In this document: one piece after another, positions 1 through 48,894 of the stretch
Layout of the letters: every line of letters begins with the position of its first letter
How positions within the stretch are numbered: the stretch's first letter is position 1
DNA from: Alphaproteobacteria bacterium
GTDB lineage: Bacteria; Pseudomonadota; Alphaproteobacteria; UBA6615
Reading direction: 5' to 3'
Length of the DNA stretch: 48,894 bases
NCBI GenBank assembly: GCA_028822385.1
Contig: JAPKDV010000003.1
Span: 1-48,894, forward strand
Translations under genes and position numbers: made by a program
Notes under the pieces: generated by a model
What the model was told of the DNA's origin: nothing
Databases searched by the model: none
What the model saw: only the letters and a program-made list of their open reading frames with translations

Positions 1-98
1 GCGTCCTGCATCAGCTTGACAGCCGCGAACCCAACGCTCGGGCGGAACAAGTCGACCAGACAGGTCACAAAAAGGGCGACGCGGGGGGCTTCGCTCAT
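1..98 (-). CDS. lutA: Lactate utilization protein A (LutA/YkgE, CCG-domain Fe-S protein), N-terminal part only; runs off the window
   Basis: Not in the ORF track. Manual translation from the ATG at 98 gives MSEAPRVALFVTCLVDLFRPSVGFAAVKLMQDA, matching the LutA/YkgE N-terminal 'LFVTCLVD..RP.VG' motif. AAGGAG Shine-Dalgarno lies upstream. Confidence 0.8.
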   Translation of the reverse strand, partial: MSEAPRVALFVTCLVDLFRPSVGFAAVKLMQD

Positions 99-294
99 AG
101 CACGCTCCTTAAGTTTCGATCTGTTTAGCACATTTCGGCAAGGGCCCAAGCAAGTGGTGACTACACCTCCATTAACCACTAACTTCGTAGCTCTCACGAA
201 GGCGGAAGCCCATAAACACAGACGGCTACCTGGTTCAACATCGGCGTGAAACAGTGCCCGTCTTCACGGGCATGATGAGAATGGGAAAAACCAC

Positions 295-1470
295 TCATCT
301 CACAGGAATCAAAGTCTTCGGCACCAGTATATAATAGCTCCCAGCGCTCTTCATACGCCCAGCTTTGTCTAACGCCGCGCGACCCGTACCCCAGTAGAAA
401 TCCCCGCGCACTACGCCCTTAATTGCACTACCCACATCCTGGGCCAACATCAAACGCTGAAGGCGCTGATTGCCATCCGGATGCTCAATATCGACCCAAA
501 CTGGAACATTCAACGGCATGTGCTCCGGGTCGACCGCCATTGAACGTTCAGGCACCAACGGTACGCCCGCCGCGCCCAGAGGGCCATCACCATCAAGTTC
601 GCGGAAAAAGATAAAGCGCGGGTTTACCGCCAGCGCAGATCGCGCTTTCGCGGGATTGGTTTCAAGCCAGTTACGAATATCTTCCCATGCCGCACGATTG
701 GGCTCTAGTTCTCCCTCAGCGATCAGCCAGCGACCAAGCGATTCGTAGGCATGGCCGTTATGGCCGGCAAAGCCAATTCGCTGGCGGGCACCATCGGGCA
801 TTTCGACGATCCCTGAACCCTGCACCTGAAGAATGAACACATCTAGCAGATCGCGGGCCCAGTAAAGCACTTCCGCATCCTGTACAATGACGCCCTGGTC
901 AATCTCTCCACGCTCACGATACGGTACGAGCTGGCCGTTCTCAACTCGCCCGACCAGAGACTTACCCTTAAGTGTAGGATCGAAATTCCCCAGCCTGACC
1001 GTCACGTGATCCTTGGGCAAGGCGTATATTGGCTCACTATAGGTTTCGGATTTTCCCCGTGCCGCATCGAGAATAGGTTCGAAATAGCCAGTAAACAGAC
1101 CGGCTTCACCTTTCTTCGACGTGACCTGGAGCGCCGAAAAGTTGATCTCAATGAAGTGACGCAGAGCTTCCGTGTTCCCCTCCGGCAATCCGCCGAGCTG
1201 TTCACATAACCCCTGCCAGTCACTCGCTGTCCCAGTACCGGGGCCCAGTACCTTGGCAGATGGAAGATTGATTATCTTTCGACAGGAATTTCGCCAGGCC
1301 GGCAGGGCCTCCGAAAGCTGGTCAGCAGACCAGCCGGGCAAGGCCTTAACTGCAACCGGCACATAACGCAGCGCGGCTTCAGGCACAGGTGTCACGGGTT
1401 CCTCAGACTGGTCGCAGGCCGCCAGTGCCACCAGACCTGCAGCAACAAGAACGCGTAGCCAAGTTCGCAA
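295..1470 (-). CDS. mltA: Membrane-bound lytic murein transglycosylase A (lipoprotein)
   Basis: Lipobox LAAC; motifs GLFTGYFEP, LQVQGSG, and the 3D-domain AQDVGSAIKG..RGDFYWG; usual position next to a Tim44 gene. Confidence 0.93.
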   Translation of the reverse strand: MRTWLRVLVAAGLVALAACDQSEEPVTPVPEAALRYVPVAVKALPGWSADQLSEALPAWRNSCRKIINLPSAKVLGPGTGTASDWQGLCEQLGGLPEGNTEALRHFIEINFSALQVTSKKGEAGLFTGYFEPILDAARGKSETYSEPIYALPKDHVTVRLGNFDPTLKGKSLVGRVENGQLVPYRERGEIDQGVIVQDAEVLYWARDLLDVFILQVQGSGIVEMPDGARQRIGFAGHNGHAYESLGRWLIAEGELEPNRAAWEDIRNWLETNPAKARSALAVNPRFIFFRELDGDGPLGAAGVPLVPERSMAVDPEHMPLNVPVWVDIEHPDGNQRLQRLMLAQDVGSAIKGVVRGDFYWGTGRAALDKAGRMKSAGSYYILVPKTLIPVR

Positions 1471-1473
1471 CGT

Positions 1474-2139
1474 CTAGTTCGGGGCTTCGGTGGCGACGAG
1501 AGTCCAGTTCGGATTGCGCGAGCGGGTGTTGCGCGCAAAAGTCCAGATATCAGTAACCGTGCTGACCATGATTGGGTCCCCTGAAATAAGCTCGCCATCC
1601 TTGTCGCGGACAACTTCGATCTGCTCGGTTACGAACTTGATCGACACGAAAGCCACCCGGCCATCCATGTTGGCTTCAATGGCTTCCGCTTCGCGGATTC
1701 CGACTAGGGTCATTTCCATAGTCTCGCCATTGGCCTCACGGCTATCGATGACGCCGGCGAAGTTCTCGTAAACCTCATCGCTCAACAACGGGCGCAAAGT
1801 TTCGCAATCACCCTTCGCAAAGGAGGTCACGATCGTCTCAAACGCGCTGCGCGCACCCTCACAAAATTCCTTTAAAGAAAAACTTTCCTCTGCTGCGAGG
1901 ATCGCCCTCAGACCGTCGAGGGCCGGACTGTCCTCCGGGATATCATCAACAGTAACCGCCCCGGGAAGCGCCACAATGTTGTCGTCATTGCTAGCTTCAT
2001 TCGGGCCTACGTCTTCACGGGCCCCGTGGGGTTTCTGCGGCGGCTGTTCATTGCCGGTCCTTTTGCCCAAAACATTGCGCAATCGAAACACCAAAAATGC
2101 CGCAATCATCGCAAGAATGATGATATCGATGAATTTCAC
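1474..2139 (-). CDS. Tim44/TimA family inner-membrane adaptor protein
   Basis: N-terminal TM 'DIIILAMIAAFLVFRLRNVLGKRTG'; C-terminal 'DIWTFAR..SRNPNWTLVAT'; alphaproteobacterial synteny with mltA, fxsA and secB. Confidence 0.9.
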   Translation of the reverse strand: MKFIDIIILAMIAAFLVFRLRNVLGKRTGNEQPPQKPHGAREDVGPNEASNDDNIVALPGAVTVDDIPEDSPALDGLRAILAAEESFSLKEFCEGARSAFETIVTSFAKGDCETLRPLLSDEVYENFAGVIDSREANGETMEMTLVGIREAEAIEANMDGRVAFVSIKFVTEQIEVVRDKDGELISGDPIMVSTVTDIWTFARNTRSRNPNWTLVATEAPN

Positions 2140-2254
2140 GTCGCGATCCGTCCCAATTTTGTTTTTGCCACCCTATATACAACTAACGCGGAAAGCGTCG
2201 GAGATATTGTCGGATAAAACGCGCCGTCAACCGAACGCGTTATGACCTATACCT

Positions 2255-2286
2255 CCTAGATAAGGGTAACTTCATGAAAGAACAAG
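2255..2286 (-). promoter_or_regulatory. Putative RpoH (sigma32) promoter for the Tim44-mltA unit
   Basis: Minus strand reads CTTG-N18-CTTATCTAGG, fitting the alphaproteobacterial heat-shock consensus CTTG-N17/18-CYTAT-T--G. Confidence 0.45.
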
Positions 2287-2287
2287 A

Positions 2288-2800
2288 ATGCCGCTGCTGA
2301 TTCTCACCCTGTTCATTGGGATCCCATTGATCGAAATCTACCTTTTCATCTGGGTGGGAGGACTGATCGGGACCTGGCCAACCATCACGCTAGTAATCCT
2401 GACTGCATTTATCGGAACCGCCATGCTGCGCCAACAGGGGATAGCGACGATGGCAAGAGCTCAGGCCGAACTCCGCGATGGTCAGCTCCCTGTGCAGGAA
2501 TTCTTCAACGGATTCTGCGTGCTGTTAGGAGGCCTCATGTTGCTTACCCCGGGATTTCTGACCGACACACTGGGTTTTGGTCTACTGCTACCACCCCTGC
2601 GCGCCGTTCTTGGCCGCGGTATCTGGAAATTGTTCGCGCAGTCCGGCCGTGTTCATTTTCCCGTGTATGGCTCGAACCCGAGCGACAACACCAGAAAAGA
2701 ACCAGATGCGGGACCCGTCCTTGATGCCGAGGAATTCGGGGTGACGCGCGACGATAGCGCACCAGATCCGGATACACCCCAGCTGGGCGACCGCGCCTGA
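2288..2800 (+). CDS. fxsA: FxsA family membrane protein
   Basis: Motifs P.IEI, LRQQG, LLTPGFLTD.LG; directly upstream of secB. Confidence 0.92.
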   Translation: MPLLILTLFIGIPLIEIYLFIWVGGLIGTWPTITLVILTAFIGTAMLRQQGIATMARAQAELRDGQLPVQEFFNGFCVLLGGLMLLTPGFLTDTLGFGLLLPPLRAVLGRGIWKLFAQSGRVHFPVYGSNPSDNTRKEPDAGPVLDAEEFGVTRDDSAPDPDTPQLGDRA

Positions 2801-2879
2801 GTATTCAAAATGCCGCAACGGATTGGTTGTCGCCGCGGCACCATCATGTTAGCCAATGCGCCACTTTTCCCACTAACAC

Positions 2880-3479
2880 ATGACAGAGACGGACAGCGCC
2901 ATGAGCGACCAACCCGCAACACCAGCAGACCCCACAGCCGGCGGCACCTCCGCACCCGATGGACAGCCGATGATGCTGGTCAACGCACAGTATGTGAAAG
3001 ACCTGTCCTTCGAAAATCCAAACGCGCCCCAATCACTTTCCCAGCAAGGCGATCCTAACGTTCAGATCACTATTGATGTGAATGCCATCCAAGCGGCTGA
3101 GAAGGCCTTCGAGGTCACGCTCACTCTGCGTGCTGAGGGTACAAACGATAAGACAACATTATTCATTGTCGAAATCGTCTATGCCGGTATTTTTTCGATC
3201 GGCGAGGTGCCCGAAGAATATATGAGCCCGCTAGTCTATATTGAGGCACCGCGCCAGCTCTTCCCATTTGCACGTGCGATCATTGCTACCGCCGTGCGCG
3301 ACGGTGGCTTCCCGCCGTTGCTTATTCAGCCCATCGACTTTGTCGCTCTCTATCAGCAGCGTGCGTCTCAGGCTGAAGCCGAGCAGGCTGCCGGCGGAAC
3401 AGACGCACCCGCCGCCGCACCAAAAAATAGCAACGGGGCAGATAAGGAAGACGGGGCAAAGTTCGAGTTCGAACTCTAG
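2880..3479 (+). CDS. secB: Protein-export chaperone SecB with low-complexity N- and C-terminal extensions (start may be a downstream ATG)
   Basis: QYVKDLSFENPNAP, LFPFARAII..AVRDGGFPPL.I.PIDF.ALY. Confidence 0.96.
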   Translation: MTETDSAMSDQPATPADPTAGGTSAPDGQPMMLVNAQYVKDLSFENPNAPQSLSQQGDPNVQITIDVNAIQAAEKAFEVTLTLRAEGTNDKTTLFIVEIVYAGIFSIGEVPEEYMSPLVYIEAPRQLFPFARAIIATAVRDGGFPPLLIQPIDFVALYQQRASQAEAEQAAGGTDAPAAAPKNSNGADKEDGAKFEFEL

Positions 3480-3495
3480 TCTCCGGCTTTCGGCC

Positions 3496-4176
3496 CTAAC
3501 TTTCTTTGGAAGTCCAGACAGGTTCCCTAAGGACTTCGACCAGCGCGGCATGCGCTGCGAGCTCCTCGGGGCTTGGCGCGTGGGCACGCGCTACGCGCGC
3601 CTGCCGCTGCACCACAACCTGGTTGTCTGACGCGGCTCCGTTGCCGGTCAGTTCGAGACCGGGCTGCAAGCCCCCACAGAGCTGCAGATATACTTCTGCC
3701 AGAAGTTCGGCATCAAGCAAGGCGCCGTGCTTTTCACGCCGAGACAGGTCAACATCGAAACGCCGGCAGAGCGCATCCAGATTAGCCTGTGCGCCGGGGA
3801 ACTTCCGCCGGGCCATTGCGACGGTATCAATCGAACGATCCTGGTCGAGTAGCGGCCGGCCGATTTTCTTCAGCTCCGAATTCAGGAACTTCATATCAAA
3901 TTCGGCGTTGTGGATAACCAGCGGGGAACCCCCGATAAAGGTCAGAAAGTTTTCCACAACTTCAGCAAAGACAGGTTTGTCTGAAAGAAACTCTTCGCTC
4001 AACCCGTGGACACCAAAGGCGCCTTCTGGCATGTCGCGTTCTGGATTGACGTAGACATGAAATGTTTCACCGGTAGCGATATGATACTGGGTTTCCACAC
4101 AGCCGATCTCAACAATACGATCGCCTTGGTCCGGATCGAAGCCAGTAGTTTCAGTATCAAGAATGATTTCGCGCAT
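3496..4176 (-). CDS. dnaQ: DNA polymerase III subunit epsilon
   Basis: ExoI LDTETTG, ExoII HNAEFD, ExoIII HGALLDAELLAEVY. Confidence 0.97.
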   Translation of the reverse strand: MREIILDTETTGFDPDQGDRIVEIGCVETQYHIATGETFHVYVNPERDMPEGAFGVHGLSEEFLSDKPVFAEVVENFLTFIGGSPLVIHNAEFDMKFLNSELKKIGRPLLDQDRSIDTVAMARRKFPGAQANLDALCRRFDVDLSRREKHGALLDAELLAEVYLQLCGGLQPGLELTGNGAASDNQVVVQRQARVARAHAPSPEELAAHAALVEVLREPVWTSKES

Positions 4177-4202
4177 GGAGGGACTCGATTAAAGTAGGTG
4201 CT

Positions 4203-4817
4203 TCAGTGGTTGCTGCCTGAGCGGGAATGTGCAGCACGAATGGCTATGACGATCCGCTTCAGTTTTGAAAAAGTATAGGCCTTGCCGAGCCCCGTCTCCA
4301 CGACAAATTCAGCACGCCGGCGTTTCTCCTGGTCTGATAGCTGAGCTGCCAGAATACTCTTAAACCGAGCTTCATTCATGCCCGGGCGCGCAATCACTCG
4401 GCGACGTTGCATGGCCGTCGGTGCAGACACCACCACCACTCCGTCTACCCGAGCTTCACCGCCAGTCTCAAAGAGTAGGGGAATATCGAGCACCACGAGG
4501 CCGGTCCCCAGTACCTGGTGACAACGCAGGAAACTCTCGGACGCACGGCGCACCAGTGGATGCAGGATGGCCTCCAGATCACGGCGGGAATCGTGACTAC
4601 CGAACACCGCCGTCCCGAGCGCCTGACGATCAACCGCGTGTTCTTGCACCACGCCAGGGAAGCGGTCATTGATGGCAGCGCGGACATGCCGGTTGTTAGC
4701 CAGCAGATCATGCACGGTGGCGTCCGCGTCATGGACTGGCACGCCCAAAACTCGAAACATTTTCGCCGCAGTGGATTTCCCCATCCCGATGGAGCCAGTG
4801 AGGCCAAGCGTAATCAT
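4203..4817 (-). CDS. coaE: Dephospho-CoA kinase
   Basis: GLTGSIGMGKST P-loop, DAD.TVH, LE.ILHP.V, DIPLLFE. Confidence 0.97.
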   Translation of the reverse strand: MITLGLTGSIGMGKSTAAKMFRVLGVPVHDADATVHDLLANNRHVRAAINDRFPGVVQEHAVDRQALGTAVFGSHDSRRDLEAILHPLVRRASESFLRCHQVLGTGLVVLDIPLLFETGGEARVDGVVVVSAPTAMQRRRVIARPGMNEARFKSILAAQLSDQEKRRRAEFVVETGLGKAYTFSKLKRIVIAIRAAHSRSGSNH

Positions 4818-5671
4818 TTTGGACTCACCGCGAGAACTGCGCTACGCAAATCGTCGTCAACCTCGGGATCGACTCCGAACCACGCTCGGAACCCGGCGCG
4901 GGCTTGATACAACAACATGCCCAGGCCATCCACGACAGGATTTTTACGCAGGCGGGCAGCGGCCAGCAACCCGGTTTCCAACGGCGCGTAAACAATGTCG
5001 TTGACCACAGCATCTTTAGGCAGGGTTGTCAGATCGAGATCCAGCGCAGCCTGCCCCTGCATGCCAAGCGTGGTAGTGTTAACCAAAAGACCTGCATCGA
5101 CGAACGCCTCTGTACGCGCGCGCCAAGATATCGCTTCAACCGTGACATTCTGGTCGGAAACAATTTCTGCCAGAGCTTCGGCACGGGCCACCGTACGGTT
5201 TACGATCCGAATTTCTCGCACGCCGATATCAGCCAACCCAACTAGTGCAGCGCGCGCTGCACCGCCCGCTCCCAGAATCACCACGGGGCGTCCACGAAAT
5301 TTTTCGGCAAGCTGTTCAGGCGCATGGGCGCGGATGTTTTCGATCAAGCCGTAAGCGTCGGTGTTCGTCGCCGCGAGTGTGCCATCGTCACTCAGGATCA
5401 GCGTGTTCACCGCACCAATTCGGCGCGCGTTGTCATCGACGCTATCAACCAGATCCATGGCTGCTTCTTTGTGTGGCACGGTCAGATTGACACCACGAAA
5501 GCCTTCATTGCGCAGTCGATCTATCGCGTCGGATAGTTCATCGGGTTGCACCGGGAAAGCCTCATAGGTCCCCGCGATCTCGTAGCGCTTGAGCCAGTGG
5601 CCGTGGAGAACTGGAGAGAGGGAGTGGGTCACGGGCCAGCCCATCACGCCCGCACGCAGTAAAGCACTCAT
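4814..5671 (-). CDS. aroE: Shikimate dehydrogenase
   Basis: G.PV.HSLSP, NLTVPHKE, IGAVNT, NTD.YG, GAGGAARA, DIVY.P, DGLGMLLYQA. Confidence 0.96.
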   Translation of the reverse strand: MSALLRAGVMGWPVTHSLSPVLHGHWLKRYEIAGTYEAFPVQPDELSDAIDRLRNEGFRGVNLTVPHKEAAMDLVDSVDDNARRIGAVNTLILSDDGTLAATNTDAYGLIENIRAHAPEQLAEKFRGRPVVILGAGGAARAALVGLADIGVREIRIVNRTVARAEALAEIVSDQNVTVEAISWRARTEAFVDAGLLVNTTTLGMQGQAALDLDLTTLPKDAVVNDIVYAPLETGLLAAARLRKNPVVDGLGMLLYQARAGFRAWFGVDPEVDDDLRSAVLAVSPK

Positions 5672-6297
5672 CGTTCAATCACGTTGTTGCTCCGCAGGAA
5701 TTCGAGGAGTGGCAGCATGGGAAGACCCAGAATAGTGAAGAAATCGTCATCGATGCTGGAAAAAAGCTGAATGCCCAGGCCTTCAAGCAAATAAGCGCCG
5801 ACCGACTGGCAAGCGGCCTCACCCACCGTCTCGACATAATAGTCCATGAAAGTATCGCTCAGTTCGCGCATGTGCAGGACAGCATCGGCATTAACGTGCC
5901 AGATCACATCACCATCAAGTACAGCACAAACGCTGGCATGTAGTGTGTGTTCCTTACCCATCAATCTTTTTAGATGTGCGCGCACGCCGTCCAGATCGGC
6001 CGGCTTCTCAAACAGAGCGCCGTCACACGACAGAACCTGATCAGCACCAATCACGATGCAACCTTCGTGTTTGGCTGAAACTCGATGCGCCTTCAACTTA
6101 GCTAGTGCTTCGGCGATGGAGACATGTGTCGCATTTTCGACAAGCATTTTATCACGAACAGAAGCTTCATCCACATCTGACGGATCGACAATATGCGGCA
6201 CGCCCGCGGAGGTTAGCAGGCGGGTCCGGACCTCGCTTCCCGAGGCCAGAACGAGCGCGTGCGCATCAGATTTTGCGATCATGTCAGGAGATGACAT
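5668..6297 (-). CDS. maf: Maf family nucleoside triphosphate pyrophosphatase (start at 6297 or 6282)
   Basis: LVLASGS..R..LL, IGADQ, KP, SVGAY.LEG.G.QLF..I..D.FTILGLP; conserved ppsR-maf-aroE-coaE-dnaQ operon. Confidence 0.9.
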   Translation of the reverse strand: MSSPDMIAKSDAHALVLASGSEVRTRLLTSAGVPHIVDPSDVDEASVRDKMLVENATHVSIAEALAKLKAHRVSAKHEGCIVIGADQVLSCDGALFEKPADLDGVRAHLKRLMGKEHTLHASVCAVLDGDVIWHVNADAVLHMRELSDTFMDYYVETVGEAACQSVGAYLLEGLGIQLFSSIDDDFFTILGLPMLPLLEFLRSNNVIER

Positions 6298-7150
6298 CGC
6301 TGGGTTTCCTCTTGGTCGTCTCACCTTTTTGCTCCAGCCGGCGGTTGTATAAGGTCAGGATCGCTGCAGATGTTTCTTCGATCGACCGCCGGGTAACATC
6401 AATGACCGGCCACCGGTTGTGGGCAAAGTAACGTTTAGCCTCGGTTATCTCGACACGTACTTTGTCAAAATCGACATAGGGCGTCTCCTCATTCTGTTGC
6501 AGGGAACTCAGCCGTGCCCGACGCAACTCCACAAGTCGCTTAGGGTCATTTGTCAGGCCGATCATCAGCGGGTTTTCAAGCTTGTCCAAACCAGGCGGCA
6601 ACGGAATACCCGGAACCCAAGGCACGTTAGCTGCTCTAATCCCCCGGTTGGCAAGATAGAGGCAGGTAGGGGTTTTCGAAGTGCGCGACACGCCGACCAA
6701 TACAACATCCGAAGCGTCCAATTCATGTGCCCGTTGGCCGTCGTCGTGGGAGAGGGTCCAGTCCATCGCTTCGATGCGCTGAAAATAAGCCGCGTCTAGT
6801 TCGTGCTGACCGCCAACTACATGCGTCGGCAGCACACCAAGATAACTGCCGACCGCAGCAATCACGGGGTCTAACACCGAAATACACGGCACTTGTCGTA
6901 ACCGGCAACCCCGCACGAGTTGGTCGCACAGATTGTCGTTAACCAGCGTAAAAATTACCGGTCCGGGATTTTCGCTGATTTCTTCAAGGACCAAATCCAT
7001 TGCCTTTGGGGTTCGTGCCATCGGCCAGGAATGTTCGACAATATCCGTGTCCTCAAACTGTACGAGACACGCACGCGCAACTGACTGAATAGTCTCACCA
7101 GTAGAATCCGAAACGAGGTGGACATGATATTTCGGGGTCTGTTTATCCAT
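6284..7150 (-). CDS. ppsR: PEP synthase / pyruvate-phosphate dikinase regulatory protein (kinase-pyrophosphorylase, DUF299)
   Basis: HLVSDSTGET, YFQRIEAM, HDDG, GVSRTSKTPT..YLA, IDVTRRSIEETSA. Confidence 0.95.
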   Translation of the reverse strand: MDKQTPKYHVHLVSDSTGETIQSVARACLVQFEDTDIVEHSWPMARTPKAMDLVLEEISENPGPVIFTLVNDNLCDQLVRGCRLRQVPCISVLDPVIAAVGSYLGVLPTHVVGGQHELDAAYFQRIEAMDWTLSHDDGQRAHELDASDVVLVGVSRTSKTPTCLYLANRGIRAANVPWVPGIPLPPGLDKLENPLMIGLTNDPKRLVELRRARLSSLQQNEETPYVDFDKVRVEITEAKRYFAHNRWPVIDVTRRSIEETSAAILTLYNRRLEQKGETTKRKPSDVIS

Positions 7151-7624
7151 GAAGTACGCTCATCTGGCTGTGTGCAGTTTCTCTGGGCTGGTGGATAAGC
7201 ATTACTTTTTTAACAAGTCAGTACTTTGTTCAACGTTATGCCGTTCGTTGTACCCCCTGTCATCCTAAGGACTAGAAAGTTTCCCGAGCATGGGTGTGAA
7301 AATACAATGCACATTGTGTTCTGGGGTTTTTAGAGACTGATCCACAAATCCTTGTCACTCGTAAGGGTTTGCAATCAAGGAGATAGCTCAAATACTCACA
7401 ATTCAATCTGCCCATATAAGTATTCTAAATTATGGTGTGGAAAATCCTGTGCACATAAAATAATCCCTATGACTCACTGGACATCTACTACTTCAATTCA
7501 AATTATCACTACGTTCTTTTAACTATTTTTGTAATGCATCGAACAACCTCGTTCGCCATAGTCTCAGCAACTTCGATGTTGAACTCAACACTGAAAAATT
7601 CACTCCGACCCCAAAGATCGCGCC
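7151..7624. other. Chromosomal replication origin oriC
   Basis: AT-rich gap between divergent ppsR and hemE, the canonical alphaproteobacterial location. DnaA-box-like 9-mers: GGTGGATAA 7190-7198, TGTGAAAAT 7295-7303, TGATCCACA 7338-7346, TGTGGAAAA 7436-7444. IHF-like AATCAAGGAGATA 7373-7385, GANTC 7471-7475, CTACTACTT 7485-7493, then an AT-rich tract. Gene orientation diverges here and parS/parAB lie 11-15 kb away. Confidence 0.88.
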
Positions 7625-8662
7625 GTGACAAACCTGTTTCTCGATACTCTCGCCGGTAAGGCCGTACCCCGACCACCTTTCTGGTTTATGCGCCAAGCGG
7701 GCCGATATTTGCCGGAATACCGGGAAATTCGTGCTCAGGCCAATGGATTTCTCGATCTCTGCTATACTCCAGAACGTGCCGCCAGGGTGACACTGCAGCC
7801 GATTGAGCGGTTTCAGGCGGATGCGGCCATTCTGTTTTCAGACATCCTCGTCATCCCTCATGCCATGGGACAGACCGTGGATTTTGTCGAAGGCACTGGG
7901 CCTAAACTTGACCCGATCCAGAGCTCTCGTGATCTAGCTTTGCTTGATCCGGGAAAAACGTTAGAAAAATTGGCGCCCGTATTTGAAACTGTGCGTTTGG
8001 TGCGCGCTGGATTGCCTGACGACATAGCGCTGATCGGTTTCTCTGGGGCGCCCTGGACAGTCGCGACTTACATGATTGAAGGTGGAAGCACGCGGGACTT
8101 CAATACCGTAAAAAGCTGGGCAATTAGTAACCGAAGATCCTTTGCGATTATGCTTGATCTTGTGGTCGAATCCACTGTCATGTACCTCAAGGCACAGGTA
8201 GATGCAGGGGCCCAAGCGCTACAGATTTTTGATACTTGGGCAAGTGCGGTACCGGCATCCGATTTTGAAGACTGGGTTATCAACCCGACGGCCCGGATTG
8301 TCCTAGCGTTGAAATCACACGCGCCAGATGTGCCGATTATCGGCTTCGCCCGCGGTATTGGTTCGCGTCTGCCGGACTATATTCATCGGACTGGAATTGA
8401 TGCGGTTGGTCTAGATTCCTCGGTTTCACTTGCAGAAGCTGCAAACAACATTCAGCCGATATGCCCCGTCCAGGGAAATCTCGATCCCGCCTATTTGCTG
8501 TCTGGAGGTGTGGAAATGGAGCGTGCTGCTCATGAAGTTCTCGAAGCCATGTCCGGTGGTCCCTTTGTTTTCAATCTAGCCCACGGCATTAACAAGGATA
8601 CCCCGCCAGCTCATGTAGAGCGTCTGGCCGAAATCGTAAAAAACTGGGGTTTATCCAAATGA
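7625..8662 (+). CDS. hemE: Uroporphyrinogen decarboxylase
   Basis: WFMRQAGRYLPEY, AAILFSDIL, IGFSGAPWT.A.Y, VQGNLDP, FNLAHG. Confidence 0.98.
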   Translation: MTNLFLDTLAGKAVPRPPFWFMRQAGRYLPEYREIRAQANGFLDLCYTPERAARVTLQPIERFQADAAILFSDILVIPHAMGQTVDFVEGTGPKLDPIQSSRDLALLDPGKTLEKLAPVFETVRLVRAGLPDDIALIGFSGAPWTVATYMIEGGSTRDFNTVKSWAISNRRSFAIMLDLVVESTVMYLKAQVDAGAQALQIFDTWASAVPASDFEDWVINPTARIVLALKSHAPDVPIIGFARGIGSRLPDYIHRTGIDAVGLDSSVSLAEAANNIQPICPVQGNLDPAYLLSGGVEMERAAHEVLEAMSGGPFVFNLAHGINKDTPPAHVERLAEIVKNWGLSK

Positions 8663-9696
8663 CTACGGCCGTTGTTCTCTACAATTTAGGTGGCCCTGAT
8701 AAAACTGAGGCTATCCGTCCGTTCCTATTCAACCTGTTCAACGATCCTATGATACTGGGCATTCCGCAGCCATTCCGCTGGCTGTTGGCTCAGCTGATTT
8801 CGCGACGCCGAGCGAGCACAGCGGGTAAAATTTACGCCCATCTTGGTGGTAGTTCACCATTGCTAAAAAATACCCTTGACCAGGCCGATGCACTGGAAGT
8901 GGTATTAAATTCAGGTAGTAATGAAACCTACAAATGTTTCGTTGCCATGCGCTACTGGCACCCGTTTTGTCTGGAAACGCTGGATGAGGTTTTGGGTTTT
9001 CAGCCGGACCAGATTGTTTTGCTGCCGCTCTATCCCCAGTTCTCGGTGACAACTGTAGGCTCAATGATGCGGGTCTGGGAGCAGGCGGCGAAAACACGCG
9101 GTCTTAAAATTCCTGTAACAGCCTTGTGCTGCTATCCAACCGATCCGGGGTTTGTTTCGGCCGTTGCATCTTTTGTCTCTAATGCAGTCGCAACCCTTCC
9201 GGCAGGCGAAAAATTTCGCGTGCTGTTTTCTGCCCACGGCTTGCCAAAAAAAATTGTCGCGGGGGGCGACCCCTATCAATGGCAGGTTGAGCAAACAACA
9301 AAAGCTGTTGTTGCCGCACTCGACCAGGATTTTGACTGGATCAACTGTTATCAGAGCCGGGTCGGCCCACTGGAGTGGATTGGGCCCGCGACCGAGGATG
9401 AAATCAGGCTCGCGGGTGCAGAAGGCATTAGCCTGGTTGTTGTGCCTATTGCGTTTGTCTCGGAACACTCCGAGACACTTGTTGAGCTAGACATCGAGTA
9501 TCGTGAAATTGCTGATCATGCCGGAGTGCGTACTTACCTGCGCACGCCGACGGTTGGAGTGAATCCGATGTTTATTGAGGGTTTAGCGAAGCTTGTTCGA
9601 GACAGCGCCGCCGCGGGCTGTGATTTGTGCAGCGGAACCGGTGAACGTGTTTGTACGTTGGACTGGTCGCAATGTCCGATGAAGATAGAGGCTTAG
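8659..9696 (+). CDS. hemH: Ferrochelatase
   Basis: NLGGP, MRYWHP, LPLYPQFS, FSAHGLP, YQSRVGPLEW, FVSEHSETL.ELD; Cys-rich C-terminal tail. Confidence 0.97.
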   Translation: MTTAVVLYNLGGPDKTEAIRPFLFNLFNDPMILGIPQPFRWLLAQLISRRRASTAGKIYAHLGGSSPLLKNTLDQADALEVVLNSGSNETYKCFVAMRYWHPFCLETLDEVLGFQPDQIVLLPLYPQFSVTTVGSMMRVWEQAAKTRGLKIPVTALCCYPTDPGFVSAVASFVSNAVATLPAGEKFRVLFSAHGLPKKIVAGGDPYQWQVEQTTKAVVAALDQDFDWINCYQSRVGPLEWIGPATEDEIRLAGAEGISLVVVPIAFVSEHSETLVELDIEYREIADHAGVRTYLRTPTVGVNPMFIEGLAKLVRDSAAAGCDLCSGTGERVCTLDWSQCPMKIEA

Positions 9697-9705
9697 GATT
9701 CCTCT

Positions 9706-10155
9706 ATGAGTGAATTACTAACAACTGCTTATCCTTGGATTAAGTCTCTCCACCTGATTGCTGTTATCGCGTGGATGGCGGGCATGCTCTATCTGCCACG
9801 TCTATTCGTCTATCACGCGGATGCAGAGGTTGGTTCAGATAAGTCAGAGACCTTCAAAGTGATGGAACGTCGCCTGTTGCGTGCAATTATGAACCCCGCG
9901 ATGCTCCTTACCTTTGTCTTTGGTGCGCTCCTACTGGGTACGCCCGGGGTTATAGATTGGGGTGCTTTCTGGATCTGGATCAAGCTTGCCGCCGTCGCTG
10001 GTATGACCGTCGCGCATCATATTTTTGGGAAATGGCGTAAGGATTTCGCGGAGGATCGAAACACACGGCCTTCTGGAACTTTTCGGTTGGCCAACGAAAT
10101 ACCGACGCTGTTTCTAATCATTATTGTAATTATGGTGATTGCGCGGCCTTTCTAG
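9706..10155 (+). CDS. hemJ: Protoporphyrinogen oxidase HemJ
   Basis: WIKSLH.IAVI.WMAG.LYLPRLFVYH, MERRL.R.IMNPAM, NEIPT. Confidence 0.96.
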   Translation: MSELLTTAYPWIKSLHLIAVIAWMAGMLYLPRLFVYHADAEVGSDKSETFKVMERRLLRAIMNPAMLLTFVFGALLLGTPGVIDWGAFWIWIKLAAVAGMTVAHHIFGKWRKDFAEDRNTRPSGTFRLANEIPTLFLIIIVIMVIARPF

Positions 10156-10385
10156 GGTTCTGTTTTTGAATTCAGGATTGACTTGACGTCTCGCGCTCAC
10201 TAAGTGCGTAATACAAACGCGAGAAAGACAACAAAGAGCGATCGCTCAACCTTCCGCAATTTCTTCTTTTCTTACCGGCGTTTCACGTCGGCGCGCTGCG
10301 AAGTTCCGCAGCCACATCCGACGACAGGCGTCCGCCGTGTCGTATTAAAATTATTAGCACAGGACAGGTTTCCGCCATGGAACCA

Positions 10386-11642
10386 ATGGATCTTAAACAA
10401 CTCAAACAGAAGTCGCCCGCCGACCTTCTGGTTTTTGCCGAAGAACTCGAGATTGAGGGCGCGAGTAATTTTCGCACCCAGGACTTAATGTTTGCCATCC
10501 TCAAGGCTTTGGCCGAGGACGGCGTGCCGATCTACGGCATCGGTGTTCTAGAGGTTCTGCAGGATGGTTTTGGCTTCCTGCGATCTCCGGAATCTAATTA
10601 TCTACCTGGCCCCGATGATATATACGTCACCCCTAATCAGGTTACCCGATTTGCCTTGCGGACCGGTGATACGGTTGAGGGTGAAATTCGCTCTCCCAAG
10701 GAAGGAGAGCGTTACTTCGCTCTTATGACAATCAACAAGGTTAATTTCGATGATGTGGATGTTACCCGCCATCGTGTGAACTTCGACAACCTGACCCCGC
10801 TCTATCCGGAACGGAAGATTAAGTTGGAGATTGAGGACCCCGAGTTAAAGGACCCCTCCCTGCGGGTGATCGATATCGTAGCCCCGATTGGTATGGGCCA
10901 GAGGGCCTTGCTCGTCGCTCCGCCGCGGACAGGTAAGACGGTCATGATGCAGAATATTGCTAAAGCTATTATGGCAAACCACCCAGATATCTATCTGATC
11001 GTGTTGTTGATTGATGAGCGACCTGAAGAAGTCACCGATATGCAGCGCACCGTGCGCGGCGAGGTGATCTCCTCGACCTTTGATGAACCAGCCACGCGGC
11101 ACGTGCAGGTTGCTGAAATGGTAATCAGCAAGGCGAAGCGACTGGTGGAGCACAAACGCGATGTTGTGATCCTGCTGGATTCAATCACTCGTCTGGCCCG
11201 GGCCTACAACACGGTGGTGCCGTCCTCTGGCAAAGTGCTGACGGGTGGCGTGGACGCCAATGCGCTGCAGCGGCCCAAGCGTTTCTTTGGTGCGGCACGT
11301 AACATCGAGGAAGGTGGCTCCCTGACAATCATTTCCACCGCGCTAATTGAAACCGGATCGCGCATGGATGAAGTTATCTTCGAAGAGTTCAAGGGCACTG
11401 GTAACTCGGAAATCGTCCTCGACCGAAAGCTGTCCGACAAGCGCACTTGGCCGTCAATAGACATCACCAAGTCCGGCACCCGAAAAGAGGAGCTTCTGGT
11501 GGACAAGGGCACGCTCTCGAAGATGTGGGTGCTGCGCCGTATCCTCAACCCGATGGGGGTTGTAGACGGCATGGAGTTCCTGCTTGGCAAAATGAAGTCG
11601 ACCAAGAACAACGACGACTTCTACGACACGATGAATCAGTAG
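10386..11642 (+). CDS. rho: Transcription termination factor Rho (start 10386 or 10377)
   Basis: GFGFLRS...[10 protein letters not shown], Walker [33 protein letters not shown]. Confidence 0.99.
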
Positions 11643-11666
11643 CGGCTCACGTTCATATTCAAAGAC

Positions 11667-11700
11667 AGCGCCCCGCCCTAGAGCGGGGCGTTTTCGTTTC
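11667..11700 (+). terminator. Intrinsic terminator after rho
   Basis: Stem CGCCCCGC (11669-11676) / GCGGGGCG (11683-11690), 6-nt loop, followed by TTTTCGTTTC. Confidence 0.8.
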
Positions 11701-11748
11701 GGAATAAAGTTGAGGTCACGGCAACATTGTAAAGACTGAAGTGTCAAA

Positions 11749-11892
11749 CCCTTCCCCTCCCCCTTAAAGGGTGCAGAGGGTGATAAGCGTGAGTGAACCG
11801 GGTGAGGTGGTTCACCGTGACGGGTGATACCTGTCTAGGAAACCCTCGCTGTTCCCCACTTACCCCGACCCTTTTCTCATAAGAAGAGGGGA
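11749..11892. repeat. Degenerate REP-like palindromic intergenic element
   Basis: C-run/G-run modules CCCCTCCCCCTTAAAGGG..GAGGG..CCGGGTGAGG and CCCCACTTACCCCGACCCTTTTCT-CATA-AGAAGAGGG; internal hairpin GTGAACC (11793-11799) / GGTTCAC (11809-11815). Resembles the 'ccctctccc..gggagaggg..gggtgaggg / cccctcaccccgaccctctccc' repeats common in alphaproteobacteria. Only one copy is in the window. Confidence 0.5.
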
Positions 11893-11965
11893 GATTGCGG
11901 GAGCAAACTCGGGGGGTATGACGTATATTTCCCTGAAAGCATCACACCCAACAGGGAACAACGAC

Positions 11966-12997
11966 ATGAGCGGTAAACGGATCGCAGTGGTGGGGACTGG
12001 TGCAAACGGGGCGGCGTTTGGCGCGGATATGATCAATGCCGGGCTGGATATCACTTTCATTGAGCAATGGCCGGACCATGTAACGGCAATGCGCGCTAAT
12101 GGCCTACGCGTTGAGATGCCAGAAGAAACGGTGACCACTCAGGTTCTCGTTTTCCATATGTGTGAGGTCGCCGAACTGCAGGAGCCCTTCGATATTATCC
12201 TGCTCGGGGTGAAAGCCTATGATACGCGCTGGGCTTGTGAGCTGATCAAGCCGTTGGTTGCTAAAAATGGTCTGGTTGTTGGCCTCCAGAACGGAATGAC
12301 CATGGACGACGTGGCCTCCATTGTGGGTCCCGAACGCACACTAGGCGCGGTGATTGAGGTTGCCGCAGGGATGTATGAGCCTGGCGTGGTCGTTCGGCAA
12401 ACCGGGCCCGAGGGCACCTGGTTCGGGGTCGGCGCCTTTAATGAAACCACGCAAGGCCGTGAACCTGAGGTTGCCGAGATTTTACGCCATGCCGGCGCGG
12501 TCGAAATCCGCGATGACATTCGTTCGGCCAAGTGGATGAAGCTGGTGGTGAACGCGGCAGAATTTCTGCCGTCCTCGATCCTCAACCTTCCTCTTGCTGA
12601 TGCGGTAAAAATACCTGGTATGCGTGAGGTCATGATGGCATCAGGCCGTGAAGCCGTTCGAGCCGGGTTGGCGCTGGGCTATCACTTGGTGCCGATCTTT
12701 GGCAACACCAAGGTTGAGGCCAATGACCCGGATCATTACGCGACAGTGCTGCTCGATGCGGTTCTGTCCCACTGGACCTTGCCAGACACCAAGGTGACGA
12801 CCTTGCAGGACTGGACCAAGGGCCGGCGCGCCGAAGTGGATGACATCAACGGACTTGTGGCCTCAGAACAGGCACGGTTGGCCGGTGACGCGCCGATCAA
12901 CACACGGCTGGTCGAGATCGCCCACCAGATCGAGCGTGGTGAGATCAAAGCCGATCCCGTGAATGCGGAGTTGCTAAGGTCGTTGCTCGCGGAGTGA
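11966..12997 (+). CDS. Ketopantoate reductase (PanE/ApbA) family protein; substrate uncertain
   Basis: Rossmann GTGANG, VKAYDT, LQNG, W.KL.VN, TTLQDW.KGRR.EVD.ING; likely start MSGKRIAVVG at 11966. Confidence 0.85.
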   Translation: MSGKRIAVVGTGANGAAFGADMINAGLDITFIEQWPDHVTAMRANGLRVEMPEETVTTQVLVFHMCEVAELQEPFDIILLGVKAYDTRWACELIKPLVAKNGLVVGLQNGMTMDDVASIVGPERTLGAVIEVAAGMYEPGVVVRQTGPEGTWFGVGAFNETTQGREPEVAEILRHAGAVEIRDDIRSAKWMKLVVNAAEFLPSSILNLPLADAVKIPGMREVMMASGREAVRAGLALGYHLVPIFGNTKVEANDPDHYATVLLDAVLSHWTLPDTKVTTLQDWTKGRRAEVDDINGLVASEQARLAGDAPINTRLVEIAHQIERGEIKADPVNAELLRSLLAE

Positions 12998-13131
12998 GGC
13001 TTGAGGCTACTTTTTTCGTCTCGCCAGATAGACCCCGATCCCGACTCCAACGAGACCCAGCATCCACGGTGTGTAGCTCGTCAACCCACCTCCACTCTGG
13101 AGACCCTGTGCGTAGGCAGTGGAAATAATCA

Positions 13132-14106
13132 TTACGCCATCAGGATTGTTGAACCCGTCGTCTTCCGCGCGACCAAGTCCTTATGGGCCTGCACTGTCTC
13201 AGACAGCGGATAGGTCTGGTTGATCTCAATCTTCACTGCACCCGATGACACCACGTCAAACAGATCACCGGCGCAGGCGAGTAGCTCTTCACGTTCGGCG
13301 ATGAAATCAAACAGCATTGGGCGGGCGAGATAGATCGAGCCGTGTTCGGACAATTCGCCCGGGGCCACGGGTTCGGGCGCGCCCGAAGCATTGCCAAACG
13401 TGATCAGATAACCGCGGCGTTGCAGGCATTGCATGGAGCCGCGCAGGGTGTCCTTGCCGACGCTGTCATAGACCACGGGGACGCCCGCGCCGTCGGTGAC
13501 CTCTTTCACCCGTTCGACAAAGTCTTCCTCGTTGTAGTTGATGACGTGATTACAGCCATGGGCTTTGGCGAGCTCGCCCTTTTCGGCGTTACCGACCGTG
13601 CCGATCACGTTTACGCCGAGATGGTTGAGCCACTGGCAGGCAATCAGGCCAACGCCACCGGCGGCGGCATGCCACAGAACTGTCGAACCTTTCTCGACCT
13701 TGAAGCAGGACTTGATCAGGAACTGGACGGTCATGCCCTTGAGCATCATGCCGGCGGCCTGCTCGTCAGAAATATCATCGGGGAGTTTCACCGCGATCTT
13801 TGCCGGCATCACTCGCTCTTCGGCGTAGGCGCCGAGGGGCAAATCGGCGTAGCCGATGCGATCACCCACGGCGAGGTCCGTGACGCCACCACCCACAGCG
13901 ACGATTTCGCCTGCGCCCTCTAGACCCAAACCATTTGGCATCGGCACCGGGCGAGCGCCTGAACGCAGATAGATGTCGATGAAATTCAGACCAGCCGCGG
14001 TTTGTTTGACGCGGATTTCGCCGGGTCCGGGATCGCCGACCTCTACCTCTTCCCACTTCATGACTTCCGGACCGCCGGGCTCGTGGAATTGAATTGCGTG
14101 GACCAT
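13132..14106 (-). CDS. qor: NADPH:quinone oxidoreductase (zeta-crystallin/MDR family)
   Basis: GGPEV, GLNFID.Y.RSG, HAAAGGVG, GVPVVYDSVGKDT, FGNASG, RKTTGS. Confidence 0.93.
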   Translation of the reverse strand: MVHAIQFHEPGGPEVMKWEEVEVGDPGPGEIRVKQTAAGLNFIDIYLRSGARPVPMPNGLGLEGAGEIVAVGGGVTDLAVGDRIGYADLPLGAYAEERVMPAKIAVKLPDDISDEQAAGMMLKGMTVQFLIKSCFKVEKGSTVLWHAAAGGVGLIACQWLNHLGVNVIGTVGNAEKGELAKAHGCNHVINYNEEDFVERVKEVTDGAGVPVVYDSVGKDTLRGSMQCLQRRGYLITFGNASGAPEPVAPGELSEHGSIYLARPMLFDFIAEREELLACAGDLFDVVSSGAVKIEINQTYPLSETVQAHKDLVARKTTGSTILMA

Positions 14107-14154
14107 GTGACTTTCCTCTGAAAACTGTGTTCGTAGGTTCTTGTTGGTGTGAAC

Positions 14155-14622
14155 CTACTGACCGGGTTCGGCACCTTCAAGTGTTAGCAGAATTCGTTTG
14201 GTAACAATGCCGCCGCGACCCGAGTAGCCACCAATGCCGCCGCCGGCAGCGATGATCCGGTGACAGGGCACGATGATCGGGATCGGGTTCTTGCCGCAGG
14301 CGTTACCAACAGCCTGGGCGCCAGAACTGATAGTCTGGGCCAGATCGCCATAGGTGCGCAGATCACCGAACGGAATTTTCGACATTTCGGCCCAGACTTT
14401 TTTCTGATGCACGGTGCCCTCTGGTGTGAGGGGCAGCGTGAAGTTCTGTAGGTTACCGGCGAAATAGGCGGCGATTTGGCGGGTAACCTCTATCTGGTTT
14501 GGTGTGTCCGGAGGTGAGTCTTCGGTGTTCACCCAGTCGAGTGCGGTGATTGCGTCCCCCGTCATGCGGATAGCTAGCCGTCCGACCGGAGATTCCATGG
14601 TGCAGAAGGATGCCCCGGTCAT
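14155..14622 (-). CDS. ogt: Methylated-DNA--protein-cysteine S-methyltransferase
   Basis: IPFG..RTYG.LA, AVG.ACGKNP.PI.VPCHR active site, GGYSG. Confidence 0.92.
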
Positions 14623-16625
14623 GCTGTAAGCTCCGTGATCAGTTGTTCGGGGTCCTGCACCGGCAATGAACAGACTGGACCCCTACAGACATAGGCACTA
14701 GGGGTGCCGTTGACCCGAGTTTTTCCGAAAGCAGGGTGGGTGTCGGGAAGGCTGTCATCCGGTGCGACCACAGAAACAATCCGCGTGGGCGTTTTCCCGC
14801 GATAGGCGGCTGCGCGGAGCGCCAGAGTTTTGGGATCATCCAAGGCTCCGATGATGGCGACCTGAATCGCCTCGGCCAGTTGTCCGGCAGCCATTAGAAG
14901 TGTTCCGTAACTGAACGCATTCTCGGTGATATCCCCGGCAAAGGCTCGCAACACGCCTTCGGCGCGGTCCCGGTAGTGTAGTTTGGCAGTGAGGTAATAG
15001 AGCCGCACGAGAACCTCGGCTGCGATGCCGTTCCCGGCAGGGGTCGCATTATCGAAGCCGGTCTTGGTGCGGGTGATGACGTCGGTGGCGTTGTCATCGG
15101 TGAAAAAGTAAGCGCCATCATCGCTGGTGAAATGATTTTCTACATAGGTCATTAGTCCCTGTGCATCGGACAGGGCGTCCGGGTTGCCTGTTGCTTCGTG
15201 AAGTGAAAGTGCGGCACGGGCCAACATGACGTAGTCGTCCAAAGTGGCGCGGTGTCGTGCGTCGCCATTGCGACAGCTGTGGTGCAGTTCGAGGTCCTCG
15301 TTGATCACCATATTTTCACGAACAAAGTCGTAGGCACTTTGTGCTGCCGTCAGCCATTCAGGATTTTCAAAGGCCATGGCGGCTTCAACAAGCGCAAAGA
15401 CCATCAATCCGTTCCAGTCGGTCAGGATTTTGTCATCGAGGGCAGGCCGGATACGGGGTTCGCGGGCGGCAAATAACTTCGCGCGGAGTTTGGATAGGTG
15501 TGCCTCGGTGGTGGGATCTTTCAAAGCCGGGTCCTGGGATCGGTTCAGGATTGTGTGGCCCTCCCAGTTGCCATCAGGGCGGATGTCATATGTGGCAGCA
15601 AAGAAAGCAAAGTCATCCTCGAGTACAGCTTTGATCTCGTCCTCGTTCCAGACGTAGAATTTTCCTTCGACCCTTTCGGAATCCGCGTCGAGTGTTGAAT
15701 AGATACCGCCATCTCGATGGGTCATCTCGCGCTGAATCCACGTGATGGTTTCGTGTACCGTATTCGAATACAGCGGATTGCCGGTGGCCCGCCATGCCGC
15801 GGTGTAGAGCTCGAGCAACTGGGCGTTGTCGTAGAGCATCTTTTCAAAATGCGGCGCCAACCAGGCGGGGTCCGTGGAATACCGTGCAAATCCGCCCCCA
15901 AGATGATCATAAATACCGCCCTGTGCCATTCGGTCGAGTGTTAGGGTTACAGCATCACGGGTCGCGGCATTGCCATGTGCCCACATCATTTTCAAAACCG
16001 AGCACTGTGGAAACTTTGGCGCAGTGCCGAATCCGCCATGGGTCTTGTCGATCTCCTCGGTGAAACGATTAGCAATAGCTACGATAAGATCCGGTGCTGG
16101 GGTGTCCCCGGGTTCTGGCGTGGACATGTCGTTGATGGCTTCAACAATCGCGCGGGTGTTGAGGGCTACCTTGTCCTGTTCGGTGCGGTAAATCTTGTCG
16201 ATATGTTCCACGAGATCGGGGAAACCCGGTCGACCGAAACCGGGGCGCGGCGGGAAGTAGGTGCCTCCCCAGAACGGTTTGCCGTCTGGGGTACAGAACA
16301 TGGTTAGAGGCCAGCCGCCCTGTTGGCCCATGAGGGATAAAGCAGATTGGTAGATAGCATCCAGATCGGGACGCTCTTCGCGATCGACCTTGATGTTGAT
16401 GAACAGACGGTTCATGACCGCTGCGGTATCTTCGTTTTCGAAACTCTCATGGGCCATAACATGGCACCAGTGACAGGCGGCATAACCGATCGACAACAGG
16501 ATCGGCTTGTCTTCTGCTTTTGCACGAATGAGTGCTTCCTCGCCCCACGGATACCAGTGGACGGGATTGCCAGCGTGTTGCAGAAGATAGGGACTGTTTT
16601 CATCGGCCAAAAAATTGTGGGTCAT
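14619..16625 (-). CDS. Thioredoxin-domain protein YyaL/SPATA20 family (DUF255 plus alpha/alpha-barrel)
   Basis: [66 protein letters not shown]. Confidence 0.92.
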
Positions 16626-16721
16626 GAAGTGGCCTTATCGGTTAAAGGTCGGGGATCAACTTACAACCTCGGCGTATTGATCGCATAGGCAAGCACCGGC
16701 TCAGTGAAGAAGGGGTCCACA

Positions 16722-16988
16722 ATGAAGGTTACTATCAGTATTGATTGCACGCCGGAGGAGGCGCGGACATTCTTTGGGTTGCCCGATGTGTCTGGCGCCC
16801 AGAAGACGGTTATCGACGAATGGCAGCGCCGAGCGATGGATGCGATGTCGAATATGGACCCCCAGAGTTTGATAAAGACTTGGGTGCCGGAAGGGCCGGC
16901 GTTACCAACAGACGTTGAAGGCTGGGAGCAGTTCCAGAATGTATTCTGGGCGGCGATACGTGATTCGGGCTTTAAGCCGGGGAAATAG
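16722..16988 (+). CDS. Small conserved alphaproteobacterial protein (DUF6489-like)
   Basis: MKVTISIDCTPEEARTFFGLPD signature; AAGGGG Shine-Dalgarno-like sequence upstream of the ATG at 16722. Confidence 0.8.
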   Translation: MKVTISIDCTPEEARTFFGLPDVSGAQKTVIDEWQRRAMDAMSNMDPQSLIKTWVPEGPALPTDVEGWEQFQNVFWAAIRDSGFKPGK

Positions 16989-16993
16989 ATTAC

Positions 16994-18349
16994 GTGGACG
17001 GTAGTGTAAATATTTTGGGCGAAACTATCTATGCGCTGTCCAGTGGTGCGGGAGCCGCTGGTGTAGCTGTCGTTCGTGTGTCGGGACCTCAAGTCGATAG
17101 CATTCTGGAATTGCTCGGGGTGTCGACTTTGCCAGTTCCACGTTATGCTGCACTGCACAATATTCTAAACCCCAAAACCAGTGAGATTTTGGATCAGGCG
17201 CTGGTGATACGGTTTCCGGGCCCGGGGAGCTTCACTGGTGAGGATGTTGCTGAATTGCATATCCATGGTGGTGAAGCGGTCCTGACCGCTGTCCTGGCGG
17301 CTCTGAGGGATACTGGTTTGGCCCGGATGGCTGGAAATGGAGAATTCACTCGTCGCGCCTTCGAGAATGGGAAGCTTGATTTGACGGCGGCGGAGGCCAT
17401 TGGTGATCTGGTGGCCTCGCGAACCGACGAACAACGAAAGCTTGCCTTGCGCCAGTACGATGGTGGTCTTGCAGATCTCTATGAGGGCTGGCGTTCAGAG
17501 CTGATTGCCCTTCTGGGATATGCGGAAGCTGAAATTGATTTCTCTGATGAGGATCTACCAGACGCACTACATCATCTAGTGGTAGATAAAATTGTGGCGA
17601 TTAAACAACGGGTTATTGATCATAGTAACACTGCACTACTAGGTGAGCAGATACGGACAGGGTTTCCGATCTCCATTCTAGGCGCACCAAATGCGGGCAA
17701 ATCTAGCCTGATGAATCTCTTGGCCCGGCGGGACGTCGCGATTGTTTCTGAAGTTGCGGGTACGACCCGGGATGTGATTGAGGTTCAAATGAATCTCGGC
17801 GGATACGCGGTAACTATCTCGGATACCGCGGGTATCCGGGATTCCGATGATGAAATTGAAGCCGAAGGTGTCCGTCGTGCTGAGCAGCTTGCGCAGCATT
17901 CCGCGCTGAAGATAGTGGTCATCGATGCAGCGGAGCCTGTATTGCCTGACCGGGTGCGGAGAGTAATCGATACGGATACGTTGGTGGTGGTCAACAAAAG
18001 TGATCTTGGACCGGTCCCGGTGTGGGTTGGCGATATTTTTGATACTCAGGAAGTGCCTACATTGTCTGCCAAAACTGGTGATGGTCTAGAGGAATTCGTT
18101 TCTATTATTTCCGGACTCGTTCGTATTAAGCTCGCTGCCTATGAGGGCCCGGTGCCCACTCGTCAACGTCACAGGGAATCCCTTCAGGAGTGTGTAGATG
18201 CGCTCAAACGCGCGGAAGCTGCTGTCTTACCGGAACTGGCTGCGGAAGACGTCCGACTTGCGGTCAGAGCTTTGGGGCGCATTACGGGACGTGTAGATAT
18301 TGATGAAGTCCTTGATACGGTCTTTCGAGATTTCTGTATCGGGAAATAG
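16994..18349 (+). CDS. mnmE: tRNA modification GTPase MnmE (TrmE)
   Basis: SFTGED.AE.H.HGG, GEFTRRAFENGK.DL, GAPNAGKSSL, GTTRD, DTAG, NKSD, C-terminal FCIGK. Confidence 0.98.
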   Translation: MDGSVNILGETIYALSSGAGAAGVAVVRVSGPQVDSILELLGVSTLPVPRYAALHNILNPKTSEILDQALVIRFPGPGSFTGEDVAELHIHGGEAVLTAVLAALRDTGLARMAGNGEFTRRAFENGKLDLTAAEAIGDLVASRTDEQRKLALRQYDGGLADLYEGWRSELIALLGYAEAEIDFSDEDLPDALHHLVVDKIVAIKQRVIDHSNTALLGEQIRTGFPISILGAPNAGKSSLMNLLARRDVAIVSEVAGTTRDVIEVQMNLGGYAVTISDTAGIRDSDDEIEAEGVRRAEQLAQHSALKIVVIDAAEPVLPDRVRRVIDTDTLVVVNKSDLGPVPVWVGDIFDTQEVPTLSAKTGDGLEEFVSIISGLVRIKLAAYEGPVPTRQRHRESLQECVDALKRAEAAVLPELAAEDVRLAVRALGRITGRVDIDEVLDTVFRDFCIGK

Positions 18350-18353
18350 ATGA

Positions 18354-18369
18354 TGTTTCACGTGGAACA
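18354..18369. promoter_or_regulatory. parS centromere site (one mismatch from a perfect palindrome)
   Basis: TGTTTCACGTGGAACA between mnmE and mnmG; the palindrome extends to GATG..CATC (18352-18371). Confidence 0.92.
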
Positions 18370-18399
18370 TCGTACGACTGAATAAACGGAAGTACGGTT

Positions 18400-18428
18400 T
18401 TGACAGGGGAACCGGGAAGTCTTACATA
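18400..18428 (+). promoter_or_regulatory. Putative sigma70 promoter of the mnmG-rsmG-parAB operon
   Basis: TTGACA (18400-18405), 17-nt spacer, TACATA; 24 nt upstream of the mnmG start. Confidence 0.45.
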
Positions 18429-18452
18429 CCGCGGGCTACGACGGGTACAGAT

Positions 18453-20336
18453 GTGACGTACGATCTAATCTATGACGTGATTGTAATCGGCGGTGGCCAT
18501 GCCGGCTGCGAAGCTGCAGCTGCGTCTGCAAGGGTGGGGGCATCAACGCTTTTGGTCACCCACAAGGCTGACAAGATTGGAGAGATGTCCTGCAACCCAG
18601 CCATTGGGGGGCTTGGGAAGGGTCATCTTGTACGCGAGATCGATGCGTTGGACGGTATTATGGCTCGCGCTATCGACAGGGGCGGCATTCAATTCCGGAT
18701 GCTTAACAAGAGCAAGGGGCCAGCAGTATGGGGCCCCCGGGCGCAGGCAGATCGCAAGCTTTACCGTCAAGCAATTCAGGCGCTTCTAGGAGCGCAGCCC
18801 GGTCTGGATGTTCTAGAAGGCGCCGTGCAGGACCTTCGCCTGGCCGAGGACGACCGTGTGAGCGGCGTTATTTTAACAAGTGGGCAAGAGATCAGCTCTG
18901 GTACGGTGGTGCTTACCACCGGCACCTTCCTGCGTGGCGTAATACATATTGGTGAAGCGCAAATTCCGGCGGGGCGAATGGGAGAGGCCCCGGCTTTAGG
19001 TCTCTCTGAGACGCTGCTCTCTAAAGGCTTCGCTCTGGGGCGCCTAAAGACGGGAACACCACCTAGACTTGATGGGCGGACAATTGCCTGGGACCGGCTA
19101 GAACGGCAGCCAGGCGATAATCCGCCGGTTCCGTTTTCAACGATGACGGAAAAGATAACAACGCCGCAGATTGATTGCCACATTACTCACACGAATGCGG
19201 CGGTTCACGATCTTATCCGGGCCAACCTTGACCGTGCACCAGTTTACTCTGGTCAGATCGAAAGTGGTGGCCCACGCTATTGTCCATCTATCGAGGACAA
19301 AGTCGTTCGGTTCGCTGATAAGGCCGCTCACCAGATTTTCCTCGAACCGGAAGGGCTGGATGACGATACGGTTTATCCGAATGGTATTTCGACTTCGTTA
19401 CCCGAAGATGTCCAGCGAGCGCTTCTTAAGAAAATACTCGGTCTGGAAAAAGCACGCATGATTCAGCCGGGCTATGCCATCGAGTATGACTTTGTGGACC
19501 CTCGGGAATTGTTTAGAACCCTTGAGGCACGCCGCTTACCCGGACTTTTTCTAGCTGGGCAGATCAACGGTACTACCGGATATGAGGAAGCAGCTGGGCA
19601 AGGTCTGGTGGCTGGTATCAATGCAGCGCATCAGGCATCTGGCAGTGAGCGGCGCTTTAACCCGGATCGTGCAACATCCTATATCGGGGTTATGATCGAT
19701 GATTTAGTCACCCGCGGTGCGGATGAGCCCTATCGGATGTTTACCTCCCGGGCCGAATATCGCTTGTTGTTGCGTGCAGACAACGCCGATAGTCGTTTGA
19801 CGCGGGAGGGTGTGGCGCTGGGGTGTGTAGGGTCAGAACGTGCACTGGCGTTTGAAGCGAAAGAGTCTGCACTGGATGCGGCACGGGAGCGTTTGGATGA
19901 CTTGGTAGGATCCCCAAACAAATTGGTCCGTCATGGGATCAAGGTCAATCAGGATGGGATCAAGCGGTCCGCTTTTGAATTGTTGTCCTTTCCCAATGTG
20001 ACCTTCGATGGGTTGGTGCAGGTATGGCCCGCACTTGAAGATATTACTGGACCCGTTCGAGCCACACTGGAGGTGGAGGCCAAGTACGCCCATTATTTGG
20101 TTCGTCAGGCTGCTGATGTTGCGGCCTATCGTCGGGATGAAAACCTACAGTTGCCGCAGGGCCTTGATTATAGCGCCATACCGGGTCTGTCGAGTGAGGC
20201 TAGCCAGAAGCTTAAACAACTTAAGCCTGAAACTCTGGGCCAGGCTGGTCGTATCCCGGGCATTACACCGGCCTCCTTGCTAGTGCTTTTGCGCTATGTC
20301 CGCCGGACGCCGGGAAAAGCGGAGAATGCCGCTTAA
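18453..20336 (+). CDS. mnmG: tRNA uridine-5-carboxymethylaminomethyl modification enzyme MnmG (GidA)
   Basis: [72 protein letters not shown]. Confidence 0.99.
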
Positions 20337-20387
20337 CTCCCACATATTGTGGCTGGTTGTTATATCATTGGCTTTTATGGGGTATGC

Positions 20388-21011
20388 ATGGTCAGCGCAA
20401 CGACATTGTCAGCAACAGAATTCGGTCGCGTCGCTGGTGTTTCACGTGAAACATTGGCGCGGTTAGAGGCTTACGAAGACCTACTTCAACACTGGCAGCA
20501 ACGAATCAATCTAGTCTCACGCACGACCCTTACGGATGTCTGGCGCCGGCACTTTCTTGACTCTTTTCAGTTATCGAAAATGGTTTTACCAGGTGTGCCG
20601 GCTCTGGACATGGGCAGTGGTGCCGGATTTCCGGGTATGGTTCTCGCGATCGCCTGTGATACCCCCTTTATCTTGGCTGAGTCAGACTCCCGGAAATGTT
20701 CATTCCTACGGGAGGTCCGGCGTGTGACTAATGCCCCGGCCGAAATTTATGAAGGACGCGTCGAAGCGATTGACCATGCAGGTTTCGGCTTGATCGTCGC
20801 CCGAGCGCTGGCGCCAGTAAGCCGCTTGCTAGACCTGGCGCAACCTTTGCTCGGCGGAGAAGGAAAGTGCCTCTTCATGAAAGGCGAACGAGTCGCCGAA
20901 GAACTTAATCTGGCCCGAGACAATTGGACCATGGATATTGTAGAATATCCGAGCGTGGCAGATCCACGCGGTGTGATCTTGGAAATAAGGAATCCTGACC
21001 GTGTCATATGA
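20388..21011 (+). CDS. rsmG: 16S rRNA m7G527 methyltransferase RsmG (GidB)
   Basis: VSRET..RL, WQ.RINLV, W.RH.LDS, DMGSGAGFPG, ARALAP; ATG 20388 is the likelier start. Confidence 0.95.
   Translation: MVSATTLSATEFGRVAGVSRETLARLEAYEDLLQHWQQRINLVSRTTLTDVWRRHFLDSFQLSKMVLPGVPALDMGSGAGFPGMVLAIACDTPFILAESDSRKCSFLREVRRVTNAPAEIYEGRVEAIDHAGFGLIVARALAPVSRLLDLAQPLLGGEGKCLFMKGERVAEELNLARDNWTMDIVEYPSVADPRGVILEIRNPDRVI
20438..20453. promoter_or_regulatory. parS centromere site (perfect palindrome) inside rsmG
   Basis: TGTTTCACGTGAAACA, which also encodes the VSRET peptide of RsmG. Confidence 0.93.
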
Positions 21012-21873
21012 CGATAAACCAAAAGCGCAGCTCCGGGACATCCTGATCAATGAATCTCAAATCGGTGAACCAGGGGTCATCCATCATGGTGCCCGTATCA
21101 TTGCGATCGCTAATCAGAAGGGCGGGGTTGGGAAGACGACGACGGCCATTAACCTAGCAACAGGTCTAGCGGCTTGTGGCCAGAAGGTTTTGGTGGTCGA
21201 CCTAGATCCGCAGGGCAACGCCTCTACCGGGCTAGGTGTCTCAAATTATGAGACAGACGTTTATGACGTCCTGATTGGGGGTACGGATCTGCTCCAGGTT
21301 ATATGTGCATCAAACATCCCCGGCCTAGATGTTGTCCCGGCATCGGCAGATTTGGCAGGTGCTGAAATCGAGCTGATTGACATTGAGCACCGAGAGGCCC
21401 GACTCAACAACGCACTGGCGCCTGTGATGGGTCAGTATGATTATATCCTGACTGATTGCCCGCCAGCCCTAGGCTTACTGACGATCAATGCGCTTGTAGC
21501 GGCTGATTCGGTTCTGGTGCCGTTGCAGTGTGAGTACTTCGCGTTGGAGGGTATGACCCGCTTGATGAAGTCCATCGAACGAATCCGGCGCGCCTATAAC
21601 GAAGACCTCGATATCCTGGGCATCGTTCTGACCATGCACGATGGTCGGAATAATCTATGTCGCTCGGTCGAGGCCGAGGTTCGTGAGTATTTTGGGGACC
21701 GGGTCTATCATACAGTTATCCCGCGTAATGTGCGTCTTTCGGAAGCCCCGTCTTACGGAATGCCTGCGCTGATCTACGATCTAGCCTGTGCCGGATCACA
21801 GGCTTATGCCAAACTGGCCGCAGAAATGCTGCGCCGTGAAGGTGCGGGTCCAATTGGTGAGGCCGCACAATGA
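21001..21873 (+). CDS. parA: Chromosome partitioning ATPase ParA (start uncertain)
   Basis: ANQKGGVGKTTT, DLDPQGNASTG, DCPP.LGLLT.NAL, PLQCEYFALEG, IPRNVRLSEAPSYG. Confidence 0.97.
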   Translation: MSYDDKPKAQLRDILINESQIGEPGVIHHGARIIAIANQKGGVGKTTTAINLATGLAACGQKVLVVDLDPQGNASTGLGVSNYETDVYDVLIGGTDLLQVICASNIPGLDVVPASADLAGAEIELIDIEHREARLNNALAPVMGQYDYILTDCPPALGLLTINALVAADSVLVPLQCEYFALEGMTRLMKSIERIRRAYNEDLDILGIVLTMHDGRNNLCRSVEAEVREYFGDRVYHTVIPRNVRLSEAPSYGMPALIYDLACAGSQAYAKLAAEMLRREGAGPIGEAAQ

Positions 21874-22811
21874 ACGAAACGCCGACACGCCGCCGATTAG
21901 GGCGCGGGCTATCTGCCCTTCTTGGGGATGACGGTCGGGACTTTCAGGAACTTGAAAACACAAAATCACCACGCGAACTGCCAGTTGAACAGTTGCAACC
22001 AGGTGAGTTTCAGCCTCGGGTTCGTTTCGATGATGAAGAACTGAGCGCTCTTGTTGAATCCGTTAGGGCCAAGGGTATCCTTCAACCCATTCTCGTTCGA
22101 CGAGATCCCGTCCAAGCTGACGTCTATGAAATTATCGCCGGTGAACGAAGATGGAGAGCGGCACAACGAGCACAATTACACACTGTACCGGTTATTATCC
22201 GTGAACTGACTGATCAGGAAGCGCTTGAAATTGCGCTGATCGAAAACATCCAGCGTTCCGATCTTTCCGCCATCGAAGAAGCTTTAGGCTATCAGAGGCT
22301 GATCGGCGAATTTACCCACACCCAAGATGCCTTGTCTAAGGTTGTTGGGAAGAGCCGAAGTCATGTCGCGAATGCCTTGCGTCTTCTAACGCTGCCGGCT
22401 GAAGTTAGAACAATGGTCGATAAAGGTGAGTTAACGGCGGGGCATGCACGCGCGCTGGTTGGCCGTGAAGACGCCTTGACCCTTGCTCGCGAAATTTCTA
22501 GTTCTGGACTTACGGTGCGTGATATCGAGGCCCGGGTTTCTAATGGATTACCGAAGGCAAGAAAATTAAAAAATTTAGCTCGACGGAAAAGCGCTGACAC
22601 CCTTGCGCTTGAGCGCGACGTTTCTGATGCAATCGGTCTTAAGGTAGCGATAGATCTGAAGGGCGGCGAACATTCTGGTCGGGGCAAATTGTCGATTGAT
22701 TTTAAAAGCCTAGACCAGCTCGACGATGTCTTGCGGCGTCTTAACCAGACGACCAATAGTAAGGGTATGCCTGATGCCCTAAAAACAGCTACTTTATCTT
22801 TCAACTCATAG
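21870..22811 (+). CDS. parB: Chromosome partitioning protein ParB
   Basis: LGRGLSALL, QPR..F, G.LQPILVR, IIAGERRWRAA, ENIQR.DL, HTH GKSRSHVAN.LRLL, GHARAL. Confidence 0.97.
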   Translation: MNETPTRRRLGRGLSALLGDDGRDFQELENTKSPRELPVEQLQPGEFQPRVRFDDEELSALVESVRAKGILQPILVRRDPVQADVYEIIAGERRWRAAQRAQLHTVPVIIRELTDQEALEIALIENIQRSDLSAIEEALGYQRLIGEFTHTQDALSKVVGKSRSHVANALRLLTLPAEVRTMVDKGELTAGHARALVGREDALTLAREISSSGLTVRDIEARVSNGLPKARKLKNLARRKSADTLALERDVSDAIGLKVAIDLKGGEHSGRGKLSIDFKSLDQLDDVLRRLNQTTNSKGMPDALKTATLSFNS

Positions 22812-22813
22812 AC

Positions 22814-23851
22814 TTAATGGTTTTGTGTCCGGCGCATACTCGCGATGGCTAACAAGGTCCGTCCGCAAGCGGCCCGTCCCGGTGTTCCGGTTGTCTTGAG
22901 AGCAAGTTCGGCTTCCGTCAGGCGCTGTAGGGCCTGTTCAAGCGCCGGGTTGGGCCAGGAACGGCTCTGGTTTTGGAAGCGGTTCGCGAACTTCCAAAAT
23001 ACCGGGGGGCGTAATCGACGCGCAGCACCCTCGTAACTTTCACCGCTGGATATCAAACCAGACACACGGTGTAGTCTCTGAAAATGCCGTTGGGTAGCCC
23101 GCATCAATCCCACTGGTTCACCACCGTCCGCCCAGAAACGTGTAAGCGAACAGTCTAGATCAACGATATTGCCGTCGGCGGCGGCATAAACCGTTTCGTC
23201 GAGTGAGGTGCTAGCAGAATCACCTACGCTGGCGAGCACTAACTCTTCGGTGATCTCGGCTCCGGGACCGGCGTACAGGATAAGTTTTTCTATTTCCCCT
23301 CGATTGCTTAGTCGATTTTCACCTAGAATTCCTGAAAGAGTACGCAGCGCATCTAGGGAAACAGTTAAACCTACACCCTGGATCATGGAGCGGGCTAGGC
23401 GGGCACGGCCTTCCTCATCATCGGGATAACAAGGCAGGGCGGCGCTGTCATTGCGAGATTCACAGAGCTTCCGCAAGCTAGATTTTGCAGAGAGATTCCC
23501 GCCCTCAATGACCACGGTCACATTGGCATTTGCTTCTGCTGTGGCCTCGAGTGCTAATTTTAGTGGAGTGGTGATGGATTCTGTCGCATCCCTGACCACA
23601 ACTAACCGTTCCCCACCGCCAAGTGACAGGGCAAGCATCTCGTCGGCTAGTCGGGCTGGGGTTTCGCCAATCATCCCGCCAGTGAGTTCAGCTGCGAGGA
23701 ACGGATCACTCAGATCATCTACAACACTGTTTGCCAGAGTGAGTGACCGCTCTCTTACCAATCCACTATCGGGTCCATAGATCAAAATGGCGGTGATTGC
23801 GGGGTCTGGCTTGGCTATAAAACCATCAACACGCCCGGCGGAAATCTTCAC
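22814..23851 (-). CDS. holA: DNA polymerase III subunit delta
   Basis: LIYGPD.GLVRER, L..KSSLRK..E, CY.D, EIEKL.LY, PPVF; conserved leuS-lptE-holA order. Confidence 0.93.
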   Translation of the reverse strand: MKISAGRVDGFIAKPDPAITAILIYGPDSGLVRERSLTLANSVVDDLSDPFLAAELTGGMIGETPARLADEMLALSLGGGERLVVVRDATESITTPLKLALEATAEANANVTVVIEGGNLSAKSSLRKLCESRNDSAALPCYPDDEEGRARLARSMIQGVGLTVSLDALRTLSGILGENRLSNRGEIEKLILYAGPGAEITEELVLASVGDSASTSLDETVYAAADGNIVDLDCSLTRFWADGGEPVGLMRATQRHFQRLHRVSGLISSGESYEGAARRLRPPVFWKFANRFQNQSRSWPNPALEQALQRLTEAELALKTTGTPGRAACGRTLLAIASMRRTQNH

Positions 23852-24381
23852 CGGCGTCGCCTTTGTGCAGGGGTGTCCTGCGTACGCAATAGAAAAATGG
23901 AGAGACGATCAATGATGCCATCTGCCATATCCTTTGCCCCGCGTTTGCGGGCATCAGATTCTGATGCAAGCGTGGCGAAATCGGACAACAGGATATCGTA
24001 ACTGTTGACCGAACGAACATTGCCCGTGAATAAGCGGTCTTTAGTACTAGCCTGTTTCAATGTGAAGGTGCCAGTGAGTATCAAATTGGCTCGTGTGACA
24101 CCCGATTTTTTCTGAACCGCGAGACCGACTTTGTTCTCGTCGAGGTCCACTATCAACATATAGAGCGGTTCCGGCCGCAGACTTGTTGGTGACAGTCGAT
24201 TTGTCAGCTCAATTCTAACGAGCTGACCAATACGGCCCTCAATAGGTAGTACTTCTATAAACTCTAGTAGCTCGTTGGTTGCTGGGGTGTTTTCATTTTC
24301 ACCATAGAGGGGCTCAAAACCGCATCCCGCCAGAAGCAGCCCGCAGGCCGCCAGTCCCATCTGTAACGATCTAGACAACAA
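23848..24381 (-). CDS. lptE: LPS assembly lipoprotein LptE
   Basis: Lipobox LAGC followed by GFEPLY; located between leuS and holA. Confidence 0.85.
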
Positions 24382-26938
24382 AATTCACCAGTTTGTTCGG
24401 TACAACAATCACCTTGAGAATATCCTTGTCGCCGATGGATTCGGCCACATTCGAGACAGCCCTTGCTGCATTTTCTGCCTCACCTTTCTCCGTATCAGCC
24501 GGGAGGTCAACTGTGCCTCTTAGCTTGCCGTTGACCTGAATGGCATATGTGATGTTATCAGCAACGAGCAGTGACTGATCAGCGACAGGCCAACTTACTT
24601 CACTCAGGTGGGTGGTGTGTCCCAAGATGCTCCACATCTCTTCGGAGAGATGGGGCATCATCGGCGACATCAACTGTATGAGTGTCTCCAGTGCCTCGCG
24701 GGCTGTAGAGGGGCCCGTGGCTCTCTGCTTAACTGCCGTTGAAACAATATTAGTCATCTCATACATCCGGGCAACGGCGCGGTTGTATTGGAATCGTTCG
24801 AGATCTGTAGTTACATCTACAATTGCCTTGTGTACCTCTCGTCGTAGTTCAGTAGATGCGTCATCAATTTCAAATTCCGTGGATCCAACAGAAGATAAAC
24901 CGTCAGTATTGTCTGTAATCAGACGCGCAATACGATTTACAAACCGAAAGGCGCCCTGGACACCGGCATCGGTCCATTCCATATCCCGGTCGGGCGGACT
25001 GTCGGAGAGGATGAACCATCGGGCAGTATCGGCGCCGTAGTCCCGAATGACATCCGTCGGATCAATGGTGTTCTTTTTTGACTTCGACATCTTCTCAATG
25101 CGACCGATGGTAACTGGGGCGCCTGTGTCTCGGCGTACCGCGGTTCCTGTATCAGAGATATCAACACTTTGTGGTTCTAGCCATTCACCAAGACCGTCGC
25201 GGTAGGTTGTGTGATTAACCATGCCTTGGGTGAACAGTCCCGCAAACGGCTCGGACAGATCGAGATAGCCTGTGTCTCGCATCGCTCGTATGAAGAAGCG
25301 TGAATAAAGCAAATGCAATATCGCATGTTCGATCCCGCCAATATATTGATCGACGGGTAACCAGTAGTCGACGTCTTCACGCTTAACCGGGGTATCGGCG
25401 TCAGGAGAGCAGAAGCGCACAAAGTACCAGGATGAATCCATGAAGGTATCAAAGGTGTCGGTATCGCGTTCGGCGGCAACGCCACAGGATGGGCAAGCCA
25501 CATGCTTCCATGTGGGGTGCCTGTCGAGCGGATTCCCGGGCGACTCAAAATCAATATCGTCAGGCAGAATCACCGGCAGGTCTTCCTTGTGAACCGGAAC
25601 TGGCCCGCAAGCATCACAGTGAATCACCGGTATCGGGCAACCCCAATAGCGTTGACGTGAGACTAGCCAATCGCGCAGTCGATAGTTCGTTGCACCTTCA
25701 CCCTGAACCCCGTCCTGCAGACGGTCGATGATTGTTCGCTTGGCGGTATCTATATCCATACCATTTAGGAATTCAGAATTTGCCAGCACGCCTGGCCCTG
25801 TATAGGCATCGTCACCAACGGAAAATGTAGAGGTATCCTCGATGGCTGGGACCACTACCGGTATGACAGGCAGGTCGTAGGTGCGGGCGAAATCAAGGTC
25901 GCGCTGATCATGCGCGGGGCAGCCAAAGATAGCTCCGGTGCCGTATCCCATTAGAACGAAGTTGGCGATATAAACCGGTAGTTCCTTGCCTTCGACAAAC
26001 GGGTGTTTGACGCGCAGTCCTGTATCGTAGCCGCGTTTGATAGCGGTCTGAATGGCTTCCTCTGTGGTGCCGAGTCGACGGCATTCTTCAATAAATGCCG
26101 CGGCCAAGGGATCTGAAGCGGCGGCGCCTTCTGCTAGCGGGTGGTCGGCTGCGATCGCGCAGAAGCTTGCACCGAAGATCGTGTCAGGCCGGGTCGTGTA
26201 GACCCTCAATGAATCGTCCCGCCGGTCGGTGAAGGGAAAATTAATGTAAGCTCCCTCTGAACGGCCGATCCAGTTTTCTTGCATCGCTCGCACCTTTGGC
26301 GGCCAGCGGTCTAGTTTCTCCAGCCCCCCTAAGAGCTCATCACTGTAGTCGGTAATGCTGCAGAACCACTGGGCCAGACGGCGGCGTTCAATCGGGGCGC
26401 CGGATCGCCAGCCTTTTCCGTCGATTACCTGCTCATTGGCAAGAACCGTTTGGTCAATCGGGTCCCAGTTTACCCAGCCGTCCTGACGATAGATCAGGTT
26501 TTGTTTAAAAAAGTCGACAAAGATCGCCTGTTCATGGCGATAGTAATCCGGGTCGCAGGTTGTGATCTCGCGCGACCAGTCGATTGACAGTCCCATGGCC
26601 CGGAGCTGGTCGCGCATTGTTGCGATGTTCTGGTAGGTCCATTTGGCCGGGTGGACGTTGTTTTCCATTGCCGCGTTTTCTGCGGGTAATCCAAATGCGT
26701 CCCAGCCCATCGGGTGTAGAACATTGAAGCCTTGGCTGCGCTTGTAGCGTGCGACCACATCTCCGAGTGTGTAACACCGCAGATGACCCATATGAATCCG
26801 CCCTGACGGATATGGAAACATTTCAAGGACGTAGTATTTTGGTTTCGTGGGGTCCGCCACGGCCGTGAAGGTGCCGGCGTCATCCCAGACAGACTGCCAC
26901 TTTGCTTCAGCCGCGCGGAAATTATAACGTTGTACCAT
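24371..26938 (-). CDS. leuS: Leucine--tRNA ligase (likely start MVQRYN at 26938)
   Basis: [16 protein letters not shown] (HIGH motif), [42 protein letters not shown]. Confidence 0.99.
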
Positions 26939-27040
26939 GGGTTGATGCTCTCTCGACGTCGATAGCCTGCCGGCGATGCGGGTCAAATGGGGGACGTATT
27001 GTAAGCAAACCGATGAATACTGTAGGCGTTATGCCGCCCT

Positions 27041-27571
27041 CTACTCATCCGAGCTCGCAATGCGGAGTTCGCGCGCCCGGGTCAAAATAGCATTCTCGAG
27101 GCTGGTTGAGGCGTTTCTGCCCGATTCCGCGCTCAGCCATTCGGACCGGTCGTCACGCTTTTGATGAAAAACGGCCACACGAACCCCGTCGGAGCGCAGC
27201 TCGCGGCTGAGAATATACACGGTCACCTTAAAGCGTTCGGACGGGCTTTCGGGCGGGGCATACCAGTCCGTAATGATCACCCCACCGAACGGGTCTGCTG
27301 AGGAAAGTGGTAGAAACGAAAGTGTGTCAAGTGACGCGCGCCAAAGAAACCCATTCACGCCGATCCCGCTGTTGGAATCCTCATTTTTAGAATCGCTATT
27401 ACCGAGCAGATTGATGTCGCCAAATAGCTTTCCACTTTCCTTGCGCAGTTTGTCTTTAAAACTATCGGTTTCAGGCGCCTGGCGCGAAATTCCCTCGCAA
27501 GCGGTTAGACCCAAGGCTGCAACGGTTATTATAATCCGCAGAAATTGGTTCGGCTTAAGGTTGGCGATCAT
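27041..27571 (-). CDS. Conserved alphaproteobacterial lipoprotein (DUF3576-like)
   Basis: Lipobox LTAC; GVN.FLWRASLDTLSF.PL.SADPFGGVIITDWY, ERFK.TVYIL, LE.AILTRAR.LR; upstream of leuS. Confidence 0.88.
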   Translation of the reverse strand: MIANLKPNQFLRIIITVAALGLTACEGISRQAPETDSFKDKLRKESGKLFGDINLLGNSDSKNEDSNSGIGVNGFLWRASLDTLSFLPLSSADPFGGVIITDWYAPPESPSERFKVTVYILSRELRSDGVRVAVFHQKRDDRSEWLSAESGRNASTSLENAILTRARELRIASSDE

Positions 27572-27651
27572 GTTTTCGGTCCGGCGTTACGTGGATGTCC
27601 ACAAGATTCCTTGAGAGGCTTCTATCATTAAATTAGCAGAGAGTTGGGCAC

Positions 27652-27684
27652 AAAAAAACAGGGCGACAGAAAACTGTCGCCCTG
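27652..27684 (-). terminator. Intrinsic terminator of the porin gene
   Basis: Perfect 11-bp stem CAGGGCGACAG (27659-27669) / CTGTCGCCCTG (27674-27684), 4-nt loop, A7 tract at 27652-27658 (U7 on the minus strand). Confidence 0.92.
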
Positions 27685-27709
27685 CTTCGTATTCAAGCTA
27701 AGAAGAAGC

Positions 27710-28900
27710 CTAGAACATGAACATGTTGGTCAACATGAAGGCACGAGCATCGTTGTCGGTCGTGGCGCCAACGCCAGTTCCCCCAGATGCGTTATCATGC
27801 GAGATGAACTCGAGATCCGCACGTAGTAACCAACCGGGGGCTACAGTGTAACCAGCACCTAAGCCCATACGGTCCAGATTGGTGGACTCTGAGCCAGCAG
27901 CTGAAGTATTGGCGTTGTCCTTAGAGTGGTCCGTATACCAGGCGCTAATGCCCCACGGCCCAGCCTGATAACCAAGCGCAGCGCTCCACGTGTGACCCGC
28001 ATCTGCACCGTTGTCTTTGTTAACGGTCAGAATTCCGGTCTCGCCGAAGTCGGTGTAGTGCATGCCGAGGGTTACGCCGTTGAGGTCAAGACGACCGCCG
28101 ATGTTCCAGACGTTGACGTCCTCTTCATTAAGAGCAGCAACAACAGCACCACTTGCAGCAGCCTGTTCGTCATCGCCTTTCAGCATGACTGCAGACAATC
28201 CAACGCTTGCAGCATCGAACTTACCGGTATAGTTGACGCCGAGGCTGAGGAGATTTTCGCGATCACCATCGTTATCGGTGTCTGTAAGACCACCGGTACC
28301 GGAATTGATACCCGCATCCGGAGTGAATGATGCACCCAACTGGAAGCCCGAGAAACGAGGCGAGAAGTAGTTCACCTTCGTGGCATCGTTAGTGATGACC
28401 GTGCTCCAATCAGAACGGGCGCCCATAGCTTCACCACCGAACCCGCCGAAGCCGGTCAAGTTTAGGCCGAGACCACCCAGCGGTCCGCCGAGACCTTTAT
28501 GGGCATTCTGCGAGCCGATTTGCATACGGTTGACTGCATCATCCTGATCGCCCAGTTCTAGGCGGCCCCAAGAATCGGCAGATAGGAATGCAAAAGCTTC
28601 GTCAGCTGCTGATCCGTCGGAACCGCCGGCGTTCAGCTCAAGGGAGACGCCGTAGGTGATGCCGTTGTCAGCAGTGTTACGTGCATTGATGTAAGCTTCC
28701 GTCTCGTTGACTGCAAAACGATAGCCACGGCCACGGCCAGTGGAGACGTCTGCGTCGACCATGCTGGCAGAGAACCAAAGCGTACCACCGAGGGTTACTT
28801 CCATTGAAGTCATACGTGAGTTAACCGGACCGGCACTTGCTGGTGCTGCGAGAAGGGCAGCGCCTACGAGAGCGGAGCTGGCAAGAAGTGCTTTTTTCAT
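27710..28900 (-). CDS. Major outer-membrane porin (Rhodobacter/Rhodospirillales Porin_4 type)
   Basis: Signal peptide MKKALLASSALVGAALLAAPASA; ADNG.TYG..LEL, WGRLELG.D, K.NYFSPRFSGFQLG.SFTP, GY.VAPG; C-terminal Phe; GGAGG Shine-Dalgarno; strong terminator. Confidence 0.9.
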   Translation of the reverse strand: MKKALLASSALVGAALLAAPASAGPVNSRMTSMEVTLGGTLWFSASMVDADVSTGRGRGYRFAVNETEAYINARNTADNGITYGVSLELNAGGSDGSAADEAFAFLSADSWGRLELGDQDDAVNRMQIGSQNAHKGLGGPLGGLGLNLTGFGGFGGEAMGARSDWSTVITNDATKVNYFSPRFSGFQLGASFTPDAGINSGTGGLTDTDNDGDRENLLSLGVNYTGKFDAASVGLSAVMLKGDDEQAAASGAVVAALNEEDVNVWNIGGRLDLNGVTLGMHYTDFGETGILTVNKDNGADAGHTWSAALGYQAGPWGISAWYTDHSKDNANTSAAGSESTNLDRMGLGAGYTVAPGWLLRADLEFISHDNASGGTGVGATTDNDARAFMLTNMFMF

Positions 28901-29213
28901 TGTATCCAACCTCCAAAAACATGGACTTGCGCCCATGTTGTGACCCCTGAGGGGCCTGATTTAAGGCTCGTAACCTCGGCGCCTAAGCGACGCCACGTAA
29001 GGATTATCAAAACCTAGAGGTAATACAACCTTGCACGATCGCCTGTTGCAACAAGTTCCGTGACTGGTCTGGCGCGATTATGTGCAGACTGTGGCAAATA
29101 AAACACACTTGGTAAGTCCCCGGAACACCGGCGTTCTTCTGCCCGGCCAACCACTTTGCCACATGTGGGATTTTAATTCAGGTGGTTTTGGAATTCCTGC
29201 AGGGCTTGGTGGA

Positions 29214-30413
29214 CTATTTCGGGGATAGGACCCGCATACCGACAAGGTCCCGGACTAATTTACTACAGGAATCCGCAGGCATCGTAGGAAAAGCTGCGGC
29301 CAGCTCATGGCCGGAAAAGTCGCGTTTTTTAAGTATCCACGCGACTTGGTCGACCACGCCCTCAGGAATAGGTACGCTGCCTTTGGCGCTTTGTAGGATC
29401 GAATGCCCGTCCTTACGAAGCATCTTTAGGCCTGAAGCGCTGATAGAAAAACGGTCCGTTGGATCGGCCTCGAGTGCGCTGTCGGGCAAATTAAACCCGC
29501 CGCGGTGGTACTGAAACGTGTCCTGGAATCTCTCAATCCCTGACCAGACATCTTCGGAACGGCTGATTTCCGACAGGCGGGTGACCATTGAATCTATCCA
29601 CTGGCGCGTGTCGTTGCTGTCGCTCGGAATATTCTGACGGAACAGCGGCTCTGTCATGGCGCGCTCAAACAACAGCGACAGGACATCAAAGCCAACGATG
29701 TGGGTCACGCCGAACGAAATATGTATGCAGCCGTCACTCGATGCCAGGGCGTCATGATACAGACCGCGCGGGATATACAAGACATCCCCGGGCTTCAAGG
29801 TAACCTCTTGCGCCACCTCGCCACGGTTCTTTAGGTGATATTCTTCATCTAGGGATAGGAAGGCATCATTGGCTATGGGGCTGTCGAGCCGCCCCTCATA
29901 AATACGCCAGACCTTCTCGCCCGCGACATGCAGGGCGAAAACCTCGTGGGTGTCGAAATGGGTTGGGAAAGCCTGATGTTGATCCCAGGAACAGTAAAGA
30001 TTGCTCTGAACCTTGCCGCCCAACCGGCTTTCCATCGCGTTTGCTGCCGAAATCAGGCCCGGGGTGAGTGTATCAATGTCGTTAGCCACGATTGAGGCGC
30101 CACGCCGTAGCCAGCTTTTGACCTTCCCGGCGTCGGGTTGCGGGCCCATCAGACCGTTTCGATCGATCGCTTGCCGACAATACTGATCCACCAGGACAGG
30201 TTTAGTATCAAGAAAGAGTTTCAGACTGTGTGGGCTCCAGATGGCCGTCATGTTTAGGAGCCGGTTTAGGGTATCCCACGTCATGACGTCATCGAGCTTG
30301 TCGGGCGACGATGCTTTTATATGAAGGGGTTTCTTGTCGTGGTATTCGGCAAAGAAAACATCTTCCCCCATAGGTGCGATCAGGTCCGCGAAGGATTTAA
30401 TTTGGTTTGGCAT
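29214..30413 (-). CDS. JmjC/Cupin_4 2-oxoglutarate Fe(II) oxygenase (NO66/MINA/ROXA-like)
   Basis: HxD..H triad in AFPTHFDTHEVFALHVAGEKVWRIY and LKPGDVLYIPRGLYHDA; N-terminal FF.EY..KKPL; probable C-terminal winged helix (KLVRDL..M.VL). Confidence 0.85.
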   Translation of the reverse strand: MPNQIKSFADLIAPMGEDVFFAEYHDKKPLHIKASSPDKLDDVMTWDTLNRLLNMTAIWSPHSLKLFLDTKPVLVDQYCRQAIDRNGLMGPQPDAGKVKSWLRRGASIVANDIDTLTPGLISAANAMESRLGGKVQSNLYCSWDQHQAFPTHFDTHEVFALHVAGEKVWRIYEGRLDSPIANDAFLSLDEEYHLKNRGEVAQEVTLKPGDVLYIPRGLYHDALASSDGCIHISFGVTHIVGFDVLSLLFERAMTEPLFRQNIPSDSNDTRQWIDSMVTRLSEISRSEDVWSGIERFQDTFQYHRGGFNLPDSALEADPTDRFSISASGLKMLRKDGHSILQSAKGSVPIPEGVVDQVAWILKKRDFSGHELAAAFPTMPADSCSKLVRDLVGMRVLSPK

Positions 30414-30452
30414 AATTTGTTTATAATACGTTTGCTGCGTCGCGAACATTGA

Positions 30453-30478
30453 TATGACACAACTTTATGACACAACTT
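30453..30478. repeat. Perfect 13-bp tandem duplication (TATGACACAACTT x2)
   Basis: Copies at 30453-30465 and 30466-30478, in the divergent JmjC/yggS intergenic region. Confidence 0.9.
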
Positions 30479-30504
30479 AATGCCTCGTTTGGCCGGGTAG
30501 AACT

Positions 30505-31188
30505 GTGATGACTGTAGAACGTGAAATTGCCGACAATCTTCAGACCGTGCGTGGGAACACGGCAACGGCGGCGGCGCGCGCCGGACGTGCGGCGGCGTCC
30601 GTCACGGTGGTGGCGGTTAGCAAATCCCAGCCCGATGAGCGGATTGCAGCAGCTCTGACGGCGGGGCAGCTGGTGTTCGGCGAAAATCGCGTTCAGGAGG
30701 CACAAACCCATTGGCTAGAACGTAGAGACGTCGTCCCGGGACTAGAGCTTCACCTCGTGGGGCCTTTGCAGACTAATAAGGTAAAAGATGCAGTGGCGCT
30801 GTTCGACGTGATCCAGACGGTCGACCGCCCCAAGCTTGCTGAACATTTGGCGCGTACATTTGATGCTCTTGGGGTGCCACGTCGCTGTTTCGTGCAGATT
30901 AACACAGGCGAAGAGGCCCAGAAAGCAGGTGTCGCGCCAGCTGAGGCGGATGACTTCATCGCCACATGCCGCAAGCTCGAACTGCCGATTGTAGGCTTGA
31001 TGTGTATTCCACCGGCTGACGCGCCTGTGGCGCCGCATTTTGCGCTTTTGCGCAGGATCGCCGAACGCAACGACATAGTGTCACTTAGCATGGGTATGTC
31101 TGCTGACTATGAAGCCGCGGCGGAATTGGGTGCAACCCATGTACGGGTTGGCCGTGGCGTGTTCGGGGAGCGTGCGCCGCGCGCCTAA
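30505..31188 (+). CDS. yggS: YggS family pyridoxal phosphate homeostasis protein
   Basis: VAVSK, FGENRVQE, HLVGPLQTNK, QINTGEE.QK.G, GLMCIPP, LSMGMS.D, GATHVRVG. Confidence 0.96.
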   Translation: MMTVEREIADNLQTVRGNTATAAARAGRAAASVTVVAVSKSQPDERIAAALTAGQLVFGENRVQEAQTHWLERRDVVPGLELHLVGPLQTNKVKDAVALFDVIQTVDRPKLAEHLARTFDALGVPRRCFVQINTGEEAQKAGVAPAEADDFIATCRKLELPIVGLMCIPPADAPVAPHFALLRRIAERNDIVSLSMGMSADYEAAAELGATHVRVGRGVFGERAPRA

Positions 31189-31697
31189 GTGGCCATAATC
31201 TCAAGACAGCTGTTTGCGTCCAGCACCGCGACCAATTTGTTGAGTGCATCGCCTTGAATCGCAACGCAGCCTTCCGTGGGTCTGAAGTCCGGGTTTGCAA
31301 TATGCAGGAAGATTGCACTTCCCTTATGGGGAATGACGGGATCGTCGTTGTGGCCGAGGATGACCACTAGGTCATAGACATGATCGTCGCGCCACAAGGC
31401 TTCAGCGGATGCCCGGTAGGGCAATTTTACGGGACGATTGTAATTGTCGTCTTTGGGCGCGTCGCACCATCCGTCATCGGGCGTTATGACGTTTATAGGT
31501 AGGGCTGTGTCGGGTCGGGCTATCCTATCAGCGCGATACCAAATTGCACGCAGCTGGAATCTGCCTGCGGGGGTGACCCCGTCGCCTTCGCGCTTCTGTA
31601 ACTGAATGCCGGCTGGGCCAAGCGCGCAGGGGAATATTTCAGCACCGGCAACAAGGGTGCCGCGGTGGCCGTTTGTAACTAGGACGCGGATATTCAT
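31185..31697 (-). CDS. L,D-transpeptidase (YkuD-like) family protein
   Basis: CALG..G...KREGDG.TP.G, DDGWCD.P, GSAIFLH......PTEGCVA (His/Cys catalytic pair). Confidence 0.88.
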   Translation of the reverse strand: MNIRVLVTNGHRGTLVAGAEIFPCALGPAGIQLQKREGDGVTPAGRFQLRAIWYRADRIARPDTALPINVITPDDGWCDAPKDDNYNRPVKLPYRASAEALWRDDHVYDLVVILGHNDDPVIPHKGSAIFLHIANPDFRPTEGCVAIQGDALNKLVAVLDANSCLEIMAT

Positions 31698-31927
31698 GGA
31701 TTTTATCTATAGGGCGCGTCAGATTGGTGTAAAAATCGGCGCAGGATACACTTTAACTGAGGGCGGTGCCCAAAAATTCTAAGACCATAAATCTGGATCC
31801 AAGTGTTGTTGAAGCGGTCATAGCTGCAGATATGAATGTAAGCATCGCGTCGCGCTATAAAAGCACTAAACCCTAAACCATCATTTGGTTACAATGAGAT
31901 ATATATGGTTAATAAACTGCCCGCGGC

Positions 31928-33052
31928 TTAGTACAAATGACCGGCACGGTCCTTCTTTGTCGCTAGATAGAATTCGTTGTGCACATTGGATGGGAAGGCG
32001 TGGGGAACTCTATCACTGACGGTGATATCTAGCTCAAGTAATGCTGCGACCTTATCCGGATTGTTGGTCATCAGACGCACATCTGAAATATCCAACTGGT
32101 GTAGCATTTCCGCCGCTGGACGGTAGATCCGCTCGTCTGCGTCAAACCCGAGCTGCTGATTGGCGTCGATGGTATCGAAACCCTCATCCTGAAGGGTATA
32201 GGCCCGAAGTTTGTTGACCAAGCCGATACCGCGGCCTTCTTGGGCAAGATACAGTACGATGCCGCCGCCTTGTTTGCCTATCTCCGCGATCGCGCCGCGC
32301 AGCTGGTCGCCGCAATCGCAGCGTAGACTACCCAGCAGATCCCCGGTGAAGCATTCTGAATGAAGGCGCACGAGCACGGGTTTCGAGTGATCCGGCTTGC
32401 CTATCACAAGAGCCAGATGTTCTCGCCCACCATCCGTCGGGCGGAAGGCGATAATTTCCACATCTTCACTAACCTCGAGTGGCACACGTGCTTGGCCCAC
32501 ACGTACCAGGGTGCGGGCCTCAATCTCCTGATAGTTGAGCACATGGTCGAGCTCAACGGTCAGGAGCGCCTGATTTTCCGCCCAGGCGGAGAGATATTCC
32601 AGCCGCTCTGCGGGGACGGGGGCAACCACTGCGGCGGGCAACAGGCAGGCCAGCTTGAGCAGTTCGATCGCGCCAGTTTCGGCCGTGCCGGGTAAGGTTG
32701 TCGGATTGATATCTGAGATAGAGACCGGTGCGGGCGGTGGTCCGGATTGGGGGCTGGCGGGGTCAGCCATCATACGCACAGTGTCCGCGGTAATACCGCC
32801 TGCCAGAGAAAGGCGCACCGCCCCTTCAGCCTGTTCGGTCAGGTTGAGCAGGGCTGCGCGGCGCGCGGTCAGCAACAGGGCTGGAGTTGATTTGGAGAGG
32901 CTCGAAATGCGCGCGAGATAGGCGGCCGTTGTACCTTCAGCTGCCTGAACGAGAAGGGCGTGGTCATCGGCAAGCAGTACGATAGTGGCACCGCGGCGTA
33001 GATCGCCGATGGCTCGTTCAACAGGTTGCAGGGTATTTGGCAGCTGGCTCAT
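31928..33052 (-). CDS. ribA: GTP cyclohydrolase II with an N-terminal degenerate RibB-like domain
   Basis: VRLHSECFTGD.LGSLRCDCG, QEGRGIGL.NKLRAY.LQD.G.DT..AN, LMTNNP.K, YL.TK....GH. Confidence 0.93.
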   Translation of the reverse strand: MSQLPNTLQPVERAIGDLRRGATIVLLADDHALLVQAAEGTTAAYLARISSLSKSTPALLLTARRAALLNLTEQAEGAVRLSLAGGITADTVRMMADPASPQSGPPPAPVSISDINPTTLPGTAETGAIELLKLACLLPAAVVAPVPAERLEYLSAWAENQALLTVELDHVLNYQEIEARTLVRVGQARVPLEVSEDVEIIAFRPTDGGREHLALVIGKPDHSKPVLVRLHSECFTGDLLGSLRCDCGDQLRGAIAEIGKQGGGIVLYLAQEGRGIGLVNKLRAYTLQDEGFDTIDANQQLGFDADERIYRPAAEMLHQLDISDVRLMTNNPDKVAALLELDITVSDRVPHAFPSNVHNEFYLATKKDRAGHLY

Positions 33053-33538
33053 GATCACTGGGCAACAGAGGAAACAGGCCTGAATATGCGCCAAGCCCAA
33101 GCGCGCGGCAATGGGGGTTAAACGACAAAGACACCGTTCGCGCTCTCCGGAACGTGATAGAATATGATAACCTTAAGACACCCGTACCCTCTTGTTTTAA
33201 AGTTCTATGATGCCACGTCTGTGAATGACCGGAGGGCACAATCATGACTCAGGCAATCTGGAACGTCGTCGTCCTCGCTGAAAGCGAGATCTATGAAAGC
33301 GCAGACGAAAATATCTACTTTCCGCTGTTTGAGTTTAACCGTGAGTATTTCGACGAAACCACGAAGACTAGGGGCTGTCCGTGGAAAGGCCCACACAATA
33401 TTTTGCGTTTTGCGTGAGCGGCGAGAAAAGAGCGGCGTGGCGTGGTACTATCTGGGCTCTGAATTGGCGGCAGAGAATATTCGCGACGATATCGTGTTTT
33501 GGGCCAGCGCTCAGGTGGGGGCATAGGCGACGCCGGGG

Positions 33539-34273
33539 ATGATGACAGGTCAAAAAGCAATGAGTTTGGTGGGAACAAAAGCATCGACGGGCAAGAAGAT
33601 CCTGCTGATCGATGCTGACGATGCACTGCGCGATTTGCTCTCTGAGCAGCTGCGGCTGAACGAAGAGTTTGTCACCACAGAATCGGCGAGCGCTACAGAT
33701 GCGCTGGATGTTACCAAGGGTGAATATTTTGATGCGATCCTGCTCGATGTAGGCTTGCCGGATATGGATGGGCGCGAAGTCTGCCGTCTGATGCGCCAAA
33801 ACGGGGTTAGGGCCCCGATCATTATGTTGACCGGACATGACACCGACACCGATGCCGATCAGATCCTAGGGCTCGATGCCGGAGCTAATGACTATATTGC
33901 TAAACCGTTTCGTTTAAATGTGCTGCTGGCGCGTTTGCGCGCTCAAATGCGGCAGCACGAACTTAGCGAAGACGCCGTCTTTATTATCGAGCCCTACACG
34001 TTCCGGCCGGCCCAGAAAATCATGGTCGGTGCAGATGAACGCAAGGTGCGCCTAACTGAAAAAGAAAGCGCCATCCTCAAATATATGTATCGCGCTGGCA
34101 GCAAGGTTGTCAGCCGCGATGCTCTTCTGGGCGAAGTCTGGGGCTACAATGCCGGGGTCACCACGCACACGCTGGAAACCCATGTCTATCGATTGCGTCA
34201 GAAGATCGAAGCCAATCCTTCGGATGCACAAATTCTGGTCACAGAGGCCGGCGGCTACAAACTGGTTAGGTAG
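33539..34273 (+). CDS. OmpR/PhoB-family response regulator, no adjacent kinase (start may be 33560)
   Basis: Receiver ILLDVGLPDMDG, PIIMLT, GANDY.AKPF; winged HTH LTEKE..IL, VWGYN..VTTHTLETHVYRLRQKIE. Confidence 0.93.
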   Translation: MMTGQKAMSLVGTKASTGKKILLIDADDALRDLLSEQLRLNEEFVTTESASATDALDVTKGEYFDAILLDVGLPDMDGREVCRLMRQNGVRAPIIMLTGHDTDTDADQILGLDAGANDYIAKPFRLNVLLARLRAQMRQHELSEDAVFIIEPYTFRPAQKIMVGADERKVRLTEKESAILKYMYRAGSKVVSRDALLGEVWGYNAGVTTHTLETHVYRLRQKIEANPSDAQILVTEAGGYKLVR

Positions 34274-34288
34274 AAGGCGGGATGGGTT

Positions 34289-35542
34289 TCAGGAAGGTTT
34301 GCTGTGCACAGCGCGCATCTGGCCCCCAAATAGTATTGTCCCGGCCATTGTGGCTATTGCCATTACAGCAAAGGTGTATGGAACGGAGTTCCAGTTACCA
34401 GTTATCTCAAACGCCGCCGCGGCGATGAGCGGACCTGCGAGTATACCTAGGTAGCGCCCGGTCAGGACTACCGCAAAAGCGTCGGTTCCTGCACGATGCG
34501 CGCCCAGGAGGGTTGATGGTAGTGCCCAAAGTGATGTTGGCGTAAGGCCTGCCGCAATGCCCCAAACTATTAAACTTGCGAGACCGATTGCAGGCTCGCC
34601 GGCAAATGGGATCATTAACCAACCGAGGGTCTGTAGGCCTAGCGCCATAGTCAGAAGTTTAATCACGCCGAGGCCGGTTTTTAGGAGTACACCACCGAGA
34701 AGTGCGAAGATCAGCAACACTACGACTGGGATCTGGTTCGTTAAAACTGCTCCGTCGGCCGTAAACCCGCGCACATCGACGAGATAAACTGTCAGCCATG
34801 TGAAATAGGCCGTGAACTGCGCCTGCCAGAGGAAGAACAGTATCGCAGCAAGCCACAATGCTCGGCTTTCCGGCTTTGTCATCGGTGAGGCAGTTGTTGG
34901 CCCCTTGTCTGGACTTGTATTTGCGGATTGTGAGCGGGGTACTGAAGCAAGGCCAGGAACTTTGCCCTTTGCGAGGATATAGCCAGTCCACAAAGCCATC
35001 AGGATGGTTACCAGTGCACCGAACACCCAGACTGGCTGCCAGGAACCAGCAGCAACAGATGGTTGGGCGACGATATTGGCCACCAACTGTCCGACGGGGA
35101 TCCAGGTCGCCTGAGCCGCAATGATGATAGGCAGATGTTTGGGGCCGGCGCTCATATTGGCGAAGGCGGGCATACAGACCGCTAGGACTGCCGCGCCAAA
35201 CCCTTCGATAGTGCGCGAAAACAGCATAATATAGCTACTTTCCGGCCAGCCCAGCCCTATGGCGGTACCAGCTAGCATTAGCGCAAAGGCTGCAAACAGA
35301 TATTGTTTTGCCCCGTTCTGCCGGATCCCGCGCCCGATACGGACACTAACGAGCATGCCGGCAACGGCGAAAATTGACATGAAACCGCCTGCCGAATAGG
35401 TCCCGTAGCCATAAAGTTCGAACATCACCGGAAGTACCGGCGGCACCTTGAATTGAAAATAGGCTGCGATGAATCCCAGTACGATGCCGTAGGAAACGCC
35501 TGTCCAGTTGGTGTCCGTAGTCTGTGTGGCGAGGTAAGGCAT
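34289..35542 (-). CDS. MFS transporter (CynX/NimT-like)
   Basis: About 12 hydrophobic segments in 417 aa; QFKVPPVLP and SRTIEGFG motifs. Confidence 0.85.
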   Translation of the reverse strand: MPYLATQTTDTNWTGVSYGIVLGFIAAYFQFKVPPVLPVMFELYGYGTYSAGGFMSIFAVAGMLVSVRIGRGIRQNGAKQYLFAAFALMLAGTAIGLGWPESSYIMLFSRTIEGFGAAVLAVCMPAFANMSAGPKHLPIIIAAQATWIPVGQLVANIVAQPSVAAGSWQPVWVFGALVTILMALWTGYILAKGKVPGLASVPRSQSANTSPDKGPTTASPMTKPESRALWLAAILFFLWQAQFTAYFTWLTVYLVDVRGFTADGAVLTNQIPVVVLLIFALLGGVLLKTGLGVIKLLTMALGLQTLGWLMIPFAGEPAIGLASLIVWGIAAGLTPTSLWALPSTLLGAHRAGTDAFAVVLTGRYLGILAGPLIAAAAFEITGNWNSVPYTFAVMAIATMAGTILFGGQMRAVHSKPS

Positions 35543-35778
35543 CGGGTTTATCTATGTTTCGGCAAGGCCTGAAGCATGTAGCGCCGTGTTTGACTATTCA
35601 AGTCTACTCGGGGCAGACTTTCTTATGGCGCGGAGCTATATCAGACCGTCACTTTCGGCGCGTTATTGGTTTATGTTAACCCGCTCCTCATGGAAAGATT
35701 ACTATCTTTCACCATCGCTCCATCGTGTGCCGGCGCGGCTTCCGCTATGTGCGTGTGGCAGAAATGCTCGAATATTTA

Positions 35779-35824
35779 TGTCTAATAAATGCGCATTAGT
35801 ATTTACATGCCTATTATTTATGCA
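35779..35824. promoter_or_regulatory. Tandem NtrC-like enhancer boxes
   Basis: TGTCTAATAAATGCGCA (35779-35795) and TGCCTATTATTTATGCA (35808-35824): two 17-bp TGY-N11-GCA boxes with AT-rich cores, 11/17 identical, about 75-120 bp upstream of a sigma54 promoter. Confidence 0.6.
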
Positions 35825-35897
35825 GATTGAATCTAAATTTTTGAGGCCCTCAATCATCTTCTATAGTTAGTTCAATGGATTATTAGGTTTTTTCTAA

Positions 35898-35913
35898 TGG
35901 CACGGGAATTGCA
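35898..35913 (+). promoter_or_regulatory. Sigma54 (RpoN) -24/-12 promoter
   Basis: TGGCACGGGAATTGCA = TGGCAC-N5-TTGCA, with exact GG-N10-GC spacing. Confidence 0.8.
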
Positions 35914-35978
35914 ATGCAGTTGGTTATAATTCGCACTCGAATAATCGGTTGCGGCACCTTGAATACGAAAAGGGGCTT

Positions 35979-36046
35979 ATGCGGAGATGGTCAAGACTGT
36001 GATCAAATTATTCGAACTTGGTGAGGTGCGCAATGAGTACAAATAA
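35979..36046 (+). pseudogene. Probable decayed 5' fragment of a PII (glnK/glnB) gene
   Basis: AAGGGG then ATG (35979), CGGAG, then ATG (35987) opening MVKTVIKLFELGEVRNEYK*. This aligns without gaps to the PII N-terminus (MK)xVxAIIKPFKLDEVR; most differences are single-base changes. Confidence 0.55.
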
Positions 36047-36866
36047 AAGCGTTTCTATTACCTTCTGGGGTGTCCGTGGTTCGATCGCGTGCCCGGGCCC
36101 AGAAACGAAAGAATTTGGAGGAAACACATCGTGTGTTGAAGTCCTGTGCGGTGATAACCGCGTAATTCTGGATGCTGGTACCGGCATTCGCCCCCTTGGG
36201 GCTTCGTTTGAAAGCGGTGCACCAGTCGATGTAGATATTCTTTTAAGCCACACACATCTGGACCACATAATTGGCTTGCCGCATTTCGAACCCGCCTATG
36301 ACGAGGGCTCCCATCTACGCTTCTGGGCCGGAAAATTTTTAGAAGAGAATACGGTCGAAGCGGTTCTGGGCATGATGATGAAGGCTCCTCTGTTCCCGGT
36401 TTCGTTAGGCTCAATGGCCGCTCGGAAAGACTTCAATGACTTTCGTGCTGGTGACACGTTTGAGTTGTCCTGTGGCGCGCAGGTGCGCACCTGCGCGCTG
36501 AACCATCGCGACGGCGCGACTGGCTACCGGATAGAGTATGGTGGCCGTACCATTTGCTACGTGACCGACACAGAACATGTGGAGGGGACCCACGACGAGA
36601 AGATCCTCTCTCTGATCGATGGTGCAGATGTGTTCATCTACGACACGACCTACACAGACGAAGAGTATCAGAGCTATCGTGGGCGAGGGCATTCGACATG
36701 GCAGGAGGGGGCAGCGCTTGCCGAGCGCGCAGGTGTGGGAACCTATGTGCCGTTCCATCATGGCCCGACCCATGATGATAAATTCATGACTAAGATCGAA
36801 CGTTACGCAAAGGACAGACTCGAAAACACCGTTATGGCACGTGAAGGCCTTACGCTTACCTTGTAG
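36033..36866 (+). CDS. MBL-fold metallo-hydrolase (RNase Z / phosphodiesterase-like subgroup)
   Basis: FWGVRGSI.CPG, GGNTSCVEV, LDAGTG, SHTHLDH (HxHxDH), Y.TDTEH, GHS, FHH.P.HDD; GAGGTG Shine-Dalgarno before ATG 36033. Confidence 0.9.
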   Translation: MSTNKSVSITFWGVRGSIACPGPETKEFGGNTSCVEVLCGDNRVILDAGTGIRPLGASFESGAPVDVDILLSHTHLDHIIGLPHFEPAYDEGSHLRFWAGKFLEENTVEAVLGMMMKAPLFPVSLGSMAARKDFNDFRAGDTFELSCGAQVRTCALNHRDGATGYRIEYGGRTICYVTDTEHVEGTHDEKILSLIDGADVFIYDTTYTDEEYQSYRGRGHSTWQEGAALAERAGVGTYVPFHHGPTHDDKFMTKIERYAKDRLENTVMAREGLTLTL

Positions 36867-37045
36867 GTTTTCTTTAAATACTCATTGGTCTCTGCACCTT
36901 AAGAGATGTGAACGCATCTCGACCGCTATTGCTAGGGCTTTGAGCTGAGCCAGGATCTTATTCGGTGACCGGATCTAGCCCCAGAAGGTGCCGTCCTCTG
37001 GTTTGTCTTTTGGTCTTCAACTCCGTTGAAAAAATGTAACTATAT

Positions 37046-38248
37046 CTACTTGTAGGGGTCTGCGGCGTCCCGCAATCCGTCACCAAGAAAGTTGAAGGCA
37101 AGGATCACAAGGATTACTGGGATCATCGGTGCCATGAGCCAAGGATAGAGCACCACCACCTGAATGTTTTGCGCCTCATTGAGCAAAACTCCCCAGCTGG
37201 TGACTGGGGGCCGCAAACCCAGCCCAAGGAAGCTCAACGCTGTTTCCCCGAGAATCATTTCAGGGATGGCCAGACTGGCAGATGCTATCAGATGGCTCGA
37301 AAAACTAGGGACCAGGTGCTTACCAATAATGCGCTTTGTACTGGCGCCCATTAAATTGGCCGCGACTGCAAAGTCTTCTTCACGCAGGGACAGCAGTTTA
37401 GATCGCACTGCGCGCGCCAGTGATGGCCAGTCGAGCATCGCTAAAATCAGTGTGATTCCGAAATAGATATTGACGGGTGACCATTTTGCGGGGAGTGCCG
37501 CGGATAATGCCATCCAGAGCGGCAATCGTGGGAAAGATTTAAGGACTTCGATCACGCGCTGGACAATGTTGTCGACTAGTCCGCCATAGAACCCGGCTAC
37601 GCCGCCAATCACTATCCCCAGCGAAAAGCTAAGCACAATTCCGATCAGCCCTATGGTCAAGGAAATGCGTGAGCCGTAAATGACGCGGGAGAACATGTCT
37701 CGGCCCAGCCGATCCGTCCCAAGAAGAAACACCGGCTTTCTGTTATTCTCGGGGCAGAACAGGTGAAAGTCACCTCTGAACAGGCCCCAAAATTCAAACT
37801 CTGACCCGCGATAGCCGCCTGAACATAAGAACCTAATACGGTTTACCTTGTTCATGTCGGGTGTGTAGATCTTCTGCAGGGTCTCGGGGTCACGCTTGGA
37901 GTTGAACCCGTAGACAAACGGGCCGACCAGCTTGCCGTCATGGAATAGATGGATACCCTGAGGTGGCGCAAAGGTGTGGCGCACGTCACGATGTTGCAGC
38001 TCATAAGGAGCCACGACTTCGGCGAACATGGCGACCAGGTACATCAACAACAGGAAAACGCCGGCCGCTACGGCGATCTTGTGCCGGCGCAGTTTCCACC
38101 ACATCAGCTGCCACTGGCCAGCCATATAATATTTTTCCTGCTCCGCAGTGAGGACAACTTCGGCGTCCGGGTTGAAAGGCTCCTTGGATACGAAGTGCGG
38201 AATTTCGTCCAGCGCTTCGGGGTCGCGAGGGTCTTTGGTTTCGGTCAT
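37046..38248 (-). CDS. ABC transporter permease (OppC/DppC type)
   Basis: LLGTDRLGRD.FSR..YG.RISL.IG, EAA-like LREEDF..AA..MGA, FNFLGDGLRDAADPY. Confidence 0.95.
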   Translation of the reverse strand: MTETKDPRDPEALDEIPHFVSKEPFNPDAEVVLTAEQEKYYMAGQWQLMWWKLRRHKIAVAAGVFLLLMYLVAMFAEVVAPYELQHRDVRHTFAPPQGIHLFHDGKLVGPFVYGFNSKRDPETLQKIYTPDMNKVNRIRFLCSGGYRGSEFEFWGLFRGDFHLFCPENNRKPVFLLGTDRLGRDMFSRVIYGSRISLTIGLIGIVLSFSLGIVIGGVAGFYGGLVDNIVQRVIEVLKSFPRLPLWMALSAALPAKWSPVNIYFGITLILAMLDWPSLARAVRSKLLSLREEDFAVAANLMGASTKRIIGKHLVPSFSSHLIASASLAIPEMILGETALSFLGLGLRPPVTSWGVLLNEAQNIQVVVLYPWLMAPMIPVILVILAFNFLGDGLRDAADPYK

Positions 38249-39243
38249 CGTGTGTTCCCGCCACTAAGACGAATACGTGGGTCAAGGGCGGCGAGCGCAA
38301 GATCGGAAAGCAGGGTGCCTATCACCACAAGCGTGGCGAGGAACATCAGGAAAGATCCGGCCAAGAACATGTCCTGGGCGCGCAGGGCGTCGAGCAGCAT
38401 GCGGCCTGTAATATCTAGATTAAGGACAACCGCAACCACCGCCGAGCCGGAAATAACTTCGGGCAGGATTGAGCCGATATCTGCGATGAACGGATTAAGC
38501 GCCACCCGTAACGGGTATTTCCAGAGCAGCTTGCGCGGGTGCAGGCCTTTGGCCCGACCTGTGACGACATATTGCTTTTGTAGTTCGTCGAGCAGATTGG
38601 CGCGCAGACGACGGATCATGCCTGCCGTGCCCGAGGTGCCGATGACGATCACCGGAATCCACAGATGTTCGAGAACCGAAAGCATCTTGCCCCAGGACCA
38701 TGGTTGATTGCGGTACTCGTCATCCATGATCCCGCCGATTGATGTGTCGAACCACTGGTTGGCGAAATACATCAGTACGAGCGCGAGCAGGAAGTTTGGC
38801 GTGGCCAATCCCAGATAGCCGATCAGGGTCGCGGCGTGATCCGAGACGCTGTACTGGCGGGTGGCGACATAGGTGCCGATCGCGAAGCTCACCACCCAAA
38901 TGAACAGGATGGTGGAGAAGGTGACGACAAAGGTCAGCAGGATGCGCTGGCCAATCAGTTCCGAGACAGGGCGGTTGTGCTCAAACGACCATCCGAAATC
39001 ACCTTGCAGAAGCCCGAACAGCCAAGAGAAATATTGCTGCACCGCCGAGTCATCTAGGCCGTAGGCCTGCCGCAGGGCGGCGATCTGGTTCTGGTCGACG
39101 GCCTCACCGCGGGACTGCATTTCCGCTATCAGCGTCTCTAGATAGTCGCCGGGGGGCAACTGGATGATCAGGAAGACGATCGCGCTGACGGCGAGCAGTG
39201 TTGGAATCATCACCAGCAGGCGAAGGGCGATATAGCGAAGCAT
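38245..39243 (-). CDS. ABC transporter permease (OppB/DppB type)
   Basis: MLRYI..RL..MIPTL, IQLPPGD, GDFG.SF, ELQKQYV.T.RAKG, DL....LDPRIR. Confidence 0.95.
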   Translation of the reverse strand: MLRYIALRLLVMIPTLLAVSAIVFLIIQLPPGDYLETLIAEMQSRGEAVDQNQIAALRQAYGLDDSAVQQYFSWLFGLLQGDFGWSFEHNRPVSELIGQRILLTFVVTFSTILFIWVVSFAIGTYVATRQYSVSDHAATLIGYLGLATPNFLLALVLMYFANQWFDTSIGGIMDDEYRNQPWSWGKMLSVLEHLWIPVIVIGTSGTAGMIRRLRANLLDELQKQYVVTGRAKGLHPRKLLWKYPLRVALNPFIADIGSILPEVISGSAVVAVVLNLDITGRMLLDALRAQDMFLAGSFLMFLATLVVIGTLLSDLALAALDPRIRLSGGNTR

Positions 39244-39246
39244 AAT

Positions 39247-41148
39247 CTAGCGTCCTGCCAAGTCGTCAAAATAGAAGGTGTCGGGTAGGTAAATCCCAAA
39301 ATGTGAGCCGGGGTCCCAGGCATAGATGGCCTCCAGCGGCACATTCTTCAGATTGTCTGACACCACGACGGGCTGGCGCGTGCAGCACACAACGCCGATC
39401 GTGTAGGTTTCTTCGGCGTTGATTTCCAGAATGCGCGTCCATATTTCTGCGCGTCTTGCGGGTTCTTCAATCGTTTGCCAGAGCTTGAATAGCTTGAAAA
39501 GCTCCTGCGCTTCGGGGATGTCGATCTGAGCTCCGGCTCTGCCGCCGGTTTCGTAATACTGTCCCCATTTCGGCCACTGGTACTGCACCTGCTGGCTCGG
39601 CACGAACTCGAAGGGGCTCATACCGGCTGTGACAATGCCGTTGTTGATACCGGACCAGACGCTCATCTGGGTCTCGCCGGAGAAAATACGGTTCCGGAAA
39701 ACCTCACGCTGGGACGGACGGGTAAAAATCTTGATGCCGATCTCGAGCCAGGTGTCGTGGATCAGTTCGAGGACATCGGTTTGCTCGGTTTCTTCACCGG
39801 CGGTTTCGACCACAATCTCCATCCGTCGACCGTCTGGCAGCAATCGGACGCCGTCGCGCTCACGTTCTGTAAGCCCCAGTCCATCTAACAGGGCATTGGC
39901 TTCGTCGAGATCCAGCCGGGCCCATTTGTTTCGGTACACATCCTTGAAGAGCGGGCTGCGATCCAGAACCGTGTTGTTCGAAGCCTTGGCTAGACCGAAA
40001 TAAATCACCTCGTTGATTTCCTCACGGTCGATCGCAAGGCTGAGGGCGTGCCGAAAATCACGTTCGCGGAACAACTCACGCCAGACCGGATCGGCCACAT
40101 GCATGTTCGGGTAAATCGCAATCCGCGCACCCTGTGCGGTTTCCCACAACCGGGTTTTGAAATCTTCTCTTGCTTCTGCCAGTTTGAGAAACGTGAAGTG
40201 GCTCATGAACAGGCTGCGGGCTTGCAAATCAATCTCTCCGGCGCTGGCTTTTGCCGGAATCAACTTCCCGTCGGAAATGTTCATCAGCACGCGGTTGATA
40301 TAAGGCAGCTGATTGCCAGAGCTATCGACCCGGTGGAAATACGGGTTGCGCACGAACACGAATTGCTGGGCCGGTGGGCGAATGGTGTTGAACCAGGGCT
40401 GCAGGGTGGGCAGCATCGGGTTGTCCATATCGTAGAGATTGTCCCGGCTGTTGTGCAGCGGGCCCCAGCCGCGCATGCGGCGTTTCTTGATGTGCGCATC
40501 CAGCTCGTCGGGGCGAGCATATTTTTTGTGGAACTCTTTAAGGTAATGCGCCGGGCGGAAAATGAAGGGTGGGCGTGGTCCGGCCATGGCCGGCAAGAAG
40601 AACGGGTTGGGCTTGGACCAGCTGAAGCGGATCGTGCGTACGTCGATAATCTCAACCTTGGCGACTTCCCCATCAACCTTCAGCAACGCCGGCGGGCCAA
40701 GCGGCGCCAGTTCGATATTGTTGGCCACATCCTCCCACCAGTAACGGAAATCTTCGGTCGTGAACGGGTGACCGTCTGACCATTTATGTCCCTTACGCAG
40801 GGTCAGCGTGAAGACCTTGTCGCTCTCACTTTCGAAGGATTCCAGGATGTCGGGGACTAGATTGTAGGAGCGGTCATAGCCGACAAGGCGGGCATATCCA
40901 TAGACCGTCATCAGGCGCGTATCGCGTGAGCGGGCCATTGCGATGCGCAGGTCGCCGCCATATGTACCGACAGCTTCAGCCCCCACAACACGGGGTGGAT
41001 TGGGCAGGCGCTGGTCGAGTGGCGGCAGTTTGCCGACGTCGACTCTGGCCTTTAGTGTGGGCGCCTGTTCGAAGGCCTGACCCGGTGTTGGTGAAGTTGC
41101 AACCAAGGCGGTTAGGCCAAGAGCTGCGATGATGATCCTAGGGTTCAT
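39247..41148 (-). CDS. ABC transporter substrate-binding protein, family 5 (OppA/DppA-like)
   Basis: Sec signal peptide from ATG 41148; G.LPP..QRLP.PP, LRKGHKWSDG.PFT..DF, RNPYF..VD..GNQLPYI, FR.ALSLAIDR.EIN. Confidence 0.93.
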   Translation of the reverse strand: MNPRIIIAALGLTALVATSPTPGQAFEQAPTLKARVDVGKLPPLDQRLPNPPRVVGAEAVGTYGGDLRIAMARSRDTRLMTVYGYARLVGYDRSYNLVPDILESFESESDKVFTLTLRKGHKWSDGHPFTTEDFRYWWEDVANNIELAPLGPPALLKVDGEVAKVEIIDVRTIRFSWSKPNPFFLPAMAGPRPPFIFRPAHYLKEFHKKYARPDELDAHIKKRRMRGWGPLHNSRDNLYDMDNPMLPTLQPWFNTIRPPAQQFVFVRNPYFHRVDSSGNQLPYINRVLMNISDGKLIPAKASAGEIDLQARSLFMSHFTFLKLAEAREDFKTRLWETAQGARIAIYPNMHVADPVWRELFRERDFRHALSLAIDREEINEVIYFGLAKASNNTVLDRSPLFKDVYRNKWARLDLDEANALLDGLGLTERERDGVRLLPDGRRMEIVVETAGEETEQTDVLELIHDTWLEIGIKIFTRPSQREVFRNRIFSGETQMSVWSGINNGIVTAGMSPFEFVPSQQVQYQWPKWGQYYETGGRAGAQIDIPEAQELFKLFKLWQTIEEPARRAEIWTRILEINAEETYTIGVVCCTRQPVVVSDNLKNVPLEAIYAWDPGSHFGIYLPDTFYFDDLAGR

Positions 41149-41149
41149 G

Positions 41150-43036
41150 TCAGGCGACCTCCGGGAGTGCGCCGCGATCAGGATCGGCACGTACAAAATG
41201 TCCATCTGCAAGCTCGACAAGCCTTGGCTGGCTCGTGCTGTCGATGGTGAAAGGGGCCGGCCAGTTGGTGGGATCAGATGCGCGATCTTCCATCAGGCCG
41301 GAAAGATCCAGCTTCTTCTCGATATTGGGCTCCGGCACAGCGGAGAGAAGCGCGCGGGTATAAGGGTGTGCCGGGTTACGGAACAACACGTCCTTGGGCG
41401 CCAACTCGACCAGCCGTCCGGCACACATCACTGCGATCCGGTCGGCGATGTAATCGACCACGGCCAGATTGTGACTGATGAACAGATAGGTCAGCCCAAG
41501 CTCGGACTGCAGGTCTTTGAGCAGGTTCAGAATTTGCGCCTGAATCGAAACGTCGAGCGCGCTGACCGGCTCATCACAAATCAGCAGATCGGGTTTTAGG
41601 GCAAGCGCCCGGGCGATCCCGATGCGCTGGCGCTGTCCGCCGGAGAAGCTGTGGGGGTAGCGGTTCAGGAAGCGCGGGTCCAGACCCACAAGCCGCATCA
41701 GCTCGCGCACGGTGTCTGCGCGGGTTTCCGTGGTGCCGATGTTGTGGATGACCAGTGGTTCGGAGATGATTGCGAACGCGGTCATGCGCGGGTTGAGGGA
41801 GCCGAAGGGGTCCTGGAACATGAACTGGACCCGGCGACGAAAATCCTTGAGTTCCCGATTTTTCAACGCCAGCACATCAACAGGCTGACCGCCCTCGAAG
41901 AAAGTGATGGCCCCACTGTCGGTGCTCAGGGCCCGCATCACCAATTTGGACGTGGTGGTCTTGCCGCAGCCGGATTCACCTACGAGACCGAGACATTCGC
42001 CGCGTGCGATCTCGAAGCTCACATCATCAACGGCAAGAACCTCGCGCGATTCCTTCGATCCGAAATAGCTGCCTTTGCGGATTGTGAAACTCTTGGAGAG
42101 ATTTTCGACCCGCAATAGAGGGCCTTCCGCGCGGTCCCGAACACGATCCTCATCGGGTTTGAGCATGTTTCCGGTTTCCGCCTTGATCTCGCGCAGCGGC
42201 ACTAGCCTTTCACCCTCCCTGAGGCCGAAACGCGGCACGGCATTCAGCAGGGCTTTGAGATAAGGGTGACTGGGATTTTTGTAGATCGCGTTGAGACTGC
42301 CGCTTTCCATTACCTTGCCGCGGAACATCACTACGACCTCCTCTGCGACATTGGCCACCACACCCAGATCGTGGGTGATCATAAGCACGGCCATGCCCAG
42401 TTCGGATTGTAGGTCCTTGATCAATTTTAGTATCTGCGCCTGAATAGTCACGTCGAGCGCGGTGGTCGGCTCATCGGCGATGAGAAGTGCGGGTCGGCAG
42501 ACAAGCGCCATGGCGATCATGGCGCGCTGGCGTAACCCACCGGATAATTCGAACGGATAGGTTTTCATCGCGCGCGCCGGACCGGGGAACCCGACCAGTC
42601 GCAGCATGTCTGTAGACAATTCCCGACCCGCTGGCTTGTCGATCTTGCGATGCAGGTGCAGCGCTTCGCTGATTTGATCGCCGATCGTGTGGAGTGGCGA
42701 AAGGGAGGTCATCGGTTCCTGGAAGATCATCGAGACCCGGCCGCCGCGGATGGCGCGGATCTGCGGTCCGTCGCGGTCGAGCTTTGCCAGATCGACGGGT
42801 GTGCCGTCACTATTCGGGTCGGTGAAAAGAATTTCACCGCCGGCAACCGATCCTATATTGGGAAGAATGCCCATGATCGCCTGACTGCAGACCGATTTAC
42901 CTGAGCCGGATTCCCCAACGAGGGCTGTCGTCCCGCCCGGACGGATGCGGAAGGAGACGCCGTCGACAGCGCGAATTTGTTCGCCGTGGACGGTAAATTC
43001 GACCTTGAGGTCGCGTACGGAAAGAAGGTCGTTCAT
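41150..43036 (-). CDS. ABC transporter ATP-binding protein with two fused NBDs (OppD-OppF type)
   Basis: GESGSGKS / LSGGLRQR / DEPTTALDV and GESGCGKT / FSGGQRQR / DEPVSALDV; ATGA overlap at 43033-43036. Confidence 0.96.
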
Positions 43037-43581
43037 CGGCGCCAATCCGCTGGGTTGCCCCAGCCGCTTAATGCAGCGGGGGTTTCGTTATGCTGTATCG
43101 CATCGCCCACTCCCAGGCCGATAACGGCAAGGTTGCGTGCAGTGGCATCAGAAAGTTCGATGTCACGGGTCTGGGTCACGCGGAACGCGTGCCGGCAGAT
43201 GTCTTCAAATCCCTCGAGGGTGGAATGAAGCGCGATCTTCTGCCCGCCTGCCCGCAGGGTTAGTTGCATCCAACCCGCTTCCCGGTCGCGCCGGGTAGAG
43301 AAGTAGGACAGCTTGAGTGCATCCAGATCGTTCCAGGTGATTCGCGCCGACGTCCAGCCGGTCATCTCGATCGTGTCATCGTCGAGGGTGACTATGGTGC
43401 GTGTGTGGAGCCGGGTGCGCAGGCCAAACAAACCAAAAAAAGCCGCGGGTACGGCCAGCACATAAGTGGCCGTTGCGCCGGGCTCGATGAAGAACATCGG
43501 CGTGACGCAGGCGGCCACACCGAGGCTAGCGCGCAGCAAATCCGCGTTGAGATCGCGGCGATGATAACGATGCGTACTCAT
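43033..43581 (-). CDS. Hypothetical membrane protein (two N-terminal TM helices plus a beta-rich soluble domain)
   Basis: ATGA overlaps with both neighbours; hydrophobic pair ASLGVAACVTPMFF / YVLAVPAAFFGLFGL; LSYFSTRRDR..GWMQL segment. Confidence 0.75.
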   Translation of the reverse strand: MSTHRYHRRDLNADLLRASLGVAACVTPMFFIEPGATATYVLAVPAAFFGLFGLRTRLHTRTIVTLDDDTIEMTGWTSARITWNDLDALKLSYFSTRRDREAGWMQLTLRAGGQKIALHSTLEGFEDICRHAFRVTQTRDIELSDATARNLAVIGLGVGDAIQHNETPAALSGWGNPADWRR

Positions 43582-44387
43582 GCGGCGGGAAAGACCTTTT
43601 CGGCCGACAGCCACTGGGCGGCTGGATGATGCTTCGTGTATTCGACAAACTTGCGCACAAACTCTTTCGATTCCGTTTCCATGACCGCGTGATGGGTCAT
43701 CAAGCCGGTTGCTTCATCGGCGTCCGCTGTGCCGGTGCGCCGGGCCTCAAGATGGGCGCAGGCAGCGCCGAGAATATTGTCCTGGCCCAGAAAGCCAACG
43801 GGAGCTCCGGTTTGTTTGCCCCGCCAGTCGACGATATCGATATGCACATTGTTGGCACGCACACCCGTTATCGGTGAAAGGCGTGGGCGGGGGCCCAGCG
43901 TGCTCAGGCCGCGAAATCCGAGCTCTGGAAGAAACGGGATCAGATGGGGTGCAATGCGGTTCCATGGGGGAACCAGAACCGGGAGGAAACCGGGAAAGCT
44001 TTCGAGCGCCTGGGTCCCGGTCGCGAGATCACCGATCACATAGGCTGCGGGTCGACTGTCATCGAGTTCGATCTTGCGCGCGCCGTATTCGGCAAAATTG
44101 GTGTGCGCATAGCCGTGCTGCAGCACCGAAAAATTCTCGGCAGATAGCAAAAGGGTGCGCAATGCGGAGGTCGCGTGCGCGGGCACAACTGCAAGCGCCA
44201 GCGGCACGTCGAGCGTGTTGCGCAGGTCCAGCAGGTTTTCAAGCGCTTGCGTGTGGTCAGCCGCATCGTCATCACGCCACCAGAAAGTGGCGGTGCGCCC
44301 GTCCTCCGTCCAGAGGTCGAGCTCGCGCGTGAGGGCTTCCCAAGCCGTTGCCGGCTCGTGCGCGCCTTTGGTCATCGCCAAGGCCAT
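43578..44387 (-). CDS. Polysaccharide deacetylase family protein (CE4/NodB-like)
   Basis: WWRDDDA, PLALAVVP, QHGYAH, LVPPWNR, G.MTHH. Confidence 0.85.
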   Translation of the reverse strand: MALAMTKGAHEPATAWEALTRELDLWTEDGRTATFWWRDDDAADHTQALENLLDLRNTLDVPLALAVVPAHATSALRTLLLSAENFSVLQHGYAHTNFAEYGARKIELDDSRPAAYVIGDLATGTQALESFPGFLPVLVPPWNRIAPHLIPFLPELGFRGLSTLGPRPRLSPITGVRANNVHIDIVDWRGKQTGAPVGFLGQDNILGAACAHLEARRTGTADADEATGLMTHHAVMETESKEFVRKFVEYTKHHPAAQWLSAEKVFPAA

Positions 44388-44460
44388 GTGTCTTTACAAC
44401 TCTCCCAGCCTATTCGAGCCCCTCAACCCATATCGTCTTCTTGTATGCACAGTAGCGGGA

Positions 44461-45672
44461 TCAGGCGTCGGGGTTAACCACCATTTCGCCAGTTTCGGTC
44501 CCATTTTCGATATTTCGATGTTGATTCAGGGCTTGGCGAAGCATCGCAGCGGTGTTTTCGGCCCCGGCCATGTCTACAGGTGCTGAAATTCGGTCCGGAC
44601 GGGCCATGGCGCGCGCGATCGCCCGGGCAACATTCTCGGCCGTAACGGCTCCGGGCTCGACGATTTCAAGCGCGCCTTTCTCTGTCAGCAGACTGCAACG
44701 CAACGTCTGTTCGCTTTCGAGTCCGCCGGCATAGGGGATGCAGACGGCGCGGGTGCCCGCGGCCAGAACCTCCATCACCGTGTTGTAGCCGCCTTGCGAG
44801 ATCGACAGGGTGCAATTGGAAAGTAGCTGTCGGAAGTCGGGGCGTGACCGCTCTACGGTGACGCCATCGGGCGCGCTGTCGCGATAGGCTGCGAACTCGG
44901 CTTCGGGAAGATTGTGGCCGACCAGTACCCGCCAGGGCGTGTCGGACAAGGATGAAGCAGCGCGTGAATCAATAGCGGCCTGGAGCATGTCGTCACTAAC
45001 CGCGCCGCCGCCGGTAGAGACGATCACTTCGCCTGCTCCCGGGCCTTTCGCGTCGCGCGGCAGCGATACATCGGCGACATAGCCGGTGTAACGGGAGATG
45101 TCTGTGATCTCGGACATGCGCGGGAAGGTTTTGTCAAAAGCGATAAAGCTGCGGTCGCCGTGGATGAGTACCAGATCGAAATAGCGACGAACGCGCTCGA
45201 CCATCTCGTCGACCCGTTCAGGCTTGCCGGGCTCCACAAGAATGTCACGCACGGAAGAGACTATCAGGGGGCGCGGTGTACCGGCCGTGCGCGCGGCGTT
45301 GAGTAGGGGTTCGATCTCGAAACGCATCTGGCGGCGCCCAAAGGGAAATAGCTCAATCATAACAATGTCCGGCTGGGTCTGGGCGAAAATTCCGCACAGT
45401 TGCGCGGTGCGGGCCGCCTTCCACACATCGTCGATTTGTTGGTTGTGTTTATCAACCAGAACTTTAAAAAACTTGTCAGTCGCGCGTGTCGGGGAGAGTT
45501 GTTCGAACCGGGTGGCACCGGATACAAATCCAGGCACAGCTGTACCTCCCGAAACTAGCGTCACCTCGAACCCGTTGGCCTCGAGCGCTCGCGTAAGCGT
45601 GCCCGCACGCATCAAATGGCCGATGCCGAGCAGGTGCTGAACATAGAAGAGAATTTTGGGGCGGGTGTTCAT
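44461..45672 (-). CDS. Glycosyltransferase, GT-B fold (GT28/MurG-like C-terminal domain)
   Basis: YVQHLLGIGH..R, ELFPFGRR..RFE, SSVRDIL, VS.GGG, SISQGGYNTVME, EQ..R. Confidence 0.88.
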   Translation of the reverse strand: MNTRPKILFYVQHLLGIGHLMRAGTLTRALEANGFEVTLVSGGTAVPGFVSGATRFEQLSPTRATDKFFKVLVDKHNQQIDDVWKAARTAQLCGIFAQTQPDIVMIELFPFGRRQMRFEIEPLLNAARTAGTPRPLIVSSVRDILVEPGKPERVDEMVERVRRYFDLVLIHGDRSFIAFDKTFPRMSEITDISRYTGYVADVSLPRDAKGPGAGEVIVSTGGGAVSDDMLQAAIDSRAASSLSDTPWRVLVGHNLPEAEFAAYRDSAPDGVTVERSRPDFRQLLSNCTLSISQGGYNTVMEVLAAGTRAVCIPYAGGLESEQTLRCSLLTEKGALEIVEPGAVTAENVARAIARAMARPDRISAPVDMAGAENTAAMLRQALNQHRNIENGTETGEMVVNPDA

Positions 45673-45691
45673 TAGCTGGCTCTTGCCACCC

Positions 45692-46279
45692 TCAGCCTTT
45701 GAGAGGAAGGTTGAGTTGTTCAATGGTGGCCGAGCCGTCGGCGGTCGCCTCGAAGACTTGCCCGCGCCGTCGCGACATCTCGTCGGGGGTTTCGCCCGAG
45801 AGGTTCCAGCCGGTGGCGATCCCGTAAACCGTGCGGATCACCCCGCGATGGGTGACGACGATGCGTGGGCCATCCTGTTGTGCGGCATCAGCCAGAAATT
45901 CACCAATACGGCCCAGCATGTCCCGGCGGCTTTCACCGTTTTCCGGACGGTGAGCCGGATCATGGGCGTTGTCGCCTTCGGTGGTTTCCATCTCGTGCAG
46001 GTTGCGGCCTTCCCAGATGCCCCAGGATTTCTCCATCAGGCGCTGGTCGGTTTCGATCGCGCCGAGCTCGGGATGGCCAGATTTGAGAATCTCGGCTGTT
46101 TCCATGCTCCGGATCAGCGGGCTGGCAACAATCGGACAGTTGATGAGGTGGCTGGGCAGGCGCCATGCGGCAACCATCTCGCGCCCGTCATCGTTCAACG
46201 GGATATCCCGGCGGCCTTGAAGGCGTCGTTCGACATTCCATTGGGTCAGACCGTGGCGCAAAAATACGAGTTGGGTCAT
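45692..46279 (-). CDS. Histidine phosphatase (phosphoglycerate mutase) family protein
   Basis: LRHG.T.WN...RLQG..D.PL, SPL.R..ETA, WG.WEG, GES, VTH.GVIR. Confidence 0.92.
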   Translation of the reverse strand: MTQLVFLRHGLTQWNVERRLQGRRDIPLNDDGREMVAAWRLPSHLINCPIVASPLIRSMETAEILKSGHPELGAIETDQRLMEKSWGIWEGRNLHEMETTEGDNAHDPAHRPENGESRRDMLGRIGEFLADAAQQDGPRIVVTHRGVIRTVYGIATGWNLSGETPDEMSRRRGQVFEATADGSATIEQLNLPLKG

Positions 46280-47433
46280 GTCGATTTTACAACCATGGTG
46301 ACGGTTTTCAGGGTGGCGTCGAGCCGCTCGGCTGCGACGGGTATGTCATATTGTTCGCGCACGCGTCGGGCCGCAGCGCTGCCCATGCGGGCGCGTGTTT
46401 CCGGGTCGTCGATCAGGCCTCCGATGGCCTTCGCAAAGGCATCGATATCGTCGGGTGGCGGCAATCGCCCGGTGATGCCGGAGGCGACAATATCGGGAAC
46501 GCCCCGCTGCTTGCTTGCGATCACCGGCAATCCGGCGGCCTGGGCCTCCAGAAGGGCGATGCCGAAAGCTTCGTCTACAGCGGGCCAAATAAGCATATCG
46601 CTGGCTGCGTAGACTTTGGCAAGTTCGCTGGATTCAAGCACACCCAGCAAGGTGACGCGCCCAGGTGCGGCGGTCTCCAGCATCTGCGCGATGGTTTCTC
46701 GTCGCGGCCCGTCACCCGCAACAAGCAGATGCCAGTTGTCTCCGGGTAACTGTTTCAGGGCCTCGGCGAGCTGCGCGTAGGAGCTTTCCTTTGCGCCCGC
46801 CCGCATCATTCCCACGGCAAGCAGCAGCACGGTGTCGTTGGACCAGCCGCCATGTTTGGCGTGGGCTGCGCGCAAGCTGGCACGTCGGGACATCGCGTCG
46901 TCATAGATGGAGGCCTCGACAAAGGGCAGCAGTCGACGGTGCAGGACAGGTTCCTGCGCGACCGGTTGCAGGCAGTCCCAGTCATCACTGTTGAGGGTGA
47001 GGATGGCATCCGCCCGGGCGATGGCGGCGTTGGCGCCCCGATAGCCAATATCCCACGGTCCGCCGGCTTGCTTGGGAGCGGTCGAGGCTTCGGCGATCAG
47101 ATAGGGAATGTTGAAGGTATCTGCGATGCGCGGACCCAGCCAGTCCGGTGTCTTGTGATAGAGGTGATAGGTCATCCAGGCCATCGGTCGTTCTTCGATC
47201 GGCCGCGTGCGCAATTGCCGGATCAGGCGTTCGGCGAGCTTGTCCCCGAGTGACTTGAGCCGTGCCTGCCGCACCGGATCACCATGTCCGTCGCGGGTGA
47301 CAAAATGTGAGATCAGTTCGGGGGTATGCCCGGCGTGACGTAACGCAGCCATGAACAGGCGCGCGAGATGCCGGTCCCCTGAGGGCACCGGGTGATCGGG
47401 CGGTTTCATCGGGGCGTAGAACGCGACACGCAT
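46276..47433 (-). CDS. Glycosyltransferase family 4
   Basis: AFYAP.KPP.HP.PSGDR, TYH.YHK.PD..GP, GDGP, E-x7-E motif EAFGIALLEA, G.PV. Confidence 0.9.
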   Translation of the reverse strand: MRVAFYAPMKPPDHPVPSGDRHLARLFMAALRHAGHTPELISHFVTRDGHGDPVRQARLKSLGDKLAERLIRQLRTRPIEERPMAWMTYHLYHKTPDWLGPRIADTFNIPYLIAEASTAPKQAGGPWDIGYRGANAAIARADAILTLNSDDWDCLQPVAQEPVLHRRLLPFVEASIYDDAMSRRASLRAAHAKHGGWSNDTVLLLAVGMMRAGAKESSYAQLAEALKQLPGDNWHLLVAGDGPRRETIAQMLETAAPGRVTLLGVLESSELAKVYAASDMLIWPAVDEAFGIALLEAQAAGLPVIASKQRGVPDIVASGITGRLPPPDDIDAFAKAIGGLIDDPETRARMGSAAARRVREQYDIPVAAERLDATLKTVTMVVKST

Positions 47434-47434
47434 G

Positions 47435-48718
47435 TCAGGCCGCCGCCTGCGTCGGGTTTAGGGCGTCACTGGCCAACGCGTTCGAAATGGCGTCGATTCC
47501 GTCGCGCAGGTCGAACTCCGTTCGTACGCGTAGGCTGCCCGCCGCGGCCAGACTGCGGCGCTGACTGGGATTAGCTGCGAGTTGTGCGATGGCACCGGCA
47601 AGCGCCTCAGAATCTCCCGGGTTGACGAGAAGTCCGGTCTCGCCGTCCCTGATGAGCTCGGGAATGGCAGACACGTCTGTGGAGATACAGGCCACCCCAA
47701 CCGCCTGGGCTTCCATCAGCACGTTCGGTAGGCCATCGCGGTCGCCATCGGTCGCAATTTTGCTCGCAAGAACGAAGATATCTGAATTGGCGAGCAGCGC
47801 CTTCACGTCACGCTGCGGCTTGCGCCCATGCCAGATGATACGTTGCGACAGGCCAAGGCGCGTCGCGCGCGCAGTCATATTTTTTTCCAGATCACCACCG
47901 CCAATGTGTTCAAAGCGCCATTCGAGATCATCAGGAAGCCGGGCCAGGGCATCGAGAAGGTCGTCGTAGCCCTTTTTCTCGACCACCCGTCCGACCGAGG
48001 CGATGCGGACAGGGCCATCCAGGTTGGCGGGCACACCGTTTGTGGCATCAGCAAAACGTGCGAAATCAAGGCCGTGATAGTGGAGGCGCACCTTGGCTAC
48101 ATCCGCTCCCATAAGTTCGCGCAAGTGATCGGCACCGTAGCGGGTACAGGTGGTCAGCCATTCGGCGTCTGCAATCTTCTCCCGCTTTTCCCAGTCCGGG
48201 GTCGTCCAGATGTCCTTGGCATGGGCTGAGATTGTAAAGGGAAGCGCACGGATTTTTGCGGCGTAGCGCGCCACCGAAGCCGGGGTGTGCAGGAAATGCG
48301 CATAGATCATCCCGGTCTCGGCGTGCAGATCATGGGCGAGTACGCAGGCCTGCCCGAACCGACGGATGCGATTGGGGGTTCGGTCCCGTTGGAAGTCTTC
48401 GCGGAAGGCTCGCAGTGCTGTGTGGTAGGCTGGCAATTTGCGTACTTTCCACCAGCACCCCAGCACGCGGAATGGCGCGCGCCACAGATATTCAGGCAGG
48501 TAATTTACCGTGGCGACGATTTCATCATGGATCGGGTGGGTTTCCGGGTCATAGGGTTGCCGCAGAGACTGGATGTCCAGTGTGTGGCCCCGCTCTTCGA
48601 GCCCATACAATTCCTGCGCAATGAATGTTTCGGACAGCCGTGGGTAACCCTTGAGCACCACCGCTATGCGCGACCCTGCTCTTGCCTCACTGGCGCCGTT
48701 CTCGCGGCGTGCGTCCAC
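47435..48718 (-). CDS. Glycosyltransferase family 4
   Basis: LKGYPRLSETFIAQE, AHF.HTP, SAHAKDI, VGR.VEKKG, DRDGLPNVLMEA. Confidence 0.92.
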   Translation of the reverse strand: MDARRENGASEARAGSRIAVVLKGYPRLSETFIAQELYGLEERGHTLDIQSLRQPYDPETHPIHDEIVATVNYLPEYLWRAPFRVLGCWWKVRKLPAYHTALRAFREDFQRDRTPNRIRRFGQACVLAHDLHAETGMIYAHFLHTPASVARYAAKIRALPFTISAHAKDIWTTPDWEKREKIADAEWLTTCTRYGADHLRELMGADVAKVRLHYHGLDFARFADATNGVPANLDGPVRIASVGRVVEKKGYDDLLDALARLPDDLEWRFEHIGGGDLEKNMTARATRLGLSQRIIWHGRKPQRDVKALLANSDIFVLASKIATDGDRDGLPNVLMEAQAVGVACISTDVSAIPELIRDGETGLLVNPGDSEALAGAIAQLAANPSQRRSLAAAGSLRVRTEFDLRDGIDAISNALASDALNPTQAAA

Positions 48719-48894
48719 TCAGTATTGTCCGGCGTGCCGGCTCCCTGCCGCGCGCCCAATGACACGCATTTTTTCACGGCGGCGCCCGGCGGCCATGTCT
48801 ACAAGGCGGTTCACATTGCGTAAGCCATCCAGCAGGCCTGGGACCACGACTTCGGACGGCACGCTTTGCTGCGGCAGATGTCGCAAGGCGGTGG
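48719..48894 (-). CDS. C-terminal end of an upstream gene, probably another GT-B glycosyltransferase; runs off the window
   Basis: Not in the ORF track. An open frame reads ..TALRHLPQQSVPSEVVVPGLLDGLRNVNRLVDM..GQY*, with TGA at 48719-48721 abutting the next GTG start. The 'LDG...V' ending parallels GT28-like C-termini such as 'DMAGAENTA' in the 44461-45672 product. Confidence 0.6.
   Translation of the reverse strand, partial: TALRHLPQQSVPSEVVVPGLLDGLRNVNRLVDMAAGRRREKMRVIGRAAGSRHAGQY

Follow-up and report, generated by a model that had tools for sequence, protein, structure and literature searches.

Apparent copying of a glnK control region to the front of an MBL-fold hydrolase gene, and its probable capture as a promoter

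How does a gene for an MBL-fold hydrolase come to stand directly behind what looks like the control region of a nitrogen-regulated PII gene? The question is raised by a window of 48,894 nucleotides, which is an entire contig (C91) of a 233-contig assembly that is 89.8% complete. The genome, here called G000, is a bin from a marine metagenome with an assembly size of 2.43 Mb. Ten other genomes of the same genus, carrying the labels uncultured Alphaproteobacteria or Rhodospirillaceae, form the comparison set.

Two answers are given here, and they are held with different degrees of confidence. That the region is homologous to glnK and arrived as a copied fragment is, taken alone and judged from sequence, nearly certain. 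That the MBL gene has captured this copied control region, promoter activity included, is the reading that we favor with some confidence, well short of assurance. The features on which both rest are collected in Table 1.

Table 1. Features at the MFS-MBL locus, in positions of the window
Feature	Coordinates	Strand	Sequence or detail	Basis
MFS transporter gene	34289..35542	-	divergent neighbor of MBL gene	Pfam MFS_1, E 9.6e-23
Retained native MFS-MBL intergenic DNA	35543..35693	.		local alignments to relatives' intergenic regions, up to ~35693
Genus-conserved 22-nt motif	35636..35657		CTATATCAGACCGTCACTTTCG (relatives' form CTATATCGGACCGGCACTTTCG; CTATATC...CACTTTCG); within retained intergenic DNA	
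Left junction zone	35694..35732	.	39 bp; no clear homology to either source	
Start-region remnant of divergent FAD-monooxygenase gene	35733..35762	-	...ATGTGCGTGTGGCAG vs native ATGTCCATGCGGCAG	alignment A1 and local alignment to C191
Box 1, NtrC-type enhancer site (putative)	35779..35795	+	TGT-N11-GCA, TGTCTAATAAATGCGCA	sequence and alignment
Box 2, NtrC-type enhancer site (putative)	35808..35824	+	TGC-N11-GCA, TGCCTATTATTTATGCA	sequence and alignment
sigma54 (-24/-12) promoter	35898..35913	+	TGGCAC-N5-TTGCA, TGGCACGGGAATTGCA	exact consensus; homologous to glnK promoters of 7 relatives
glnK leader hairpin, conserved	35931..35954	+	9 bp, CCGCACCCGAATGGTCGGTTGCGG	RNAalifold, 9 sequences
Former glnK Shine-Dalgarno	35968..35975	+	AAAAGGGG	aligns with AAGGGG of all relatives
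Decayed glnK stub, codons 3-17, original frame	35987..36031	+	MVKTVIKLFELGEVR vs native LVMAVIKPFKLDEVR	alignment
19-codon mini-ORF	35987..36046	+	MVKTVIKLFELGEVRNEYK*; last 4 codons and stop out of frame within MBL gene	sequence
Former glnK Glu15-Val16 codons	36023..36028	+	GAGGTG	sequence and alignment
MBL-fold hydrolase gene, intact	36033..36866	+	277 aa, HxHxDH motif	Pfam Lactamase_B_2, E 1.4e-22

The elements in front of the hydrolase gene

The two boxes, the promoter, the ATG at 35979, the mini-ORF, the GAGGTG and the MBL ATG all lie where the original prediction had placed them. The loose pattern TGY-N11-GCA occurs 38 times in the window against 66 expected, and is thus not enriched; independent support is therefore required before such a box is taken seriously. 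The enterobacterial NtrC consensus is TGCACC-N5-GGTGCA. Here, support comes from an alignment (A1) of nine sequences, these being the copy in the window, a native remnant on contig C191 that is described below, and the glnK regions of seven relatives. The TG and CA ends of the boxes are invariant in all nine. Box 1 is homologous to TGCAC-N7-GTGCA-like sites of the relatives, some of which are near-perfect. Box 2 shares 14 of 17 bases, counted by hand, with a box of the glnB gene of the same genome, which has a sigma54-type promoter with that box, TGCATATAATTTATGCA, 110 bp upstream, in a box-plus-promoter layout like that of the cassette.

The spacing is that of NtrC enhancers, where paired dyad sites lie ~80-150 bp upstream of the promoter: Boxes 1 and 2 start 119 and 90 bp, respectively, 5' of the promoter's first base. 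Boxes that are AT-rich (interior at least 9/11 A/T) number 33 genome-wide, and two of these sit 5' of a correctly oriented sigma54-type site. One is in the MBL cassette and the other precedes glnB. A third AT-rich box belongs to the dead native glnK; the only sigma54 match there is unrelated, has 2 mismatches, and lies on the opposite strand.

The promoter carries the GG and GC dinucleotides 10 nt apart within TGGCAC-N5-TTGCW that define a sigma54 promoter. Its exact consensus is found once in the window, in which sites with at most one mismatch number 2 against 1.98 expected. In the 2.43-Mb genome, both strands counted, the exact consensus is found five times, against an estimate of ~2.4 made by hand from base composition. 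From the position of this promoter, transcription would be predicted to start at ~35924-35926. The conserved leader hairpin lies just beyond. By RNAalifold, one of its nine pairs is broken in a single relative, and the other eight are kept in all nine sequences; a compensatory double change occurs at one pair, and the copy retains pairing through two G-U wobble changes. A search of Rfam with 35500-36100 gave one chance snoRNA match, under threshold at E 0.5. Scans for E. coli-type sigma70 promoters and for terminators gave none of either, and nothing resembling a terminator lies between promoter and MBL gene.

The same elements occur, in the same order, at another kind of gene. The third PII gene of the genus, the glnK of glnK-amtB, starts MKLVMAVIKPFKLDEVREAL. 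When the DNA of 35700-36046 was searched against the genus, native glnK 5' regions were matched in 6 of the 10 genomes (E 2.9e-16 to 1.5e-3), the best match being the glnK of G005 (E 2.9e-16, 74% over 133 nt). This is better than chance, and the mini-ORF is, as the original prediction had it, the decayed 5' end of a PII gene. From ~35733 to 36031, the window aligns element by element with native glnK: divergent start, boxes, promoter, hairpin, Shine-Dalgarno, and codons 1-17. Both boxes, along with the sigma54 promoter and the Shine-Dalgarno, had been assigned to the remnant in advance, and their alignment with the upstream regions of the relatives' glnK genes bears this out. Across the aligned glnK promoters, the form is TGGCAC-N5-TTG(A/T/C)(A/G).

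Within the coding part, 41 of 58 nucleotides are identical to the G005 glnK, and 9 of 15 residues are identical by hand count. In the ungapped alignment, the ATG at 35987 occupies the column of the native Leu3 codon, while the column of the native ATG is GCG here; the ATG at 35979 opens MRRWSRL*. The stub holds the glnK frame to Arg17 (36029-36031), after which come a single A and the MBL ATG. On these alignments, the PII resemblance of the stub is homology, not chance. It is, nevertheless, a gene fragment with no complete ~112-aa frame; the P-II model (Pfam PF00543) matched only two genes in the genome, a glnB type on C215 and a second, downstream of amtB, on C151. Genus relatives have three to four PII genes per genome. 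The alignment also agrees with the earlier reading of GAGGTG as the old Glu-Val codons, and places the MBL gene in direct fusion after codon 17. The GAGGT core, which ends 5 nt before the MBL ATG, is the probable Shine-Dalgarno of the MBL gene.

The MBL protein is 65-73% identical to eight of nine genus orthologues, and 56-57% identical to the ninth, in G002, which has in-frame stops. The AF2 model has a pLDDT of 91. Foldseek ranks YhfI, an ELAC homologue, RNase Z, and a PhnP-family diphosphatase (E 2e-15 to 1e-13) highest against this model; nucleotide-bound Brucella proteins and Apyc1 come next (E to 3e-11), with the whole set at 15-19% identity. A sequence search of the PDB with the protein returned RNase Z alone (E 2.8e-7), and an Atlas search generic MBL clusters only. 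The label "phosphodiesterase-like", which the protein had been given before, would hold at the level of the modeled fold, given neighbors of the RNase Z, YhfI, and PhnP type, and is there a fair one.

Origin of the fragment

If a PII gene had once resided between the MFS and MBL genes, one might expect some relative to retain it. None does. In all nine genus relatives that have the MBL gene, the MFS gene is divergent and adjacent to it across a short spacer without PII, so that the check for glnK(-amtB) between the two genes, which the original prediction had proposed, came out negative (0/9). A further 77 MBL loci from public genomes, being those for which 300 bp or more upstream could be read, include none with a PII gene within 3 kb of the MBL gene, and none with a sigma54 site (at most one mismatch) upstream of it; a set of 29 MBL loci likewise gave no 0-1-mismatch sigma54 match. 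One candidate was considered and rejected. In G003, TGGCACCTTGTTGGCT lies 83 bp 5' of the MBL gene, and was put down to chance variation in the conserved GTTCATGCACACTCC segment, the other eight genus loci lacking it.

In the relatives, 12-27 kb separate the MBL gene from the native glnK-amtB, which is encoded on the other strand. Collinearity with G003, G006, and G010 extends to the end of the window, which falls ~15 kb short of the glnK position. In G010, the order is aminotransferase, amtB, glnK, and then a divergent FAD monooxygenase; this neighbor of native glnK matches FAD_binding_3 (E 3.8e-33). In G000, a gap of 775 bp on contig C191 separates the same two outer genes, and it holds what remains of the native locus. 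Here, glnK-amtB is a multi-deletion pseudogene: its start codon is ACG, an in-frame TAA stands at codon 12, and amtB is reduced to three short fragments. Its promoter has become TGCCGC...TTGAA, the -24 GG having changed to CC, while its boxes remain recognizable and its leader hairpin is intact. A breakpoint codon shared by the two remnants was entertained and dropped: the copy stops at 17, and in the native deletion glnK is fused at ~codons 18-24 to amtB around residue 170, through similar LT.LG-coding stretches.

The genome thus holds two glnK 5' remnants in total, the dead native one on C191 and the copy before the MBL gene. Since no relative has glnK at the MBL gene, and since the genome's own native glnK is a separate pseudogene on C191, the ~300-base element is best regarded as a lineage-specific copy.

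The edges of the copy can be read. Homology switches from the MFS-MBL spacer (35543-~35693) to the glnK locus (~35733-36031), placing the left junction between 35694 and 35732 and the right junction at 36031/36032; the last ~85 bp of the ancestral spacer before the MBL ATG are gone. The left junction zone could derive from the 5' coding part, now decayed, of the FAD-monooxygenase gene that flanks native glnK. CATGG, at 35689-35693, is found in both source sequences, and could represent microhomology at the left junction.

The trees place the copy with its own lineage, at varying strength. In a tree built from the alignment, bootstrap support of 90-94% unites the copy with the C191 remnant and G005, and within that group the copy and C191 stand against the rest with 79% for the full region and 39% for the promoter-to-coding part. 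Over the AT-rich part, the copy has its nearest match in C191 (58% identity versus 38-47% for others), and in the promoter-to-coding part it is 71% identical to G005 versus 65% to C191. The branch of the copy, at ~0.65 substitutions per site, is about twice that of the native remnant (0.29). As to whether copying or native decay came first, the retained coding positions (33/46 in the copy, 39/46 in C191) give p = 0.21. The tree and the AT-rich part lend moderate support to the derivation of the copy from the glnK locus of its own lineage.

Searched by BLAST against its own genome, the intergenic region returned no second copy beyond the self-match, and the C191 remnant was located through synteny only. 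This want of BLAST-detectable similarity, with the weak sister support (39-79%), counts against an own-lineage copy.

Three other histories must be weighed against a copied block. The original prediction held that a resident PII gene was deleted in place after ~16 codons; a variant has a whole glnK(-amtB) copy landing here and being trimmed later to codon 17. That the stub stops exactly at codon 17 and adjoins the MBL ATG fits such a deletion, and a GCGC-type microhomology at the junction would be compatible with it; the trimmed-copy variant, indeed, is indistinguishable from direct insertion of 300 bp. Strict deletion in place is, however, refuted by the synteny just described, with PII at the locus in 0/9 genus loci and 0/77 others, and the lineage's native glnK-amtB has been identified elsewhere. 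Further, the fragment includes the beginning of the gene divergent from native glnK, which argues that it was copied as a block from the native locus. Deletion, with its variant, is accordingly improbable. Transfer of the cassette from the glnK locus of another lineage is less probable again. It would account for the very long branch and for the greater closeness of the promoter-to-coding part to G005, but the copy falls inside the G000/G005 sub-clade, and its fast-evolving, AT-rich part is closest to C191. Both G000 copies have decayed independently, and their mutual identity is lower for it.

The most far-fetched of the three is an artefact of assembly or binning, with chimeric junctions or with a cassette from some other organism. 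This is, of course, a bin of 233 contigs, and contigs from four independent runs give no coverage of 35483-35857 and do not bridge the left junction, which lies there. The right junction, in contrast, is confirmed, for a 636-nt contig from an independent study covers 35858-36491, and so joins promoter, stub, and MBL gene with 4 differences in 634 nt. The five runs marked as possible DNA sources contain 98-100% of sampled words, both flanks are collinear with relatives, and the contamination estimate is 0.53%. A misjoin induced by repeats is ruled out by the copy being only 62% identical to the native locus. The 21-nt stub/MBL junction, sought as an exact match in metagenome contigs, was found in none. 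Lying on different contigs of the bin, the cassette and the native locus could come from different strains.

Constraint on the promoter and the case for its use

Columns invariant in the seven functional glnK loci were counted, and retention was scored for each of the two G000 copies. In enhancer and promoter, the window copy keeps 19/19 and the C191 remnant 16/19; in the leader, 25/32 and 29/32; and in the coding part, 33/46 and 39/46. For the window copy, Fisher's test of 19/19 versus 33/46 gives p = 0.007, in a test whose column groups were picked after seeing the data and whose alignment contained the copy and is uncertain in its AT-rich part. The C191 remnant has no such contrast (16/19 versus 68/78 for leader plus coding, p = 0.71). 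Promoter columns invariant in the relatives are kept in the copy at 9/9. The sole core-promoter change is an A to C in the -12 element, which gives the canonical TTGCA; the other eight aligned sequences have TTGAA or TTGTA in seven cases and TTGCG in one (G010). The full retention of enhancer and promoter beside a decaying coding stub suggests that the promoter is still in use.

The cassette had been called "orphaned", and this description does not survive. The gene rpoN is intact (PF04552, E 8.3e-65, in a 493-aa open frame on C122), glnB has its sigma54-type promoter, and an exact sigma54 consensus precedes urtA, a urea-transporter gene; a sigma54 nitrogen regulon thus seems to be alive. A search of the 89.8%-complete assembly for an enhancer-binding protein (PF00158) gave only matches of 25.9 and 21.6 bits, in frames of 765 and 787 aa. 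Ten of ten genus relatives have at least two sigma54 activators, and an NtrC-type protein with GAFTGA is present in the three relatives checked (G001, G005, G009). The ~19-kb ntr region of the relatives is absent from the assembly, and its flank matches the first bases of C155, which looks like an assembly gap; NtrC may, alternatively, have been lost from the genome. In a Caulobacter study that used ChIP-seq and RNA-seq (10.1101/2023.06.06.543975), glnK-amtB and glnBA are direct NtrC targets.

The history that we favor would then run as follows. The bidirectional control region of the lineage's own glnK-amtB operon was copied between the MFS and MBL genes. There it took the place of the final ~85 bp upstream of the MBL ATG, and glnK codon 17 now stands against that ATG. 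The coding stub is dead; enhancer and promoter have stayed intact. Under nitrogen limitation, phosphorylated NtrC would bind both boxes and activate sigma54 RNA polymerase at the promoter. The transcript, beginning at ~35925, would carry the hairpin leader and the stub, with the MBL protein translated from the GAGGTG site. With a copy of the glnK promoter directly in front, the MBL gene is probably now under nitrogen control. We infer NtrC binding, promoter activity, transcription start, and nitrogen control from the sequence; no RNA run is among the sequencing runs listed for this stretch.

The cassette need not have displaced whatever drove the MBL gene before. The genus-conserved 22-nt motif lies 98-146 bp from the MBL ATG in 9/9 relatives versus 397 bp here. 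It begins with CTATAT, which matches the alphaproteobacterial sigma70 -10 consensus, and which is possibly the native -10 box of the MBL gene. If this motif is the native MBL promoter, the cassette would add a promoter rather than supply the sole one, and the MBL gene could do without the captured one. The nitrogen-dependent promoter would probably act alongside the retained one upstream.

The same possibility leaves room for a more modest view, that the glnK fragment is a silent, neutral relic, with the MBL gene transcribed from the retained native promoter through a long 5' leader, and the intact sigma54 promoter a matter of luck or of a recent event. The retention of the CTATATC... motif is what such a relic would call for, as is the failure to find a bEBP in the assembly; the lineage has, moreover, abandoned its native glnK-amtB, which may signal less reliance on Ntr control. 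Luck is harder to credit when all 19 invariant enhancer and promoter positions are kept against 13 of 46 coding positions changed, when the native promoter has decayed in the same genome, and when the single change in the -12 element goes towards consensus. Nor was the capture event recent, to judge from the long branch of the copy. We consider the relic unlikely, though a serious contender.

A bolder view than promoter capture takes the cassette to be an actively maintained nitrogen switch, the widely conserved MFS/MBL pair to be a nitrogen-scavenging module of this marine lineage, and the hairpin with the in-frame mini-ORF, whose last 11 nt overlap the MBL gene, to be a post-transcriptional or translational-coupling leader inherited from glnK. 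This is doubtful, and we would put it somewhat below the neutral relic. Were the maintained switch real, regulatory DNA would have outlived its operon by moving to a new gene.

Relation to known captures

In a promoter capture one looks for an ancestral state that lacks the element, for a donor that can be identified, and for junctions that can be defined; all three are found here. As read from the sequence, the MBL cassette is a well-documented natural promoter capture; as such, it is an event of a known kind and no new kind of system. One case is reportedly rnk-citT in E. coli, where promoter capture by duplication arose in experimental evolution. As in capture by duplication generally, a promoter with a 5' gene fragment was copied before another gene, which would give that gene a new regulatory input. 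Unlike the experimental cases, the MBL cassette is a natural and old event in an uncultured marine alphaproteobacterium. It comprises a whole bidirectional region with stubs of both flanking genes, and its donor operon has since died. Nor is the arrangement tandem, the donor lying 12-27 kb from the MBL gene in relatives.

A second comparison is with switched intergenic regions, or horizontal regulatory transfer, in which non-homologous regulatory DNA replaces upstream DNA (PMC5890482). At the MBL gene, too, the upstream DNA of a conserved gene pair was replaced while the flanking genes stayed. Here, however, only the gene-proximal part was replaced, and the incoming DNA stems from a paralogous locus within the lineage instead of from another strain's allele. 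The donor can be named.

A third comparison is with the NtrC/sigma54 promoters of glnK-amtB themselves, with two dyad boxes ~90-120 bp before GG-N10-GC and then a leader, in a layout orthologous to that of glnK in the genus. The MBL cassette differs from these in having an MBL hydrolase downstream instead of glnK-amtB and in the AT-rich interiors of its boxes. The native glnK promoters of the genus are mostly non-canonical at -12, whereas the copy is canonical.

Natural captures are usually inferred from a non-homologous upstream region alone. In this case, donor, recipient, junctions, and ancestral state are all readable, and the genome provides an internal control, in that the abandoned native promoter has decayed while the transplanted one stands at consensus. 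The locus offers a case of regulatory DNA reused once glnK-amtB had been lost in the course of genome reduction, in a marine alphaproteobacterium. A link to nitrogen supply is also hinted at for a widespread and uncharacterized pair, the MFS transporter and the MBL hydrolase; in 32 of the 77 further MBL loci, too, a divergent MFS gene is present.

Decay of the native glnK-amtB operon

In this genome (G000), the native glnK-amtB operon on contig C191 is a pseudogene that has suffered multiple deletions; the genes flanking it encode an FAD monooxygenase on one side and an aminotransferase on the other. The glnK remnant has ACG as its start codon and carries TAA in frame, its promoter has lost the GG of the -24 element, and only three fragments of amtB are left.

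Promoter elements and the leader hairpin

The glnK promoter and 17-codon stub transplanted upstream of the MBL hydrolase gene were aligned with the native remnant and with the glnK 5' regions of seven relatives from the same genus. In six of the seven native promoters of these relatives (alignment columns 241-262), the -12 element is non-canonical, being TTGAA or TTGTA rather than TTGC; the seventh, from G010, has TTGCG. Among the nine aligned sequences, TTGCA at -12 is found in the transplanted copy only.

All nine sequences also share a leader hairpin located about 7 nt past the predicted glnK transcript start, with one compensatory pair and with one pair broken in a single relative. A scan of window positions 35500-36100 matched this hairpin to no Rfam family.

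The spacer that separates the MBL gene from the divergent MFS transporter gene holds a 22-nt motif, CTATATCGGACCGGCACTTTCG, kept in 9/9 genus relatives and followed by GTTCATGCACACTCC. The motif could be the native -10 box and a leader or operator element. A near-consensus sigma54-like site, TGGCACCTTGTTGGCT, lies in the same spacer of G003; as it is present in that one relative only, it was judged a chance match.

Coordinates of the features discussed
Feature	Sequence	Position	Strand	Relatives
glnK-amtB pseudogene	C191 (locus L083)	~5900-6700 (1901-2700)		
CTATATCGGACCGGCACTTTCG	window	35636-35657		L007-L014, L023 (-98 to -146 from MBL ATG)
glnK leader hairpin (9 bp, tetraloop)	window	35931-35954		L056, L058, L060-L063, L066
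TGGCACGATACTTGCA	C62	~13735	minus	
TGGCACCTTGTTGGCT	L009 (G003)	83 bp upstream of MBL ATG		
Second PII gene with amtB-like gene	C151	~5994-7588	minus	
Split PII gene	C10 (G002)	~22221-22530		

Sigma54 machinery

The assembly contains rpoN, and a search of the whole of it found no sigma54 activator domain. In relatives (loci L084 and L085), ntrBC and ntrYX occupy a neighbourhood of about 19 kb that is unassembled here, and a flank of that neighbourhood matches the very start of contig C155. The absence of these genes is probably an assembly gap; alternatively, it may be a real loss.

An exact sigma54 consensus, TGGCACGATACTTGCA, stands elsewhere in the genome, 60 nt upstream of a urea ABC-transporter binding-protein gene whose product is UrtA (TIGR03407, E 3e-45, first 120 residues).

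Further PII and MBL genes

A second PII gene (MKFIVAIIKPYKLNEVRE...) in this genome sits directly 3' of an amtB-like gene, an order opposite to the usual glnK-amtB. The relative G002 has, on contig C10, an MBL orthologue with three in-frame TGA codons (locus L023) and, near it, a split PII gene with two; these stops look like indel errors in the assembly or recent decay. Its MFS-MBL spacer is almost the same as that of G007.

Follow-up and report, generated by a model that had tools for sequence, protein, structure and literature searches.

A marine alphaproteobacterial operon matching the Sinorhizobium meliloti PPP/red cluster joins predicted glycan enzymes to an Opp-family ABC importer

The window analysed here, that is the whole stretch of 48,894 nucleotides, has ten complete genes and a truncated one on its minus strand, and an ORF check of the window found all of them at the coordinates given in Table 1. 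The start codon of each gene was taken as the first ATG or GTG consistent with homologue alignments. Measured from these starts, eight of the ten junctions are tight, with a 4-nt overlap or a gap of 0-3 nt. An earlier note on this DNA had described at least 11 co-oriented genes with this same number of tight junctions, and the same 11 frames were found again. The remainder of the window consists of housekeeping genes. An assembly artefact was considered as the source of the gene arrangement and was rejected: in an independent marine run (X5), 30 of 30 bins are covered at 99% or more by contigs, which span gene junctions with no indels.

Table 1. Features of the operon and its convergent neighbour, listed in the direction of transcription of the operon. 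Counterparts are given with amino acid identity and, where available, E value; the last column gives the junction with the next gene.
Feature	Position	Strand	Family or model evidence	S. meliloti counterpart	Junction
GT0, first glycosyltransferase, 3' end (57 codons)	48719..48894	-	COG4671/GT28-like, paralogue of the fifth gene	SMb21264 (redA), 51%, 1e-108	0 nt
GT4a, GT4 glycosyltransferase	47435..48718	-	Pfam Glycos_transf_1, 2e-35	SMb21265 (redB), 52%, 5e-117	1 nt
GT4b, GT4 glycosyltransferase	46276..47433	-	Pfam Glycos_transf_1, 9e-31	SMb21252, 37%, 9e-62	ATGA overlap
Histidine phosphatase, branch 1	45692..46279	-	Pfam His_Phos_1, 2e-34		19 nt
GT28-like/COG4671 glycosyltransferase	44461..45672	-	Pfam Glyco_tran_28_C, 2e-9	SMb21266, 41%, 3e-78	73 nt
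Cytoplasmic CE4-fold (NodB-like) putative de-N-acetylase	43578..44387	-	Predicted structure	SMb21253, 35%, 4e-34	ATGA overlap
2-TM protein (TM2), small membrane protein	43033..43581	-	Model: two TM helices and a PH-like cytoplasmic domain		ATGA overlap
Fused double ATPase, Opp/Dpp-family ABC importer	41150..43036	-	Pfam 2x ABC_tran, oligo_HPY	SMb21260, 62%	1 nt
Family-5 periplasmic substrate-binding protein (SBP)	39247..41148	-	Pfam SBP_bac_5, 4e-50	SMb21261, 49%	3 nt
Permease 1	38245..39243	-	Pfam BPD_transp_1, BPD_transp_1_N	SMb21262, 64%	ATGA overlap
Permease 2	37046..38248	-	Pfam BPD_transp_1, OppC_N	SMb21263, 61%	
MBL-fold hydrolase, convergent	36018..36866	+	Pfam Lactamase_B_2, 1e-22	SMb21254, 42%, 2e-64	

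Pfam backs the families that had been read from the letters for both GT4 enzymes, the phosphatase, the GT28-like enzyme, the fused ATPase, the SBP and the permeases. More specific assignments are weaker. The best NCBIfam matches of GT4a are EpsE and WcaL, both far under cut-off, and those of GT4b (stp2, BshA, EpsE and MshA) cover the C-terminal donor domain only and are all under cut-off. The phosphatase is closest to CobC (93 bits against a cut-off of 162.9), and the GT28-like enzyme has weak PDB sequence matches to MurG and YjiC. The previously proposed CE4 deacetylase has no sequence match in Pfam, NCBIfam or the PDB, though its predicted structure, modelled with confidence (pLDDT 87.5), has a CE4/NodB-type fold. 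The top Foldseek match was 3rxz (E 2e-7, TM 0.58), followed with weaker E values by PgdA, Bc1960, chitooligosaccharide deacetylases and ArnD. Invariant residues include D40, H91, H95, R144, H232 and H233.

On the importer side, the best PDB sequence match of the SBP is 5ipw (6e-84), which is labelled merely as a putative oligopeptide binder. The nearest solved relatives with named ligands are full-length matches that bind oligosaccharides, not peptides: the pectin-binding SPH1118 of Sphingomonas sp. A1 (PDB 7ver, 1e-71 over residues 26-631), for which pectin oligosaccharides are described as ligands (PMC9314435), and a periplasmic alpha-galactoside-binding protein (PDB 6epy, 3e-27). TM2 has no family match. 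Its model (pLDDT 83.9) consists of two long helices, a beta-sandwich and a final helix. Foldseek returned nothing at E 0.001 or below, and its top rows were mostly PH/PTB domains at E 0.016-0.2. TM2 and the importer ATPase downstream of it were found together in 49 cases and were both missing in 20; the ATPase occurred alone in 10, TM2 alone in 0. A predicted complex of TM2 with both permeases scored weakly, at 0.51 against 0.15 for the best control. TM2 is thus probably an importer accessory. The convergent MBL-fold hydrolase, which often accompanies the cluster, matches an NCBIfam cyclic-nucleotide phosphodiesterase model weakly but over its full length (52 bits against a cut-off of 400).

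The earlier note had asked for the sequence beyond position 48,894, and further genes are indeed present there. The end of another contig, C47, overlaps the end of the window exactly over 55 nt with a continuous frame, so that the start of GT0 lies on C47; GT0 of a further locus (L009) matches C47 at 83% and the end of the window at 73%. Besides the rest of GT0, C47 encodes an atypical, exporter-like ABC protein in divergent orientation, a protein that binds cNMP and a PF12692 methyltransferase. The exporter-like protein has ABC_membrane and ABC_tran domains, and about 340 residues are inserted into its nucleotide-binding domain. Its ATP site is degenerate: just 4 of 80 homologous sequences keep the Walker B Asp, which is replaced in the other 76 (by N in 51 and by S in 21). 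With such features it may not work as a pump. Elsewhere in the window, wzx, wzy, priming-transferase and nucleotide-sugar genes were all absent, and there is no wzx, wzy or priming GT upstream, in agreement with the previous reading that this does not look like a standard EPS/LPS locus.

By sequence and gene order, the gene set matches the PPP/red cluster on pSymB of S. meliloti 1021, SMb21252-SMb21271. Counterparts of nine operon genes (GT0, GT4a, GT4b, the GT28-like enzyme, the deacetylase and the four importer genes) lie there inside one 23-kb stretch; an ABC half-transporter (SMb21269) and a cNMP-binding protein (SMb21270) match the C47 genes, and the MBL-fold neighbour is common to both. 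The two loci also differ. In S. meliloti, the GT4b-deacetylase pair lies 7 kb off, the importer stands ahead of redA, the methyltransferase is of the FkbM type rather than PF12692, there is neither a histidine phosphatase nor a 2-TM protein, and a UDP-sugar dehydrogenase (SMb21256) and a polysaccharide lyase (SMb21259), neither of which is in the window, are added. The earlier note knew of no characterised product for this gene set; this holds for the product itself, but a precedent with a published phenotype does exist. PPP stands for "phazolicin-protecting polysaccharide" (Travin et al., 2023; PMC10128002), the mutant phenotype being known from S. meliloti, in which cluster mutants are hypersensitive to phazolicin. 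In Data Set S1 of that paper SMb21252, SMb21253, SMb21264, SMb21265, SMb21266 and SMb21269 have values of -3.5 to -5.4 under phazolicin, and MICs are lowered in the single mutants smb21252 and smb21265. SMb21256 and the PF14099 lyase SMb21259 are also required. Since the S. meliloti version does without the phosphatase and the 2-TM protein and needs a dehydrogenase and a lyase that are missing here, the two products may differ.

The authors who named PPP speculate that it forms a surface polysaccharide barrier (PMC10128002), and the operon could likewise serve a conventional long surface polysaccharide, with the half-transporter exporting the polymer and the importer either feeding on breakdown products or being unrelated. 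The requirement for SMb21256 and SMb21259 in S. meliloti, the position of the lyase gene directly ahead of the importer genes there, and the full-length likeness of GT4a to EpsE and WcaL would fit such a polymer. However, the conserved set has no polymerase, flippase, chain-length regulator, outer-membrane export protein, synthase-type GT2, ABC-2 (Wzm/Wzt, KpsMT) transporter or priming transferase, and the lyase was found at none of the other loci, the dehydrogenase at two of them. Four GT-B enzymes and a half-transporter are a better fit for a defined oligosaccharide, and we consider a long polymer rather unlikely.

The distribution of the locus bears on whether enzymes and importer belong together. 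Among 401 genomes sampled from 307 genera of the class, 126 genomes from 90 genera contain the deacetylase family, and 80 places, picked by position only, were fetched from 79 deacetylase-positive genomes. Defining a full locus as at least three of the four GTs, the ATPase and both permeases, we counted 52 full loci among the 80, all 52 colinear on one strand; the exporter-like gene was also present at 41 of these, the histidine phosphatase at 49 and the MBL-fold hydrolase at 19. In a separate set of closest loci, the enzymes and the ABC importer were colinear in 39 of 80. The joint gene set described earlier co-occurs across Alpha- and Gammaproteobacteria. The linkage is retained through at least three gene orders: lyase, ATPase, SBP, two permeases, redA, redB, GT, ABC exporter and cNMP protein in S. 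meliloti; ABC exporter, importer, GTs, phosphatase, GT and deacetylase on an Azospirillum oryzae plasmid; and a third, different order in Motiliproteus. Twelve of the 80 sampled loci had GTs without a complete importer nearby, and ten had the deacetylase gene alone. In three of the five genomes classed as GT-only, an SBP gene matches strongly (50-51% identity), and in two of the three it lies just beyond the fetched stretch; no SBP match at E 1e-20 was found in two genomes of one genus. A same-genus genome that is 100% complete retains just remnants of the locus, which is therefore dispensable.

The importer could still be a passenger, an ordinary peptide or nutrient transporter functionally unconnected to the glycan enzymes. 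Pfam and NCBIfam place it in a peptide/nickel/opine family, the best PDB sequence match of its SBP is the putative oligopeptide binder 5ipw, and the enzymes occur without it in some genomes. Moreover, SMb21260-SMb21263 have no phazolicin phenotype in the published data set (values of -0.41, 0.38, 0.23 and 0.36; PMC10128002), so the importer is not needed for the sole function known. Against this stand the colinear linkage in 52 of the 80 sampled loci, spread over many families, and its survival through the different gene orders. The start/stop overlaps at the deacetylase/TM2/ATPase junctions, the occurrence of TM2 solely alongside the importer while sited between enzyme and transporter genes, and the oligosaccharide ligands of the nearest solved SBP relatives argue in the same direction. 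A passenger importer thus seems improbable to us.

The reading that we prefer, with slightly more belief than doubt, is that the operon is a marine alphaproteobacterial copy of a PPP/red-type cluster, in which an amino-sugar glycan would be built in the cytoplasm and exported, and its fragments retrieved. Four GT-B glycosyltransferases, all soluble, two of them COG4671/GT28-like and two GT4, would work with the histidine phosphatase and the CE4-fold de-N-acetylase to make a short glycan that bears a free amino sugar, the acceptor being a lipid or a phosphorylated compound. The atypical ABC half-transporter encoded divergently, paired with the small cNMP-binding protein and the methyltransferase, might then move the glycan over the inner membrane, and in the envelope the glycan could lower permeability to harmful compounds. 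The Opp-family importer, with its oligosaccharide-type SBP and PH-like two-helix accessory, may retrieve released fragments, or possibly a precursor. What the analysis itself demonstrates is which genes are present, how tightly they are coupled, their retained synteny, their correspondence to the S. meliloti genes, the CE4 fold of the deacetylase model and the kinship of the SBP. From these we infer what kind of glycan is made and how large it is, and for each transporter which way it works and what it carries. The retrieval step, already suggested as recapture in the earlier note, is likewise something we infer, since the importer genes have no phenotype in the phazolicin assay in which the enzyme genes show one.

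The earlier note had also considered an osmolyte. The product would then be a cytoplasmic compatible solute or a small thiol-like glycoside in the style of sucrose, glucosylglycerate or mycothiol, and the importer would recapture leaked solute. The combination of GT4, histidine phosphatase and deacetylase does resemble the MshA/phosphatase/MshB logic, and the GT4b donor domain matches BshA at 81 bits and MshA at 73 bits, both under cut-off. By contrast, the phenotype on record concerns protection of cells against an antibiotic at the envelope (PMC10128002), and the conserved set includes an exporter-type ABC gene, adjacent on C47, whose counterpart is required in S. meliloti. Four glycosyltransferases exceed the need of such solutes, no thiol ligase or acetyltransferase is present, and the phosphatase is dispensable in the S. 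meliloti version. We find a cytoplasmic solute very hard to credit.

Other known systems share parts of the envelope-glycan arrangement that we favour. The importer has the same Opp/Dpp domain set with fused ATPases as GsiABCD (glutathione) and YejABEF (microcin C, peptides), and its order of ATPase, SBP, permease and permease is that of gsiABCD. It differs in scoring far under the equivalog cut-offs (GsiA 616 against 1077 bits, YejF 529 against 834, GsiB 18.6 against 594), in an SBP nearest to oligosaccharide binders and in the PH-like membrane protein encoded alongside. SPH1118 and the 6epy protein are, like the SBP, long family-5 proteins of about 620-680 residues, but identity is moderate and both serve plant-sugar assimilation without linked biosynthetic enzymes. 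The C47 exporter-like protein has weak model matches to NdvA/ChvA, HepA, MsbA and PglK, far under cut-off, from which its domain insert and replaced Walker B Asp set it apart. In the MshA/phosphatase/MshB and BshA/BshB pathways, a cytoplasmic transferase is followed by a de-N-acetylase that yields a free amino sugar, and Nod-factor logic runs through NodC, NodB, NodS and NodIJ. No operon member reaches a curated cut-off for these families; the deacetylase is not of the LmbE/PIG-L type, and the operon has no NodC-type GT2, acyltransferase or cysteine ligase. The gene set resembles the Nod-factor system in combining a cytoplasmic deacetylase of CE4 fold with a neighbouring methyltransferase and an ABC component for export.

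The cluster in the window is another member of a kind that is known genetically and biochemically unsolved, namely the 'phazolicin-protecting polysaccharide' (PPP) or red cluster on the S. meliloti 1021 replicon pSymB (SMb21252-SMb21271; Travin et al., 2023, PMC10128002). The operon observed in the earlier note is confirmed, and its interpretation, that a small phospho- or amino-sugar oligosaccharide is built or imported and then recaptured, is partly supported. The most likely reading, which we hold with slightly better than even confidence, is that a short amino-sugar glycan is made in the cytoplasm, exported, protects the envelope and is re-imported as fragments. Four cytoplasmic GT-B transferases, a phosphatase and an enzyme with the CE4 fold would assemble this glycan, which would be short and bear an unacetylated amino sugar, and an ABC protein would carry it through the inner membrane. 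Once in the envelope, the glycan would reduce the entry of harmful compounds, and the importer with its PH-like partner would return fragments to the cell.

The operon occupies the minus strand from 48894 to 37046 and holds ten complete reading frames and one that is cut, GT0. With each start placed at the first ATG or GTG consistent with the homologue alignments, the junctions measure, in operon order, 0, 1, -4, 19, 73, -4, -4, 1, 3 and -4 nt. The tight coupling described earlier thus holds on the re-chosen starts, eight of the ten junctions being an overlap or a gap of at most 3 nt. Pfam searches bear out the family assignments as well: two GT4 transferases, a branch-1 histidine phosphatase, a GT28-like enzyme and, for the importer, a fused double ATPase with an oligopeptide-type C-terminal region, a family-5 substrate-binding protein (SBP) and two permeases. 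In the NCBIfam search no operon protein reached a curated cut-off, and a promoter and terminator scan of the operon 3' end found none. Elsewhere the window holds housekeeping genes (mnmE, mnmG, rsmG, parAB, rho, hemE, hemH, leuS and others). The genes mnmE, mnmG, rsmG, parA and parB are consecutive, with rho nearby (16994-22811 and 10377-11642); this set usually lies near the chromosomal origin, so the cluster is chromosomal here.

The genome amounts to 2.43 Mb in 233 contigs and is 89.8% complete, and the window is one entire contig. From 36000 to 48894, contigs from another study's marine run give at least 99% coverage in each of 30 bins, span the gene junctions and show zero insertions or deletions relative to the window. 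High-depth contigs from three seawater runs skip 175-225 nt at 42481-42708. This gap was rejected as a feature of the locus: on one side the contigs match over just about 25 nt, and they most likely represent conserved ATPase-domain sequence of other organisms. The cut gene continues on a second contig of the same genome, C47 (4,954 bp), which terminates in the 5' part of GT0; the terminal 55 nt of C47 recur exactly at the window's end, with the frame continuing across. GT0 and the GT28-like gene are paralogues. The sequence beyond 48894 thus adds further cluster genes, with wzx, wzy and priming transferase genes absent from C47, and includes an exporter candidate that lay outside the view of the earlier note.

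Features of the cluster and their counterparts in the S. meliloti PPP/red cluster
Feature	Location	Strand	Remarks	S. meliloti counterpart	Identity	E value
ABC protein, exporter-type membrane domain	C47 964-3660	minus	898 aa; outside window; upstream of and divergent from GT0	SMb21269	38%	3e-164
Cyclic-nucleotide-binding (cNMP) protein	C47		150 aa; outside window; divergent from GT0	SMb21270	58%	9e-53
PF12692 methyltransferase	C47		upstream of and divergent from GT0			
GT0	C47 and window		query from L009, a locus in another genome; own copy split between C47 and window	redA (SMb21264)	51%	1e-108
GT4a	window	minus		redB (SMb21265)	52%	5e-117
GT4b	window	minus		SMb21252	37%	9e-62
GT28-like	window	minus		SMb21266	41%	3e-78
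Deacetylase-like protein	43578-44387	minus		SMb21253	35%	4e-34
2-TM protein	43033-43581	minus				
ATPase	window	minus		SMb21260	62%	0.0
SBP	window	minus		SMb21261	49%	0.0
Permease 1	window	minus		SMb21262	64%	9e-137
Permease 2	window	minus		SMb21263	61%	1e-154
MBL-fold hydrolase	36018-36866	plus	convergent with operon	SMb21254	42%	

The co-occurrence of the enzyme and ABC genes was assessed by neighbourhood analysis. A profile search with the deacetylase family confirmed 585 public loci, and the operon proteins were mapped on the best 80. At least three of the four transferases, the ATPase and both permeases occur together in 39 of these 80, while 11 have the transferases without a complete importer, 9 an importer with fewer transferases, 8 the deacetylase gene alone and 13 a partial set, many loci being cut by contig ends. 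Of 401 genomes drawn evenly across the class, 126 hold the deacetylase family, as do 90 of 307 genera (about 30%). From 79 of these 126 genomes we took 20 kb around 80 places, picked solely by distance from the contig start before their content was known. At least three transferases and a complete importer were found at 52 of the 80 places, all 52 colinear and on one strand; transferases only at 12, an importer with fewer than three transferases at 6, and the deacetylase gene alone at 10. The deacetylase-alone loci hold more distant homologues (27-48% identity), with the exception of L082 (72%). The 52 full loci also carry the phosphatase (49), the SBP (49), the 2-TM protein (43), the ABC exporter-like gene (41), the cNMP protein (39) and the PF12692 methyltransferase (30). 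When five 'GT only' genomes were searched whole, three gave a strong SBP match (50-51% identity), two of them just beyond the fetched stretch; the other two, from one genus, had no SBP match at E 1e-20. The linkage of enzymes and importer survives gene reshuffling: in Azospirillum the exporter gene precedes the GT28-like gene, on an A. oryzae plasmid the order is exporter, importer, transferases, phosphatase, transferase and deacetylase, and in Motiliproteus the blocks lie on opposite strands. The linkage is therefore real, and the possibility that these genes do not co-occur in other genomes is refuted. The cluster also occurs in Gammaproteobacteria (Motiliproteus, Acidiferrobacterales, Competibacterales), and we observed it in metagenome-assembled genomes labelled Acidimicrobiales and Opitutus; L080, L029 and L021-L038 are among the loci concerned. 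These occurrences outside the class could reflect horizontal transfer or binning error.

The operon proteins were also mapped on pSymB 820-848 kb, where the deacetylase family has a single match (Table). The Data Set S1 coordinates of PMC10128002 for SMb21252, SMb21256, SMb21264, SMb21265, SMb21266, SMb21269 and SMb21271 agree with these matches, and SMb21253 and SMb21260-63 were assigned by their order in that data set. According to the available parts of the same paper, fitness under the peptide antibiotic phazolicin depends on nine genes of the smb21252-smb21271 stretch. Values range from -3.5 to -5.4 for SMb21252, SMb21253, SMb21256, SMb21259, SMb21264, SMb21265, SMb21266 and the ABC protein gene SMb21269, which is thus required; for SMb21271 they come to about -4 with the two higher doses. 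Single smb21252 and smb21265 mutants have lowered MICs (PMC10128002). The paper also cites an A. tumefaciens pyocyanin screen (Perry and Newman, 2019) and a Medicago Tn-seq study. In a second paper, attack by Myxococcus is reported to induce 7 of the 9 PPP genes (PMC10315480). The phazolicin-hypersensitivity phenotype is known only for S. meliloti, and in this one organism tested the cluster strongly affects antibiotic sensitivity. A link to the neighbouring nodP2-smb21248 sulfated-polysaccharide cluster (PMC5498481) was considered and rejected, SMb21247-51 being without a phazolicin phenotype in the data set of PMC10128002.

The authors 'speculate' on a surface polysaccharide, which they named PPP (PMC10128002). 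We consider a true long polysaccharide an unlikely product, since the conserved set lacks a polymerase, flippase, chain-length regulator, outer-membrane exporter, synthase and ABC-2 transporter. In line with the earlier note, no flippase, polymerase, priming transferase or nucleotide-sugar gene lies anywhere in the window. A wider search, covering flippase, polymerase, chain-length regulator, priming transferase and Wzm/Wzt-type transporter, found no Wzx/Wzy- or ABC-2-type polysaccharide genes in the window or C47, nor among the frames common to at least eight loci around five reference loci. That the enzymes make a solute retained in the cytoplasm is very improbable, given that a required exporter-type gene belongs to the set and that the known phenotype is located at the envelope.

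For the short exported glycan that we favour, the carrier would be the ABC protein, whose 'export' role we infer from its domain type. In an alignment of 80 homologues, its Walker A lysine is mostly conserved (K in 57, R in 18), and the Walker B aspartate is replaced in 76, by Asn in 51 and Ser in 21, while 4 retain Asp. In 32 of the 80 the H-loop histidine is conserved, and an insertion of about 340 residues separates the Q-loop from the signature motif. The C47 copy has Ser at Walker B and Asn at the H-loop. Inspection by eye showed that a motif normally placed after the Q-loop occurs three times within the insertion. The ABC protein may thus operate unlike a standard pump.

The cNMP protein is a constant neighbour of the ABC protein. 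Its S. meliloti gene, SMb21270 (about 24539-24967 of the pSymB stretch L166), gave +1.09, +1.46 and +3.13 under phazolicin, values that are not significant, with only 5 in the data set's count column (PMC10128002). Being positive, and opposite to those of all other cluster genes, they would fit a negative regulator. The S. meliloti gene cyaA is also depleted under phazolicin. Over its full length the MBL-fold hydrolase weakly matches a model for cyclic-nucleotide phosphodiesterases (52 bits against a cut-off of 400), and its counterpart SMb21254 adjoins the deacetylase gene in S. meliloti; it could belong to cNMP control of the cluster. In Rhizobiaceae, adenylate/guanylate cyclase and DUF3095 genes adjoin the GT4b-deacetylase pair (S. 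meliloti R14 pSymB, L163, and the R. leguminosarum WSM1325 plasmid, L164). The latter plasmid seemingly carries just this pair with MBL, methyltransferase and ABC ATP-binding genes.

The assignment of a CE4 deacetylase in the earlier note was right as to the fold, a distorted (beta/alpha) barrel, and found no counterpart at the level of sequence family. The protein had no match in Pfam or NCBIfam even at E 10, the Polysacc_deac_1 family included, and a 15-row profile had no sequence match in the PDB. Its own family is large, with more than 6,000 proteins at E of 0.001 or less among 8,000 scored candidates. A structure model built from 15 homologues (pLDDT 87.5, pTM 0.86) retrieved 104 PDB chains at E of 0.001 or less with Foldseek, the top rows being CE4 enzymes with TM 0.5-0.6. 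The first was a mycobacterial polysaccharide deacetylase (E 2e-7, TM 0.58), and further matches comprised PgdA, Bc1960, chitooligosaccharide deacetylases, PuuE and ArnD. Residues D39/D40, H91, H95, R144, H232 and H233 are invariant or near-invariant across 15 family sequences, and in our reading D40, H91, H95, R144, H232 and H233 may correspond to the metal-binding and catalytic motifs of CE4 (Asp-Asp, His-x-x-x-His, Arg and His). Since the N-terminus, judged by eye, is not signal-peptide-like, the protein is predicted to act in the cytoplasm. At one of 131 loci (L147, 8488-10374) the GT28-like and deacetylase genes share one stop-free frame, a possible fusion that was dropped as evidence because it is too rare.

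The 2-TM protein matched nothing in Pfam (E up to 10), NCBIfam or the PDB sequences; the only PDB row for this and the deacetylase-like protein was a TAL effector, aligned through a fortuitous similarity of repeats. Its model (pLDDT 83.9) has two long helices, then six or seven strands, then a helix. Foldseek returned nothing at E of 0.001 or less, most of the best rows being PH or PTB domains (E 0.016-0.2), so that 'PH-like' denotes a topology seen in the model and not family membership. In the class sample the protein was found in 49 loci having the ATPase downstream of the deacetylase gene, was undetected in 10 such loci and occurred without the ATPase in none; 20 loci had neither. The closest 80 loci include three with the 2-TM protein only; of these, at least L012 and L015 appear to be deletion remnants or to be truncated by a contig end. 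Complex prediction for residues 1-160 with the two permeases scored 0.51, against 0.15 for the best control, and was rated 'weak support' by the tool. Of 157 solved complexes 116 reach the tool's pass mark, as do 2 of 215 mismatches, scores of 0.60 or less comprising only 18 of the passing solved complexes and both passing mismatches. The runs shared at least 85% of contacts, with a partner pLDDT of at least 74. The 2-TM protein is thus likely an importer accessory.

The importer shows all features of the Opp/Dpp (PepT) type: a family-5 SBP, two BPD_transp_1 permeases and ATPases with the oligo_HPY C-terminal region. By sequence, the best solved relative of the SBP is the unassigned protein 5ipw (E 6e-84), followed by the pectin-binding protein SPH1118 (full length, E 1e-71) and an alpha-galactoside-binding protein (E 3e-27). 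The ranking continues with chitin-oligosaccharide and mannoside binders, and the classical OppA and MppA lie far lower. In S. meliloti the importer genes SMb21260-63 gave no phenotype in the phazolicin data set (-0.41, 0.38, 0.23 and 0.36; PMC10128002), so the importer is not needed for the protective function. It might then be a mere passenger in the operon. We regard this as improbable, because its linkage is conserved across genomes, because the nearest named solved relatives of the SBP are oligosaccharide binders, and because the lyase gene SMb21259, itself required under phazolicin (-4.5; PMC10128002), directly precedes the importer genes in S. meliloti, the arrangement expected if the cargo consists of glycan fragments. 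On the preferred reading, in which the importer returns such fragments, the SBP offers a direct handle for isolating the cluster's glycan.

The locus varies among close relatives. Several carry deletion remnants only (L001, L002, L004/L082, L008, L011, L013), with the deacetylase gene still open. The remnant junctions are out of frame and join distant cluster genes, for example ATPase residues 1-306 against ABC-protein residues 454-956; in another remnant the deacetylase gene has a piece of the ATPase gene in inverted orientation on one side and the C-terminal 115 residues of the ABC protein on the other. A same-genus genome that is 100% complete has the deacetylase, cNMP, methyltransferase and MBL genes and neither the GT28-like gene nor an SBP counterpart, both of which are also absent from a same-family genome. 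The locus is therefore accessory, and some marine lineages are in the course of losing it. Since it is intact here and present as remnants in a same-genus genome, it may set closely related marine bacteria apart ecologically.

In the literature searched we found no work on PPP later than PMC10128002 and PMC10315480, no characterised product in it, no papers under the names smb21260-64, smb21269, DUF3095, COG4671, PF12692 or Methyltransf_17, and no source for the gene names redA and redB. PMC12239276, a paper on the minimisation of pSymB, makes no mention of PPP/red genes. The persistent tie between enzymes and an oligosaccharide-type importer, the PH-like membrane protein, and the degenerate ABC protein with its cNMP sensor find no discussion in the available parts of PMC10128002 and PMC10315480; together they replace a vague 'surface polysaccharide' by a definite cycle that is open to test. 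It is tempting to speculate, though we hold this only tentatively, that 'PPP' is not a polysaccharide but a short oligosaccharide or glycoconjugate, cationic through de-N-acetylation, which would arise in the cytoplasm, be released via a catalytically degenerate ABC protein under the control of a cyclic-nucleotide sensor, and be re-imported by a dedicated oligosaccharide importer with a PH-like accessory subunit. If true, roughly a third of alphaproteobacterial genera would possess a regulated make-export-retrieve cycle for an envelope-protective glycan.

Compared with characterised importers, the window's proteins score below the NCBIfam equivalog cut-offs for both the glutathione importer GsiABCD (GsiA 616 against 1077, GsiB 18.6 against 594) and YejABEF (YejF 529 against 834, YejB 126 against 445). 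The PPP/red cluster of S. meliloti differs in holding a UDP-sugar dehydrogenase, SMb21256, and the PF14099 lyase SMb21259, whereas the window has neither. In the window's genome the lyase has no match at E 1e-5, and the single homologue of the dehydrogenase (33% identity) lies on another contig, C65. Both are Rhizobiaceae additions; among the other loci the lyase was found in none and the dehydrogenase in two. By contrast, the two COG4671 transferases of the S. meliloti cluster, redA/SMb21264 and SMb21266, have counterparts in the window's genome in GT0 and the GT28-like gene.
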